The translations under genes and the position numbers were made by a program. A model generated the notes under the pieces. It saw only the letters and a list, made by a program, of their open reading frames with translations. It was not told the origin of the DNA and searched no databases. A stretch of DNA of 64,000 nucleotides, from positions 62,001-126,000 of the forward strand of contig QPGO01000178.1 in NCBI GenBank assembly GCA_008632985.1, in the 5' to 3' direction. The DNA comes from Psammoneis japonica. Taxonomy: Eukaryota. Positions within the stretch are counted from its first letter, which is position 1. The number at the start of each line of letters is the position of its first letter. Below are positions 1 to 64,000 of the stretch, one piece after another.

Positions 1-1
1 T

Positions 2-643
2 GTCAAGGCAAGGAAGAAACCAAGTACGTCAGCTGGTGGCTTCAGGGCGCTGAAATCTTATGGCGTCGGTAGTACTAACGACGGTTCTGCGCGAGCTAGG
101 GAACGAGACATTGAGCAAGCGTCCATTCCAATAGACGATCAGCCCGAGATGGACAAGCTTTATGCCATATGGCAGACAAGACAGTGGTCTCCACCATTCG
201 TAGGGCCGGACGATATGATACCTGTCAACGAGTACAACAACGTTGATGTGGCGCTGCTAAATCCAGGTTTGATTCATCTTAGAGAACAGAGAATATCAGT
301 GGTGGCGAAACGCCTCGGAATGTGAGTCTTTCTTGTCTGTCCACAGCAAGGCATTGTTCATTCTCACAGTCTATTTGTCTGTTGTCAATGCAGCCCATAC
401 GCTCCCGCTTTGTTGGGATTCGAAGGACAAGGCGGAAATCGCGTTCCAACAATAAGGGGCATTGTGGTCCATGAACATAACGCAGAGTTACTGCGAGCGG
501 CTCATGCTGAATATCAAAGCGAGGCAATTGAAACTGAGATTGACAAGCGCCAAGAACTGATATACAAGAGATGGAAGAAACTAATTGTTGGAATCCAAAC
601 CAAAGTTCGGTTGGAACGTGAATACGGAAGCAAGGAATCATGA
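2..643 (+). CDS. XPC: DNA repair protein Rad4/XPC, C-terminal part (BHD2/BHD3), 5'-truncated by window edge; intron 322-393
   Basis: Frame from nt 2 reads ...LYAIWQTRQWSPPFVGPDDMIPVNEYNNVDVALLNPGLIHL...AKRLGI; splicing GT322..AG393 joins to PYAPALLGFEGQGGNRVPTIRGIVV...KRWKKLIVGIQTKVRLEREYG, the Rad4/XPC C-terminal motifs. Confidence 0.9.
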
Positions 644-766
644 GAACTCTTGCTCTTTTTTTTTTTGAAGTCGTGAACAATCTGCTGTTGAAAATATATG
701 TTATAAAATACACATGCTATTATTCCCCCCCCCCCCCCCCCGTCATCAAAGGCTCAAGCTTCATTT

Positions 767-1779
767 TCAATCGACGTAAGAAAAGTGAACAGACTCAAGA
801 GTGCCCTTCGTATCCTCGCAATTGTCCGTGATTTCCTTCTTCATCCCTTCTTCCATCCACATTCTGAAATCCTTAGTGCTTTTGTATGCCATCCTGTGCC
901 ACCCTAAAGCTCCAGTCGTACCACCGGAATCATTGTCGTCGGGTCTGCAAAGACTACACTCTGCGATGACCCTCACCTCAACAGCCCACCGGTCTCGCTT
1001 GGGGCTTTTCTTCCTTCGACGAAGCATGCGGTCCCCACTGTTTCCTTGACGTCTTTCCAGTTCTTTGATGGCTTGGTTTGCCCACGCCTCTATTTCATTG
1101 TGTGCCTTTTCATGTTTGGACTTTGCACCCACGACCGTCTCTTCTCTAAGCTTCGTTGCCTCCTGCAACTCCATTTCGAGCACTGTCCCGCCTCCTTTTT
1201 GGTTCTCTCAAAAAGATCTTTCGCCGCAGCTTCTGCACGTTCAAAGTCCTTGGAAGCATTAGCAACGAGCTCGTCCTTATTCGGCTTGCTTGAGGCGCTC
1301 TTCTCTTCGCGCACAAGATCGTCAACTGCTTTCTTGAGCGCTTTCTCAAGAAAAGCTTCTGCCTTGCGAAGTGCATTCTCGAAATTTCTCTTCAATGTTG
1401 ATTCCGTAGCCTTAAAGACTTTATCCGCATCTATTTCAGTGGTTTCCAACTCTTTCTTGAGTGCGTTCTGTTCTTGTTCCTTGATCTTCTCGACGGACTC
1501 GACGCTCGTAACTTTGCCCCATTTGGTATCAGGAGGGTATCCCTTCACTTCCACCAAATAGCTCTGTGCGATATCAGCCATTTTATGCTGAATAGTCTTC
1601 TCTAGACAATGTTGATGGGTGGGTGGATGTTCGCTTTCTTTGAACACAATTTCAAAGAGGTATTGGTCAGTGTTCAGTTTTCTGTTCCACTGGGCGGTTT
1701 CGCTGACTCGACGCAGCCCATTGTCTCTGGCCATTGCAGTGCCGACGAAAGCAAGTAACACGATCGATTGAGGAATCAT
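767..1779 (-). CDS. Secreted Lys/Glu/Ala-rich coiled-coil protein (one frameshift near 1185)
   Basis: Signal peptide MIPQSIVLLAFVGTAMA, RKL motif, heptad-like K/E/A composition continuing from ORF 1090..1827 into ORF 767..1183. Confidence 0.55.
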
Positions 1780-2109
1780 ATGGCTAGAAAAGTATTTCGT
1801 GTCTTCCTTGTCGTTGACTCTGCACAAATAATAAACTACAGTGCAAAAAAAAATGAGAGGGTTCCGTCACTACGTTACTTGGTTCTACGGAGTTTTTCGT
1901 CATGAAAGGGCTTAAGTGTTGATGACACCAAAGACATCCGAAGGCATAGTCGTAGAGTACAACTAACTCCACACATGGTCGTAGAAAGACTCGAGGTCAT
2001 TTTCAATCGTCATCATCTCACATACATGGACAACGTGGATTCACGGCGAATTCGACAAAGAAGAATTCTTTTCTTCTTTTAGACTCTTTATAAGTGACAC
2101 TTCACGCTT

Positions 2110-3300
2110 ACAGTACAGTGCGACGCACCGGGACTAACGGAAGGCATAAATAAATACTGTAATGTCCGACTGCACTTGATGAACACGCAACGCCACCTCA
2201 GATGTCTTTTTGTGCCTTCGTCTCATAAATAATAATGTGCTTGTTGGGAATGACTGGTGGTGGCAATGTCCCTTGTTTTTTGAACACACTGCCTGTGTTG
2301 AGTGTGGCAGCGGCTGGGAGACAGGGGCTGTGTCGTGCGAGGAAGGGTGCAACACACGAGGCTCACACATGCCATTTGAAGTTGGGGGGGGGGNNNGGGG
2401 GGGGGCAGAGTGCAGCAAGTCAGCTCCCTCTCCTGCCAGCTGCAAAAGATTTGAGAGAGCACTGCACATCGGTGGCGCACTGCTCCGAGCCCGCCTCTCC
2501 TTTTCATTCAGCCAGAGAGTTGCTGCTGGTGCTTCCCCGCACTCACAGCTCCTTCCATTTTCAGCTCCCTCCATTTGAAGTGCAAGATGCTTCAAGCACC
2601 CAGAGGTTGCCATGTTTTGCCCCTCAAAAAAGAGCAGAAAATGAGAACAAAAACAGGCTGAGTGTTCAAGATGCTGCTGCGAGGTCAGCCGATGGCACAT
2701 CTCCAAGAGCAAAAAGCTTGTCCTCCAAACAAGAGCTTCAAAGCAACTGGCTGTAAACACAACAAAGTCAAGCAGACCACTGTGTTGCTGAGCTCCAAAG
2801 CATCAAAAACAAGCACCAGCTGTGAATGAGACAGCAAAAAAAGCAACAACACACCCACACAAAAAAACCCAAGCAGGAGTGCTGGCAGAGAAAAAGAAAG
2901 AGAGAGAGAGCAAGAGTGGAGAAGTGCCCAACAAGACAAAAAAGACAAGAAAAAAATCACCAAGAGTGCAGAATCCGTTGAGGTGTGAACAGCTTCATTT
3001 GCCGCTGAGAGCTCTCAACAACAACGACAAAGGAAAAGAGGCGAGAACCTGGCATCTGGGATGGCAGGGGCAGGGAAGGGAAGAACACTTGTCCGATGCT
3101 CCTCAGTTTTGCCAACCACGTGTCGAGAGAAGAGCACTCTTTTGCTTCCTTGTGGGCTCAAGTGTTTTCAATTTTGAGCCCACTTCCCACTGCATGCAAG
3201 AGTTTTTTGAGATTTGTTGGGCGGGTGTCAAAACGTTGCCTCACGTTCGAGCGATCGATCGGTGGTGCGTGCGTGACGGAAAAAAATGTTTGATTCTATT
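2110..3300. mobile_element. Degenerate TpA-depleted repeat; family unassigned (left end TA|CAGTACAG resembles Tc1/mariner-type terminus)
   Basis: About one TpA between 2240 and 3290, strong TG/CA excess; TACAGTACAG at 2110 also occurs as reverse complement at 49883-49892. Confidence 0.55.
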
Positions 3301-3529
3301 CAACATATATTCAATGCTGAATTTATAATAAGCACTAAGAATTAACGCTCAAGCCAAATGACGACACAACTGATCTAATTGAATGAATAATGAACATGAA
3401 TTCAACGGCCGAATGGCCCGTACAAAACGGAGGGGTCGGTGGGATATAAAATAACATAAGAGTATGAATAACACATAAAATTCAACGCTTTCACCATGTC
3501 GGCGAGATTTTTGTACTACCTACAGCGCG

Positions 3530-4518
3530 GTGTATGTATCGTCGTCGTCCACCATGATGATTGCCGCGTTTGTATTGTTGTTCTTGTCATCGTCGCCGCT
3601 TGTGACAAGCAATAGTCTTCCTTTACCACGTAGGTTAGAAGAGAATGGCGGCAATGGCAATGTAAATTACAGCTTACGACACGGTCCATGCGTTCGAATG
3701 AAGGTGGCTCAGGACAATGACGACGACGGCAATGTGTACTTTTACAACGGAGCCTACCGTGCACAATACGAACGATTCGTATCGTTTTTTCTATGCGACG
3801 ATAATGGTGATGATTGTAATAGTATGTATGTGTCTGATATGGAAAGTTATCTAGAAACCATGTCGGATTACATTAAGAATTACTGCGGTGCGTGTGCGAA
3901 TCAGTGCCGAAGACGTCTCGAAGATGAAGAAGAGGCAGAAGAAGAGGCTGCTGCTTATGACGACGGTGTAGACTGCGATACATGTACCAACGACTGTTCT
4001 CCGTACTTGCAAAGCAACGGCGGCACAGACGAGACGGAGTATCTCGACTGTCAGGCAGCCTTTGATGACGGAGACGTGGCGTACTACTCGGCTCCCCAAT
4101 GCGATGACGGTAAAATCAGCATTGGCCTCTACTACGATGAAGACTGCAGCATCAAGAGTCAACAGGAATTGAGAATGGCTTTTCCTACGCCACCTTTTCT
4201 ACCATGGAACAGATCCATATCGATTGTTCCACTGGAGCTTGTGATGATTTCATTGGGAACGCTGTGGACTGCGATGATGATGATGCCAATGGCGGTGATG
4301 ACTACAAGCTGTGCAAGGCGGCAGAGAAGGCCACAAGAACCGTAACTTACTACAAGAAGCCGTGGTACAAGAAAATTCATGCCAAGGGAATATTCCTTTT
4401 CCTTCTCATGATTGTTGTGGTCTTTGGCTTTCTTTCGTACAGCTACTTTGTTCGTCACAAGCAGCAACCAAAGATCCCGCTGGCGGAACTTGATCACGAT
4501 CTTCCAGAAATATCCTAG
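3530..4518 (+). CDS. Silicanin-like type I membrane protein (1-nt frameshift near 4160)
   Basis: Signal peptide, two RRL motifs, acidic Cys-patterned lumenal domain (FVSFFLC, YVSDMESYL, YCGACANQC, YYSAPQCDDGKISIGLYYDEDC), single C-terminal TM helix and short cytosolic tail. Confidence 0.7.
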
Positions 4519-4743
4519 GTGCTTGTGCCTATGCATGAGTTAAGCGCTTCAAGAGCCATAACGTTAAGATGTTCAATATATCCGTGCTAATGTTTATTCT
4601 AATTTGTACCTAGTCGAAGCTTATGTTCTCATATATGGTTCTAGTTTTTACAGTATGCTCTCCTTTGCTACTACTCTTCTTTAGATCCACTTGAGTAAAA
4701 GATAATATGCTTTATGCCTTTAAATGGTTAATCAATAATCAGT

Positions 4744-5453
4744 CTAATCGCGTATATAAGTTATGGCATATATTAAGCTTGGGTTGCTCTCCTGGTTGCT
4801 CTCTTCAACTACTGCTTCTTCTTCCTCCTCATCTTCCTGCTCCTTCTTACCGCCTGCAAAGAGCTCCTTCATGGTCAGCTGCGTATCCTCCTTCATTCCT
4901 TCCTGATCTTCTCCCCTACTAAAGTCACGCACCGCATAGGATGCTTCTTGGAACCAATTCCCAACGACATCCATCACTTGGTGAACCGGTTTGGGGGTTC
5001 ACCCACAAGGCTGTGAACGCTCTCACCCACCGACATGAGGACACCGTGAACCGACTCGGTATAACCACAGTCACTGGGACCACCCTCATCCCATTCCTTA
5101 CGACCCTCCAATTCACCATCCTCGTGCTCTTCGTCTGACTCCACGCCGTCATCGTGGTGATGATGATCGTCGTTCTCCTCCTCGTCGTGCGGTATCGAGC
5201 GTGGGTTCGTTGTTGCTACTAGTGCTACTACTCGGTTCCGGTCTTTTCTGTAGTAGTCGGGCGCCGGTTTAGGTAAAATTTGAGGATCCGCCGTCTCTTC
5301 CGTCATTGTTGGGTCCTCCTCCCCAGATCCTTTTGACTCTTCTTCTTCCTGAACAATCCCATGGTGCGGTTTGCTGCTGTCTTTTTTTCGTTTTTTTTGT
5401 TGCGAGAGTGCTCCTTCCGTCCAAAGCGCTTCGATCGTGGCGAATAAAATCAT
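4744..5453 (-). CDS. Hypothetical acidic low-complexity protein (frameshift near 4980)
   Basis: Consecutive ORFs 4974..5453 and 4744..4977 with matching D/E-rich composition. Confidence 0.45.
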
Positions 5454-5890
5454 CCATTCTCAAATACCTATTTAAGTGTGAACGGATTTTTCATTGGAAA
5501 AACTTTATTATTTTCATTCGCGCCTGAGCATTGATGAATTGTACAAAATATCCTAGTGCAAGTTAAAATATCATACTAATTTATTCAAAAGTAATTATAA
5601 AATATTACATTGGGCGATCCTAACTATCGCATTATCATAACATATTTCCATATACAATTTGTAGAAAAGTATATTCGTCAAAAGCAACACCGGTTGGGCG
5701 GACGGACGGACAGAGGTGGGGAGTTGACGGTTGGCGGTCGGACGGAAGTCGGCGCGATGAAAAGATCTTGTTACTTCTATTTTGTTTTATTGCATGCGGG
5801 ATGTGAGTTGACAGAGTTGACATCAATGTGAGCTCGGTACATCCGCGTTGATGTGAGTCAGTGTTGAGAAAGTTGTTGGTCTTTACGAAA

Positions 5891-7560
5891 ATGACAGTGC
5901 TGTCTAGAAGCTGTCGACGAGTTGTTTCAAGAGTGACCGTGTCGAGTCAACCATGTCGGGTGGTCAGAAACAACAACAAGAGCGCAAAGATCAACAGCGT
6001 TTATCATCGTTTGTTTTCTTCGGCTGGCGGCATGGTGTTTCCAACTGACGATGGAGCAGGTCAGCCTTCCCTGTTGGGTAATCATTCTCCTGGCTTTGGA
6101 GGAGTTCACGACGTCGGTGGCTTGGAGGACTTGATGGGTGTCAAGGTGGACATGAGCGATCCGGCACTCTTGCCGTGGGAACAAACCACGCACGCCTTGC
6201 TCGTAGTGTTAGTGGGAAAGGGCTACTTGACAACGGACGAGTTGAGAAGGCACATTGAGAGTATGGAGAAACGTCATTATGAGTTGCGCTCGTATTATTG
6301 CAAATGGGCCACGGCCATGGCGTTGGGTTTGTTGGAACGAAATGTCTTGACACACTCGGATCTTGACGCCGAGCTACTAGGGAGAACGGACGATAATTCT
6401 TTTAGTAGTAAGCCGCTGTTTTCCCCGGGACAACGGATCAAGGTCAAACAAGAAAATGTAATGAGCCGATGGAGAAAGCCTCATCTTCGAACGCCGGGCT
6501 ATATTTTTGGTGTGGAAGGCGTAGTAACTTCGTATGAAGGATCTTTTGCAGACCCATCGTATCGAGCCTTTCGGAGCCTCTTGAAGAAAAACGAAAAGAG
6601 TGAAGCGGACCAAGAACGGAAGCAGCACTTGTACCGTGTCGAGTTTGAACAGAAAACTATATGGCCCGAGGGCAAGACACTGGATCGTGCATTCCAAGAG
6701 CATGATACAGTATCTGTAGAGATATATGAACCATGGCTAGTTAAAGCAGATGCTGAATCGCAATCATGGGAGATGGATCCAGCCTGCGTTGTGGAAAGCG
6801 CAGACACCGATATGGATCATTGTGAGGAACATCATCATGACCATGATCACGAGCACCAATCACGTGCAGACATTGAACAGAAAGCTGTGGATCTTGAAAC
6901 ATCGTTGCAAACGCTTGACGAGAATGCTCCAAACGACATTGTCGGCGAAAGGCTCTCGGCTGCACTTGTATCTCTTTTATCCCGTCATGAGGGATTGGGA
7001 ACTTCGTTACTTTCGGACATTCGAACCGTCATTGACGCCAATGAGTCTGCACGAGTCCGATGCGACGGTGCCAGGCTTGTGGCACGTGCATGGGCCGATC
7101 CAGACGGCTTTTCGAAGCGATTGTTGGAGGACAGCGCCGCAGCGGCAGCCGAGTTGGGCATTAGCACCACCAACTCGACTACGCATACCAAACTCAAAGT
7201 GGTTCAATCCATTGCTCCTACTGCAACTTCCAAGGGTGTGCACAATCTTATTACATGTACTCTTTGCAGTTGCTACCCTTTATCCCTTCTCGGCCTGTCT
7301 CCCAAGTGGTACAATCGAGATCTTTTCGAGCACGAGCCGTGAGGGAGCCTAGAGCCATGCTGCGGGATTCGTTTGGTTTGAATCTTGATCCAGATGAGTG
7401 GTTTATAAAGGTTCACGACAGCACGGCAGATTTGAGATATCTCGTTCTTCCTCCAAACCGCAGGAACCGAGGGAATGTCCGAGGAGGAGCTTTTCCTCTG
7501 GCCACCAGAGACACCATGATTGGCGTTGCCTTGCCAAGGAATATGAAGGGTAATAGATAG
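5891..7560 (+). CDS. Fused beta-alpha cobalt-type nitrile hydratase with His-rich linker and probable mitochondrial presequence (homopolymer frameshifts near 7312 and 7455-7495)
   Basis: Beta subunit motifs GVHDVGG, PHLRTPGYIFG, QHLYRVEF, VEIYEPWL; linker HCEEHHHDHDHEH; alpha motifs GARLVARAWADP, CTLCSCYP, RARAVREPR, VHDSTADLRYLVLP, TRDTMIGVA. Confidence 0.93.
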
Positions 7561-7603
7561 GCTCTCTTTACTGTAGAGTAGATGTGCAACTCGTTAACTT
7601 AAT

Positions 7604-9038
7604 TTATAATTTATAACCAAGACCTGCACTCTGGAATATTGCATATTGTAGAAGTGACATGATACCAGCAAAAGGGGAGGGATGAATGTATGGAGGAAGC
7701 AGTCGCATTTTCTCGTGTGCTAATCCATAATCAATGCTGCACCACTTCATACTTGCTGCCTCCATCACGGGACAACCGGTGTATTCCGAGACTCCATTGT
7801 CCGTGGTTGACGTTTCCGGATCCATGTAACTCACAAAGACAGCATCTCCCTTTTTGGGCTTGATGTGAATACCGGCATTATGGAAAATGGTGGATCCACC
7901 CTTATCGGCCACGTTGCAGTACAAAATCATGGACGCCACGCGGTTGCCGGATTCAAACGGAGAACCGTCACAGGGACCATCGCAATGAGGTTTGCGTTGG
8001 TGGTCTTCTGTCTCATAGGAAATGGCTACCAATTGCGGCTCTGCTTCAGAAACTTCTTCCATGGCTTCTTCTGCATACGCCACGATTCGTTGTTGAATGG
8101 CGGTAAAGAAGGACTTGTTCTTCATGGGTACTGGACCACGCTTGCCAATAAGACCCTTTTCTTCCGACACGTCTTCTAGAGTCGTTTCCGTTTGAATCGC
8201 ATCGCATTCGGCGTCGGTAACAAAGTTTTCCAACAAGTGAATTTTCGCCCTCGGGTGGTCGTGAAGGACCCTGACTGGATAATTCAGTCTCGATGCAAAA
8301 AGGTACTGTTTTGGATGGAATCCGTCGTGTTGAGCGAAACATCCGCGCAGGCATAGACGGCGAGATGCGATCCGAGTTTGGTGCGAATGCCGCGTTGAAA
8401 GTCGATTTCTTCCTGAGACTTTTCAATAGCTTCGTCTAGACCCGAATTGACGCATTCAAACAAATTCTGCATGGTTTCTTCTCCATGGACGCCGTCCGCT
8501 GTAACTTTGGCCTTGCACTCCTGAAGCAATTCCTTGGCTTGATCGCGAGCAATCGATTTGTTGTCCTTGTGTTCAATGACCATATCCTTCAGGACGGTAA
8601 CGACTGGGCAAAAGAGAGTTGTACAAGTTTATAAATCGTCAGAGTTCAGCATATCATCCATACGACGGACATAAGTTCTACTAAGCATGCGTACATACCT
8701 TGACCCTCATTATCGTTGACTTGAAAAATAGCCGTCCGACACATTCCATCCTCTCCACCGCAGACTCCCGTCTTGGAATGAGGAACTTCCTGAATTTCGA
8801 ATTCATGCGTCGCATAGCTATTGATGGACATGTCTGCTCCAAACAAAACGGGCTCCTGATTGTTAATAACCAATTCGTTGTGATTCCAACGGTTGATCCA
8901 GTACACATTGATGCGATGACCCGATTGATTGAGGATTTGAATGTTGCGTTCACTGCCTGAAGCATGTGAATTCTGAAACAAACTCGTTGTCAATAGTATG
9001 GATAATAGTGCTAGTCTTGTCATTGTTGTCCTTGTCAT
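7604..9038 (-). CDS. Secreted prolyl 4-hydroxylase-like 2OG-Fe(II) oxygenase (intron near 8606-8699; frameshifts)
   Basis: Signal peptide; LLENFVTDAECDAI, PHCDG, RVASMILYC, GGSTIF, IKPKKGDAVF, GCPV motifs. Confidence 0.75.
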
Positions 9039-9350
9039 GAGTAAAGGGCGGCGCAGCGACGGCATTTGCAATCCAGAGGTTCGCATTGTGATTCCAGATT
9101 TTTTTCAGTTGAAAGTTCGTCCGTCGTCGTCCGTTGGACGAACTCTTTCTAAGAGATTTTACATGTCGGGAGCTCGTCAGTCGTGTAAAATAAGCTCTGT
9201 ACGTACAGTTGGTACAAAATTCTACGTGAGATACCGTTGAAGGGCATTCGTGATTGAAAAGATCTTCCTGTTGGCGGCAGAGGTACGACTGTGAGTTTGC
9301 TCATTCAGCTGCATCAATCACAACAACACGTAAACAACAGCAACACCATC

Positions 9351-11652
9351 ATGTCTTCAGGAATTGGTCATTACTTGGGTGACAATGCCTTTCAAGTCAT
9401 TCGTCAGAAGCCGAACGAAAGTTACGAGAAAAGTATCCTCTCGTGTTGCATCCCAACGAACACGTCGAGCTTGCCTTTACAGGACGGGCGGAGCGGGTCG
9501 GGACAAGTCCTTTCTCACGTCGCATCGTATTCTCATCAAGGATGGCAAGGGCATTGGTAGTAAGCGGCGAAATTACTTGAGTGTCCCCTACAAGTCCATC
9601 AAGGCCTTTTCGATTGAAACCGCCGGACAAGTTTTGGATGGTGATGTGGAATTGCACGTGTGGGCAGCCGGATACGAAACGGTCAAGATTGATTTTGCAA
9701 AGGGACATGTTGATATTTTTGCGATTCAACAATTTCTGAATTCCAAAATTGATTGGGCGTATGACTTGGGAACTCAAGACTTTGTACAAGGATATCCTCC
9801 GCCGGCTACTACTGATGACAAGAAGAAGCAGAGTAAGCTGGGTGATCTCGTGGATTGGTTTGGAGACAATGCTCGACAGCTCATTCCAAACGAGGTGGAA
9901 TCCAGACTCAAAAACGAGAGTCCCATTTTGCTTGAAAATGAAACAGTCGAAATGGCATTCAAGGCGGGCAGAGACTCGCACGTCTTTACCGATAAGCGCC
10001 TTTTGGTGATTGATGTTCAGGGATTTTCTGGGAAAAGGGTGGAATTCTTGTCGGTAACGTGGAGGTGCATAAGTGGGTTCTCCGTCGAGACGGCTGGCGC
10101 TTATTTTGATCGTGACACGGACATGAAGATTCATACCAACATTCCGAGCAAACCAACCATCCGTCAAGACTTTCGCAGAACCCGAGCGGATATCATTGGA
10201 ATTCAAAAGTACTTGTGCAATCGTGTGCTGGGACAAGACAAGGCCGATATTCCAAACGTTAATCGTCTCCAAGGGCACGAGGACCCCAAGACGAGCTGGT
10301 GGTTTCGAGACAATCAGCGTCCGCTGGATGCGGTGGAAATGGATCGCTACTACCACACGAACATACCGATCCTTCAGGGAAGTGAGAGGGTTGAGTTTGC
10401 ATTCAAGGGTCGGAGGGATATTACGCTCTTAACGACAAAGCGATTGATTGATATTGATCCAAAAGGGTGGAAGGGGGTCAAGATCGAGTACACCAGTGTC
10501 CCTTGGAAGCGGGTGTTGGGATTTGGAGTCAAAACGGCCGGAAAGCACATGGACACTGACGCAGAAGTCAGAGTTTGGACCGACATGATGTACATTCCAG
10601 GGAACGAGGACACCCCCGACCATCCCGGCATGTCGTTTATAGAGCTTGATTTCAACAAGAATTTGGTTGACGTGATGGTTCTTAAAAAGTATCTTTCCAT
10701 GAGGCTTCTAACAAAGGCTCCAGATGTTGCCATTTTGCCGAATGCCATCATGACGTCGCCGGATGAACAAGGCTTTGAAAAGTTCTTGTCGAGAATTGGC
10801 TCGGACCAGCGTGCTATTGACCCCGCCGAACTCAATCGAGAGCTCCACACAACCAACCCGATCCTTGTCGACGATGAGAATATCGTCATGGCTTTCAAAG
10901 CAGGCCGTGACATTACCATTTTTACAAATCTACGCGTAATGGAAATGGATGTAAAAGGTTGGTCGGGACAAAAGATTGCTTACACTTCAATCCCATATAC
11001 TAGCATTCGTGGCTTTTCGGCAGAATCTGCTGGAGGATGGGACAGAGATTCCGAGGTTGACATTTATACTCGAAATTTGTGGGATTTGAGAAAGTTCGCC
11101 ATGGACTTTCGCAAAGGCAAGGCAGATATCATTGTAATCCAGAAATTCTTGTCTGCCATTGTCATGGGAAACCACCAAGATGCCGCAAGGTACTTTAGTA
11201 GCACGGCATCTCCCATTGAAACAACCAATCCGGCTGGCCTCAATAGTTTCCTTGCCTGGCTTTCCGACAACTCGGAGGAAGACAATGCCGAGCTCATCAA
11301 CGCTCAGCTTCATAGCGACCCAAACATTCTCTTGGAAGATGAAGACGTGGACCGGGCGTTTCGTCAGGGACGCGACATGTATGTCTATACGACGCATCGT
11401 GTTCTCGTGATTGACGTGCAAGGCCTACGGGGTAAGAAAGTGGAATACAAGTCGATTCCACTCAAATGGTGCGTCGCGTTTGAGATCGAGACGGCAGGAC
11501 ACTTGGATCGTGATGCGGAGGTATACATTCACACTGCCGTTCCCAACGAGACTAAGATCAAGCAGAGCATCTTGGTGAAAAAAAGTGATATATATGAGAT
11601 GCACCAGTTTTGGAGCGACCTGATTCTCTTTCGCGATTTTACTCCCGAATGA
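9351..11652 (+). CDS. Protein with five tandem bacterial PH (bPH_1/DUF1696-type) domains (5' end frameshifted)
   Basis: Five copies of xRDxxxxTxxRxxxxDxxGxxGxK/RxxY/FxSxxY/W/LxxxxxFxxE/KT/SAG...D(x)D(x)E/D. Confidence 0.85.
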
Positions 11653-11799
11653 ACCATGGAATCGTTAGGCCTAGTAGCTTGTAAATCGAATAGCGGGGTG
11701 TATCCTCTTTCTCGTTCACATCCAGCTGGCGAGAGTATATCGGGGCTCGTGCTAACTCTTTCCAAACCGAAAATACGTGTACCGGTAGCTATTGATAGC

Positions 11800-12360
11800 T
11801 TGCAATCCTCCTTAGAACAATTACGAAACAGCTGGGTATCTCCGTGGGCGTAACGGTACCGACTTGGAAACCATCGCTTCTTGCAAATTCGTCCCATTCG
11901 GAAAATTGTTCGTGCGCCTTCACGTCCCACTACCAACATGAGCGCGTCTGCTAGAAACGCTTATTTGCTTCTTGCGCCTTTGCCTGGTTTCTGCATTTTC
12001 TCAGGAACGGCTTCTCCAATAATAAGTACTTGTAGTCCATCCTCTGGCAGCGCCGCATGGCATGTCTGTTCGTCTCGAGTACCGCACATCCCAATCGCAT
12101 AGGACTATGTGCTTCAAAGATGATATCGCAGGCTGGAATCGTTGACGGGTCCCCCGAACCAAAGCGGACACTGGTTTTGTTGGCGGATTCTATGACGAGC
12201 TGGTCAATGACACTTGCGGTAGATCGAGGCAGACGCAGCTCACATTGGCACACTGGCGTGCAACTGCCTGCATGACGAGACCTCGATGACCTCCTTAATC
12301 CACGACTGTCTATTGCCGTTCATAGCCCCCCATTCAAATCCCTGTACACATCAGGCTTCA
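11800..12360 (-). pseudogene. Degenerate duplicate of the 3' half of the O-methyltransferase gene
   Basis: Nucleotide similarity to 14294-14870 with many indels; fragments VIDQLVIESANKTSVRF, DPSTIPACDIIF, MLVVGREGARTI. Confidence 0.9.
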
Positions 12361-12600
12361 ATCTTGAGGTCTTCAATGGAGCACTACCGGTCGTTGTGGC
12401 AATAAAAAAAAGAAGTAGAATCAGCATGTATATTGTGCAATCTTCTAATATAGTAGGAGTAGGTTGAATAGCCGACACTGTATGCGGCCAACCTGTCGTC
12501 GAAGCTCGAATCATCTTCTTATACATGATCGTCATCACTCACACTGTCGTAGGTTCCGTTTTACTCCATCGGAGGGACATCATTCAAATCATCGCTGTCT

Positions 12601-13846
12601 TCAGTAACCGTTATCACTTGCATTGTCATAGGTCTCACTCCAATAACTCTCGTCATCCGATATGCTCATCATGTCACACTCCTCCAAATCAGCACTCGTC
12701 TCTGCTAGCAGTTGTGCCACGTCAGTGTCGTCCTCGAGCTCCTGCTGGTCCTCGGTTTCGTTGACTTCTCGATCCATTGCTTCAAACCATTCTGCAGAGC
12801 CTTCACGAACGTCGGGGATCAACCAAAAAGGACCGTACACTCGGTGGGGAGAATTACTGCCAAAAAGAGAGAGCGCTGCATTTTCAATTTGCCTGGGAAC
12901 TACAGTATGCACATGCACCTCACTGCTTTGATGTGTTATGTCCCTGGGATAGTCATCAAGCAGTTCAATGCAACGCCGGTCGAATCAGCTGCATGATGAG
13001 TTGAACTAGGAACGTCCATGCCCATTTGTACACTTCGCTATCCATTCGCGCCACACCAGCACGATGGGATAGCCGACGAACGATGCGTTCACGGAGAAGG
13101 GCATTATTGTCACCTATAATTTCCGCTGCGTGATCTAAAGTCAAAGTTGGTCGATCTACATACCACGTACCAATCCACCCCAACCCATTTGGCTCGACAA
13201 CGAACTCTCGCAACAACACGTCACAGCGACAAAAATTCCGTTTCGTCAAAACAGGATACCAGCCTGTGGCCTCCGCAAGCTCAATGGAACTCTCGTGTGT
13301 CCGTTGAAAAGCAATAAGCATATGTTCCTGTACAAGCTCTGCCAATGCGTAGAGCGTGTCACCTCGAAATTGGAATCGGTGGTGGCTGACAATTCGTATT
13401 CGACGAATTCCCTCTACTTTTTCTTCAGTAAGAATAGCATTGACGGCGACACCGTTAGTATTTGTCGCAAGATTACAGTCGAGCAAAATGGAGGCTTGGT
13501 CTGAAAGAATAGAGTTGACAAGATTACACCATCCAGCCACACCAAGCTCGTCTACGAGTATATTCTTGGTAATGCCGCCTTCATTCGGATGAGAACTCCC
13601 CTCCTGCTCCTTGCGAATTTCGTCGATGGCGGTCGCCACACAAGCACGGTCACGGTTGGAATGTAGCCTGACATCCTCTCTAAACGGCCCATCGCCAAGA
13701 TGCTTCCACGTCGTGTCGTTTCCGACCACGTTACGCAGTGTTTTGCACGTTTGCTCGCACCGCAGCAACGTTTTTGTGTCATCGGCTGCAAGGATGAGAA
13801 TCTTCTGGATCAACACTTCCGGGAGACCTTCGAGGGGGCTCGTCAT
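12601..13846 (-). CDS. F-box protein with tandem histone H3-like and H4-like folds and acidic tail (1-nt frameshift near 12972)
   Basis: F-box LEGLPEVLIQKIL...LLRCEQTCKTLRNVV; H3-like TAIDEIRKEQEGS, FQFRGDTLYALAELVQEHMLIAFQRT; H4-like IVRRLSHRAGVARMDSEVY...LIRPA, HTVVPRQIENAA, RVYG. Confidence 0.75.
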
Positions 13847-14293
13847 GATGAAGAAGCCTTTTTTCTTGTGCGTGTCTTCTACTTTTATTGGTGTACTTTT
13901 TGTGAAAACACGGTTCTGCGTTATTGCGATGCCTCTATCGCGTTGTCGTTTTGCGTTGCCGCAAGCCGCAAGACACGCGCACGCGCGCACAGAAGAAAAA
14001 GACCCGCACGCAATCTGCTTCGGAGGAGTCAAAGATCAAGCAGGAGCACCTCTTTACTCTAGCTAGACTAGAGAGTAGAGAGTAGTGTAGAGAGTGGAAT
14101 TTATGAGATGCACTAGTTTTGGAGCGACCTGATTCTCTCTATCGCGATTTTATGCCCGAATGAACCATAAAGTGGTGAGCAGCGTGCAAATCGAACAGCG
14201 GGGTGGATCCTCTTTTTTTTTTTTCTCGTTCGCAACCAGCTGGCGAGAGTATAGGGGCTCATGCTTACTCTTTCCAACTTGAAAAACGTGTAG

Positions 14294-15637
14294 CTATTGA
14301 TTGTTTGCAATCTTTTTTAGAACAATAACAAAACAGCTGGGCACCACCGTGGGCGTAACGGTATTGACACGGAAGCCCCCGCTTCTTGCAAACTCGTCCC
14401 ATTCGGAAATTGTTCGTGCGCCTTCACGTCCCACTACCAACATGAGCGCGTCTGCTAGAAACGGTAATTGGCTTCTTGCGTCTTTGTCTGGATTCTGTAT
14501 ATTCTCAAGAATAGCTTCTCCAATGATTACTAGTCCATCCTCTGGCAGCGCCGCATGGCATGTCTGTAAGATTCGTCTCGAGTCTTCCTCACCCCAATCG
14601 CACAGGACAATGTGCTTCATAAAGATGACATCGCACGCTGGAATCGTTGAGGGGTCAAACATGTCCCCCGACACAAAGCGAACACTGGTTTTGTTGGCAG
14701 ATTCTATGACGAGCTCGTCAATGACTTGCGGTAGATCGAGACAGACGCATCTCACATTGGGATACTGGCGTGCAACTGCCTGCATGACGAGACCTCGATG
14801 ACCTCCCAGATCCACGACTGTCTTGCCGTTGAGCGCTCCCCAATCAAATCCCTGTACACAGGCCTCTATCTCTTGTTCTGACATCCATTTCACAAAGGTA
14901 TTGGCGTGTTGCAGAGAGTCTGGATGTGTGCTGTAATAATCAGCGGCGCTCATGGAGTTGGCAGCATCAAATGGCAGCTGCAAAGAATCTTTCACTGAAT
15001 CCTTGCCAGCCACAAACGCCGGAACATGCGCCCATGCATCCCACAGTGGCTTTTCTAGTAAGTGAAGAATCATGCTCGCAGCCCCGTTGCTTTGCTTTTC
15101 GTCCTGTCTTAATAGCCTCCCAGCAGCAGTGAGTCGAAAAGCAACTTGTTTTTCTGATGGGTAAGACGAGTTGTTGCCCTCAGCGGCTGATTCCTCTTCG
15201 TGAAAGATCCCCACGGAAGCCAATACACGCATCAGTTGAAGCAGAGCTCTCTTGTTCGGCTTTTTGACATCACATTCGGCCTTAATATGCGATATAATAT
15301 CGTCCATTGCCATTAGAGCATCCTCTTGTCGAGCAAACATGTCAGGAATTCGGAGTTGCACTACGGTGAATAAAGCTCGAGAAACGACATGTGACATGGC
15401 CAGCTGCATCAAGAGCTCAATGCTGCTTGATTCATCATTATCGTCATTGAAGGATGATGGATTCTCACTTGATCCAACCTGGCGTCGCTGGACCTTAAGC
15501 AACCGGCGACCGGACAGAACACCGTGACGAAAGTCTGCTGACCGACGAAAGCTTTCGGGAACTGGTATGAAAGCCAAACTTCCTTTCCAAACACAACAAA
15601 TCCACATATATAGCCGAACGAGATCAGCACGAAGCAT
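14294..15637 (-). CDS. SAM-dependent O-methyltransferase (COMT/ASMT family), probably plastid-targeted
   Basis: Dimerisation domain VSRALFTVVQLRIPD; VVDLGGHRG, LDLPQVI, GDMF, DVIFMKHIVLCDW, GREGART; signal + SLA-FIP cleavage motif. Confidence 0.9.
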   Translation of the reverse strand: MLRADLVRLYMWICCVWKGSLAFIPVPESFRRSADFRHGVLSGRRLLKVQRRQVGSSENPSSFNDDNDESSSIELLMQLAMSHVVSRALFTVVQLRIPDMFARQEDALMAMDDIISHIKAECDVKKPNKRALLQLMRVLASVGIFHEEESAAEGNNSSYPSEKQVAFRLTAAGRLLRQDEKQSNGAASMILHLLEKPLWDAWAHVPAFVAGKDSVKDSLQLPFDAANSMSAADYYSTHPDSLQHANTFVKWMSEQEIEACVQGFDWGALNGKTVVDLGGHRGLVMQAVARQYPNVRCVCLDLPQVIDELVIESANKTSVRFVSGDMFDPSTIPACDVIFMKHIVLCDWGEEDSRRILQTCHAALPEDGLVIIGEAILENIQNPDKDARSQLPFLADALMLVVGREGARTISEWDEFARSGGFRVNTVTPTVVPSCFVIVLKKIANNQ

Positions 15638-15998
15638 TCTTCACCTCCATCCCCGACGATCAGACACAAAGAGCCGTCACCTCGTCATGGTGGGCAAATG
15701 TCAGGTGTACTGTAGCTTTCTCGATATCTTTCCTTGGCAAAATTTCATTTGTGGCGGGAAACGATGACGTGGATATTTAATTTTATTCACACCCAAAGTT
15801 TATTAAATTCGGAAGATCCTCTCACTTCAATCTTGCTTGTCTCGCTTCCTGTATTGTACCTCCATGTACTGGTGTTATTGTTGCTATCTCTAGAGGAAAG
15901 CGTAGAGACGATCGTTCGCATCTACTTACTTTGTTGCTTGATTTGCTTGAACATTTCCTCTGATTTTGTTTTTGTATAGTGGTGTTGCTAACGTCGTC

Positions 15999-17119
15999 AT
16001 GAAGCCACCGAACAAAAGATGCAGTCTCGCCTCGCTCCTGCTGCTAGTTTGGTGCTGCTGCTGGCCGAATGTAATGTCGTTTGTGCCTGCTGCACGGAAA
16101 CCAGCATTCCGTAAAAGCCTCTTGTTAATGGGAAAAGGCTTTAACCGAGCTGGAAATAAACAAGCTCAGCTTGCCAAAAAGATGCAATTGGCGAAAAAGC
16201 AACACGGCAAAGAACCGTCCGTAAAAGAAGCTGCACCAGTCGACGAAGAAACAGACGAGCTGCGACAAGAATTTGCAGAACTCTTGGCCAAGAACAAACA
16301 AATACCACAAGAGGAAGAAGAACTTACGGCTTCTCAGAAAAAGGTCCCTGTTGCCCCCCGAGAAAAGCGAGTTGGCCCCAAAATTAAGGCACGGGATGTA
16401 AAGAAGCGAAAGAAAGCCACAGCGAAACTGCAAGACGCACAAGACCAAGGTACGTGAAGAACAACGTAAAGTTTGAGCGCATTTGTGAGCTTGACGAAAT
16501 TGTAACTTATGTTCCGTTGGATGGCTTTATGAAGAAATGGAGGAAGAACCTGCCGTTTTCGGAGAAGGAGATGTTGCCCAACGACATCACTTTGAAAAGC
16601 TGATATCCCTAGAAAGCAAGCAACCTCTCGGACCAATGGGAGCAGCACAGCTGGTTCCATGGGTGCCTCCATTCTTATCGAAATATCTAGTAGTATTGGC
16701 GGATCCACGAAAGCAATCTGGCGACCTGCGGCAGGCGATTCAGTATCTATCCTCAACCTTGTCGCCCGAGATCCTTGAACAAGTCGCAGTGATTACGGCG
16801 GATCCAAACGAAGATACTCAAAAGTATGGATCTTATTGTGCTCTAACTATTTCTCTTTCAATCATTGCCTGTTCTAAAATTGTGTTTTGTATTGTGCTCT
16901 ATCAGATGGATGGCGAGAAACGAGGTCGATACGCCTATTCGGATATTCTCGGATCAAAAATTGGAATGGATGCAAACGCACTCTGCCGTTGTGGATGACG
17001 ATATATGGTCCATGTCTCTCTTTATATTCTGCACAGATGGAGTCATTCAAAAGCATTCGCGGCGAGTGGACCCATCCAATGCTGGCAAAATAATTACGGA
17101 CTTTGTGCAATCCATGTAA
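15999..17119 (+). CDS. Plastid-targeted hypothetical protein, possible C-terminal thioredoxin-like fold; introns 16450-16534 and 16824-16905
   Basis: Signal + VMS-FVP motif; GT-AG introns join ORFs 15966..16457, 16537..16998 and 16865..17119 in frame. Confidence 0.7.
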
Positions 17120-17344
17120 AAAACGGCGTTGAATCTGCTTGCCGCTGCAAGGATTGCCGCTGAAACTATTTGCTTCGAACACGGTATGCTACCGTTGACA
17201 AACCACATTGAACATGCTCCTTCTTTTTGTCTTAAACCTATTGTTTTGCAGTGATAAAGCTGCATGTTGCGTGAAAGCGTCATACATCAATGGTTTTATT
17301 GAGTAGCTTACCTTATTTTGAAGTTAATATTGTCTGCAAGAAGA

Positions 17345-17688
17345 CTACAGAGCCACCGAATCGTATTCAACATCTACAGTGAGCATGAGAGAATCTGCTA
17401 ATGTATCGTCCTCTTCTTCTCTTCCCTCCTCGGTTACAATTCCACCATCCCAACTTGTACTTTCATTAAAAATGAAACGTCTTATTTGCAACAGCCACCT
17501 TCCAAAAAAGAATATTCCAACTATCAGGGAAGCGGTCTCCAAAACCAGATCGTATCGGAAGTTCGCAGTCCAACGACTTCAGAACTTCCCCATACCGCTC
17601 CTGTAGCTCCCAAGACCTCGAGAATAAATCGAGGTAGGAATGTTTGGAGAACCCTTGACAAAACTGGCTCTTTGTTAGTCCTGCTCAT
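17345..17688 (-). CDS. Small membrane protein (1-nt frameshift near 17535)
   Basis: MSRTNKEPVLSRVLQTFLPRFILEVLGATGAVWGSSEVVGLRTSDTIWFWR continuing into ASLIVGIFFFGRWLLQI of ORF 17345..17542. Confidence 0.55.
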
Positions 17689-18210
17689 TGTGTACCTCCC
17701 TTCACTCTAGCCTTATCGTCGAAGCACTTTCTGTGGTCCCGAGAATCCGAAAGAATGTGAGAATGTGCCAAAATCCGAAAAAGTATTGCGGTGTTTTGCT
17801 CGTCTATTATTTCTATTAGGGTATATTATATAAATTATTAACGCATGATGTGTGACATTTATATATCGCCGAAACAGCTCAAGTACGTATACCCAATTAA
17901 TAAGAACATATTATTGTATTAAATTTATGTATATTTATACTTTTTCATTATGCTATGTACTATAATGAAAAATTATGGGGGGGAAACGCACGCCGACAAG
18001 ATTTTTACGTCTCTCTACACTGTCGTTTTGTGCGACTTTCTCAACTTTTTGTTGACTCCCACCATGACAAACCACAACGCTGTGTCATGGCATTCTTTCA
18101 TTGTGGTAAAATAGATGATGGCCTTGCAAGGCGTTGTGGTTAGAATCATCTCTGGTGTCACCGCTTCTGTGTCCTCCTCAGCCTGTTTTGAGGCCATTTG
18201 GTGGTGCACT

Positions 18211-18576
18211 TGCAGTATGCGACTGTTATATACATATTTATGATTATATATTATTTATATGTCAATCGTACCACAGTCGTGGATGCGTACAAAGGACAGA
18301 ACGATCACACAGAGTTGATCGGATGTCGAGAATTGCAAATACGATCGATTGACGATGTTGACATCTTACGTGTCAATAGCAATCGTATCCGGACAATCTG
18401 TTGTCACGAATATATTCTCCGAAAGGCCTTTTGTCTGTAGAAGCAGTACAGAAGCTTTAGGCCATTGAGAACTCGTTCGGAGAAACCAAAAATCACAGAG
18501 CAAAATTAATCTCATAATTTCCACTTTTCGTACACTATTCTACTTTCGTTTACACTCGTTCTTCGAGCATAGTGCA
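18211..18576 (+). repeat. 5' LTR (366 bp)
   Basis: TGCAGTATGC...GCATAGTGCA; differs from the 3' LTR by 2 substitutions and 1 indel by eye. Confidence 0.95.
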
Positions 18577-21500
18577 TTGTGTATACACACCACAGAAGGT
18601 AAAAAGCACGGAAAATGAAAATTTTAACTAATGTGCCTTTGCAAATTCTTCTATAAACAGGAACGAATCGCATCAGTTCTGCTGGAATCGATTTCCGAGC
18701 GGAAGAAGCTCAAGCCGAGCAGTACCTCAAGATGGAACGCTGTTTTTCGTCTACCAGACAAGAGGATTCGCTCTAATACGGTCTATTCCAAGCACCCAAG
18801 GATCAAGGGCTCTCAAGTACACCGCATTATCAAAAAATCTACACCAAGTCATGGTTGCAGAGAATGCAAGTTCCGAGTCGATCAGATCCGAGAAATACGT
18901 CTACCATGCAAGGAGAGACTATTGGAGAGTTTTTTGAGACCGAATCGATGATCCTCGAGTCCAAGGAGCAAGAGGGAATCGTTGGAAAGTACCTCAAGCG
19001 TCTCATAACTCATGTCCTCCGAGGAAATGCACTTCAGAATCAGGGAAATTATTTTCGAGACGACCTGAAGAAACCAGAGCCGCTCAACAGCAAGAAAGCC
19101 TCTGATAGACCCAAGAGGTCAACGATGAGAGTCTATACGACCCTCAGATGGATTCTAAGTCGAATCTAGCGGGAAACCGAGCGCTGATTTATCAGCTATC
19201 ACTCGCACCGCAAGGATGGCAGCATCAGCCTACTGTCCAAAATATTGAACCACTGGATCATACCCTTGACGAGCTGATTGAGGTTTGAGTCGTCTAGAGG
19301 TCGGCGAGGACGTCTGTGACAAAAAAACATATCAATTCAGGCTCTGATAGCGCAGTTGATTCCACAATCAAAAAGGTTCCAATTTTGGTTCCAAAAATGG
19401 TCTCCCACATGGTGCCAGAACAATCCAAAGTGAATGCAAGGTCTTATCTTTGAAAAAAGAACACCTGCATCACGGATTGAAGCTATTCTAAAAATGAACT
19501 AGCAAAAGAGTGCAAGGGTGACTCTGAAAGAGACCCAAAAATGCGCCGTTCAAATGGCAATCGCACGCGGTCGCGTCGCGATAACGAAAATGCCGCTCGC
19601 AAAAAAGAGTTGAACGTCATGGTTGATCAGGCGGTTCAAAAAATACTCAAAGCGAGTTCCTCGAACAAAGAAAAAGAGCATAAGGGCAAAGAAACAGATT
19701 CTGATACCCTCAGTGAAGAAAAATACCAATTTGATCGGATGATCCAGACTGAATCCGAAGAATAATTTTGGTCTATTCACGAATTGTATGCTTTACTGGA
19801 TATTAGGAAGCCTAGAAAAAAGGCAGAAATAATTCATACTAGTCCAGGAGTCATCATTTATATGAATACTTCCTTGGGAAAGGAGAGAAAAAAGCATCTA
19901 CGTGTTCCTATCGATAACGGAACATCGTCAACCATAATTTTGCGCAAATTCGTGCGAAAGTTGAGAACACAAGAATCCGCCACCAAAAACTTGGGAAACC
20001 AAGGGTGAGCTCTTTACGACTGATAGTAAACACCGAATTCAGTTCTCACTATGCGAAATTTAAGGCATACTGATATTCAAACAGTATATGTTGAAAACAC
20101 CAAATTTTCTTCAGGTTCAAATGATATGATCATGGGACGCGACTTAATGTCCAGTCCTGCAAGTCATATTGGACTACGCAAATGAAGAAATCTAATGGGA
20201 AGAAGCAATTACCTTATGAAGAATGTTCATACACTCTTCGATGCCGATGTTTTCAAGCTGAAAACCGATCACATTGAAAAATATGACGCCGTGAATAGAG
20301 TTAATAACGGAACCAATGGTCCTCGACTCACATTATCACGTCATCGATCCTAATCAAGTGACAACTACGGCGATGCATCTAACCCAAATGAACACAACCA
20401 ACTCAATCTTCTTCTTAAGAGGTTGAAATCTTTTTGAAAAGTTCCTCAGACGAATGTATGGGAAGAACCAGTGGATCTCATCGTGGAAAATCTGACGCGA
20501 TTCCACGACGCGTGAGAACCTTCTCCTATCATAGTCTTTGGAGGCGTCCAATCAAAAGGAGTTTGACCTATTATGAAAGATTGAAGTCTTAAGAATGAAA
20601 TTACTCTGAATAAGTCGCTCTGAGACTCATTGTCTAAAGAAAACAGGTCGAGTTCGACCGCATCCGACACTCAGAAGCTTAGTATAAGGTTCATACAGGT
20701 GGTGTATCCTTTACCCAATATTCAGGAAATACTATTGAAGCAAGAACGTTTCATATATGTAATCTATTTGATTCAAACATGGAATGCCACCATGTCAAAT
20801 AAAAAAAGCACACGTCGTGCTCACACGAAAATCATGCCGTGGGGAGAAAATGAGTACTATGGACTTCCAATGAGAATCTATAGAGCCCCAGATATTTTTA
20901 TACAACACTTGAGTGAACTCATAACAGGTTTGAAGTTGTCAGAACGACTATATGTGATCGTTTGTGCCTGACAAAAGTAACTTCAAAATATCACCTGTAC
21001 AAGTAACAGCTTAATACGGCATTCAAACGACTAGAACAGTCGCTTAGAAGGTTAACAACAAAAGTCCTTCACTATTTAACTTGAAATAAACTATCAAGAC
21101 TTCCATACGTAACGATATGCAATCGATTACAAAGAAAATGGAGGCGATTCAAGCAATCGCAACACGAGAAAAACGTAAAGAACACTACGACATCTCGTTG
21201 TCATACGTTACTATTATCGAGACATGTAGTCTCAACGATCTCCTGTACAATACTAGCCAAATTCACCTCAATAAAGGTCAAACGGCAAAAGTACAAGTAC
21301 GGAACGAAAAGTCTCCGAAAATATGGAGCGTATCAAATCAAAAACTATATTGTTATCATACACGGATTTCAATATTATACGTTACAACGGAAAAAAGAAC
21401 TTCTGTCCATAGTGAAAACACTTATAAAATTCCGAAATATACTGTTTGGCCAACAGATTTATACATATACGGATCATAAGACACAACGGACAAAGTCATA

Positions 21501-22561
21501 CGTTGACAACTTCAGTCCCGAATTAAATACAACGAGGGCAAGGCGAACATCGTCGCGATAGACGCGATCAGCCGACTTACTATAGAAAATTGAATCCTAC
21601 GACAATGTCCTACCGTTAAAACGGGATAAAGACATTCCCTCCAAATTGTCGGACGCGACATATCATACGAACACTTTTCGTGGAGGCGAGCGAGATCGAA
21701 AAATGCTCATGTCACAAGGATAAAATCGCCTTTTTAAAGGACGATTTAGGAAAAAACAGTGACAGATTGGTATACATTATACGTATCCACTTCACACTGG
21801 CAAAAGACAATCTCACAACACCCGTACGGTTGTATTGTACAATGTACGAGGCAAGACATTAAAATATACATCATGTCGACACACGAGATGTGCCAAAGAT
21901 CTAGAAAAAGAAAAGAAAAATGGACATTTATCCACTTAGTGCACGAAACCAGTGCCTTCGGAATGACAAAATAACACCGGTATGTCAGAAAGAAACGTCC
22001 AAATAACGATTAAAATCCAACTGATAGATGGTTGAAGTACAAAAAAAAAATCCATAATGGAATTCATAACCATCACAGGATTGATTATCAAGACGAAATG
22101 GTCATAATATCTTTGACCATCGTTTTTATTACTTATGAAACGTGGTAGTGCAGCAGAGCAATATGGCATATAAAGTAAGCCCGCCAAACTACATGAAATC
22201 CACAAGTAAGTAAGTGAACGCCATAATTAAGAGCGTACATTAAGTACTGGGCACGATGCTATGTACAATCGATATCAGGAAAAACACTTACTCCAGGACA
22301 ATTAGTCCTTGTGTTCATATCAACAAGAACGTCAATGAGAATACTCGACGTAATACTATATATATACATATTAAGTGAGAAACAAACAATGTCACTCTCA
22401 AAAGACATTCGGAAATTGGAACGGCCCTATATTGCCTATACAAAACAACAACAGTCATTGCTAATGGCACAATACAGTGAAGTGGAGACATTATTGACAC
22501 TGTCGATGTCCGTCGAATAATCCACTTACAAATGACTCTAATGTGCAATTAGGGAGGCGAA

Positions 22562-22928
22562 TGCAGTATGCGACTGTTATATACATATTTATGATTATAT
22601 ATTATTTATATGTCAATCGTACCACAGTCGTGGATGCGTACAAAGGACAGAACGATCACACAGAGTTGATCGGATGTCGAGAATTGCAAATACGATCGAT
22701 TGACGATGTTGACATCTTACGTGTCAATAGCAATCGTATCCGGACAATCTGTTGTCACGAATATATTCTCCGAAAGGCCTTTTGTCTGTAGAAGCAGTAC
22801 AGAAGCTTTAGGCCATTGAGAACTCATTCGGAGAAACCAAAAATCACAGAGTAAAATTTAATCTCATAATTTCCACTTTTCGTACACTATTCTACTTTCG
22901 TTTACACTCGTTCTTCGAGCATAGTGCA
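22562..22928 (+). repeat. 3' LTR (367 bp)
   Basis: Direct repeat of 18211-18576, preceded by polypurine tract. Confidence 0.95.
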
Positions 22929-25016
22929 CACTGGACATTTGCAGCAGCATTCCCACCCACTCTCAACCTTTGGAGCAGCTTGGGAAGCAGTGATGTCACT
23001 TTGTGAGCACCACACCAGCACACCCTAATCTCAGAGGTCAAGGCAGGGCCAGCAAAAAAAAAGACAGCTTGACTGGGCATGCTGAAGCAGCAAGAGGCGC
23101 AGGGGGTGACAGGAAAACAAGGCGAGCTGGCGACTTTGTGCGCATTGTCACCAGTGTGCCTTGTGTGTGTGCGCACAAGAGCATGGACAAAATTGACAGC
23201 ATTCTAAGTCAGTCTGAGGGTTGTGGCACCCCAAGTGAAAACGTTGTTGCTGTTTCATGAGCAGTGCACAGCGACCTTGATTTGAGCGCTGTTTTGGTGC
23301 CAGCTGGCACGGCAGCTTCATGATGTGAGTGCACAATCTCCAGCAAAGTTGGGCAAGCAAGCAACCAGCTCTGTGTCAGTGCCAACTCATTTTGCTGGGT
23401 GGGGCTCATGACCCACAAAGACAGAGAGGTCAGTTGCGTGCACCGACACACAGCAGTGCTCCTCACTTTCTCAAGCACTCCCTTGTGTGAAGCTGCATGT
23501 TTCAGAGCATGGTTTTTGCCATTTGCCCAGGCGTTTGGTGGCCATTGCACACAGCATTGCTTTGCCTCCTTTCCAGCTGTTCTGTCACACAACAGACCAC
23601 AAACAAGGGGCAAAAATGACGGCATTGCCTTTTCTCCTTTTTGTGTGCTTCCAGGACTTTTTTGGGTCTTTTGGCCCACCCCATTTTTGCTCTGTGTTTG
23701 CAACCCATGTGTCAAACACAGTGTCAAAAGATTGCTCCTGTCAGCCATGCCCCACCCAACTTTTCACCTCTGATGCTGTTGCTCAATTTCTCCTGAGAAT
23801 TTTGGCATTTTTGGCTTGCTGGTTGCGCTGATGTCGCTGTCTGCAGATTTTCTCAAGTCATGGCACATGGGTCAACCAAAGGTTTGCCACATTCCAAAGA
23901 AAATTTGTTGGAGGACTTGGCAAAAAGGTCAGCAAAAGCTGATCATCATAAATTTCATCATGCCAAGAGATGTGCAGCCAAGCTGCTCTTCTTTTCACAG
24001 TTGCCCCAGTGCAAGCTGCTCGGGAAACCTGTGCCTGGCACATGCTCTGGCTCCAGGTGGAGCTCCAACTCAGTGTGCTGGCTGCAGAAAAAAATTGCCA
24101 GGTGATGAACACATCAAAGATTGCCAACCGAAAACAAGAGAGATGGTTTTGTGAGTGCTCGAACTCCCTGCACTTGAACGAGCACATCATTTCTGTCTAA
24201 AAATGCCCAGCCAAGTGGAAGGTGATGCATGAAAATGCTGATGACAAATGAAAGCTCATGTGATGGCATGCAGCAGCACAAGGTCCTGCCCCCAGATCCA
24301 GTGGTGGAGTGCATCATCCACATCCACCACACTCCTGCACACAACCACCAGCAGGAGGAGATTGGGAGGCACATCAAAGTGTGCCACAGATGACAGATGC
24401 TGTGCAGCTCACTGCAGAGAAAGGTGCAATGCTTGTCATGAGCCCACTCAAACAAAGGAAGAGGTTGGGGTTTCTGTTTTAAAAAATGAGAGACTGCACT
24501 CACTTCAGAGGCTCAAAATGTGAGCTCTGTTGCCACGCTGAGTTCGGCTCAGACTGTGCATGATGGAATGCGTTCAGTGCAGATCGGAGACCAACAAGAG
24601 ATGGTGGTCTGTGCCCCCCCTGCATGAGTGAGGGGTTGCCTTCTGTGATCTGCTCTACATTGGATGGCTGACACAAAAGCAGAGCACGAGCCTGCGAGTG
24701 CCGTGCGAGCTGCAACTGGCTCTTGCTCACGCTCCTTTCTTTCATCAGTTTAAAACCAGAGTGCTTGTCCAAGAGTGCATCAGCCACCAGAGGAAAGCAG
24801 AGTCAAGAGCAACAGAGGGCAATTGACCTGCCGATTGAGAGTACAGCGAAATGCATGCGCAATGTCATCATCCAACTGAAGCATCAAGGAAGTTTCGCCT
24901 CGGCTGGGGGTTTCCGGATCGGCTCCATGTGCTCTGCCACAGTCAATTAATAGCGCTCGCTCCTGCGCGCACAATAAGCTCGAGCAATAGCGCGACTCCA
25001 AAACGCCAACACGACC

Positions 25017-27393
25017 ATGATGTTGACGGCGCCACGGCAACGGGTAAGGACCGCTGTAGATGCTACCAATGCGGAGGATACCAGCAAGAGAAAGTCGCTA
25101 TTGCTTCCAAAGCGAACAAGAGGGAAGCAAAGGAAAGCGCATAAAGTTTGGGAAATTTTCGGCGTCACACTGATGCTAGTTCTGCTGGTGGTGGTGTTTA
25201 CTCCAATAGCGACACATCAGCGGGGTTCAACGACGACAGGATTCGTCAACAACACTGTCCGATTCATCACGTCTCAAAAGCACAATATGACTTCATCGAG
25301 ACCGATACTAACTGCGTTTCTGGAGCCTTTTGATACGCTTCAGCAGAACATTCAGCCGCTACCGATACGAAACACCTCTGCGTCTCGCTTAACAAGGATT
25401 GAATACCCCGAGGTGAAGCAATGCTCGATGTTATCTGAGACCTTTCCTATTGATAACTTTCCCACGGGTGACCCTTTTTTGCCTTGGATTCATGATGTAT
25501 TCCCTACTTCGGATGGAAAATACATTCAGTTTGTGGCGCAGAACAAACGACGGTGCGATACGGGAAAGGATCACGAGAAAACTATGGAGCACTGGGAACC
25601 ACAGATTTCATTGTTTCAACCCGTGCCGATAAAGATTACAACTGATTCCAAAAATGGTGTAAAGACTGGTTTCCGACTGGCGACGTACGAAGAAGCTGAT
25701 GTCAAGGAAACGCGCTTTCTTTGTCGATTTCACTCTGGCAATCTCGAAGAAACAACACTGTCCGAATATCCCTTTAATTACGAATACATTAGTTGGCGTA
25801 AACACAGAGAGGGAACAATGTTTGTAAAGCAGGGGAAAGATGCGGCCAGCTTTTGGTTGTCACAGCTTTACTTTTCCTGTCCCGTGCCACCAGTATTTCA
25901 AGACCTGATACAGACGGGCAGCCATGTTCAGAATGACGTTTCAGAGCTCTTTGTAGATGTTGTGCCAATTCGAACTCCACCGAGAGACAAAAAGTTCCTT
26001 TTTAGCAAAGACCATGTGGGCGCTGAGCCTTTGGCAAGTCAAACTATCAAAGTTTTTGATGCAACGACTGAATGGGGATCGTATCACATTCTTCCGGAAA
26101 TCATTGACAGTGGCAGGTGGGCCAACATTCCGGTATGCCTTCCTCCCATTGCCAAGAAACGAAACCGACTCGTCGCCTGTACCTGGGCGGCAATGTCTTA
26201 TTCGCGACGAGGAGAATCTGTCCAGCTGAAAGACACGGCTGGACGATTCAGAGAATGGATAGAGTTTCACTCCATGGTGGGCTTTGATCAGTTGTTTGTT
26301 TACGACAATACAGTATTGGGGGATTCACCGTCCGAAATTGAGCGGATTGCGAGCGAGTATCCGGATACGGTCACCTACCATCGTTGGCCATGTCAGATTT
26401 GCAACAACAATCGACCGGCCCATGCAAATCCCGGCGAACGATCGAGCCAGTACGCAGCGGAAGCGAGCTGTAGGGAGCGTTATGGGTCAAACACAGATTG
26501 GATGGCCACTATCGACATTGATGAGTATCTGGTGCCGATGAAGGGGGATACTTGGGACGAAATCTTGGATGATATGGATCAAAAAGGCATGAAAATTTTG
26601 AAGCTGCGAAGCGCTCGAGCAAAGCCTCGAGTCAGACTGATGGAGTGAGTTGCTCTAGTGTCGTGTACCTTCGTTTCCATCCTTTTCGTCTTTTTTAACC
26701 GTTGTCCATCTATCGCAGGGAGTTACAGGATCAGTCTAGCTGCGTCGACACGAATGAACGTCGCAAGAAGGAACCCGATAGCTGTCTAGTCCCTCGGAAG
26801 GATCAAACGTTTCTTCGAGTGTACAACTGCGAATACATTAAACCCCCTCGACCCAGCCGCTTCGTCAGAGCCATGGTACGGCCCATTGGCACATTTTTCT
26901 CTTCTTTTCTTGTGTGTTTGCCATTCACACTTGTCGACTGCCGAAATTGTTTTTACAGAAACAAATCTACAGGCCGGACTATGTTTACAGCCACTTTGTT
27001 CATTACTCGACCGTGACGAAAGATATTGCCCGTTTGAGAAAGGATTATGAACCCTACGAGCGATACATTAGGAGCGTGCAGAGCGACGCTTGGCAAGCAA
27101 AGAGTCCCGAAGTCTTTCTGGATGAACTAAACGAAGGGAACTTGGTTCATACGCGATCTGTGCTGCCCAGCGAAACCACAAGACGAACAGATGAATGCTA
27201 CAACAGTTCTAAATTTGGTTGCATGATGGGCTACGAGTGCCCCGATTCTACAGAATTTGTCGATGCGATTCACCAGAAAAATATATTTCATGACGACGAA
27301 GGCAATTATTGCAACTGCTGGATAAACCATCGAATTGAAGATTTCTTTGTCCCCAAACTAGAAGCCGCGCTGGAAAGGGACGAAGAACGATAG
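25017..27393 (+). CDS. Glycosyltransferase family 92 (DUF23)-like type II membrane protein; introns 26645-26718 and 26876-26958
   Basis: N-terminal TM anchor; LVACTW, EWIEFHSMVGFDQLFVYDN, SQYAAEASC, WMATIDIDEYLVP; GT-AG introns restore frame. Confidence 0.8.
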
Positions 27394-27781
27394 AAAGCTC
27401 GAAATCGTGACCGATTCAAGAAGCTAGGGTTGTCGCGAACCCTGATTTCCCAACCAGAAGTTTTTTTCACGAACGAGGGAGCAGAATTGACAAATGGCTT
27501 CTCGGCTTGAAGTGTCGCGCAGAGCATCTTCAACCATATCGAGACTAGGCGAGTCGTCAATACGCGCAATCTATAGGAGATGGATGCGGTGTCTGCATTT
27601 CACCAAGCAGTGACTGATGACATCAATCGACAGCACCATCCTTTCATTTTGCGTCCGCCATTGCGCTATCGTTGTCATTGGATTTGTCGTCCACGGCGGG
27701 GCGAAAGTTAGTCACGAAACGCGACCAAGTCCATCCGGCGACCGGTTGGGTGCATTTTCGTGATGGTGAAGTCACAGTCTG

Positions 27782-28456
27782 ATGTCATCACATCGTGTCA
27801 CGGAAACGACATTGCGACGTCGTTCTTCATTCACCAACACCATAGTAGCAGCTTGCTCATCGACCATGGCGGCCTTCTTTGGAGGAGCATCGAGGATATT
27901 GTCAGCATTGCAGGCGAGGCCCGTTCTCTTCAATGGTGCAACAGGTTGCTCGCTATTTGGTGTTTCCGACGTGATTGCCCAAGGACTAGAGAAAGATGCT
28001 TTCTCATCATCAAGCAATGACGAATGGAGCAAAGTTGTGGAGAGAAGACGAATGATCTCAGCTGCATTTATTGGGTTCATGGCTTGTGGCTTCGTGTATC
28101 CCTACGCTTATTCAAAACTTGACAAAATCTGGGCTGGGGCTAATTTTTCATCGGTTGTGAAGAAATCCTTTCTGGAGATTGCGACGGTTGGTATATTTGT
28201 AAACTCAGTCAGCATCGCGTGTCGTGGCTTACTGGTGGGAAGAAACGGGGAAGAAGTTACAGTTCACGTTGCCTCAGAGATACCGAATGTCACACTTAAC
28301 GACGCAAGAGTTTGGCTCCCGTACAACATGGTAGCCTTCTCTGTTATCCCGGTACACATTCGACCGGCTACAACGTCTCTCATGGAAGCAATGTGGCAAA
28401 CGTATATAAGCTTATGCTCGCACAACTATGTTGAGACCGAGAGTGACGAGTCTTAA
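27782..28456 (+). CDS. Mpv17/PMP22 family membrane protein
   Basis: RPVLFNGATGCSLFGVSDVIAQ, RVWLPYNMVAFSVIPVHIR, WQTYIS. Confidence 0.85.
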   Translation: MSSHRVTETTLRRRSSFTNTIVAACSSTMAAFFGGASRILSALQARPVLFNGATGCSLFGVSDVIAQGLEKDAFSSSSNDEWSKVVERRRMISAAFIGFMACGFVYPYAYSKLDKIWAGANFSSVVKKSFLEIATVGIFVNSVSIACRGLLVGRNGEEVTVHVASEIPNVTLNDARVWLPYNMVAFSVIPVHIRPATTSLMEAMWQTYISLCSHNYVETESDES

Positions 28457-28684
28457 ACTTATCAAGAGAGCATTTTCATCGCGACCTGCCGGCGTTTGGC
28501 CCTGAGAATGTGAGCTACCACCACTTTTTGCTACTTCATGCTACCATTGCATAGAAAGAATAAACATAGAAACGACAAATCTGCTAACGATTCACGTGTT
28601 GACCATTTAATACACTCCCACAAAGACGGAATCACTCCGACATGAATCAGCAGTGTGCTCCTGCATCGTCAGGACGTACAGTAG

Positions 28685-29791
28685 TTAGTCCTCGTCTGAG
28701 TCATCAGTTACCTCCCAATCGTCTTCTACATCGTTCACCCACGAATCATAGTCCTCTGGCGCCCATGCACCCGGTGCAACCGTTGCTGTCATTGACAGGT
28801 CGCGTCTTTCTTCTACCTCGTCCGGTTCTATTTCTTCGTCAAGTTGCTCATGCTGGAGTGTCTCAAGAATGTCGAGTTGCACACCGGGATGGGGAATAGA
28901 AACTGGGTCATCAGGACCCAACATGGACTCTTGTCGTATTTGGCGTTCTTGTACTTTTCGTTTCAAACAATTGTCCAAGAATTTACGCAGCGCCTTCATG
29001 GCATCGTCGTCAAATTCTTCCCATAACTCAGAAGGTATTCGAAGATCCTGCTTCAAAAAGTCTTCGCACAGTACATCGGATACGGGACTCTGTCCTGCTT
29101 TCAGCGGAATGTTTGCAACAGAATCAAACAGTTTCAACTTGTCGGCAGTGATAAATCCCACAACACAACCACCAAAGATACTGACGATGGCATCCAAAGC
29201 CAAGGTGATCGGTTTGGTCACAAGCCAGCCCTCGCGAAAATAGGTTGTGCCATCCTTTCGTGTTACAATACGATTATGCAACGGGCTCTTTTCAAGCCTT
29301 GTGCTAGTGAGCATTTCGTTTTCTCGACCTTTCAACAACAAACTCCACGGCCAGAAAGGTCCCTTGTGTATGGATCGATTCATCCACCGAGCACCAGCCC
29401 ATCGCAAAAAGCAAAACTGAGTAACCGCTGCAGCAGTACCCCAGAAATAGGCTGGCCTCATGCATTTCTTGAATTCATCAAAGTCCGTGTTGTTTTCTTG
29501 AGACATTTTCGCATTCCATTCTCCGGAATCGAACTTTTTCTGAAGGATATCCGCAAACGACTTTGTAATCAATTCGTCGATTCCCATGTTGTTTAGATCA
29601 GGACGAAAAATTGGAATATGAACTGGAATTGGATCTTTGAGATCATCAGTTTCCTTTGCTACCGGATAACATTGAGAGTTGTCGTCATGTAGGGTGTCGT
29701 TCTCGCTCGTTGCAGAATGTGGACGTGGTGCATACACACGGTTCTCTGCATTCTCAGCTCGACGAGCTTCTCTTGACGATGAGTCGTTCAT
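28685..29791 (-). CDS. Hypothetical two-TM protein with acidic C-terminus
   Basis: Intact ORF of about 370 aa with two hydrophobic segments and IPLKAGQSPVSDVLC motif. Confidence 0.7.
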   Translation of the reverse strand: MNDSSSREARRAENAENRVYAPRPHSATSENDTLHDDNSQCYPVAKETDDLKDPIPVHIPIFRPDLNNMGIDELITKSFADILQKKFDSGEWNAKMSQENNTDFDEFKKCMRPAYFWGTAAAVTQFCFLRWAGARWMNRSIHKGPFWPWSLLLKGRENEMLTSTRLEKSPLHNRIVTRKDGTTYFREGWLVTKPITLALDAIVSIFGGCVVGFITADKLKLFDSVANIPLKAGQSPVSDVLCEDFLKQDLRIPSELWEEFDDDAMKALRKFLDNCLKRKVQERQIRQESMLGPDDPVSIPHPGVQLDILETLQHEQLDEEIEPDEVEERRDLSMTATVAPGAWAPEDYDSWVNDVEDDWEVTDDSDED

Positions 29792-31036
29792 ACCTGAAAT
29801 TTCTCCTATTTTGACCAGTGTGAATAGTTGATAGAACACCTAATACCTACTATGGTGCTGTGTGTAAGAGTTCATTGGATGACTTTGTTTTCCGATGAAC
29901 AGTTCCGCTCTCAGCAGGCTACAATTCTCCCATGGCAATTTGGCAATGCCGCTGAATATTTATCGCGGAAATCTTTCAATTGAATCCGCATGATTTTCCC
30001 GAGCTCGTACCGCGAACCGCTCACAAGGTGGCTCTGCACATCAAGACGCGAGATTCAGCGCTGCGGAAGAATCTCTAGGGCCTAGAGTAGAGAACGGTGA
30101 CAGCTCTAGCTGCTGTAGAGAGCAATTGGTAGAGTAGACTTGGAGTGAAGAGTGCAATCATTAGTTGCTGATTGATTGGCTCCCAAGAGAGGGAAGTTGC
30201 TTGCTCGCCACACAAGAAGCTTTGTTCTTGCCAGTGTGCTCCTGCACTGGGTGCTGTGTCCATTGTGCTTGTTTTGTGTGGCGCAGCTCCAACAACTTTT
30301 GACCCAATGAGATGTTTTGGGCCTTCTCATCTGTGCTTGTCAACAACATTGTGGACAAACACCAATTGAAGTGTGGAAAGCAATGTTCTTGGCCACCATT
30401 CTTGCCACAGGTCAAAACTGCCAAAAAACCCACAGGTTGGAGAGCTCCTCCTCTCTGGTCACCAAGAAAAAAGAAAATGTGCCATTTTCAGGCCACACCA
30501 CACAGCTGGCAAAAATGCCCAACTCAAGTTGCACCATGTGCTGACACTCATTGTCTGTGACAAACATGGCAACAGGGGTGCAAACAACATCTGGGACACC
30601 AATGATCCAGGTGTCGCACCAGCCGTCAAGATTTCTTGAAATAAAACCCGACATTTTCTCCCTTCAATCCAAGATCGTGCTGATTTGACAAGTCAGCTTT
30701 TCTGAAACATTCAACAACAAACATCCATGTTCCTCAATTCAACTGTTTGCCCCCCCATCCGACAAGCCTCATGGGCACATTTGGCTCCATTTTAATTTCT
30801 GGATTGTGTGTTGATCAACTTTCTGGATCAAATCAAAATCGCCGCCTGTGTCTGTCAATCTAGATTCTAATTGTTTTCTCAATTTTCTCTCCCTGCCCAT
30901 TCCATCCTTCCTTCCCGTCCATCCGCACATTGCATCTCCATGTTTCTGCCCTCACTGTGTCCCCAAGTGATTGTTGCTGCACCCGCTGTTTCCTTTCGAT
31001 TCTCTTCTCAACTCCTTCGTCCATGTACATCGGCCA

Positions 31037-33929
31037 TGTCATCTGATGGTCTTGTTTGTCCATGGTGCAAACGAACCGGTTTCTTTTCCGAACGTGGCCT
31101 CAGCAGGCACATTGCAACCAACTGCCTCCGTTCCGCCGTTTCCACCAAGTCTTTTGGTTGTCCTCGTTGCGGACAACGTGGATTTGACTCTGAAAACAAC
31201 GTGCAGTGTCACCTGTCTCGGCACTGCACCGCAGCATCTGGTCTCCATCCCCCATTGACACAGTTGCGCCGTGCAACCCAATTGTCTTCTTCATCCAGCG
31301 GAACATCTCTTTCCTCTCATCCTCTGGATTCTGCCTCCATCGGCTCCCTTGGATCCAACACCAACAAACCCAAATGTCCCCATTGCCGTGTTCCCTTTTC
31401 CAACATTGCCCTTCATCTACAGAAGCACTTGCCCTGCCGTGAAAAGGAGGAAATGTCCCTTCGCCTGCATGCCGCATCTTCCACTGCCGCCCACACACTT
31501 CCCCCTCCAGATGACGACCATGATGAATCACTGGACGACCATGACAATCCTGCTGGGTTTGGTTTCTCCGACGACGAACCCCCTCCTCCCCTCCCTGAAG
31601 TCCTTTGGAGTCCAGCTCCATCTCCTCCCACACCAATGGACAACTCTTCTCCAGCTTGTCCTCCCTCTGCTGGAAGTGGACTGCACCCACCCTCCGTCAG
31701 ACACTCTGGTCGATTGCGTTCAGCCGCCAACGCTGCTGCCGCCAGTGCAGCCTCCCAAAATGTCCGCCGATTTGTTTTGTTTGCAGATGATGGTGTGTCT
31801 GCCCTTGGAGAGGACAGTCCTGTGGATGTTCCTGAGTTCATTGGAGCCAACCGTCACGATGGCAGTTGTGCCCCCCCTCAATTTCCCGTCCGACAGAAGA
31901 TCCTGTTTCCTCCCTCGATCAACACAACCCTCTTGGCCCACTGCGTGACATCGCACCCGATGAGGATTTCGATGCACCTCCAGTCTGCTCACCCAGCATT
32001 GTGCCCATGGCACGTTTGCCACATTTGTGTCGTCGGTCAGGTGCTGCAATTGACTTTGTCGACAAAGCAATGAGAATTTTGCATGAAGAGCATGCAGAAA
32101 AAAGACTGGATTTGTCAAAGCCACCCATCACTGCCGCCGTGGTGATGAAGCAACTCCTGGGGTTGTTTCCCAATGTTCCTCTCCCCCGCACTGCTGCTGC
32201 TGTGATGCTGGAATGCAACAATCCAACACAGCAACAGAAGGATGGACCCAAATGTCGTTGCTCCCCACCTTTCCCGGTTTGCAGTTTCACCGAGACCTTG
32301 CAGGATCTCTTCGCCGAGCCAGTGTTCCGCAATCTTTCCAAGTTGCAGGTTAATCCAAATGATGTCTGGTCACCTCATGTGCCACCCCCCACCGATGGCA
32401 ATTTGGAACCCAGCGCTAGCCCGGCTGACGGTTTTGAGATGTCGTTCCCGGATTGTCCTGGTGACTGGCAATTGTCCACTCAAAGTCAAGACATGGGTGA
32501 CGGCGAGTGGCAACAACGTTGCACCAATGCCAAGGAAACGGCATCAGATTTTCACATTCACCTTGTTAATTGCTCGGACAAGACCGGAGTCAATGCGGTC
32601 AATCCTCACGGGATGGAGCCTGCAATGTGCTCACTTGCCATGATTCAAGAGGATGCACGCCGTGACTGCCGTTGTTGGCGTCCACTTGGATTCACACCCA
32701 ATTTGGACAGGAAAGACAAGAAAGACAAGCTTGGGCACCTTGTTGTTGCCAACTGTCACCGCATTCTCAAGGAGGTCCTCCGTGGTCTGCTTCATTGCCA
32801 GGTGAATCCACCCATTGTTCGTGCAACAACAGGCACTCAATGCCGCCATGTCAGAGCTGTGATGCATTGCAACTCCCTGTTGGGGGACATCCTCAATCAA
32901 GAACGCATTTGTGGAAGAGTCGTGGGCAGAAGCAAGACCGAGAGGTTGTCTCACAACTGCCATGTGCCCTCCCACCGTTCTGATGACCCCCTTCATGTCT
33001 GCCAATTTTTTTAACCAAGCTTTCATGGAGTTGCTCACTGCAGCTGCATTGGGTCTGGATCCAGAGGATGACAACAGCCGTTGGCACCAGCATGTTAAAA
33101 GCGTTTCCCAGAAACATCGCACAATGACATCAAAAAAAAGGCTGAGACTGAGCTGGCTTCATCCCTCATTCGCCGAATGACTGCATGCCACAAAATTTTG
33201 AGAAAAGTGTTTGGACAGCACGCAGTGGACAATGCTTGCTTTCCACCCAACATGGGCGACAACCCACGTGGTGCATTTGGCATGACCGTTGCTGACATGA
33301 TGCATGTGTTGGAGGCGGGCATTGTCCCTCAAATGATGGAGGCAATCATCGGAGAGATGTCTGCCAAACAGAAAGAGGAGTGCAACCGTGTTGCATCTGA
33401 GTCATTCTGCACATCCCATTGTTGTCCAGGTCAGAGATGTGACTGCCCGCGAATTCGAGTTAACGGGGGACTTTCCACACTCAGTCAACTTGTGTGTGAC
33501 GAGAAGATGGGAAAGCTTCTCGCACTTGCAATCATTGGTCACACACACGCTGGTAGAAAACTGCTGGAAAAAAGGTGTGATCCATCCTTTGACAGCAAAA
33601 AGAAAAAGACAGCTGATGGCTTTAAAGGAAAGAAGCAACAAGATGAACAATTGACCGAATCCTCAGAAAGTGAACCCAACAATGAGGACACTGAGCCCGT
33701 TGAACCATCCAATGAACAAACCAGCACAACCAACACAAGCCAGGTTGATGAGAATGCGGCTGTTGCACTTCCTAAAGAGACATGGTCTGATGTCACCTGC
33801 GACCCATCCAATCTTCATCACCGAAACTGTGTGATGCAACAGATGCATCGTCATGGACTTTCTGAATTTTGGGAACCATTTTCCAAGCAACTGGACAACG
33901 ATCACTTTCTGACACAACCATTGGATTGA
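31037..33929 (+). pseudogene. Plavaka-like transposase with N-terminal C2HC/C2H2 zinc fingers, frameshifted and truncated
   Basis: CPWC..H..C, CPRC..H..C, CPHC..H..H; HLVNCSDKTG, GMEPAMCSL, WRPLGFTPNL, NCHRILKEVL, GDILNQERICG, VDNACF...GAFGMTVADMMHVLEAGI, PRIRVNGGLSTLSQLVCDEKMG; no Tyr in ORFs 30871..32073, 31866..33014, 33177..33929. Confidence 0.75.
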
Positions 33930-34048
33930 TCTGTGTGGTGTCACATGAAGTCACCATGAGTCCTGCGGTGGCGGCCTTGTTGCGTGCACAAAGAAATGAA
34001 CATGGGGAATTGAACTGATTCCAGTGTGCAGGTGGCGATTCAAGTTCA

Positions 34049-35071
34049 GTGGTGACTCCCACAGAGGGATGTCTTGTGTTGGATCGTGCACCGGTGGTGG
34101 GCGAGAAATTGACAGCATCGATGTTGACCAAGGTCATCAATGAGAGTGTTTGGCCATGTCGCAAGTTCACAATCTTCAATCATGAACTCGCCGTGGGAGG
34201 AGATTGCATGAAATTGGTTCTGCAGGAGTTGAGGAGCATGGCATCTTTGCCGGAGAAGTTCTGGGGAGAACACAAAGAGGTGCTCAGGACCAAACTCAAC
34301 CGAAAGAGAAACAATGTGCAGGACAACATTGGGAGGAGAATGACAGGTGAGCAGATGTGTGCATGCCGGTGATTGTGTTGGAGGCGATTGTCCAACGGGA
34401 TGAGTGTCTCTTCCTTTGCCATTGTCTGTGCAGTTGCTGCTTTAGAGGGATCGCTGGTGGCTTGCAAAGACTTGACAAAGGGAAGAAATGACAAGGACAC
34501 ACACGCATGGTTCTTGGAAACTGTGGTGCCAACGGTGGTGGGACAAGCGCAGTTTGGCAGAAGCACAGCCGACATGCTTCAGGAATGGCTTTCGGTTTCG
34601 TTGGAGGCATTTGCTCTGCTGGTGTGCTTGAACTGCTGCAACAAGGTGAAGGACACGGCAGAGAAATTGGAAAAGGAAGAAAATGTTGCAAGGAGAAGAA
34701 AGCCAACTGTGAAAGATGCTGCTCCTGCAAAGTGCACAGCACAGGCGGTGGGGGAATCGGCAAAAGAGGAACCAAGGATGGAGCAAGGAGGGGATCAAGA
34801 AGTGCAATGATCCACATCAGTGGGTGGTGAAAGACAGAGAGAACAACCAGGGATTCAGTGCATGGTTCAAGGAGAGAAGGCGAGAGAAGACAAACTTGTC
34901 TCAGGAGGAAAACAAGAAACGCAAAAGAGAGGAAAAAAGAAAGGAGAGAGAGGAAGGATGGGCGGCGCCAATGGGAGAGGACCTGCCATTGCAGGCGGTG
35001 GCTGCAGGCAATGGAGCGGCAGCAAACACCACAATGGCCACCAACCAAACTGGTGTGCAAACTTAATTTGA
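34049..35071 (+). pseudogene. Accessory ORF of the transposon, degenerate
   Basis: VINESVWPCRKF, FWGEHKEVLRTKLNRKRNN, WFLETVVPTVVG, SVSLEAFALLVCLNC, AKCT, GWSKEGIKKCN...VVKDRE, a motif series I recognise from accessory ORFs beside Plavaka-type transposases. Confidence 0.55.
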
Positions 35072-35701
35072 AACAAACAATGAAATCCAGATGAGCGAAA
35101 ATTAAAAAAAACATTCTGTGACACAGTTTAGATGCAACAACATGTGGCAAGACAAGTTGGCAGAAAAGGAGGGTGGATTGCAAGCAGCAACATTTGTGTC
35201 AAAAGAACGAGAAACCCCAAATGTCAATTGGGGTGTGGGTCTGCATCATGTGAAAGGAATGATCACACTTGAAAGTGAGAAGCGATTCAGGTTTTAGAAG
35301 CTCACAAACTTGCGCAGTTCTCATGTCACATCCAAGGAGAGAATTGGCTTGTAAGTTGACAACAATCTGGCATCAAAGTCAAGAAATGCCCAGATTGTGG
35401 CAGACGGTCAGACCCAGATCATTGGCGTCCCAGATGAACTGCCCCCAAGGCCGCAACATTGCTGCTCACAAACCACAGGCTCAAGTTCAAGAAATGGGCT
35501 GGTGTGTTGCCTCAACGGAAAAATCTTTAACATCCACAACTTAGGATGATTTTACACATGCCAATTTGCAACCTTTTTCGCAAACATTTGGTCTGTCATC
35601 TGTCCATCAGAATGTGGATTTTCATGACCCTTCAGGCCTTTTTCACCACGACACAGCACGGCACAATGGCGCCGTCACGCCGTCGCGATTTTGAGCACAA
35701 T

Positions 35702-35795
35702 GGAAGGTGGGGCATCGGTCGCCGATGATTGCATCAGTCCCTTTCGATGCTCTAAAGGCTTGAATGTGTTGTCGGCGACCGATGCCCCACCTTCC
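35702..35795. repeat. Perfect 24-bp inverted repeat with 46-bp spacer
   Basis: GGAAGGTGGGGCATCGGTCGCCGA (35702-35725) and its reverse complement (35772-35795). Confidence 0.95.
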
Positions 35796-37639
35796 TTCAT
35801 TGTGAAAATGCTGTCTCTTTTTCGCCATGGCCGCACCACGCAAGCATTGAGCGATCTTGCGCAGGCTTGTGAAACATTGCATTTTACATTCAATGTGCAA
35901 TTCTTTAGAACCATGCAATGCACACAAAAATGATCTTGCACAAGAAAAACAACTGTGAACATTTTGTGGTGACAATGAAAATGCATGTAAAATGCAATGC
36001 ACAAATGTGCATTTCCTAAATGTGTGTCCCGCACGCTCCGACGCGTGGCGAACTTCTTCAAAAATCACCTTCAATGTTCAGCAACAGAGGTGGAAACGGC
36101 GATTGTTTTTACAAATCCATTTGTTGCACATTAACACACATGTTGTCACCAACAGAAAACAACTGAAAACATTTTTTCAAGGCTTAAAATGTGTGTTAAA
36201 CATTTGCATTTAAATCCATTGTGTTGATTGATGCAACATTTTACAAGCCTGATCTTGCGAGCGATGACAAGGTGCATGCATCTCTGCATGATTCAGTGCT
36301 CGTCATTTGAGTTTCCAATTTTCTCACACCAACATCATCAACCGTCATCGTCATTCGTGCAGCCATGGCATCCAGCAAGAAAAAGAGTGGCAACACAGGA
36401 AAGAAAAAAAGTTGTTGTCCCATTGAAAAGAGAGTTGACAATGCTCTCATTCTTTTTGACAGCACACGTCTTGGCAAGCTTTGATGGGAAATGGCCAAAC
36501 GCAGGAGACATTCACCGTGTGCTCCAGGTTGGCGGCATTCCAGGCAGAATGGCCCAAGTGATGTGCCGGATTCAATCCAGAAGGGATCTGGATCCAAGGG
36601 CTTGGTTTCATTTCGCAGAATGTCTGATGACAATGAAAGGTGCAGCCGTTCAGTGAAATTTGAATCTGACCCCGATGCTCCCGAATCTCAAGCCCACATT
36701 CAAATTGAATCATTCAGGATTGACTTGTCGGCGCACTGTGTGGTTCACATGATTCCCTTGTTGCATCTGTTGATGCTCACATTGCACAATCCACCATGAA
36801 GTCATGCAACAGAATGGAATGATCTGTTTTGTGGTGACAGCGATTGTGGCGGCATTGATTTTTTCAACTGCCATTGCAGTTGGTGACATTGCATCTAGAG
36901 TTGCAATTTGCAATGTCATCACATTCTTTGAAAGCATCCTCTTCTTCAGACAACTCAGCTGCCGGCATCCACACATGCAGTCGTCATGGTAAAGAAACAG
37001 CTCTCGCTTTTTCTTCAGTGTTGGAGGGAGAAAAAAATTCTCAGATTGCACGTAATTTCAGCACCGAAACACACGCAGAACAGACAGCAAAAAGACGCGC
37101 AGGCCAACCCATGTTCGCAAAATGGGATTCACGTGGCGGCCCTTCACACCAGCCCATTTCTTGAACTTGAGCCTGTGCACAAACAGCTCCACTGCACCAC
37201 TCTCCTGCCCCAGCCCAAGTTGGCTGGCCAGAAGCCGTGGCAGGGGTCCCCAGGAGTCACAAAGCCTTTCTCTCTTTGACGGGTTCCAGTCCTAGGTGGG
37301 ACTCCGTGTGACATTGGGCCCGTAGAATTCTACGTGCGAGCTCCGCAGTACTAGAATTTAATTAATGGATATATTTATCTTCAACATCAAATGAACTGCC
37401 AAGTTTGTGGTACAATTATGCCTCTTGCCACTCGACGTTTCTGCAAATGCGCCTGCCCTACGCGATTCTTAAGACATTATAGAATCGCGCTGTAACAAAA
37501 AATGTCAAAAGTTGTTGGACGGATCGCTCAATAAATAAGTGTACCGTAAAATGACACAAAATATCGAAAAAATCACGTAGAAATCTACGTGCGCGACATA
37601 CGACGTGATTCAAAAAACTATCATGTCACAGTTCAGTAG

Positions 37640-38232
37640 TACGAGGTCCCACCTAGACCTGGAACGCGTCCTTTCTCCACAGACCAAGTTTGCCATGTTT
37701 GAAGGAGGAGAGCACACAGAACTTGGCTCTGGCCCCATCCACCGGCAACAAAAAGGATGACAACAGCCCTTCTGCTGTGCAGCTGTGGTGGCTCCCTTTG
37801 GCTCCTTCAAATGATTTGGTGATCAAAATGAACCTCTCTGCATTGACTCCAAAAGGTGAACATCAAATGGGGGTTGGGCATGTTGACAGTGGCTGTCAAC
37901 CTGTGCCTTCACCTGATGACTCAAGTTGCAATGTCGACATGCTGGTGTGTCCAGCAGGTCGTGATGAGTGGAGTGAAGAGATCAACTCAATTGCATTGTG
38001 CAGCTTTTGACTTCAATGGGCATGCTTGCTTGTTTGGGGACAGTGATCAACAGTGCCACTGACAACTGACAAGAAAAAGAGCTGTTTTCTTGCCGCACAT
38101 GCTTGGGGTCCCATTCCCTTTGCCAACACCATGATGCTGAGCTGAAATTTAAAACCAACGGTGTGCCTGGTCACCGAGTGCAGGACGGAACAAAAATGTG
38201 CAAGCCAGAGGGGCAGATCTAACAGCCACGTA
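37640..38232. mobile_element. Short TpA-depleted non-autonomous element
   Basis: Ends TA|CGAGG...CCACG|TA; about 2 TpA between 37680 and 38230; left end resembles the reverse complement of 37278-37308. Confidence 0.55.
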
Positions 38233-38239
38233 GTGTGAT

Positions 38240-39010
38240 GCCACTGATTTTACTCTTTGGGTTCTAAGGTCGGATTCGAGCTATCTCGGCTGCGCTGTAA
38301 CGCATGCTGGCTGGGATGGATCGAACAATGACACACCATCTGTAGCAGCAATCCATCATCCAAGGCGATGTGAGAAACGGATCAGCTTCGAGAATGATCA
38401 AGTCTACACTTTGGGAACAGCAGGGAAGGCAATGATCTCAATGGGGGCTTCATTCAAGTTGACGACTGGGACATTGGAACTGCTGAAGGAGGTGAGAAAT
38501 TAGGTTGTGTTATTTCGTGTCTTAATTGCGTCCGGAAAGAGGTGATTATCATTTACGGTGTTGCTGTCAGTAGGCTCTTCGGGTTCACCACTCTTTAACC
38601 AAAATCATCATATTGTCGGGAACATTTGTCGTGGATTGGCTGCGTGTGGTACCGATCGCCCTGACGGGTACGGAAAGCTACATTTTGCATGGAACCGTCG
38701 TGGGACAAGTGCAACAAGGCTTCGTGACCGACTTGATCCCGAAAACACCGGCGTCGTGACACTGGATATGTTTGACCTAAGTGTGCCAACGAAGCCACCA
38801 ACAGAGTCAACAAAAAGCTCCGACAAGATCGCCTACAAAATCTCCAACACAATTTGAAATCGCCGGCAATTTCGCATGCCCCTTCAGTAATTCCAGCAAA
38901 GTTCTCTACGGATGTACCTTCAGCAGTTCCGTCACAGTCACCTACTGATGCTCCTTCAGCAATTCCGACACAGACGCCGACCGAAACTCCGCCGCCTATA
39001 TCCCCATCTT
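38240..39010 (+). pseudogene. Lysyl endopeptidase (Achromobacter protease I-like, S1) serine protease relic with P/S/T-rich tail; intron 38492-38572
   Basis: AGWD, AAIHHP..EKRISFE, DWDIGTAEG|GSSGSPLFNQNHHIVG, GLAAC, DGYGKL..AW; upstream part missing and heavily frameshifted. Confidence 0.7.
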
Positions 39011-39407
39011 AATCTCAGAGTGAATTACCAACGATGGAACCTAGAGTATTGAACCAACTAATACGCACACGCCGTCTCCAACAGATTCGCTCATAAAAGC
39101 CCTTGCGATGACGCCCACACCAGCTCCTGCAGAACACGTTTTGGCTTTTTTAATGGTGGCTATACTGTTGAAAAGGTAGACCGCATTGCAGACACATCTT
39201 TAGACACGCAAGTTTCAAGTCTGTTGAAGCAGCTCTCCTACGACACCTCCCATACCTGCTTCGATGATTTTCCGCTTTTTGGTGGTTGCTATTCTGTCGA
39301 AAAGGGCATCGTAACAAATGCCTTACCGTTAGATCTCAGCAGTTGCAACACGTATCAGAGGTCGAAAATTTGACAGCTGAGGAGCACGCACAATGAGTAG
39401 ACTTTCA

Positions 39408-40967
39408 CTAAACTAAACTAGGCCACCATGACTCTGGAAAGTCGTAGAACAAACAGTTGTTGCGGACCTCACGGAGAAACTTGTCTGTGTCTGCAAGGGT
39501 TCCATCTTCCATGGCGTGTATGACTCTCAAGGCCTGTATTTCCAACGGCACTTTGGGCTTTGTTCGTCTTCCAACGCCTTCCTGCCACAAGGACATTTTG
39601 ACTCGATGGATGTAGGCTGTCGATTGACCTCCTAACAACCAACTCCAGCCATCCACCTTTTGCAAAAGTTCAAATTCAAACGGCCCATGAGGCATTTCAT
39701 CATCATCTGGAACAGGATCACAGATGCCTTTTAGAGGGAGCATAAATTCAGTCGTAATGACTATTGTCCCTGGTTGACATTGACGGCCAAGAGCTTGGGC
39801 AAGGCTGGCCATTATGGACTCGGACATGCAACTCGAAAAGCAAAATACACAGTTTGCATCACCAATGTACTCGTAGGGATCTTCAAATGATCCACACGAG
39901 AATTCAATCGGGGCCAAAGGAAGTGGAGTTGTAGATTTCGCACACGGAAGAAAATACAATGGGTGACCTGGTTCTGAAGTCGTTTCGTTGTTCTGTTTGC
40001 GGTCGACCTCTTCTCCTTCAATGTCCTGAGCTTGGCTAACACTCTTTTCTTCAATATCCTCGCTATGCATATCATCAACGGCGAATTTCTCTCCATCTCG
40101 GTCGTCATCTACACCAAGATCTTTTCGTAGTTGCCCAAACCATTGCATGTCATCTGCCGCCGCCGTGCCTTCCAGTCCTACCGGTACTTTGGTCAAGTGT
40201 TCCACAGTGTCTCCCTCCTTGTGGGATTCGCAACACTTCTCGAGTGTTTCGACAGCAACGTTGTGGATGTTTTCCAAAATCTCCACGCCTCGACAAACGT
40301 TCCATTGAGGATGTAGAGCAGCTGCTGCCAAGACAAGCCTTCCGGTCCCACTCCCAACGTCACAAAATACTTTGCCCTCCCACGTTGTTGACTCTTCTGA
40401 GTCCATCCTCCCTTTGTTGTAATGGTCCAAGGCCATTTCCAAGAGTTGTGCAAAAAAGTAAAAATCAAACTCCCCGTACGTGTATTGCTTGGGTGGTTCT
40501 TGACCGCTATTGATAAAGGGCCAATACCCATCGGTGCGACTGGCTGCATTGCGTTGCTCCAGAGCTTGTGGTGGATAGAGAGTCTGTAATCCCTCCAAAA
40601 CATCCTTGTAAGATACACCGGACGAGGAAAACCGATCCGAGATGGCTAGTTCAGGATTCTCTTCCGGAATGAGTTCGTCTTTTTCAGAAAATGAGCCCGA
40701 ATGGATTGGAATAGCACGCAGTGACACGAGCTGCTTCTGCATGCATTCATATGGTCTTACGAGCAGCAATGGTTCTAATATTCTTGTTCTTCTTTCCGCA
40801 CAAGATAATACTTCTCTAACAGCATGGTCCCTGCCGACAAGCGATGCACCTTGAAAGAAGAAACGGCGAAATCTTCTTTGTACTTCTCTGGCTGGAGCCG
40901 AAAAGAACGAATCACTTTGCCACACAGAAACTATAATAAGGACAATCAGAAGTTCAACATCTTTCAT
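39408..40967 (-). CDS. DOT1-like class I SAM methyltransferase with signal peptide + F motif
   Basis: YTYGEFD, FCDVGSGTGRLVLAAA, CRGVEIL, GTIVIT, SW...STAYIHR; N-terminus MKDVELLIVLIIVSVWQSDS-FFS. Confidence 0.75.
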   Translation of the reverse strand: MKDVELLIVLIIVSVWQSDSFFSAPAREVQRRFRRFFFQGASLVGRDHAVREVLSCAERRTRILEPLLLVRPYECMQKQLVSLRAIPIHSGSFSEKDELIPEENPELAISDRFSSSGVSYKDVLEGLQTLYPPQALEQRNAASRTDGYWPFINSGQEPPKQYTYGEFDFYFFAQLLEMALDHYNKGRMDSEESTTWEGKVFCDVGSGTGRLVLAAAALHPQWNVCRGVEILENIHNVAVETLEKCCESHKEGDTVEHLTKVPVGLEGTAAADDMQWFGQLRKDLGVDDDRDGEKFAVDDMHSEDIEEKSVSQAQDIEGEEVDRKQNNETTSEPGHPLYFLPCAKSTTPLPLAPIEFSCGSFEDPYEYIGDANCVFCFSSCMSESIMASLAQALGRQCQPGTIVITTEFMLPLKGICDPVPDDDEMPHGPFEFELLQKVDGWSWLLGGQSTAYIHRVKMSLWQEGVGRRTKPKVPLEIQALRVIHAMEDGTLADTDKFLREVRNNCLFYDFPESWWPSLV

Positions 40968-41421
40968 TTTCGGGGTCGCTTCAATTATAGATAGTCTACT
41001 AAATGGATTGGTTTTCCTGCTTGTCGGTTGACGACTCTCTGCCGTTGATTTTGTGTCATGGTGATGGTGGCACAAGCACAGTCGTGCGCACGACGAACGT
41101 CGCATGCGAATCAGTCGTGTCGTGTGCCGAGTCCCGAGTAAGTGCGTTCAGTTTTCAGCGATTATTAGGCCTCTTACTCCTACGTACGGCACCAATATCA
41201 TTAGGCTTTTAAAAGCCGATCAGCCTTAGTGTTTGATGGCGCGATACGTCTGGAAAAATGGAAAGGCCTTCAAAGAGCCTCTTCTTACTTCACAGAAAAC
41301 GATGACCGGCGACCATGCACCACATTTTTTGTTACAAGTACCTTCTAGAGAGACCGGTGTAATACATCTCCATCTCAAGGTCGAAAACATCAAGGAGAAA
41401 GAGCCAGACTGCATTGTTAAT

Positions 41422-41835
41422 ATGGCCAAAAAGAAGCCTGGGTTAAACCATCCCTGTCCATGTGGAAGTGGTCGCAAGTTTAAAAAGTGCTGCTTCCTCC
41501 TTACGTTCGACAAGGCGGAAAAAGACTGCGATACGTGCCGGCAAGAAGAGGAATGTGAGGCATGCACATCAAGTCATTCGTATCGTTTTCGTGTGGGCGA
41601 TCGTGTCGAGGCTTCCATGGGGGCATCCTACAAACCCGGGACGATTGTTGCGTTGAATTACAAAGAACCGGGATGGTTGGGGGATGTACCTTATCAAATT
41701 GAACTGGACGAAAAGAAACATCTCATCTACGCTCCTTTCGACAATGACGATTATGTCAGGGAATTGTCAACTTTAACAAGCACAATGAAGCGACGACGAC
41801 GGAGGCAAACTAGCGCTAGGGATAACACTGAATAG
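41422..41835 (+). CDS. SEC-C motif protein with C-terminal SH3/Tudor-like barrel
   Basis: NHPCPCGSGRKFKKCC; RFRVGDRVEA...GTIVALNY...PYQIELD...IYAPFDNDDYVR. Confidence 0.75.
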   Translation: MAKKKPGLNHPCPCGSGRKFKKCCFLLTFDKAEKDCDTCRQEEECEACTSSHSYRFRVGDRVEASMGASYKPGTIVALNYKEPGWLGDVPYQIELDEKKHLIYAPFDNDDYVRELSTLTSTMKRRRRRQTSARDNTE

Positions 41836-43553
41836 GAAAAGGACGAGTTTTTTTTAACAGTTGTCAGGCCCTGCTGATTATTCCTGCGGGATAACGGCGG
41901 ACTGCAAGTTGTTGTTGATATCATCGTTGCGTGGTTGTTGCTTGCGGTGAAATGGAACAGGTCTCTACACCAGTAGGGAAAAATTGTCGATGCGTTGAAA
42001 CAAGTGTGTTCATTCTAGGGAGACGCACTAGAATACCAACAGATATGACACATGCTGTGAGGATACTGCTTGTACTCGTACTTGTCACAAACCTCTAGAG
42101 TTGTAGCGCTCGACCGATTTCTCGAAAAAGGGATGGCCCGAGTCCCGGGTCAAAGGCTTGGCATTTGAAAGCATCTTCTCCTTCAAAAAGCAATTTGCTT
42201 TTGCGCCTCAAGAGCCATTAGTACACTACTATTCTTGCACAGCAGAGCTCAACTAGAAGAATTGTGAAAAGAAACTTCATGTTGAGGCCTTCAATTCGTC
42301 GGTGTCCGCCGGCGTCATGGTTCACGAGAAAATTTTTGGGCCAATAGCGTGAGCGTCGCAGTCGTGTGCCGAAGCGAGTCGAGTCCCGAGTGCTCATGTT
42401 TTCTGTTTGTTTGTTGTTGCATCTCTTCAACGCCTCACCAACAACCACATGTACAATGCGAACTCGCAGACAATGAGCAAGATATGACTTTAAATGTGCA
42501 GGCTCAACTTCAGATGAAGAACAACCTGCATGTGGCCAGAGACTGAATGGCTGCCCGCCAACCAGCGGCATTGTGCTGGGATCCATCTGTGCCGGTTTCG
42601 CAATGCTGAGTATGATCAGAAACATCTTTGACGAAATAGAAGAAAATTAAACTCATCATGCATCATTCACTCGCATTAGAAGTTTCGAGGAGGCTACGAG
42701 TAGGTAACCTTACCCATGGGGAAATGAGGCTGTTCCATACTACTTCAACTTGAAACCCGCTGACGATGACTCGTGACTCGCAAGTCAGTCGTGTGTGTCA
42801 ATCACGAGTGCTCATTTTTTCTGTCCGCGGTCCGCGTCCCGCGTCCTCACTCCTCACACAAAATCAAAATGGCGGCGTTGATGTTGCTGGTTGCGGGCCA
42901 TCGCTGCGTTGGGTGCCCCTAGTTCCTGGATCGATGCTGTACATCCACCCACACCGAGCTAAACTGCTGCTGATGCTGTCATCAGGTTGCAAGCATCTGC
43001 TGAAGGAGCGTCGCTCTTTGGAGGATGCATGCTTGAGCAGCAGAAATCGACATGACAAACTCATTGGATTTCTCCTACTGTAGCGGATGGTAATGGGGTG
43101 TGTGTGCTTTCAAGAAACTACAACGATCGTCCGGTCTGGGGGGGCTGGACTCATTCCTCCGATGGTCTGGCTGCCGATGCCCCAAGAGAACAATCTCGCT
43201 AGCAAATGCCGCGCTGCCCATTTCTGAGATGATTATTGGGCGGGGGATGCACGCCGTCCTAGCGAGACCAGTTCGTGAAAGTTGTAATTGATCCATTCTC
43301 TCGAGAGAAAAGACCCAGATTACGGTCTTAGCTGCGCCATTCTTTGTTCTTTCCTTTTCAAGGTGTCGGCCGTCGGCAGACGAATGTACAAATGACGACT
43401 CCTCCGAGTGAGCATGTTCGCTTGAAGTTCCAGGATATGCACAGATTTCAGGAGTTCAGGTGAACGGAGCCGGTGTCGTCGGACGACCCACACAATACAC
43501 ATAATAAGTCTCGATTTGTTTTTGAGAGCTTGACAAAAGAGACGGAAATCGCC

Positions 43554-45704
43554 ATGAAGCTATTGCTCCGACCTCATCAGTTGGAGTGCTTCGAGCATGC
43601 CAAGAAGCAGAACACCATTGTATGTTTGCCCACTGGCGAAGGAAAAACCCTTATTGCGGTTCGACTGATTGAGCATTATTTGAAGCAATGCCCTGACTTG
43701 AAGGTGGCATTCCTTGTTCCTACTAGGCCACTTGTCGAGCAGCAATCAAGATACTGCAGAAAGCACTGTGAGCTAGCTCAAGGAACTCCTCCTGTCGTTC
43801 AGACTATGATTGGCGACGACCAAGCTTCGTGGGGGCAGAGAGAATGGAACACATCGTTTGATCGCTCGCATATCTTTCTTGGTACTCCGGCTGTCTTTCA
43901 GCAAGCCGTTGTGACGGACAAATACATTAGTGTGGATCAGTTCTCTTTGATTGTCTTTGACGAGGTTCACAATGCCACTGGTAATTCACCAATGGCGGGA
44001 ATCATGCGAGACGCCGTTGCTCCGTATCTATCAGCTGAATCAGAGCTACCGCGGATTCTAGGTCTTACTGCCTCTTTTATTCATGGCAGGCTCGCGAATA
44101 ACAAGATACAAAAACGACAAGCGTTGGAGGCGCTCATGATGTCAACTATTATTTGTCCAACCATACCTCAAAGGCTTGATAGTTCCAATTATTCCCGGGT
44201 CTTGTATGCTCAAGACCAATTCCACCAGGAACACGAGGAGCTAGTAAAACGTGTCACCACCGAATCCCTTGAAGGCACTGGCTTTGTCAAGGATGTGCAA
44301 AAGGTTGTTAGAAAGTGCAGTCACGTCTTCATTGAACTTGGCTCGAATTCTTTGTTTTACTATATCGAGAAAGTGATTATTCATCAGATCCAGGAAAAGG
44401 CTACGAATCTTGAACTGCAGACTAAAGACGAAAGAGTTGTGGATTTTGCTAAAAGATTGAAATGGTCTATTCCCGGTATTCGTGACATGCTTGACCGATT
44501 GAAGCAAAGACTATCCCTATCCCTTCCTCCAGGTGGCGGACAAACTTCGAAACTTAAGAAGCTTCTTGAGCTGCTAAGCCAAAATTTTGCAGGCGACGCA
44601 GAGTATCGCGGCATTATCTTTTGCGAACAGGTAGCTTTGGTCTCGTGTCTATGCAAGGAAATCAATGACGCGCTGTCAAGTGTCCGCTGCGGTGCCGTTT
44701 CTGGGGTACAATCTCAACGCGAAGGGGATCGAGAAGATCAGATTCGAGCCTTCAAGAACGGTGATGTTCAGGTTCTCGTCGCCACTGCCGCCCTCGAAGA
44801 AGGTATTGACGTCTCGGAGTGTAAGTTTGTTGTGCGGTACAGCAACATTGCTACGACTAAGGGTCACATTCAAGGAGCAGGTAGGGCGAGGCATGCCAAT
44901 GCAGAGATCTATTACTTTGAAAACTGCCCCGAGACCGAGCTGCACAAAGAACGTGAGATGGTATCTCTGGCCCGAAATTCCTCGCTTGGGCTCAGTGCCG
45001 AGGATTTGAAAAAGGCGAGCGTCGCCGCGTCCGTACCTGATCTGCACCCGTACCCGTTCGATTCAACGACGTCAGGAAGCCAAGTCAACGTCTTTAACTG
45101 CAAGCACATATTTGTGCAGTATTGCTCTCATGTCCTTGGACAGTCCATAAGTCCCAAGGAGCATTTGTACCAATACAATAACGAGCTCGATGTTTTGCTC
45201 TCAATCCAATACCCAACACCACATGGCTGGAAGCTCCTCGAGTGGAAAGAATACAACCGATTCTGGTCTAACGTGGACATGACCAAGATTTTTCCGGTCG
45301 ACCGTAGCAGAAACATGCGCACCACGGATCGTAGGGAAATGTGCTTTGTCTATCTTGTCGTTCTGCAGTTGCGAGAGAATGAGTGGCTCGATCATCACAA
45401 CAAAGCCGTGGCGGCGGAAGAAACGAGGCTCAATTGTCCCTTGGAGCAGAGCGATGGGATTTCCGGCATTTCGCTAAAAGACACGGTAGTGCAAAGTAGT
45501 AGTAGTCAGACCACGAATGGGAGACACACCAGCGAGAGTAGCCAAGCATGCACCAACTACGAGAATGCCATGGATGACAACACGCACTTCTTCAATAACG
45601 CTCGTGGCAACGACATGGAAAACGACTTTTTCGCAGACAATGAGCAAGACATGATTTTACAAGCACAGGCTCAACTTCAGATGAATAATCTACAATATTC
45701 GTGA
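43554..45704 (+). CDS. Dicer-type DExD/H helicase + DUF283 (Dicer dimerisation) domain, lacking PAZ and RNase III
   Basis: LRPHQLE, NTIVCLPTGEGKTLIA, LIVFDEVH, RILGLTAS, RGIIF, VLVATAALEEGIDV, QGAGRAR; then VNVFNCKHIFVQYCSHV...VVLQLRENEWLDHH resembling DUF283; stop at 45704. Confidence 0.85.
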   Translation: MKLLLRPHQLECFEHAKKQNTIVCLPTGEGKTLIAVRLIEHYLKQCPDLKVAFLVPTRPLVEQQSRYCRKHCELAQGTPPVVQTMIGDDQASWGQREWNTSFDRSHIFLGTPAVFQQAVVTDKYISVDQFSLIVFDEVHNATGNSPMAGIMRDAVAPYLSAESELPRILGLTASFIHGRLANNKIQKRQALEALMMSTIICPTIPQRLDSSNYSRVLYAQDQFHQEHEELVKRVTTESLEGTGFVKDVQKVVRKCSHVFIELGSNSLFYYIEKVIIHQIQEKATNLELQTKDERVVDFAKRLKWSIPGIRDMLDRLKQRLSLSLPPGGGQTSKLKKLLELLSQNFAGDAEYRGIIFCEQVALVSCLCKEINDALSSVRCGAVSGVQSQREGDREDQIRAFKNGDVQVLVATAALEEGIDVSECKFVVRYSNIATTKGHIQGAGRARHANAEIYYFENCPETELHKEREMVSLARNSSLGLSAEDLKKASVAASVPDLHPYPFDSTTSGSQVNVFNCKHIFVQYCSHVLGQSISPKEHLYQYNNELDVLLSIQYPTPHGWKLLEWKEYNRFWSNVDMTKIFPVDRSRNMRTTDRREMCFVYLVVLQLRENEWLDHHNKAVAAEETRLNCPLEQSDGISGISLKDTVVQSSSSQTTNGRHTSESSQACTNYENAMDDNTHFFNNARGNDMENDFFADNEQDMILQAQAQLQMNNLQYS

Positions 45705-46158
45705 CCAGAGACTGAATGGCTTCTAGCTTACCGCACTGTGATGGGATCTGTGCCGGTTCCGAACAAGAACATCATTGACGAGCTCATCATGCTCTCGCAT
45801 TAGAAAAACCGAGAAAGCTGTACAAATGATGAGGGATAAAGCAATTTATAGTAATGTACAACACTGTAGTCTAGGCAGGACGCCGCCAGCCTTGTACGTG
45901 CAGTCCGAATGCACTGTAGTTACTTCGCATCATCAAGATGTGTCAACGAACAGGATCAAACCGTTGGAAACGCAATACCTTTGGCCCGACGTCGAGAATG
46001 TTGAGTTGCAATAAAGCATTGCTTACACACTTCGCCTACTGCGTTCCGCCACTAGCTTGATTCTTCCAAAGCTAGACAAGTAGAAGTGTGGTTATATATC
46101 AAACACATTTTCAATATACATTGTTATGTACGTGTATGCTCCTGAAAGGTTCGAGAAG

Positions 46159-47358
46159 CTACCTGCGGGAACGCTTCTTACGACGCCAGCTGAAATTCCC
46201 AAAGCGATCGAGCATGACGGAGGCAAGTGCAGAAAGTTCATCCTCGGATACCGAAATTGGGTCTTTCATGAGAGGTTTTACAAGGTCATCTGCCATTGGC
46301 TTCGCCATGGATTGCAGTTGTATGACCACTTGGTCCTCTTGACTCGATTCCTGGCATTCATAATCCAGCAGTGCATATCTCCAAGGACCATCCTCGCCTA
46401 TCAGATCTTTTAGGCGAGAGATTAAGGATTGAAAAGCCTTCTTCTGCTTCTCGCGTCTGTCTCCATGAATACGGTTGGCCGCTTCATAAAGGCGCATAAT
46501 ATCTGTGACATGTTCCGCATAAACGTCTTTAGCTTCGAGTTCATCCATCATCTCGTCGACCGGCTTTCCTAAACGCATGGCTTCTTCAATGTCTTGAAGA
46601 GATACAATGGGACCATAACGATCGCCATTCGCGTTCATCAATGGTTTCCTCCACACCTCTTCTTTCGAAGGCAAGTGTCTCAATGCTGCGAAGCCTTCAT
46701 CGGAGTAGCCACCGTATGGCAAAACATACGGAAAGAAAGCATACACAAAACGGTTCGCCCTGTCCGCGGCAAGCAGCTCATCGTATGTCCGCTGAATGTC
46801 GGTTTCACCAGGTCTAAGATAGGTGAGGATTGTGTGCTGCGCGTGATCAATGTTAATGGCTTGAATGAAACCGGAATCGGAATCACTCGGTTTCAAACAG
46901 TTGTCACAAGCATAAACACCAAAGCGCGACGACATGAACATGTATTTTTCGGAGGCGTTGCATTTCTCACATCGCTTTCCAACAACAAGTTGGAGCATGC
47001 GAAGTGGGGATGGAACAAAGTGCTGCCTCGTGGGCATCAATTCTTCAATTAGGGATTCAATATTGGAATTTCGTGCTTCGTTCCAAGGCGCCGAGAGAAG
47101 AGACGCATAGATGACGTGCTGGTACGTCAATCGTTCCGCGATGTACTTGCTAGCACTGACAGTGTTGAAAAGACTCCTGGTATCAAGAAACGGCAAGATG
47201 ATGTCAACCACGTCTTGGACCAGAAAGACATTCGCGCTGTCGCCATCGGAATTGGTACTTTTGTTTAGACGATTGCTGTCAGCATCAACGTTGTCTCGGT
47301 CCTCCTTCAGAAGACCCTTTCGTGCTGCATCATTCTCTGTCGTTTCTGAGTCTGACAT
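46159..47358 (-). CDS. F-box-like protein with CxxC...CxxC zinc motif
   Basis: VFLVQDVVDIILPFLDTRSLFNTVSASKYI; PSPLRMLQLVVGKRCEKC...FGVYACDNC. Confidence 0.65.
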   Translation of the reverse strand: MSDSETTENDAARKGLLKEDRDNVDADSNRLNKSTNSDGDSANVFLVQDVVDIILPFLDTRSLFNTVSASKYIAERLTYQHVIYASLLSAPWNEARNSNIESLIEELMPTRQHFVPSPLRMLQLVVGKRCEKCNASEKYMFMSSRFGVYACDNCLKPSDSDSGFIQAINIDHAQHTILTYLRPGETDIQRTYDELLAADRANRFVYAFFPYVLPYGGYSDEGFAALRHLPSKEEVWRKPLMNANGDRYGPIVSLQDIEEAMRLGKPVDEMMDELEAKDVYAEHVTDIMRLYEAANRIHGDRREKQKKAFQSLISRLKDLIGEDGPWRYALLDYECQESSQEDQVVIQLQSMAKPMADDLVKPLMKDPISVSEDELSALASVMLDRFGNFSWRRKKRSRR

Positions 47359-47623
47359 TCCTTTCAGAGCGAGAGCTATGTTAGGGATAACCTGGAGGAT
47401 AAGAGGAAGAAGTAGAAGAGAACAGTACTTATGTGGGGACACGCCGCCATCGTCGCCTCGAAATTACAGCATTCGCTGCTGCAACTTACGACTACTTCGA
47501 CCCAAGCGTGACGAAAGACGATGACGACTGACTCACTCTTCGGGGGGGGGCACTGACCACTATTCATACAAGTGCCGGTACCGGTACGAAGACGGGGCTG
47601 GTCATGTACTCCCCCCGAAAGGC

Positions 47624-49892
47624 TACAGTGCTATTNNNNNNNNNNNNNNNNNNNNNNNNNNNNNNNNNNNNNNNNNNNNNNNNNNNNNNNNNNNNNNNNN
47701 NNNNNNNNNNNNNNNNNNNNNNNNNNNNNNNNNNNNNNNNNNNNNNNNNNNNNNNNNNNNNNNNNNNNNNNNNNNNNNNNNNNNNNNNNNNNNNNNNNNN
47801 NNNNNNNNNNNNNNNNNNNNNNNNNNNNNNNNNNNNNNNNNNNNNNNNNNNNGTACGCGCAAGTGGCATTAGCTTCGACTTGTACGACTAAAATCTCAAT
47901 AAATATTCTGGAGCTCGATCGACCTCGAAAATTTTTAAAATTCCTTGCTTACATGCATGAAAGGCTGTTTCACGGAATCCCATTCAATGACACAGAGCTG
48001 CATGTTTCAAGATGTTATTCCAACATCAAAACTGCTGTGGCATTTGGAGCACCTTCCATGGCCCTTCCCTTTGCTCGTTTGAGTGACCGTTCCTTAGATG
48101 TGCTCCAAATGGCAAGCTTGTTTTGACCACAAAGCAGCAGCTTCAAATTGGTGCTCCAATTTCTGTGCAGAATGTGCGCAATTTTCCAGTGCATGACGTC
48201 AAACAGCGAACACTCGATCGTAAAATAATCCTTCGTAAGCTCAAACTGGATTTGTTGGCCGATGATCGTCTCATCCTTTCCACACTGATGCTTTTGAACG
48301 CTTCTGGTGTTGGTCAATTGCCCACAAGTTGTGGCGCTGTCTTGTGACTTGAGCAGCTCTTTGTAAAATGGGTTCAGCCCAGTTCTCAGCTCTGAAACCG
48401 AGTGCGATCCAATGTCTTTGTTGCTGAGCTGCCATTGATCTCCTTCCCATCTCTAAAAGACAAAGCCAGTGTGATGTCAATGGGGCATTCTTGTGCTTCA
48501 TTTTACACTGTGGAATCATCCACTGCCACAAACGAAAGCTGTCCATGGAAGACATCTGAATCCATGACACAAACAAGCGGAGTTGGATGTTTTGATGTCG
48601 CACCTTTCGATGGAGACCGAGGTGGCATCGAGCATGGCTTGCTTGTCAAAGTCACCAACAGAACAGACAGAAACTCAGAAACTCGCTGCACTCCTTTGGC
48701 AATGTTTGAAAACGGATCGGGGTGTCGATGCAACATCCATTCAATCCAAAGATTTCTCCACATGGCTTGTGCATTCATGGCCTTGGCGAACTGCACCTCG
48801 GACGATTGGAGCACGGCATTTGTCAACAATGAAACCCTGGAAAATCAAGTGAAAGAGCAGCAAAACACTGTTTGGTGTTGGGCGTTTGTGATGAAAATGC
48901 GAGGTTAACACCAACAAGCAACTCGCATTTTCTTTGGATTTTTGCCTTGTGTTGATGTTGTTGATTGTCTAGATTGTGGCCAAAGAGTGCGCAGTTTCAA
49001 AGGAACATGTGAGTTGGGAAGAGGGTTGCGAGTGACGTGCCACAGGTTTGATGACAATTGACATGGTTTCAGCAGCGCAACAGCTGCGAACCGACGAACG
49101 CCGCCATTGCCGAAGATTGGAGAAAATGGTTGATGTGGCATGATTTTTGTGTGCCAGACACATGCGCACAGTTCTGCGCTGGTGCAAAAAAAACATTTCC
49201 AGAAGTGCGAAGCTGCGCCGCTTTGAACCACTGTCTGCTGAAATGCAAAATTTGCGAATCGCAAATTAATTTATAAAAACAAACAGCTCGAATTTTTTCA
49301 CGATGAAAGCACGTGCGAGGTCTCTGAGTGCTTCATTTTTCACTTCAAATGAGCAAGTGATGCTGTTTCGACAACCGAAGGTCTGCAAGTGACATGAAAC
49401 AACAAACCAATCAGATTGTTGTCATTGTGAAGAGCCACATGACGTTTTGTTTGTGAGGAAAGGCGGTGCAATCATCCAAAAAGGTCATTTTTTGTTGAAA
49501 TCTTGCGATGCGTCGGCGTGAGTTGCTGTCACGAGAAGGCAATTTCCTTTAAAAATGAGGATTTCTTGTCATTTCTCGTGCATCACATCTTTTCTTGATC
49601 GAAGCAGAAAGAATGCCTGCACCTTGAGTTGCACCAGAGGATGTTGGCCGCGTCGCAAAGACGATCTTGGAGGGTGACAAGGGTCGTTTCTCGACTCACC
49701 GCGCGATGATTGTGCGGGGATTCGGAATTTGTCGCAAAATTTTGCGATGTCGCAAATTTTTCGATTCGGCAGCTGGGGGGGGGCAGGGAGGAAGAAAAGA
49801 GTGAGTTACCTACACACTGACGCATGACGAACTAAGCCAGCATTGCTCTAACGTTTGTACATACGTGCACTTTGCGTAGCCTCTGTACTGTA
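47624..49892. mobile_element. Degenerate TpA-depleted repeat with TA|CAGT...ACTG|TA ends, spanning the gap
   Basis: TACAGTG at 47624, CTGTACTGTA at 49883-49892; about 15 TpA in 47950-49800. Confidence 0.55.
47636..47852. other. Assembly gap (N run)
   Basis: Run of N. Confidence 1.
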
Positions 49893-50022
49893 CAGAATTC
49901 AGAATTCACGAGATTTTGGCGCGCGCTTTCGGTTCCTGGATTTCGCGAAGAGCTCAGTGCACAATAAAAAGTAACAGCGTCTTCTGCTGCTTCTTGTTTC
50001 TACTTCTATCAATACATCTACA

Positions 50023-50820
50023 ATGCCCGGTGGTCGTTACTCTGCAGGCGGCGGCGGCGGCAGTGGTGCCGAGGTCACTGCCAATGCCATTCTCAACCGC
50101 GAGAACGCTTATCGCGGCAGCATCAAGGAAGGTCAGACGCTCGCGGGTGTCATGGCTGAAACTGTAGCAACTGACAGTGACCTCGAAGTTTGCATGAAGA
50201 AGGCTGTCGAGGACGATGAAAATGTCGATAAATTCCTTCAAGAATATCGTAATCGTCTCAAGAAGCTTGCAGAACGTCAGATTCGCGCGCAACGTAACAT
50301 CGACGCCTTTATGCACGTGGTTCGTCAGGACGTTCTCCATAAGGACTCTGAGAATTACGAGGAACTGATTGCTTCCAAAATGAAGGAATATCACGACTCA
50401 AAGAAGGATTCTTACATGGATATCGAGCACGAAGAAACTTATCGCGAAATCTGTAGCCGTCTCGGTGAGAAGCAAGCCGCTGCTCGCAACAGCAACGATT
50501 CTGACGATGAGCTTGAAGTGGAGGGTGGTGAACAGTCGCTTGTATGTCCCATTTTGGGAAAACTCTTTGTCGATCCTGTCAGGAACAAGACCTGTGGTCA
50601 CACTTACTCGCGTGCCGGTATCATGCAAGTCATTTCTCACAGTAAGGCGTGCCCCGTTGCGGGATGCGCCAACCGAAAGGTTACCGTGGAGCAGTTGGAA
50701 GCCGATCCAGAGATGGTGTTCAAGGTCAAGAGGGAGCAGCGTCGTCAAAAGTCGCAGCTCATGAACCGTCAAACTCAGGAGATTGATTCAGATGATGATG
50801 ATGACGAGGACGACGAGTAG
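50023..50820 (+). CDS. NSE2: SMC5/6 SUMO E3 ligase NSE2/MMS21
   Basis: DSDDELEV followed by SP-RING CPILGKLFVDPVRNKTCGHTYSRAGI...CPVAGC. Confidence 0.85.
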   Translation: MPGGRYSAGGGGGSGAEVTANAILNRENAYRGSIKEGQTLAGVMAETVATDSDLEVCMKKAVEDDENVDKFLQEYRNRLKKLAERQIRAQRNIDAFMHVVRQDVLHKDSENYEELIASKMKEYHDSKKDSYMDIEHEETYREICSRLGEKQAAARNSNDSDDELEVEGGEQSLVCPILGKLFVDPVRNKTCGHTYSRAGIMQVISHSKACPVAGCANRKVTVEQLEADPEMVFKVKREQRRQKSQLMNRQTQEIDSDDDDDEDDE

Positions 50821-51149
50821 GAACAGCTGTTTGAGGTTGAATAAGGTGTCAAACTGTGATACTTATGACTTACTTCTAGCATTGTTTGGAAATACTATGC
50901 TCTAATATGTATCTTTGACTTCTGATCAGCTGTTATCGTAGCTTCCTGTCTCCCTAGTGTCTCGGATTTTCTCTTTGCTTCTTTTCTTAAGAACTTAGGA
51001 GTCTCCTCTGCTTACCGGTAGTAGTTGAGCGTGTCAGGAGCACTTAACTAGCCGAGCTGCGCTGCCCACAAATGTTGCTAATAGCATAATATGAGCGGTC
51101 CACACAGACAGTATATAAACACCCTCCAATACGCCAGTCAAAGATACGA

Positions 51150-51400
51150 TTTACAATGGGTTAGATCATCAGTCGCCTCTACGCATAAACTCACCCTCCA
51201 AATAAATACACCAAGCTTTGCCTCTATCCACTAGGGACATGCTTTTCAGTTCATTTCGAAAAGAAAAAAGATTGGGTTTCTCTAGAACCAAGGGGCTCCA
51301 GTGTCTACTTATCCTACCGGATGGCACAGTTTGCTGTGCATTCACTATTTCGAGAGTTCAATCACGACAGTCAGAACTCTGTTTTGAGACGCTTGACTTG
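51150..51400 (-). repeat. Diverged tandem duplicate of the MATH-BTB gene 3' end and 3' UTR
   Basis: TCAATCACGACAGTCA.AACTC.GT(T)TTGAGACGCTTGAC and ACATGCTTTTCA.T.CATTTCGAAAA occur at both ~51235-51400 and ~51600-51785. Confidence 0.8.
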
Positions 51401-51744
51401 AGATTCCTATAATGCTAACAAGATGTTGGTCAATCATTGCCTAAAACTGCGTACGGGCTGATGGATCATCGTGAAAATAGAATATCGTTGACATTTGTCA
51501 CAGAAGATTTGATTTGCTATGGTAGGTATGATTAGGATCAACATGAAGTCCCTTTATACACAATCCCCCAAATATAGCAAGCTTTGTCTCGGTCCACTAA
51601 AAACATGCTTTTCATTCCATTTCGAAAACTGATTCGAGATTCTCGAACCAGAAAAGTAGGCCAAATTTCCTTCACCCAAAAGAAAGCGCTGTTTTTACAT
51701 TCACTTTTGAGAGCGACGAAGCCTTTTCACTGCGCTCGGCCCGA

Positions 51745-52947
51745 TCAATCACGACAGTCATAACTCCGTTTGAGACGCTTGACAAGCATTTCACGAGTTC
51801 CATCGACGTCCAGCCCAGCCTCGTCGAGCTTCCTACGCAAGCTAGCCACGCGCATACCCTCTACACTGTCTTCGCGTTCGTTGTAGGCTTTTGGCTTTGC
51901 GATGGCTCTCATGAGCTCCTTGAGTATTTTGGGGGACTCGTCCAACAAGGCAAAACCGTCTGAATCCATTACTTCGTCGCTGTTGGCAACAATAAAGTCA
52001 ACAGCAGTCTCTCGAAGAAGTGCGCAATTCCTGCTGTCTGCGTAAAGCAGCAAGTCAACAACAGTGTCAACGTCAACGTGTAATTCTGCGAGTTCGGCTT
52101 CCACCTGTAGCTTCAAGGTCAAGCACTCAAATTTGTCTGCCGTATCCAAAAGATCCATGGTATCTTCTATGGAATAAATATCATCTGAAATCTCATCAGA
52201 ATAGATAAACTCGAGAAATGCGCGGAAAATGTGAGACTGCACGTTTTCAACTGGGATATCGGTGTTTTCGGGCACGCCCTCGGTGAGTGCGGCAAGGGTT
52301 GGAGCCCTCATCATAAGTACAGATTTGTGAGCTTGGATCTTGACGCCAGCTACTAGAAAGGTCACATCGGCAAGATCTGTGCGTTTGAAGAAATTCAGCA
52401 TGTCCTTTTTGAGCGTACCCATTGGACTCCAAATCTCAGAAGGCTTGTTAATTAGAAACTGGATGTCGACTTTGACGATGAGCGTTCCATCAACTAGAAA
52501 TCCTTTGGCTGGATCCAATACATCAGAAAGCTTCGCAAAATGGTGTTGTCCCCTACCTTTCTGAAAATCTCCAAGCGTAACTCTACGCGTCTCTGGGGAA
52601 GGACCACATCGAAACGTGAACTCCACACCGATGTCAACTGAATCATGATCCACCTCGTCAAGACGGCGCAGAAAAACAGACATGTGTCCTGCCTTGGCCT
52701 TCGTGGTTCCTGCGGGATAGAGAAGCAGTTCCCACATATACCCGTTGTAAGGAAGGGGCGGACAACGGACCCGTCTCTGCTGCAATTGCGCAAAATTATG
52801 AAACTTGAAGCAAAGAGTCCGTTTCGGTGAAAGGTGTGTCGCGCCTATTTCGGCAGTGATTTCAGTTGGCTCGACGGTTTCGTTGACATCATCTTCTTCC
52901 ACGGAGGCCGACTTGCGAAAAAGCAGAGACTTTAGTGCATTCCACAT
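51745..52947 (-). CDS. SPOP-like MATH-BTB protein with C-terminal SAP domain
   Basis: MATH FKFHNF..WELLLYPAG..MSVFL; BTB ADVTFLVAGVKIQAHKSVL..FRAFLEFIYSD; BACK-like LLLYADSRNCALLRE; SAP MRVASLRRKLDEAGLDVDGTREMLVKRLK. Confidence 0.9.
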   Translation of the reverse strand: MWNALKSLLFRKSASVEEDDVNETVEPTEITAEIGATHLSPKRTLCFKFHNFAQLQQRRVRCPPLPYNGYMWELLLYPAGTTKAKAGHMSVFLRRLDEVDHDSVDIGVEFTFRCGPSPETRRVTLGDFQKGRGQHHFAKLSDVLDPAKGFLVDGTLIVKVDIQFLINKPSEIWSPMGTLKKDMLNFFKRTDLADVTFLVAGVKIQAHKSVLMMRAPTLAALTEGVPENTDIPVENVQSHIFRAFLEFIYSDEISDDIYSIEDTMDLLDTADKFECLTLKLQVEAELAELHVDVDTVVDLLLYADSRNCALLRETAVDFIVANSDEVMDSDGFALLDESPKILKELMRAIAKPKAYNEREDSVEGMRVASLRRKLDEAGLDVDGTREMLVKRLKRSYDCRD

Positions 52948-53199
52948 TGGTTCGTTCTGTTGGAGATGTAGCACTGCTTCTGCTCTCCATGATGTGAAAG
53001 GGGTTTGTGGTTTGTTCGAGATCGCTCGGTGCGCCGCGGTGCGGTCGATAGGCCTTTGGATATAGCGGGGCGATTTTAGGAAAAAAGACGGCACCCCCGC
53101 GGCGGGGCCCCGCACTACGCGATACTGCGCGTGAACGATGTACTGCTTGGGCCATGGGTGTACATACTGCGTGCTACGTAGAGTCTACGTGGCACGATC

Positions 53200-55750
53200 A
53201 CAGGAAAATCGCGGGCCCCCCCGCGCCCCGCTATATCCAAAGCCCTAGCGGTCGACGCGAGCGAAGACTCACTCCCACGATCGATCGGCAGGCACGCAGG
53301 GCCGCAGCCGCGCTTCGACAGATTGCGCACTGTCATGGGTCCCAACGCCATGCTTCCACGTGTAATCACAAACCCCCCATTTTTTACCAAAATGCATTCC
53401 CAGCCGACTAACATCACACTAACACAAAGTTCCCGATAACTTTTGGGGTCGCAAGCAGAGGGTTGCATTGGTTGTGGAGCTACAACTAAAAATCGTCCCT
53501 CGCACTTTCACATGTTGCAAGGTGCTCCGCGAAAAGTCAGCTCCATTTCCAAACACCCGACACCATGAACAATGCATGCCCAATCCATTCTCAAAAGACA
53601 TCAGTTTAAAGAGTGCAAGACTGACAATGCTCATGTCTTGTGCATTTTGTGGCTCTAGTGTCTGGTCTGCCAGGATTTTTTCTCAATTGAGGATCGCGCT
53701 GCAGGTTCCATGTGGGTGTCCCACCAGAGACGTTGAACGGTCGTTTAACTCCCAGCAATTCAGACACAAAAACTCTGCAGTTGCAAAATGCAACATGTGT
53801 GGAATCCATGTCTTAGAGTGTGTTGATTTCAGCGATGCAAATGCCTGCCCTCGCAAAATTGTTTTTCAGTGCCTGAAAAATTCGAGCCGGCATCGCCGTT
53901 CGCTCTGTCAAATTCCACACAATTTGCACCATCCTCAATTGAGGTTTTTACCTCAATTGAGGTCCTTGGTGGACTGGACACTGGCGGGAGTCAAAGTTCA
54001 GCTGACTCTTCCAAAAACTTCAAGTTGAGTGGATCACACGGGATTCAAGACAAGTGGCTCACTGTGCGATGAAGGGAAATTGACCCTTTCTCGACACCGA
54101 AATTAGATGATGACATCAACACAAGACCTGTTTCATGGCTGAACTCTGTTCTCTGATGCATGGCTGGCCTCCTGACAACTGCTTTGTTTGACCTCTTTAA
54201 TTCCACAAACAGGCGCAAAGCAACCCACAACAACTCATCACAAGCAGCAACACACTCTCTGTTCTCAGATTTAACATTTGTGCTTTTGAGATCAATCTAG
54301 AGCAGATGAAAGCAAGACAGAAGTCAACTCACTAAATCTTGTCATCATGTGGGACAGTGGCAACAATGTGATTTTGTCAACATTGTTGGCTGCTTCTTTC
54401 AATCACACCACCAAGAATTTTGCAAACAAACTTCATTTTGCATTTTCTCTCCAACCCGACTCTCTCCGAATGGACAATGTGAAAGTGGAAAGATTGCAAT
54501 CACTTCATCACATCCTCGAAATGTCCCTTGGATGCAAGTCGTTGCTCTGCACAGCAAAATCTAGAACCAACGTCCTTTGCTTTCTCTTGAAGACCGCCGC
54601 CACAGCAGCTCCCTCTCCATCTTGCTCTCAGTCAACACGAAACCAACCTCCTGCACCAGCAATGTCTCAAACCACTGCAAATTGATTGTTCATTGACTGA
54701 TCTTCATGTTTCTGCCGGCTTTGACTCAGAGGCTCCGAAAACCCGGCGCGTGGGTGGTGGGTGCAGAGTTGGCACGTGACATGGTGTCATGAACGACTGA
54801 ATCGGCATGTTTGTCAACAGCTCACCACAAAATCAAAATCATGGAGAATGCATTTAGATTCCTGTCAAACAGGTGCCAATTGACAACGTGCCAAACACGT
54901 TCTTGCAGAAACGAAGGTTTAGATGACTTTCGCGATGTTGCAATCATCGCCATCGTCGGTGCGAGATTTGATCAAATTCCCCGCGATGGCACCATGGTGA
55001 TGGTCTGTGCACTCATCAGGAGTGCGCCTGTCACATCAGTTTGAATTTACCCAAGGGTTGGGACCCACAACTGCAGTCACCCCGCACGCACATCGGGGCA
55101 TCAGATGCACAGCTCTCTCCCTTCTTTGGGCACATTGCTTGCAGACGTTTGTCGCTGGGAACCATTTTTTAGCATCAAATTGTTCAGTTTGTGTGGAGAA
55201 CATTGACACTCTTTTCTGCCAGAGCGTTGCGTGAAACACTGCTCTCTTCTGCCAGCGGCGGAGGAGGAAAGCCGCTGCTGCTGCTCTGCCGCGCTCCTCC
55301 TTGTCTTCTTTGTGTTTGTTGCATCTGGGGACAAAATGTGTTTTCCTGTTTTTGTTTGTTGCACCTCTTGCCACATTTTTGTCAGATTTCAGCATTTCCT
55401 GGTGTGCTTTGATTTTGCAAAAGTTTTTTTTTGTTGCCTCTTCTCTTCTTTTCTCTCTGAAGCCGCGCCGGCTCTTCCCAAAAAAGGAGCAGCGCGGTGT
55501 GTGGTGTGGCCACTCGCCACGGCTCCTCTCCACTTTTGCAAAAGTCATTAGCCAAGTGAGCTGGTCACATTGTTTTGTTAAACAAATGTCGGGAGGACAA
55601 AGGAGGAAAAGCATTTCCATCACAATTGTCACGCGCAAAGCCTGTCCTCGTGGACACAAGCAAATGCTGGGGCTGCGGCCCGATCCTTTTCCCGCGCAGA
55701 GGCTCACGCGCAAAGGAACGAGAAAGATTTTTCGCCATTCGCCATAACGA
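53200..55750. mobile_element. Degenerate TpA-depleted repeat, family unassigned
   Basis: About 20 TpA in 2.3 kb, mostly TTAA/TTAG/CTAA/CTAG; Tyr-free Cys/His-rich ORFs. Confidence 0.55.
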
Positions 55751-55806
55751 CAGCCTCCACTTGTTGACACTTTACTTACGCAGCCAGCAGATACACAAAG
55801 ATACCA

Positions 55807-57306
55807 ATGATAGCGACAATCCTACGGCTTATAGTGCTTCTTTTTGTGTACCCGACTTTTGATGTTTACGGTTTTGTTTTTCAAAAGCAGCAAGTGCATA
55901 GTTGCTCAAGACGCAGATCTAATCCCCAAGCGCTTTCATCGAGTGATATCAATACAAATGATTCTGTATCGGCATGCCCCTTCTCAAAGGCTTATCCAAG
56001 ATATCGCATTGACTTGACAATACCCAAGAGAAGACAAGAGCGACTGCAACAGAATACCTTCTTTTCCAATCTACAAACAACGTGGCAAAAGTCAAAGTTT
56101 GAATCTCAGTACAAAGATGAAAATGCCATGTGGATAGAAGAGGCTCGTCCCGTAGATATATTTACCTCGCTATGGAAATGGACGACAGAACTGATGGAAA
56201 AGTCTCAAGGACAGAGAAGCATTGTATTAGGTTATCCAAACGATAAGGATGGCGTCGTGCAACGATGGATTGATATTGTGGAGTGGCAATTCAAAGACGA
56301 GAGCGGGCTAGAAACAGTAAGAAATCCACAAATCAAGGCGACAATTTTATCAAAAGACAGTCAAAAAACACCCACCGTTGTTCGATTAGAGTGTCCAGAA
56401 GGTATGCAACATCACGTATTGGAGGAAGTCAATCAGCAAGTCATGGAAGCAAGGATGAAGTCATGGGTGAAGCGCATTCTTGTCGACTTAAGTATTTGCC
56501 CGTAAGTCCTTGCTACGCATAGTCAACCACCATTTATGTCGTTCTCATTAGGCTTTGTAATCAATTTCGTCTTGTGCCCAACCTCGCAGCTTTACAAAGT
56601 CCGTAACGAAGAGCGGTCAGGGATTGGGAGATCTGGGCATTCCTGTTGGAAGAATTGCATACCATTCGTCGAGCGGATCGCCTCAAACTGTCTATCGATT
56701 AATGGCTGGTAAGTTTTGCTCGAGATGTTCTGTGGCGAAAATCAAGCTGATTACTTATGAACCAGTTGCCTCTGTGGGTCCCTTATTTTAGACACCTGGG
56801 ACGCCATCTCGAAAATGCTCAAGGCCGGACCAAGCGGCAAGGAAGGTATAAGTAGTATCCTATTGGCCGCTCCATACTGTGATGACGACTTTGATACATG
56901 GTCGGGTCCTATCTTTGCAATGTTGGAAGCCAGTGTTGTTGCTTGTCGAGCGGAAAAAGAGATTGGTGTCGTGTGCTTTCATCCCAAATACGCAACGCCC
57001 GACGGTTCTTCCTTTCCAGGCTTTGGCCACATGCATTCTGTGCCGCGGCTGCAAAAGTGGGTAAAGGAGATCTCTGGGCAAGACATGGACCCAGACTTGG
57101 TTGCTGCGGGTGGAGCATGGCAGAGACGAACACCTCATGCGACCATTAATGTGTTGCGGGCGGACCAGCTTGAAGCTGCCGAGGGTCGCCGCAGCAGTGG
57201 CAAAATGTACACCGAAAACATTTGCAAATTGGTAGGCGAGCCGGATGGGATTGGATCAAGCCAACTCGCAGACTACCTACAGCGGGAAAGGCAAATAGGA
57301 GAATAA
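55807..57306 (+). CDS. Plastid-targeted protein with DUF1415-like domain; introns 56502-56589 and 56709-56791
   Basis: Signal + VYG-FVF; WVKRILVDLSICP|FTKS, GVVCFHPKY, RRTPHATINVLR. Confidence 0.75.
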
Positions 57307-57677
57307 GTGAACAAATTTCTACAATTTGCCTGTTCTATTCCGAGGATGCAATACGCCCAAACCCAGCCCAACCCACCACCCCCATCGAACGCGTGGCACG
57401 GCGATATGCTGAAGCGCATCTTTCTCTAGAAATTTTTCAGGTTTTCAGGTATCGCTGCATGCGTTGCTGCATTTTTTGTTGAAGCACTATCGCTATGGCG
57501 GCGTCTCCCACTGCGCTTCTGCATCTGTTGCATCTTTCTCTTTACCGCTGAGTTCCATTTCAGCACAACTCTCTGGGATAGCCAAGCAAAAGCGATACCT
57601 CCCATCTAGAAGTCCATATTGCTCGACGGACCCCAGCTTCCTTCTACTAGAGTTCGACAACGAAACACAGAAGCATC

Positions 57678-58700
57678 ATGTCCCGGCCTTTCGGCAAAAG
57701 AGGGAATCGGGCTGGTGTACCTGGCGACAACGGTCCCAACAAACGCCAAAATCAGGGTGTGACCGAGATGGCCCGCGAACCTGATGTGAGCCAACAGATT
57801 CTCCAGGCGTTATGGACCCAAAATTCTTTACTTCGGAGCATAGATGCCAGGCTTGGACGTATCGAAAGGCGAGATCATGGGCAAAACATCATGAGACGGA
57901 GGCAATCCCCGCCGAAAGATGTCGTCGACGGGTCATGGAAATTTGCAGCAAGTCCTGAGTACACTAGGCGCATGGAGTCCAGGCAGTCTCTAGGAATTTC
58001 CACGGATGCTGTCACCTCCTTCGCATCGTACGGGAAAATAGTGAGTAAAGACATGGTTTTGGTAGGCGAAGCATATCCATGTGGATATGGATTGATGCCT
58101 TCTCCAAGTTCTTCCGGTACTCACGGCGAATATGGTGACCACCCGGCTTGGAGTCGTCGAGAGGATGTTCGCAACTTTCTCACTCAGCTAGAGTTCAACA
58201 AGAAAACAGATTTGGCCCTGAAGTCTGGTATTTATCTGTTGAGCGCCAAGTACTCAAGCGAGAATAATGGCAATTCCGACGCACAGACGTTTGAGGCTGG
58301 CATCATTGTTGGTGAGGTAGAATTCAACAGCAAAGGCCAGGTGAGGGCAGCAGGCGCAGATTGGGATAGGCTGCTAAACAACGACAAGCAAAAGCAAATC
58401 CCTTATGCACACGGAGCTAAAGGACTTCCGATTTGGAGTTCTCGAAAAATCTCAGAGCCGTTGGAAGATGGCGATGAACTCAAGTTCAGAATTGACACCG
58501 CGATGAAAATACAATTGTATTTCAGAAAGGAAGCACCCCAGCAAAGACATTTTGGAACGTTCTTGCTTTTACAAACAATTCAAAATATCCCGAGTACCTA
58601 CGTTGTTTTGCCTTTTGTGGTGGCTACACAGCTTACGAGGGAGACTCTCTTCCAACAGTGAAACTCACAATCTGCCCGAGTCAAGACAGTGAATGAGTCA
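57678..58700 (+). CDS. Hypothetical protein (C-terminus probably frameshifted)
   Basis: 327-aa ORF with normal coding composition. Confidence 0.55.
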
Positions 58701-58792
58701 CGTCTTGCGCAGCCTTTGTCTAGCTTGGTGTTGTGTGGAGCCTGGCAAAGCTCAGAAACACCGTATCATATTCTAATCTTCGTCTTATCTTC

Positions 58793-59883
58793 TCATTTCT
58801 GATGTACAATAGTTGATACAGCCTTCTCGGTGCGAACTCTTCTTACCCAACGAGTCCCCGCTGTTGTCGATACAGGCGTAAACGCTAGTCTCCCTCCACC
58901 TTGTCGTCGATGACCAGAAGCAGACTTGGTAAGCGTACTTTCAACCTCAGCCCAGCCAACAAGTGGTCGATCGCACAGAGCCAGGCTCAAATCATGGAGT
59001 TCCGAGAAAAACAGAAACTGATCAAAATGTGTTTGTTTGCTTTTGTTTGCATTCAACGTATCAAGTAGCTGCTGGACGCCTTGTGGGTAGCGCATCGCAA
59101 TCAATGTTGTTCCGTGCACACCACCCCTCCCAAGACGTGTTCAAGCAAGGAGCCACGACGCTTTTCGGTACTACTGTCCTTGTCTCGGATGGCCGCCCAT
59201 GCATGACCCAGAGATAGAAGGTTCAAGCCTGGATTCGCTTCCAATATAGCTGAACATTCGTCAAGGATGCGCCTAGCGGTCACATTGTCTCCCAATCGAA
59301 TATCGTCCTCTGCAACCAAGACAAAGTCGCAGCCTTGACAGCCAATCACACACTCTTCAGTTTGCGCCAGAAGTTTTGGGAGCAGAACGGAGCGCCATCC
59401 CTCAATAAGAATTCTTCGCGTGCCCACGGATGGGTGCATACATAAGTCCAGTAAGTAGTAAGGCTGTGGACAAAACCTGCAGTTCCAGGATGCCCCCAAT
59501 TCGGTACAGCCACACCCAGCACTGCACTGCTTTCCGAGATGCCGAACAGTTTGCTTCAAGCGCTCTCGGTAGTGAGGTGCATCCACAGTGGCAACAACAA
59601 TCGGTATTTTTATCGACCCAGTACTCGTTTGGTGTTCCTTTCGTTTGTCAAATCCAGCCGTCTCAATTCGACTCCATTCGATTGTGTAGCTGTTTGGAAT
59701 CACCCGAGTCCACGAGCTTGGCTTGTCACAAAAGTCGCTAATCTCAACATTATATGGTTCTGCCTCGAGATGCCTTCGTATTTCGTCAGCCAGAGCCCAT
59801 TCTTTCTTGTTTCGAGATTCCCCACGTTTCTTCATGAGAGCCTCGATCTCAGCCACCATACTATCGTTTACTGCTGAGTTCAT
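58793..59883 (-). CDS. Protein with cysteinyl-tRNA-synthetase C-terminal-like helical module and GT25-like glycosyltransferase domain (frameshift near 59115)
   Basis: EIEALMKKRGESRNKKEWALADEIRRHLE..VEISD; VLVAEDDI, LLSLGH, HGTTLIAM, HFDQFLF. Confidence 0.55.
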
Positions 59884-60193
59884 CCTTGTTTGAATTGTAA
59901 AAGGAGGCATTGGATGCAGTGCATGCACTGCCTCAAATTCAAAATGGGGCCGACGTTACGTTGCATCTTGCATCGTTGTAGCTGTTTGAGCGGTGCGCGT
60001 CTTTGTGATGCTGTCCTCTTTGCGCGGTTGTGTTTCCGCCACCAAAATCCTGCACAAGACTCAAATTGCGTTCTTCGTTGTTCGCGTCGAAAGAACATCT
60101 ATGATCTCCGCGAATGCAAGACCGAGCGACAAACATTCTGCTCACAAATTGAACATTCCATCTCAACTCAAACAAACTATTACAACACGCAAA

Positions 60194-60865
60194 ATGACCA
60201 CTTCTCCTCAATCCGTTCTTATTATCGGTGCATCCGGCCGTCTTGGACTTGACATTCTGCAAGCGCTTGCAAACCAAAACGACCCGCCTGCGATCCATGC
60301 ATTCTGCCGCGATCCGTCCAAACTATCGACCAAAGATCAGTCCTTGTGTACCTCGGTGATTCAAGGCAATGCTCGTAGTCAAGCTGATGTCGAAAAGGCT
60401 CTTGATTCCAGTGGTGCTGATTTCTGTATAATTAGCGTTGGCAACGGAGACAATGTCAAAAAGACTGACATCCGTGCCGTGTCTGCGCAGGCTCTTGCAG
60501 GTGCCATGGCCAAGCCAGAGTACAGCCACGTCCGCACCGTCGTTGTATCTAGCAATGGAGCTGGAGGATCTCGTATCAAGACAGGAATGGGAATGGGGAA
60601 AATGATTGAGTTTTACCTCCGCCATGTTCTCAGAGATCACGACCATCAAGAGGAAGCATTCACGGGTGTCAAGGATAGGACCGACATTGTGAGGCCTACT
60701 TCATTGCAGAATGACAAAGCCACTGGTAAAGTTCAAGAATTCGGCAATCTGGAAAAGTGTCCTAATATCGAATGCGATCGGAAGGATGTTGCCAAGTGGA
60801 TTGTAGACGACATGTATGGCCCTAGCTTTGGCGGCAAGGCCGTCAACATTGCAACAAAGAAATAA
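60194..60865 (+). CDS. NAD(P)-binding Rossmann protein (flavin reductase/biliverdin reductase B-like)
   Basis: VLIIGASGRLG, AFCRDPSKL, VVVSSNGAG, DHDHQE, IVRPTSL, DRKDVAKWI. Confidence 0.88.
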   Translation: MTTSPQSVLIIGASGRLGLDILQALANQNDPPAIHAFCRDPSKLSTKDQSLCTSVIQGNARSQADVEKALDSSGADFCIISVGNGDNVKKTDIRAVSAQALAGAMAKPEYSHVRTVVVSSNGAGGSRIKTGMGMGKMIEFYLRHVLRDHDHQEEAFTGVKDRTDIVRPTSLQNDKATGKVQEFGNLEKCPNIECDRKDVAKWIVDDMYGPSFGGKAVNIATKK

Positions 60866-60953
60866 GGACGAAACGATTTTATTCAGATCTCTATCGTATT
60901 CCTGTACATCAGATGATATTGTTGAGTACCGTCTATTCGTTCAAATGCAACAA

Positions 60954-63761
60954 CTAAACAAGGCAAGCTGACGGGAAGTCGACTTCATCTTTGAACGTTG
61001 GTTCATCGCTTGGCTCTACCCAACTCAGAACAAGGCGCATTGAGGAGTGGTTTCCACCTATAGAATTGAATATCAATAAGTCATTTAGCCTTCCATCCTC
61101 ATAAAGAAGCTCTCTTGGCAGGAAGTAGTATCGTTGGGTTGGTTCGGGTGACTCATCTCCCCGCCCTATATTCCAGAACCGACCAAGATCGTGACCGTTC
61201 AACCAAATCCTACCTCGACCAGTTGTGATGTCCAAGAAAAGAGATTTTTGGTGTATAATGGGGGTGTCAAATGAAGCTGTTGTCCAACTACAAGGAGGGA
61301 GAACCAAAGAGTCGGCAACAGAGTTCTCTGCGGCAGCCCTGGCACCATTTCCAATACGTTGGCGGCTCTTTTTAGATGACATGGGCTCACGTAGTCCAGC
61401 AAAGGATACCCAGGGGCGGCCGTCAACTAGATTTTGAGTAAAGGCAAAGGAGGCGTCGTGCTTTGATCCGCCAACTAACGATACCGAGCCAGTTATTCCT
61501 TTCGTCTTGGCCTTTGTACTCGTTCCGCCATTCCCGATAAGGTTCGAATAACCAAGGGACTCTGACAGAATAAGTAATGCGTGGTCACCTTTAGATACAT
61601 CTCCGATGTTCATTGACAAAGTGATATTTCCCTCACTTGGTTGGTGAGTATCCGCTGCTCCCACCAATGCTCCGTCGACAAAGACCATCAACGCTACAGC
61701 CTTTTGGGTGTCAATCGAAATCGTTGCCTGTTGTATCGCCTTCTCCAACGAAAAAGATGTCCCGTACCATGCATAGTCACTCAACAACCCTGCGCCTAGC
61801 ATAAGTTCCGTCTGCTCGATCGGTTTGTCACTAAATACCGCTCTGCGGTCGTCCGTTGGCATGGCGATCGGATGTTGCCACGACCTCATATTTAAAAGTA
61901 ATACCTGCGTATTGTCTGTGTGACGCTCATAAGACATGGCAACATCACTTACAACACTAGAGTCGTACATGTGAGCGCCGTTGACAAGGACAACCGAGGA
62001 TGTTGGATTCATTCGGAACATTTTCATGAGTGTTGAATTGCGGACGGGGACGCGAAGGTCGGCAACTTCGTCTGAATCGTTTTCCACAAATATAACCTCT
62101 TCATTGGTACCTCGGTAAGTGAACATTCGTTGTTTTGGATCCGTGTTCCACTGTCCGTCCTTTCCCTTTTTCTCGACCGGCTGTTCATGCCCCATGGCGC
62201 TTGGTGAGTGCATAAGTGTTGACGCAATATCAGCCATTAACAAATGTAGCGCACGCAAATGGTCAAATTTGGGCTGTCTCCGCTCTCCTGACGAGCACAT
62301 GGGGGCATCACTTGCGTAAATATTGGCGATACCAGCTCCAGCAGTTCTACCGCGGTTGTAACTTCCTACAATGCAAATCGAGAAAACAGAAAAGCGAATG
62401 AGGCGACGCATATGCAGTCGGCAGAGTGAAATTTCTGTTCACGTACCCCACCACATGTAGTAATTGATCTGTGAACCTCCACGTGCAAACCATCGTAGGA
62501 TTCCCAAAGCGTAGGACCGAGCTGTCCTTCCCCAAAAGTAACCTGTAGGTTTCATTGGCCCTTCTCCCCATATTTGGAATCCACCCTCAAGCTCCGTCCA
62601 CATGGCGGGCTGATCAACCTGAATCCTCCCAGATTGCCCATGAGACTCAAGAAAAGATATGCTGCATTCTCCCCCGACGCCATTGCAAGTATTGATTGTG
62701 TTTTGGCTGAAAGCCCATTGCACATGGTCCACACGACATTTGGTGCGACCCTGGCAACAAGCTCTCCACACCAATCTGCGTGGTCTTGGATCGACGGCTT
62801 CTTGTCAGATGACACATCGATCGTTTCCTCTTCACCTTGCAATTCATTTTCGATCTGCCCCAAAATGATGGGGCCTCCTTGATGCGCCCAAAGATTATTC
62901 TCTTCAAGATATCCGACGCATTCTCTAACGTACTTTTCCATGATTTCAGTCCATAGCTTGTTTTGCCTTCTCATTTCCATTGTTGGATTTTGAAGGGGTA
63001 TCCATTCGGGAATTCCACCGTAATTGTATTCGGCGCAAGCATAAGGACCTATTCGGATATGAACAAACAATCCTCGATTCGCAGCTTCCTTGATGGCTGA
63101 CGCCAGATTCCAGTTGCACTTCAGGTCAGCCCTAGATCCAGCATGAGAATCACAAAACTGATCGCTACCACCATTAGGAAGAGACCAATCCATTGGTTGA
63201 TTCGGAAACGGCTGATGAGCGGACCAAAAGACGTAGACTGTAATCATGTTGAGCCCGTGCCGCACCGCCTCATCCAAGGCCAACGTCCAAGTCTGTGGCG
63301 TTGCTCGAGCTGCATGTACGCTGCCCGACAAAAAGAGTGCGCGATTCCCGTTGAGCATAAAGGATCTCTTGTCGTAGGTAACATTGATGGATCCATGGAA
63401 GCATAACTTAGATAAGATGGAAAGGAAGGATTGTCTTCTTTGACACGAATCCCAGCAACCTTGGAGGGAACGATTGCTTATACTGACCATTCATCTCATC
63501 TCGTATGCTCTCTTCAGCCCCTCCTGACCAATTCCCCAAATCAAATATGAAAGGAATCGAAAGAAAAACAAGGAGACCGACACAAAATAGCTCCATCAAA
63601 AGACGTCTTCTCCTATTCTCCAGCTCGGTCGCGTCCATGACACTGCCCTTGTGTGCGTACGCCACAAGCGGGGTGTTTTCGTCAATAATGTTCTGCTTGC
63701 TGTTCAAGGGCCTCATGATCGAAAAGTCCTTTCCTGGAATGAATGACCTTGGTAGAATCAA
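60954..63761 (-). CDS. Glycoside hydrolase family 35 beta-galactosidase, N-terminal membrane anchor, several frameshifts
   Basis: VTYDKRSFMLNG, SGSVH, YVFWSAHQP, RIGPYACAEYNYGGIPEW, GGPIILGQIENE, PAMWTE..GGFQIWG, INYYMW, GRGRIWLNGHDLGRFW, PTQRYYFLP. Confidence 0.9.
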
Positions 63762-64000
63762 CGACAGTAAGAGATGCTAATTCTCATGGAGTTGCCATCG
63801 TTGATCGTTGATCGCCATTTCATGCGTGTTCTGACATCACATGACACAACGCCCATCCGCCGCTAACAAAATTAATATACAATATATATGAATTCGAATA
63901 GTAAAATTATTAATTGCTAATTTGCGAACTGCGAAATTCAAAAAAAGATTTCAGATCTCTCAAAAGATTCGCCCACTTTTACTTCCTCCGGCAAGCGACA

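Follow-up and report, generated by a model that had tools for sequence, protein, structure and literature searches.

The loss of TpA

Why should a block of several kilobases, lying between genes of ordinary composition, be almost free of the dinucleotide TpA? We addressed this question in the window, the whole stretch of 64,000 nucleotides analysed here, where an initial annotation had noted that TpA nearly vanishes at 30130-37310. Indeed, this block contains 42 TpA, in contrast to the 465.2 expected from base composition (observed/expected, o/e, 0.09), and TpA in the flanking genes is ordinary, as the annotation had stated (o/e 0.44-0.58). Its hand count of about 6 TpA at 33001-34020 was reproduced by computation (6 versus 69.2 expected), as was the excess of TG (700 versus 417.6 expected, 1.68) and CA (744 versus 480.7, 1.55). 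More than 1,000 transposase codons had been described as free of Tyr; we found none over 1,217 translated positions (ORFs 30871-32073, 31836-33014, 33099-33929 and 34373-34810). On the plus strand of 30126-37325, TAT is absent, TAC occurs 6 times and ATA once. The view that CpG is still fairly common in the block, however, had to be abandoned: CpG (226 versus 431.5 expected, 0.52) is halved relative to the flanks (0.85-1.06). The genome looks like a diatom-type nuclear genome, the flanking genes being diatom-like and the taxon being taken from one gene.

The annotated interval is erased throughout most of its length, but the true span is wider and composite: the erased stretch covers 30126-38250 and is broken by an unmutated MITE-like insert of 393 bp (37278-37670). 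At its left end lies a stretch of unassigned origin (30126-30587; TpA 3, o/e 0.09; CpG 0.08, TG 2.0, CA 1.73), and erased DNA continues to the right of the insert (37671-38250; TpA 3, o/e 0.08; CpG 0.23, TG 1.94, CA 1.62). The same signature was found at 2176-3300 (TpA 5, o/e 0.07; CpG 0.44), 22929-24925 (TpA 8, o/e ~0.08; CpG 0.29), 48251-49825 (TpA 11, o/e 0.10; CpG 0.85; adjoining an assembly gap at 47636-47852) and 53501-55750 (TpA 18, o/e 0.12). These four blocks gave no Pfam match (in six frames for 22929-24925), and their content was not recognised. In DNA sequence the six blocks are unrelated to each other, and the signature is therefore not a property of one family.

Across blocks the TpA o/e was 0.07-0.15, versus 0.44-0.58 in genes. 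In the pooled blocks (14,769 nt) the o/e values were 0.09 for TpA, 0.52 for CpG, 1.57 for CA and 1.63 for TG, as compared with 0.61, 1.01, 1.15 and 1.15, respectively, in the background (49,011 nt). CpG apart, the remaining 12 dinucleotides lay at 0.85-1.29, so that the loss is specific to TpA and the gain falls on TpG and CpA. AA and TT were up and GC content was nearly constant, with no general shift from AT to GC. TpA and CpG o/e were correlated (Spearman rho 0.58, 62 one-kb windows), and CpG ranged from 0.08 to 0.85 across blocks versus 1.01 outside, as produced by CpG decay with gain of TpG/CpA. This decay accompanies the loss of TpA and does not account for it. Deamination of 5-methylcytosine at CpG feeds TpG/CpA and is evidently active in the same blocks, but it cannot remove TpA, and it accounts for at most ~205 of the ~545 excess TG and CA at 30130-37310.

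Accuracy of the sequence

Errors of sequencing or base calling, such as the reading of modified bases in silenced DNA as G or C, could in principle mimic such a pattern, and the stretch was found in a single public run, X1, which may be the assembly's own data. We nevertheless regard this explanation as extremely unlikely. Logan contigs, built independently from run X1, agree with the erased stretches with no difference over 919 (a contig spanning 29696-30614), 410 and 1,797 nt. The longest X1 contig reaches 315 kb at an even depth near 60, which is a poor fit to noisy reads. The strict context rule described below, the sharp borders of the elements and the untouched MITE within erased DNA would also be hard to obtain by error.

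A decayed transposon and its neighbours

The largest component of the main block is a relic of a Plavaka-like (KDZ-type) DNA transposon (30588-35436, plus strand), bounded by imperfect 25-nt inverted repeats (30588-30612 and 35412-35436, 88% complementary) and retaining 21 TpA (o/e 0.07; CpG 0.52, TG 1.68, CA 1.47). Its transposase core (31836-33929, plus strand) is interrupted by three in-frame stops (TAA at 33012, TGA at 33069 and TAA at 33096). A phmmer search with the core returned 638 matches at E<=1e-3, the best at 1.2e-91 over residues 1-439. The family consists of transposase-like proteins with full-length homology to the window copy and conserved core residues; an alignment of 20 sequences contains 10 invariant columns, including D188, C212, C226, H299 and H327. 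The Plavaka profile PF18759 scored 21.7 and 20.2 bits against the window transposase, under the gathering score of 26.3, which was passed by two homologues (P0208, 31.0 bits; P0212, 31.9 bits). The window transposase is thus a distant relative in a state of decay. Upstream, a Tyr-free ORF (30871-32073, plus strand) gave a weak C2H2 zinc-finger match below the cut-off (zf-C2H2_4, E 0.0026). This ORF probably corresponds to the N-terminal portion of the transposase gene, read in a different frame; P0122, the closest homologue among the matches listed, begins with a CxxC...H...C segment resembling it.

Next to the relic lies a 1.7-kb non-autonomous element (35474-37177), whose terminal inverted repeats match perfectly over 33 nt and whose target duplication measures 7 bp (CACAAAC). 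This element is erased too (TpA 17, o/e 0.13; CpG 0.70) and gave no Pfam match in six frames. The MITE-like insert that follows (30-nt inverted ends, 83%) has 29 TpA (o/e 0.93) and a CpG of 1.42, and is a young insertion into erased DNA. An LTR retrotransposon (18211-22928, plus strand), which we used as a control, is likewise young and not erased: its LTRs (18211-18576 and 22562-22928) differ by two substitutions and one indel, TpA is at 0.76 and CpG at 1.19, and it carries a weak RT_RNaseH match. One erased block (22929-24925) begins exactly where this element ends.

The initial annotation had proposed a mutator specific for repeats. Part of this proposal stands: erasure in the main block is limited to relics of mobile elements (the transposase and elements bounded by inverted repeats), and the adjacent genes are normal. 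Not every foreign element is erased, however, as the LTR element and the MITE show, and copy number or duplication is not the trigger of erasure, because the MITE, the LTR element and a local 0.8-kb duplication all escape. The MITE and the LTR of the retrotransposon are very high-copy, with summed contig depths of 118,842 in the bin 37108-37771 (MITE) and 38,323 in the bin 22500-23163 (3' LTR), versus ~60 in genes. The 0.8-kb duplicate pair (83% identity) has TpA at 0.81/0.57 and CpG at ~1.0. Conversely, the block at 22929-24925 is erased while being mostly single-copy-like (depth 64-80 over 23164-24491 and 254 in the bin 24492-25155; coverage starts at 23164). The Plavaka-like relic has many related contigs in run X1, up to 17 of which share one alternative letter.

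The closest analogy in fungi is RIP, which similarly kills mobile elements by heritable, localised transition mutagenesis and leaves a dinucleotide footprint. RIP changes C to T, mainly at CpA, and creates TpA. Here, in the opposite direction, TpA is destroyed (0.09) and CpA/TpG are created (~1.6), and duplication, as seen from the untouched pair, MITE and LTR element, is no trigger.

Direction of the change

The elements might have been poor in TpA on arrival or amplification, for example because the donor genome was itself TpA-poor or because the element was under selection. Two homologues are indeed almost free of Tyr (P0208, 0.09%; P0212, 0.08%), so that members without TpA do occur elsewhere. 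Relatives of the transposase, however, have ordinary TpA: in 16 of 16 metagenomic loci coding for them the o/e was 0.43-0.75 in the matched region. The median Tyr content was 2.8% in 150 listed homologues versus 0% in the window copy. The annotation had expected Tyr to be replaced by Cys or His, and this was borne out. All three columns with Tyr in at least 65% of homologues read Cys (TGC/TGT) in the window, and in a second alignment 4 of 5 conserved Tyr columns did so, the independent columns being few in both cases. Over 426 cells in which a homologue has Tyr, the window residue was Cys in 30%, His in 9.4% and Tyr in 0%; the homologues' own residues were Tyr in 29%, Cys in 1.9% and His in 3.7%. 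Given the normal TpA of relatives, the Tyr content of homologues and the change of conserved Tyr to Cys, the depletion is mutational and directional, from TpA to TpG/CpA, and not a matter of intrinsic composition.

Contigs of the same family have TG where the window has CA (32330/1 and 34813/4) and TA where the window has TG (33390), among differences drawn from 40 of 978 variable places. These differences suggest that mutation continued after the copies of the family had diverged. Imported or intrinsic composition is also at odds with the occurrence of one signature in six unrelated blocks, with the broken ORF and with the erasure of the flanks on both sides of the elements, and we hold it to be very unlikely.

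Sequence context and strands

The surviving TpA are not a random sample. YTAR makes up 56 of 91 survivors in blocks versus 348 of 2,128 TpA outside (odds ratio 8.2, p 6e-21), whereas RTAY is 99% gone (3 in blocks versus 703 outside) and TTAA is undepleted (25 versus ~27 expected). The same was seen in the homologous coding stretch, where the window has 9 TpA in 1,602 nt (0 RTAY, 1 mixed, 8 YTAR) versus 816 in 19,942 nt of its relatives (249 RTAY, 443 mixed, 124 YTAR). YTAR accounted for 28/43, 15/18 (53501-55750) and 5/8 survivors in three blocks; the bias was weaker at 48251-49825 (5/11) and 37626-38250 (3/6), and at 2176-3300 YTAR was 0/5 and ATAA 3/5. The fitted order of the 3' base for TpA loss was T (2.87) > C (1.57) > G (0.66) > A (0.04), and TAG was one of the least depleted contexts. 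From the YTAR survivors, the undepleted TTAA and the loss of RTAY, and presuming ancestral NTAN usage like that of the window genes or of distant relatives, the target is TAY, or RTA on the other strand, and TTAA is spared. The strands are struck equally, in keeping with the two-strand change that the annotation had proposed: the Plavaka-like relic contains 253 TGY and 253 RCA.

This symmetry bears on which base is attacked. TpA is self-complementary, and a TAY site reads as RTA on the opposite strand, so that the two are indistinguishable by sequence; the attacked base could in principle be T, if a thymine modification at RTA, such as oxidation to 5-hydroxymethyluracil by a TET/JBP-type enzyme, mispaired with G and caused T to C changes. 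KDZ/Plavaka transposons are carried together with TET/JBP genes in fungi, and 5-hydroxymethyluracil of dinoflagellates is enriched at TpA, both of which count for this explanation. Against it, the ORFs scanned contained neither a TET/JBP gene nor such a domain, and the sole experimental precedent, the Bigelowiella natans preprint discussed below, reads the signature in its available text as deamination of A, itself not tested there. We consider an attack on T unlikely.

ADAR and APOBEC enzymes of animals also drive hypermutation of selfish nucleic acids by deamination. APOBEC changes C to U; ADAR acts on RNA and favours a 3' G. In contrast, the substrate here is the DNA of DNA transposons, with a preference for a 3' pyrimidine. 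A-to-I editing of double-stranded transcripts by an ADAR-like enzyme could have entered the DNA by way of an RNA intermediate, or diverged repeats could have undergone biased repair or biased gene conversion with one another; the family is multi-copy. The 5' U/T neighbour, moreover, is the classic ADAR preference, according to the part of the preprint that treats it (bioRxiv 10.64898/2026.01.13.699255). The main elements, however, move as DNA, as their terminal inverted repeats and target duplication indicate; unassigned flanks are erased as well; and the LTR retrotransposon, which passes through RNA, is unerased while relics of DNA transposons are erased. Hyper-editing of the ADAR type does not fit, since the 3' order and the spared retroelement contradict it despite the 5' T, and the place of TAG among the least depleted contexts runs counter to a 3' G preference. 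GC-biased conversion is opposed by the flat GC content and the rise of AA/TT noted above. Together, editing through RNA and biased conversion seem highly unlikely.

A putative TpA mutator

We think it probable that the locus is a nest of dead elements altered after insertion by a process of TpA to TpG/CpA transitions at TAY, alongside CpG decay on silenced DNA. The region at 30.1-38.3 kb comprises the Plavaka-like transposon, the 1.7-kb non-autonomous element and unassigned flanking relics. Following insertion, a localised process probably turned almost all TpA of the elements into TpG or CpA, acting on both strands equally and halting at the borders of the elements. It needs a pyrimidine 3' of the A (or RTA on the other strand) and spares YTAR, above all TTAA. 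The joint running with CpG decay suggests action on silenced, methylated DNA, and we infer that such DNA, rather than merely repeated DNA, may be the target. The chemistry would most likely be enzymatic deamination of adenine within DNA by a candidate deaminase, giving hypoxanthine that is then read as G. No deaminase gene was found within the window. The natural substrate of TadA/ADAT2-ADAT3 is tRNA, unlike here; that of bacterial TadA is U-A-C in the anticodon loop, which equals the TAY context. Activity on DNA has been reported for only a few TadA/ADAT homologues, as cited in the preprint's available text (bioRxiv 10.64898/2026.01.13.699255).

The initial annotation knew of no published description of such a signature; one now exists. 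TpA to TpG/CpA changes have been reported so far only in a 2026 preprint on B. natans, and our literature search returned no report for diatoms. The text available to us describes how viral DNA integrated in that genome is hypermutated specifically at TpA (Mettrop et al., bioRxiv 10.64898/2026.01.13.699255). In mutation-accumulation lines, the two hypermutable regions carried 231 mutations, of which 230 were A to G or T to C, all on TpA, at a directly measured de novo rate ~1000-fold above background; DDE and RT domains were over-represented in TpA-poor coding sequences, and an ADAT2 homologue was the candidate enzyme (bioRxiv 10.64898/2026.01.13.699255).

As far as that text goes, the two systems share the direction of change, TpA-poor, CA/TG-rich clusters and coding sequences, confinement to DNA of foreign or mobile origin while adjacent genes are normal, and the escape of some foreign elements. 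They differ in host (a rhizarian alga versus a diatom-like stramenopile), in targets (NCLDV and virophage inserts versus transposon relics) and in degree, as TpA stands at 0.45 in the NCLDV region there and is near saturation here (o/e 0.07-0.13). The rate was measured there, whereas a fossil signature alone is seen here. Loss of CpG accompanies erasure here, and CpG is absent from the main text of the preprint. That main text likewise gives no 3' context; to the known signature, the present locus adds a clear further context rule, by which TA is hit when the next base is C or T and TTAA is spared.

Dinucleotide composition of the window

We counted dinucleotides in the transposon block at 30130-37310, where the initial annotation had claimed that TpA is nearly absent. 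TpA occurs there 42 times against 465.2 expected from base composition (observed/expected, o/e, 0.09), and the hand count of about six in 33001-34020 was exact (6, against 69.2 expected). The claimed excess of TG and CA was likewise present (700 against 417.6 expected, o/e 1.68, and 744 against 480.7, o/e 1.55), as was ordinary TpA in flanking genes; five genes across the window, including the two nearest, have TpA o/e of 0.44-0.58 and CpG o/e of 0.85-1.06. CpG, however, had been described as still fairly common, and is in fact halved in the block (226 against 431.5 expected, o/e 0.52). On the plus strand of 30126-37325, TAT does not occur, TAC occurs six times and ATA once. Scanning the window returned TpA-poor runs at 2176-3300 (TpA o/e 0.07), 22901-24925 (0.08), 30126-37325 (0.09), 37626-38250 (0.15), 48251-49825 (0.10) and 53501-55750 (0.12), and self-BLAST of the window found no similarity between these erased blocks. 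A run of three N lies at 2394-2396, inside block 2176-3300, and an assembly gap (47636-47852, 217 N) separates AT-rich DNA (47001-47600, GC 0.37-0.38) from block 48251-49825.

Anatomy of the erased nest

The erased block at 30126-38250 is a composite of several elements. A Plavaka-like DNA transposon relic occupies 30588-35436 and has a 25-nt inverted pair at its limits (30588-30612 and 35412-35436, 88%); stop codons at 33012, 33069 and 33096 break up its transposase frame, 31836-33929. Terminal inverted repeats of 33 nt, perfectly matched, delimit a 1.7-kb element at 35474-37177, which also has the 7-bp target duplication CACAAAC, and a 393-bp MITE-like insert at 37278-37670 carries a 30-nt inverted pair at its ends. 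The flanks, at 30126-30587 (TpA o/e 0.09) and 37671-38250 (0.08), show the same erasure as the transposons. Six-frame scans found no Pfam match in the 1.7-kb element, in the four other erased blocks or in 16400-18210, and 29800-38400 contains no tandem repeats. The MITE has escaped erasure (TpA o/e 0.93, CpG o/e 1.42); therefore it inserted later, into DNA erased beforehand, and has not been mutated since.

In the erased DNA of 29000-38500, all six reading frames contain long open stretches, and 36 ORFs of at least 100 aa overlap this 9.5 kb. Erased DNA has lost TAA and TAG, hence the long spurious ORFs, which gene predictors are likely to mis-annotate as orphan genes.

Transposase homologues

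No Tyr is found in 1,217 translated positions of four transposase ORFs, in line with the initial claim of its absence over more than 1000 codons. We translated 32325-33926 through its three stops, each entered as X, and with this query obtained 638 proteins at E<=1e-3 (best 1.2e-91). Among the best 150 of these 638, the median Tyr content is 2.8% and the 5th percentile 1.9%, against 0% in the window copy, which contains 5.2% Cys and 5.1% His against roughly 2% and 3% in homologues. In a phmmer alignment of 50 homologues, all three columns with Tyr in at least 65% of sequences read Cys in the window (TGC or TGT), and two weaker Tyr columns read Gln; in a MAFFT alignment, four of the five Tyr-majority columns covered by the window are Cys. 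At conserved Tyr columns of a separate alignment, the homologue consensus YVDKTG, RNYH and YPR corresponds to NCSDKTG, ANCH and CPR in the window. Over 426 cells where a homologue has Tyr, the window has Cys in 30%, His in 9.4% and Tyr in 0%, against 1.9%, 3.7% and 29% when homologues are compared among themselves, although few independent sites stand behind these cells because most come from the three strong columns. The initial annotation had suspected Cys or His at positions where Tyr is expected, with NCSDKTG and ANCHRIL among its examples.

Related metagenomic loci, found from a six-sequence alignment, had TpA o/e of 0.43-0.75 in the matched region in 16 of 16 cases (23-40% identity). The erasure of TpA is mutational. 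That these elements always had, or imported, such a composition is very unlikely in view of the Tyr content of homologues, the Cys at conserved Tyr columns, the relatives with normal TpA, and the copy differences and context rule described below.

A database homology search with the transposase returned only its closest homologue, P0122, and one with P0208 returned only itself and P0272. P0208 and P0212 are homologues with a single Tyr each, in 1,127 and 1,290 aa respectively; both have Cys or His at the conserved Tyr columns and score above the Pfam Plavaka threshold. These protein sequences hint that the same footprint may be present in other public data or organisms. P0208 comes from a 4,684-nt JGI contig.

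Sequence context of surviving TpA

Surviving TpA is enriched in YTAR contexts (TTAA, CTAA/TTAG and CTAG), which account for 56 of 91 survivors in the blocks against 348 of 2,128 TpA outside (odds ratio 8.2, p 6e-21). RTAY, in contrast, occurs three times in the blocks, where scaling by length predicts about 212, and 703 times outside; TTAA is undepleted (25, with about 27 expected). The YTAR share is 28/43, 15/18 and 5/8 in the three blocks with most survivors and weaker in 48251-49825 (5/11) and 37626-38250 (3/6); in 2176-3300 none of the five survivors is YTAR and three are ATAA. Homologous coding DNA of 16 relatives contains 816 TpA in 19,942 nt (249 RTAY, 443 mixed, 124 YTAR), and the homologous 1,602 nt of the window contain nine (0, 1 and 8, respectively). 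As about 10 YTAR would be expected from the relatives, YTAR is intact and all other contexts are gone.

We fitted a model that treats hits on the two strands as independent events whose intensity depends on the base following the A. The modelled cumulative intensities were 2.87 for TAT, 1.57 for TAC, 0.66 for TAG and 0.04 for TAA, indicating that the mutable unit is TAY (TA plus a pyrimidine), or RTA on the opposite strand. This explains why Tyr, encoded by TAY, turned mostly into Cys rather than His. The Plavaka-like element has 253 TGY and 253 RCA, and the balance is similar in four other blocks; such strand symmetry makes transcription-coupled exposure of one strand unlikely. Two further candidates were rejected by reasoning: selection against UpA in mRNA, given that the elements are dead and the non-coding flanks are also erased, and avoidance of TA/TTAA insertion targets, given that TTAA is the one context kept.

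Copies in run X1

X1 is the only public sequencing run containing the stretch, and we compared its contigs with the window. Over 919, 410 and 1,797 nt of erased stretches they are identical to it, which makes it extremely unlikely that the TpA loss is a sequencing artefact. These exact-match contigs, over 29696-30614, 35909-36318 and 37644-39442, have depths of 31-35; contigs over the genes adjoining the nest have depths of 56-63 and a few differences from the window. A possible reading is that the genome is diploid and that only one of its haplotypes carries the nest and its borders.

Summed contig depths, which are not copy numbers and are read only as 'many related contigs' versus 'one', are 881-4,344 over 30468-37107 against 58-63 in genes; they reach 118,842 in the bin with the MITE and 38,323 in the bin with the 3' LTR of an LTR retrotransposon (18211-22928), and are 64-80 over 23164-24491 in the second erased block, with 254 in the following bin. 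Within 30468-37107 one alternative letter is common to up to 17 contigs. Among 40 of 978 variable places, we found adjacent CA-to-TG double differences at 32330/1 and 34813/4, and at 33390 a TAT context with TA kept in 14 other contigs, against TG in the window. Hence the copies had already diverged when at least some of the erasure took place.

One further contig, over 28677-28710, is about twice as deep (112) as its neighbours. Its sequence departs from that of the window at five positions in a 34-nt span, and at four of these it has CpA or TpG for a TpA of the window. It may represent a second, partly erased copy of that gene end elsewhere in the genome.

Repeats that escape erasure

Erasure is triggered neither by copy number nor by duplication. 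Besides the MITE, the LTR retrotransposon at 18211-22928 escapes (TpA o/e 0.76, CpG o/e 1.19; LTRs differing by two substitutions, one CG/CA and one CA/TA, and one indel in 367 nt), as does a 0.8-kb duplication, 11584-12364 / 14093-14871 (83% identity, TpA o/e 0.81/0.57, CpG o/e about 1.0), whose 78 substitutions include 11 TA<->TG/CA and seven CG<->TG/CA. The specificity for repeats proposed initially is contradicted by these escapes.

The LTR element has TG..CA ends and is flanked by CACT; its interior is AT-rich (GC 0.40) with many stops, a longest ORF of 158 aa and a weak RT_RNaseH match as its sole domain. The copy is non-autonomous, or else it was made from a template that had already degenerated. 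Erased block 22929-24925 begins directly at the end of the element, whose other flank, 16500-18210, is AT-rich and unerased.

CpG methylation is known for diatom transposons. Erased DNA in the window is CpG-poor and unerased mobile DNA CpG-rich, and TpA and CpG o/e are correlated over 62 one-kb windows (rho 0.58, p 6e-7). We favour the reading that both footprints record the time spent as silenced, cytosine-methylated DNA; alternatively, both may record age only.

Mechanism and relation to known defences

The data point, with good confidence, to a localised mutational process that acts after insertion and converts TpA to TpG/CpA. In the mechanism that we consider most likely, the A of T-A-Y would be converted at the DNA level to a base that pairs as G, and TpA in silenced mobile DNA would be erased while 5mC decays there in the ordinary way. 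Deamination of adenine to hypoxanthine would be the simplest chemistry, and we give it an even chance. Modification of T at RTA, which would leave the same sequence footprint, is improbable. RNA editing followed by retro-copying, or biased conversion, is very improbable: it is DNA transposons that are erased and the retroelement that escapes, the preferred 3' base does not match, and a general AT->GC shift is absent. The window ORFs scanned contain no deaminase or TET/JBP domain.

The initial annotation knew of no published description, but Mettrop et al. (bioRxiv 10.64898/2026.01.13.699255) describe TpA hypermutation in Bigelowiella natans. According to the main text of this preprint, two integrated viral regions mutated ~1000 times as fast as the remaining genome in mutation-accumulation lines, 230 of their 231 mutations were A->G or T->C, and all A->G/T->C mutations are stated to fall on TpA; the effect was limited to some lines and some inserts, DDE and RT domains were enriched in TpA-poor CDS, and an ADAT2 homologue was proposed as the enzyme, a candidate not tested there. 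CpG, 3' context, diatoms and other species do not appear in that main text; the context rule and the CpG loss come from the window. The literature searched contains no report of TpA erasure for diatoms, and the diatom papers examined for these terms mention neither TpA nor hypermutation. Thus, the 'reverse RIP' reading of the initial annotation holds for chemistry and direction, and fails in being repeat-specific and unpublished.

In the sources consulted, this 2026 preprint on one rhizarian alga is the one prior description of targeted A:T->G:C hypermutation of selfish DNA. The window represents a second, distant algal lineage with this recently described genome defence, here at saturation, and TAY hit with TTAA spared is a new, testable motif rule. 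A saturated footprint in a diatom-like genome suggests either broad occurrence of the process across the SAR supergroup or more than one origin; if so, it would join RIP and CpG decay as a third genome defence that works by heritable mutation. We tentatively consider it possible that diatoms and chlorarachniophytes share an old dedicated defence, a TAY-motif DNA adenine deaminase that would be directed at mobile or viral DNA in a silenced, methylated state. Such an enzyme, possibly TadA/ADAT-derived, would strip mobile and viral DNA of Tyr codons and TATA-like signals, mirroring the effect of fungal RIP with opposite chemistry. The TAY/RTA rule provides a biochemical fingerprint for screening candidate deaminases or thymine modifiers and can be applied to the B. 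natans mutation list. For base-editing research, too, a natural DNA enzyme that edits A within a set motif would be of interest.

Neighbouring genes

A helicase gene at 43464-45704 (DEAD/ResIII and Helicase_C; Dicer-like or RIG-I-like) has its best named matches, at 44-50% identity, in the diatoms Attheya, Epithemia, Thalassiosira, Bacillariaceae and Seminavis, followed by dinoflagellates at about 37%. Among the 120 matches listed the best reaches 55%, and there is no near-identical entry and no chlorarachniophyte. Judged by this single gene, the window belongs to a diatom or a near relative of diatoms, one not represented by its proteins in the database, and does not come from Bigelowiella natans. 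The diatom relatives are labelled 'endoribonuclease Dicer' or 'Dicer-like', making this a small-RNA pathway component 5 kb from the erased nest, a proximity that is probably coincidental.

A 772-aa ORF at 9334-11652 is composed of five PH domains of bacterial type (bPH_1, E 2.4e-116). At the 3' end it is part of the 0.8-kb duplication, the other copy of which overlaps an O-methyltransferase ORF at 14294-15640. A fused eukaryotic nitrile hydratase is encoded by a single ORF at 5852-7342, with the beta part (N- and C-terminal domains) and the alpha domain in one protein.

Follow-up and report, generated by a model that had tools for sequence, protein, structure and literature searches.

TpA loss with a graded T-A-N-N context in mobile DNA of the diatom Psammoneis japonica, a possible footprint of adenine deamination

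TpA-directed hypermutation of foreign DNA has been reported once, in one alga in 2026; our literature search found no other report. In Bigelowiella natans, integrated NCLDV and virophage DNA undergoes A:T>G:C hypermutation at TpA only (Mettrop et al., bioRxiv 10.64898/2026.01.13.699255, 2026). According to the main text of that paper, 230 of 231 hypermutations in mutation-accumulation lines were A>G or T>C, with all GC-biased ones on TpA; they sat in silent integrated viruses, and their de novo rate was ~1000 times background and episodic among lines (Mettrop et al., 2026). The same text describes TpA-poor clusters, rich in CpA and TpG, that are enriched for DDE and RT domains. It offers no analysis of flanking bases, and the words trinucleotide, flanking, downstream and diatom do not occur in it (Mettrop et al., 2026).

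A comparable pattern was found in the window, the 64-kb stretch of P. japonica DNA analysed here. HMM segmentation of this window delimited six TpA-depleted blocks totalling 14,576 bp, listed below with observed/expected ratios (o/e):

2234..3243, no strand: depleted block; 1 TpA (GTAA), o/e 0.02; CpG 0.31
22923..24947, no strand: depleted block; 8 TpA, o/e 0.06; CpG 0.27; TG 1.75, CA 1.80
30163..37279, no strand: block A, the main depleted block; 38 TpA, o/e 0.08; CpG 0.52; TG 1.68, CA 1.55
37668..38219, no strand: depleted block beyond a MITE-like insertion, continuing the depleted DNA; 1 TpA, o/e 0.03; CpG 0.20
47951..49648, no strand: depleted block; 14 TpA, o/e 0.11; CpG 0.73; YTAR 6/14
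53502..55675, no strand: depleted block; 17 TpA, o/e 0.11; CpG 0.60; YTAR 15/17

TpA o/e was thus 0.02-0.11 across the blocks, with TG and CA at 1.5-1.9, and all six were also CpG-poor (o/e 0.20-0.73). Their borders were sharp; the gene-bearing flanks stood at TpA o/e 0.54-0.66, save for a 388-bp MITE segment (0.93), and host genes were spared. The six blocks share no DNA similarity, as blastn against the whole window returned a single 33-nt inverted repeat, inside block A. No identifiable origin was found for four of them, and the four ORFs of block 22923-24947 searched against Pfam gave no match, leaving that block without a recognisable domain. It adjoins the right LTR of an undepleted retroelement. 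Block 47951-49648 was the least depleted and had the weakest YTAR bias, 4 of its survivors belonging to classes that contain TAT; an assembly gap (N run 47636-47852) ends ~100 bp before it.

Two mobile elements in the window have escaped depletion:

18211..22928, no strand: LTR retroelement, LTRs at ~18211-18576 and 22562-22928, 99% identical; from repeat families and an RT_RNaseH match
37278..37670, no strand: MITE-like insertion with 30-nt terminal inverted repeats; from inverted-repeat detection, depth ~152,000 vs 62

The retroelement (TpA o/e 0.76, CpG 1.19) provides a young-element control, while the MITE (TpA o/e 0.92, CpG 1.42) interrupts depleted DNA and provides an internal one. That a retroelement with 99% identical LTRs and a very high-copy MITE are untouched fits either past or selective activity. 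Copy number varied among the depleted blocks. Block A is high-copy from ~30614 to 37286, with contig depth of 1,666-4,955 in most bins of 30618-37286 and 406 in bin 35748-36260, against ~62 in the single-copy flanks. Block 22923-24947 is essentially single-copy (depth 65-73 over 22923-24461), and block 37668-38219 is not high-copy (depth 34 in bin 37800-38300). Family copies of block A differed from the window copy by A>G plus T>C at 315 places and by G>A plus C>T at 377, a near balance of the two directions that would fit depletion either before or after amplification.

The TpA sites that survive in 30160-37300 are strongly biased in context. A sequence-only reading of this DNA had put roughly two thirds of some 40 survivors in YTAR, and 28 of 40 were counted there (TTAA 14, CTAA/TTAG 10, CTAG 4), including all 11 positions it had named. 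The same bias holds in the other two stretches to which it had been extended (5/7 in 22933-24840 and 18/22 in 53400-55740). The other survivors of 30160-37300 are GTAA/TTAC (8), CTAC/GTAG (2), GTAC (1) and ATAA (1); TAT/ATA is indeed nearly absent, with no ATAT, ATAC/GTAT or ATAG/CTAT among the 40. TAC/GTA, also described as rare, is so only in relative terms, being contained in 11 of the 40. YTAR is, as had been argued, the sole class free of TAY on both strands.

Over all six blocks YTAR made up 53/79 survivors (in coordinate order 0/1, 5/8, 26/38, 1/1, 6/14 and 15/17), compared with 348/2134 in the other 49,423 bp of the window (odds ratio 10.5, Fisher p 1.4e-22) and 52/344 in the two undepleted mobile elements. 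After correction by the blocks' own dinucleotide content, TTAA reached 2.9, CTAA 1.75 and CTAG 1.66 times the expected number, and the three classes that contain ATA but not TAA stood at 0 (chi-square 67, p 5e-11). Survival relative to background density was 0.95 for TTAA, 0.46 for CTAA, 0.23 for CTAG, 0.20 for GTAA, 0.06 for ATAA, 0.04 for both GTAC and CTAC, and 0 for ATAC, ATAG and ATAT. This context analysis draws on 79 survivors in one 64-kb window, with ancestral TpA counts represented by proxies (background, the two young elements, or base composition) rather than reconstructed ancestors.

Uniform TpA loss, the pattern set beforehand as contrary to a target motif, was rejected under all three baselines (deviance 112-165, df 9). 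A multiplicative half-site model, in which each strand's 5'-TAN contributes its own hazard, fits (deviance 7.7-11.0, df 6, p 0.09-0.27); on each strand separately, the base that follows the adenine sets the hazard. Hazards rank TAT > TAC > TAG >> TAA (kT>kC p 5e-4, kC>kG p 4e-4, kG>kA p 7e-7). A TA step therefore survives only where both half-sites are poor targets, which leaves TTAA, CTAA/TTAG and CTAG. The T-A-Y preference originally proposed stands in that pyrimidines are worst, TAT ahead of TAC, but dividing N into Y and R is not fine enough: there is clear attack on TAG (survival ~0.43) and hardly any on TAA (~0.65-1.0, depending on the baseline), and a four-level base model does better (LR 35.5, df 2, p 2e-8). 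The second downstream base matters as well (p 2e-6, 6e-6 and 0.008), in that an A two bases after the adenine protects; TAAA, TAGA and TACA have 2-5 times the survival of their sister words. Only TpA is lost, as AA, CA and GA words are undepleted (AAA/TTT 1.24 of background).

The products are TG and CA in equal measure, with no bias in 17 of 17 500-bp windows, and since both rise equally, both DNA strands are hit. The changed base pair is the one next to N: the gain was larger for NTGN' than for NCAN' in each of the six asymmetric contexts (TTGT +76 vs TCAT +15, for example), two of which are contexts where CpG decay would push the opposite way, in a test that leans on the background proxy and in which CpG decay feeds identical products. 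Conversion of TA to TG or CA creates no stop codon (0 of all sense-codon pairs).

Further evidence on the ancestral state comes from a relic within block A:

31836..33926, + strand: Plavaka (KDZ/CACTA-like) transposase relic in one frame, with no tyrosine; Pfam PF18759 match at E 1e-4, under the curated cut-off, with homologues and tblastn

The relic has 346 homologues at E<=1e-3 (best 1.9e-65) and single-frame tblastn alignments over 31932-33641; its in-frame stops lie at 33012 (TAA), 33069 (TGA) and 33096 (TAA). At 10 Tyr-rich columns of the Plavaka family it carries Cys (3), His (2), Gln (4) and Asp (1). The Cys codons at its conserved Tyr columns are TGC, TGT and TGC, and the His codons CAT and CAC. 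Both Gln columns covered by a second alignment are also Gln in the nearest normal homologue, so Gln is ancestral there. To judge from these alignments, TA was the ancestral state in block A, with conserved TAY codons now read as Cys or His. Both His outcomes (2/2) have a T before them, a poor target by the half-site model and thus contrary to it. Two further homologues (1290 and 1127 aa) contain a single Tyr each, while among the 150 listed Tyr makes up at least 1.16% of each of the remaining 148; at 7 Tyr columns one of the two has six Cys and one His, and the other three His and one each of Cys, Tyr, Lys and Phe.

We give about an even chance to DNA-level TpA hypermutation of silenced mobile DNA in this raphid pennate diatom, the agent being most likely enzymatic adenine deamination, a chemistry that we infer. 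At a 5'-TA-3' step, A:T would become G:C, leaving TG or CA according to the strand. The hazard word on each strand is 5'-T-A-N-N, with T > C > G >> A at the first N and protection by A at the second. Adenine in T-A-Y would be deaminated to hypoxanthine and then read as G, which would make this a process of the same kind as the TpA-only hypermutation watched as it happened in B. natans. One private change of the window copy relative to 15 family contigs, GTAT>GTGT, is consistent with this. An adenine deaminase is a plausible agent: as for a TadA/ADAT2-type enzyme, a T (U33 in tRNA) lies 5' of the edited A, the loss here being TpA-specific, and the product is read as G. Bacterial TadA reads U-A-C-G; to our knowledge, natural ADAT2/3 substrates have G, A or C, never U, after A34. 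The available part of one report shows that amphioxus ADAT2 (BjADAT2), the one ADAT2 with a measured DNA context, prefers GAA for A and TCG for C on E. coli DNA (PMC10354150); the downstream context TAT > TAC > TAG >> TAA does not match this GAA.

Thymine oxidation as an alternative chemistry is a live rival, although we regard it as unlikely. A TET/JBP-type dioxygenase would mark T in 5'-R-T-A-3' of silenced elements as 5hmU (and further as 5fU), with occasional pairing to G giving T>C. Because R-T-A complements T-A-Y, its footprint would be identical, and the context test cannot separate an A-centred from a T-centred word. In GGGTTA repeats, base J occupies the TpA thymine of each strand, and fungal Plavaka/KDZ elements travel with TET/JBP genes, both of which favour this chemistry; against it, we know of no 5hmU in diatoms, and 5hmU pairs normally with A. 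Dinoflagellate TET/JBP homologues make 5hmU, mostly on repeats, silencing transposons, and older work cited in the same source, in the part available, has 5hmU in place of T, with a preference for TA and TC dinucleotides (PMC11572971). Were TC likewise marked and mutable, a drop in TC words would be expected; they were not lowered here (TCA 1.19, TCC 1.00 and TCT 1.00 of background), and the one that was low, TCG (0.44), reflects CpG decay.

The CpG deficit of the blocks bears on an explanation that we consider improbable, namely that TpA decays along with CpG through error-prone repair of 5mC-deamination mismatches in methylated repeats, with pol-eta-like W-A>G errors. Pol-eta does have a WA error motif, all depleted blocks are CpG-poor, and TpA and CpG depletion rank together over the six (Spearman 0.81, p 0.05). 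Yet the loss is confined to TpA, with AA undepleted, and the WA-rich word TAA is the least affected. In block A, TpA stands at ~0.13 of its starting density and CpG at ~0.5, which is hard to obtain as a side-effect of CpG repair. The B. natans mutations, moreover, are described as coming in bursts and in some lines only (Mettrop et al., 2026).

It is very improbable that the surviving TpA sites were instead made later by ordinary C>T change (TC>TT, for example) after even erasure, with the context reflecting a creation bias. In keeping with such a bias, the blocks are rich in TCA and TTG, and words with TTA predominate among the survivors. A creation-only model with a 5'-neighbour rate nevertheless fits badly (deviance 24.4, df 6, p 4e-4, against 7.7 for the survival model); its expectation is 15.5 ATAA/TTAT and 3.6 ATAG/CTAT, against 6 and 0 observed, and the 7 CTAG sites are not explained by TC>TT. 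Absence of any mutation in this genome, the elements having arrived TpA-poor (native or foreign) or undergone ADAR-like RNA editing before reverse transcription, is the kind of account we would all but discard: family copies do seem about as TpA-poor as the window copy, but the six blocks are unrelated in DNA yet bear the same signature, conserved Tyr codons are swapped for exactly the TGY and CAY products, and, with regard to ADAR-type hyper-editing fixed by reverse transcription, block A is a DNA transposon with TG and CA equal and no single edited strand.

The diatom footprint carries TpA hypermutation into a second major lineage, one of great ecological weight. That the same TpA-editing enzyme acts in a stramenopile (the diatom) and a rhizarian (B. 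natans) is a tentative proposal, for which we would stop somewhat short of an even chance. If true, DNA editing of invaders would be an old defence, at least SAR-wide, and a 'stop-free' one, erasing tyrosines and TA-rich regulatory words without nonsense codons; T-A-[T>C>G>>A]-[not A], as a footprint, would then describe the specificity of a single enzyme and could help to find it. The graded context offers a quantitative specificity for testing candidate deaminases or thymine dioxygenases, and the T-A-N-N hierarchy can be compared with the published de novo mutations of B. natans. For annotation, long Tyr-free open frames in TA-free DNA may be flagged as hypermutated relics rather than genes.

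Among known systems, the decay of CpG in methylated transposons also marks these blocks and adds to their TG/CA products, but it cannot remove TpA, which has fallen much further than CpG. Fungal RIP resembles the diatom process in hypermutating mobile DNA by transitions only, with a preferred dinucleotide, sharp borders and a dinucleotide-ratio footprint. RIP, however, converts CpA by C>T, which generates TpA and stops, whereas TpA is destroyed here and no stop arises; duplication is also not evidently required in the diatom. Dinoflagellate 5hmU marking by TET/JBP is a SAR-lineage base modification that concentrates on repeats and reportedly prefers T in TA (PMC11572971, in the part available), although it is a mark rather than a recorded mutation process and also favours TC, which is undepleted in the diatom blocks. 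Closest is B. natans as its main text presents it (Mettrop et al., 2026). In both, TpA goes to TpG or CpA on either strand, known in the diatom from its footprint rather than live mutations; the process spares host genes, keeps to DNA that is foreign or mobile and largely silent, and is not bound to copy number (the NCLDV region is single-copy there and block 22923-24947 here). The long-term footprint is also alike, TpA-poor clusters rich in CpA and TpG, with transposase and RT domains in theirs. The hosts differ, a diatom (Stramenopila) against a chlorarachniophyte (Rhizaria), as do the targets, which in the diatom are transposon relics, and depletion is far deeper here (o/e 0.02-0.11 vs a Rho of 0.45 for their NCLDV region). 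To that main text the present analysis adds the T-A-N-N hierarchy.

Mobile-element relics in the window carry the marks of a TpA-directed A:T>G:C process that acts on both DNA strands and reads a four-base context. Depleted DNA was delimited across the whole window by a sliding count and a two-state hidden Markov model (HMM). This yielded six blocks with sharp borders, spanning 14,576 bp in total and containing 79 TpA, for which survivors in the YTAR class (TTAA, CTAA/TTAG and CTAG) are given below as a fraction of all TpA in the block:

2234-3243, TpA-depleted block, YTAR 0/1
22923-24947, TpA-depleted block, YTAR 5/8
30163-37279, TpA-depleted block A, YTAR 26/38
37668-38219, TpA-depleted block, YTAR 1/1
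47951-49648, TpA-depleted block, the least clear of the six, YTAR 6/14
53502-55675, TpA-depleted block, YTAR 15/17

Observed/expected ratios (o/e) within the blocks were 0.02-0.11 for TpA, 0.20-0.73 for CpG, and 1.5-1.9 for both TG and CA. The remaining 49,423 bp showed TpA o/e of 0.54-0.66, except for a 388-bp MITE segment at 0.93, and CpG of about 1. The TpA drop in the blocks was much deeper than the CpG drop, and the two ranked similarly across blocks (Spearman 0.81, p = 0.05, n = 6). The assembly has gaps at 2394-2396 (3 N) and 47636-47852 (217 N); the latter ends about 100 bp before block 47951-49648, which may therefore be cut short.

A sequence-only reading had claimed that TpA surviving in 30160-37300 is mostly YTAR, the only class without TAY on either strand. 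Each site it listed was confirmed as such, and the same bias was recovered in its two further stretches (YTAR 5/7 and 18/22). Forty TpA remain in 30160-37300, comprising 14 TTAA, 10 CTAA/TTAG, 4 CTAG, 8 GTAA/TTAC, 2 CTAC/GTAG, 1 GTAC and 1 ATAA, with no ATAT, ATAC/GTAT or ATAG/CTAT among them. The bias is real and highly significant: pooled YTAR accounts for 53/79 TpA in blocks versus 348/2134 outside (odds ratio 10.5, p = 1.4e-22), and the excess is significant separately in this stretch (28/40) and in the other blocks (27/41). The background bias runs in the opposite direction, with TTAA and CTAA under-represented there, and correction by the blocks' own dinucleotides alone left the bias in place (chi-square 67, p = 5e-11). 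Survival of each class, taken as block density relative to background density, was as follows:

TTAA, 0.95
CTAA/TTAG, 0.46
CTAG, 0.23
GTAA/TTAC, 0.20
ATAA/TTAT, 0.06
GTAC, 0.04
CTAC/GTAG, 0.04
ATAC, ATAG and ATAT, 0

The alternative to that reading, uniform NTAN depletion, was rejected (deviance 112-165, df 9) under each of three baselines: base composition, the whole background, and two mobile elements that are not depleted.

The ten class values are almost exactly the products of strand-wise survival factors, one for each 5'-TAN half-site; estimated against the background baseline, these are ~1.0 for TAA, 0.43 for TAG, 0.17 for TAC and 0.04 for TAT. This half-site model fits whichever of the three baselines is used (deviance 7.7-11.0, df 6, p 0.09-0.27), and the order of the hazards of TAT, TAC, TAG and TAA is significant at every step (kT>kC, p = 5e-4; kC>kG, p = 4e-4; kG>kA, p = 7e-7). 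The second downstream base also has an effect, as TAAA (0.70), TAGA (0.37) and TACA (0.14) outlive the words that share their first three bases (p = 2e-6, 6e-6 and 0.008, respectively); the pooled survivor logo is T-T-T-A-A-A-like. The earlier proposal of a 5'-TAY-3' target was thus right in direction, TAT and TAC being worst hit. It was too coarse in resolution, because a pyrimidine/purine split alone is significantly worse than the four-level order (LR 35.5, df 2) and because of the second-base effect. The context inference is supported and sharpened.

With asymmetric contexts written with the faster half-site on top, products were compared against a background proxy. NTGN', in which the adenine beside N has changed, gained more than NCAN' in 6/6 asymmetric contexts (for example, TTGT +76 vs. 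TCAT +15, and CTGT +51 vs. CCAT +10); for two of these contexts, CpG decay should favor the opposite product. This proxy-based comparison is suggestive of a target word centered on the pair that mutates, which would read T-A-Y on one strand and R-T-A on the other. TG and CA are raised equally in 17/17 500-bp windows across 30163-38662, which excludes single-strand RNA editing.

Judged by homology, block A encodes a relic of a Plavaka (KDZ/CACTA-like) transposase. Its Pfam match is weak (E 1e-4) and a word-indexed protein search with the relic gave no match; an exhaustive protein search retrieved 346 homologues at E ≤ 1e-3 (best 1.9e-65), which tblastn aligns in one frame extending over and past 31932-33641. 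The relic has three in-frame stops (33012, 33069 and 33096) and no tyrosine. Ten columns have Tyr in 30% or more of homologues; there the relic carries three Cys codons (TGC, TGT and TGC), two His codons (CAT and CAC), four CAA (Gln) and one GAC. A T precedes each of the two His codons, a fact that counts against a simple half-site model. When the window was aligned with 105 homologues by MAFFT, seven columns had at least 40% Tyr, and the window reads C3 H2 Q2 there. Both Gln are ancestral, since the nearest normal homologue, P0001, also has Gln there; the window has Cys where P0001 has Tyr. Pfam searches of 18 ORFs of the depleted blocks found nothing in 16, and a WH2_Lhr match in a depleted-block ORF (E 0.03, below the cut-off) was taken as chance. 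A weak match to a DddA-like dsDNA deaminase toxin domain (33099-33926, + strand, residues 159-233; E 0.01, 16 bits where the cut-off is 25) is likewise probably chance; the transposase relic is of low complexity there, rich in Lys, Glu and Ser.

Two Plavaka homologues from environmental assemblies, P0038 (1290 aa) and P0064 (1127 aa), contain one Tyr each, compared to at least 1.16% Tyr (median 2.9%) in the other 148 of the 150 homologues listed. At the same seven columns, P0038 reads H3 C1 Y1 K1 F1 and P0064 reads C6 H1. This split of Tyr contents into two modes points to an all-or-none process and places the signature in at least two other Plavaka lineages. Exhaustive enumeration gave 0 cases in which TA>TG/CA creates a stop from a sense codon, so that hypermutated relics retain very long open frames. 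Since neither TAA nor TAG can occur in any frame of TA-free DNA, P0038 and P0064, predicted as intact proteins, are probably such relics called as genes. Metagenome scans with P0064 (Tyr-free at those columns) as one query and the window ORF as the other confirmed no locus.

When the six blocks were compared with the entire window by blastn, the only match was a 33-nt inverted repeat inside block A; as the blocks lack mutual DNA similarity, the signature belongs to the host and not to one element family. In contigs of a DNA run from the same organism, depth over most bins of 30618-37286 was 1,666-4,955 (406 in the 35748-36260 bin), versus ~62 in single-copy flanks. The block A repeat has tens of family members that are at least 80% alike, and 81% of the places where copies differ from the window are transitions (A>G and T>C at 315 places, G>A and C>T at 377). 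With differences about equal in both directions, the other copies seem about as TpA-poor as the window copy, and depletion may have preceded or followed amplification. Forty of the ~870 differing places included two CA-versus-TG double differences and one GTAT>GTGT change private to the window copy. Two segments, 22923-24461 and 37800-38300, are depleted but not high-copy, and present-day repetition is therefore unnecessary for depletion. Depth was ~34-35 at 37800-38300 and 29696-30614, versus ~62 elsewhere; these segments, which flank the transposon relic, are possibly hemizygous or haplotype-specific. The RNA-like run X2 placed almost no contigs on depleted blocks, which is missing cover and not a sign of silence.

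Two young elements have remained untouched:

18211-22928, LTR retroelement, LTRs ~370 nt and 99% identical, RT_RNaseH match at 21085-21561
37278-37670, MITE-like element of ~390 bp, 30-nt terminal inverted repeats, 83% complementary

The LTR retroelement is AT-rich (TpA o/e 0.76), and its right end adjoins the depleted block starting at 22923. The MITE is inserted in depleted DNA yet has TpA o/e of 0.92. It contains inner inverted repeats (37318-37336 / 37574-37592), reaches a depth of ~152,000 versus 62 for single-copy DNA, and has cover in the small run X3 as well. The host was assigned to the raphid pennate diatoms. Rfam families were absent from the window, and its other features include:

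5852-7342, + strand, fused beta-alpha nitrile hydratase gene, best named relatives in Seminavis robusta and Nitzschia, 55% identity, protein-atlas taxonomy uninformative
11785-12311 / 14290-14823, direct repeats ~2.5 kb apart and 85-93% identical, which look like a tandem duplication around an O-methyltransferase region (ORF 14294-15640, minus strand)
~25011-28917, minus strand, gene with GT..AG introns of 74 nt (26645-26718) and 83 nt (26875-26957), skipped by an RNA-like X2 contig

Adenine deamination at TpA would be the simplest chemistry for this process, and a DNA adenine deaminase had been hypothesized from the sequence. In tRNA A34 editing, a T lies 5' of the edited A, matching the TpA footprint observed here. 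A thymine-side route through TET/JBP-type enzymes and 5hmU predicts the same footprint. Dinoflagellate TET/JBP enzymes make transposon-silencing 5hmU, which earlier work located preferentially in TA and TC (PMC11572971); TC words, however, are not depleted here. A model in which present TpA were newly created after erasure fits badly (deviance 24.4, p = 4e-4). The sparing of AA and TAA makes a by-product of pol-eta-like repair unlikely. The idea of a single deaminase that acts on both A and C and prefers a 5' T was dropped, given the mild context dependence of CpG loss (TCGA 0.27 to GCGC 0.86 of background) and the lack of depletion in TC words other than TCG.

For adenine deamination, the sole ADAT2 with a measured DNA context is described as preferring adenine in GAA and cytosine in TCG (PMC10354150), and this GAA preference differs from the order TAT > TAC > TAG >> TAA found here. 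In the literature on diatoms, we found no TpA depletion and no RIP-like or A-to-G repeat hypermutation; a DNMT survey of diatoms, in its available portions, mentions RIP only via DNMT4. The diatom case joins a kind of hypermutation described once, in Bigelowiella natans (Mettrop et al., 2026, bioRxiv 10.64898/2026.01.13.699255). According to that preprint, 231/302 nuclear mutations in mutation-accumulation lines lay in integrated NCLDV and virophage; 230/231 were A>G or T>C, every GC-biased one fell on TpA, and the hypermutation rate was ~6e-7 per site per generation, in some lines only. Its authors also report 124 TpA-poor, CpA+TpG-rich clusters in the genome, with DDE and RT domains enriched in TpA-depleted CDS, and propose an ADAT2-like adenine deaminase. 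The main text, as available, contains no flanking-base analysis and leaves diatoms unmentioned. Compared to that system, the new and testable part of the present case is its graded T-A-N-N specificity.
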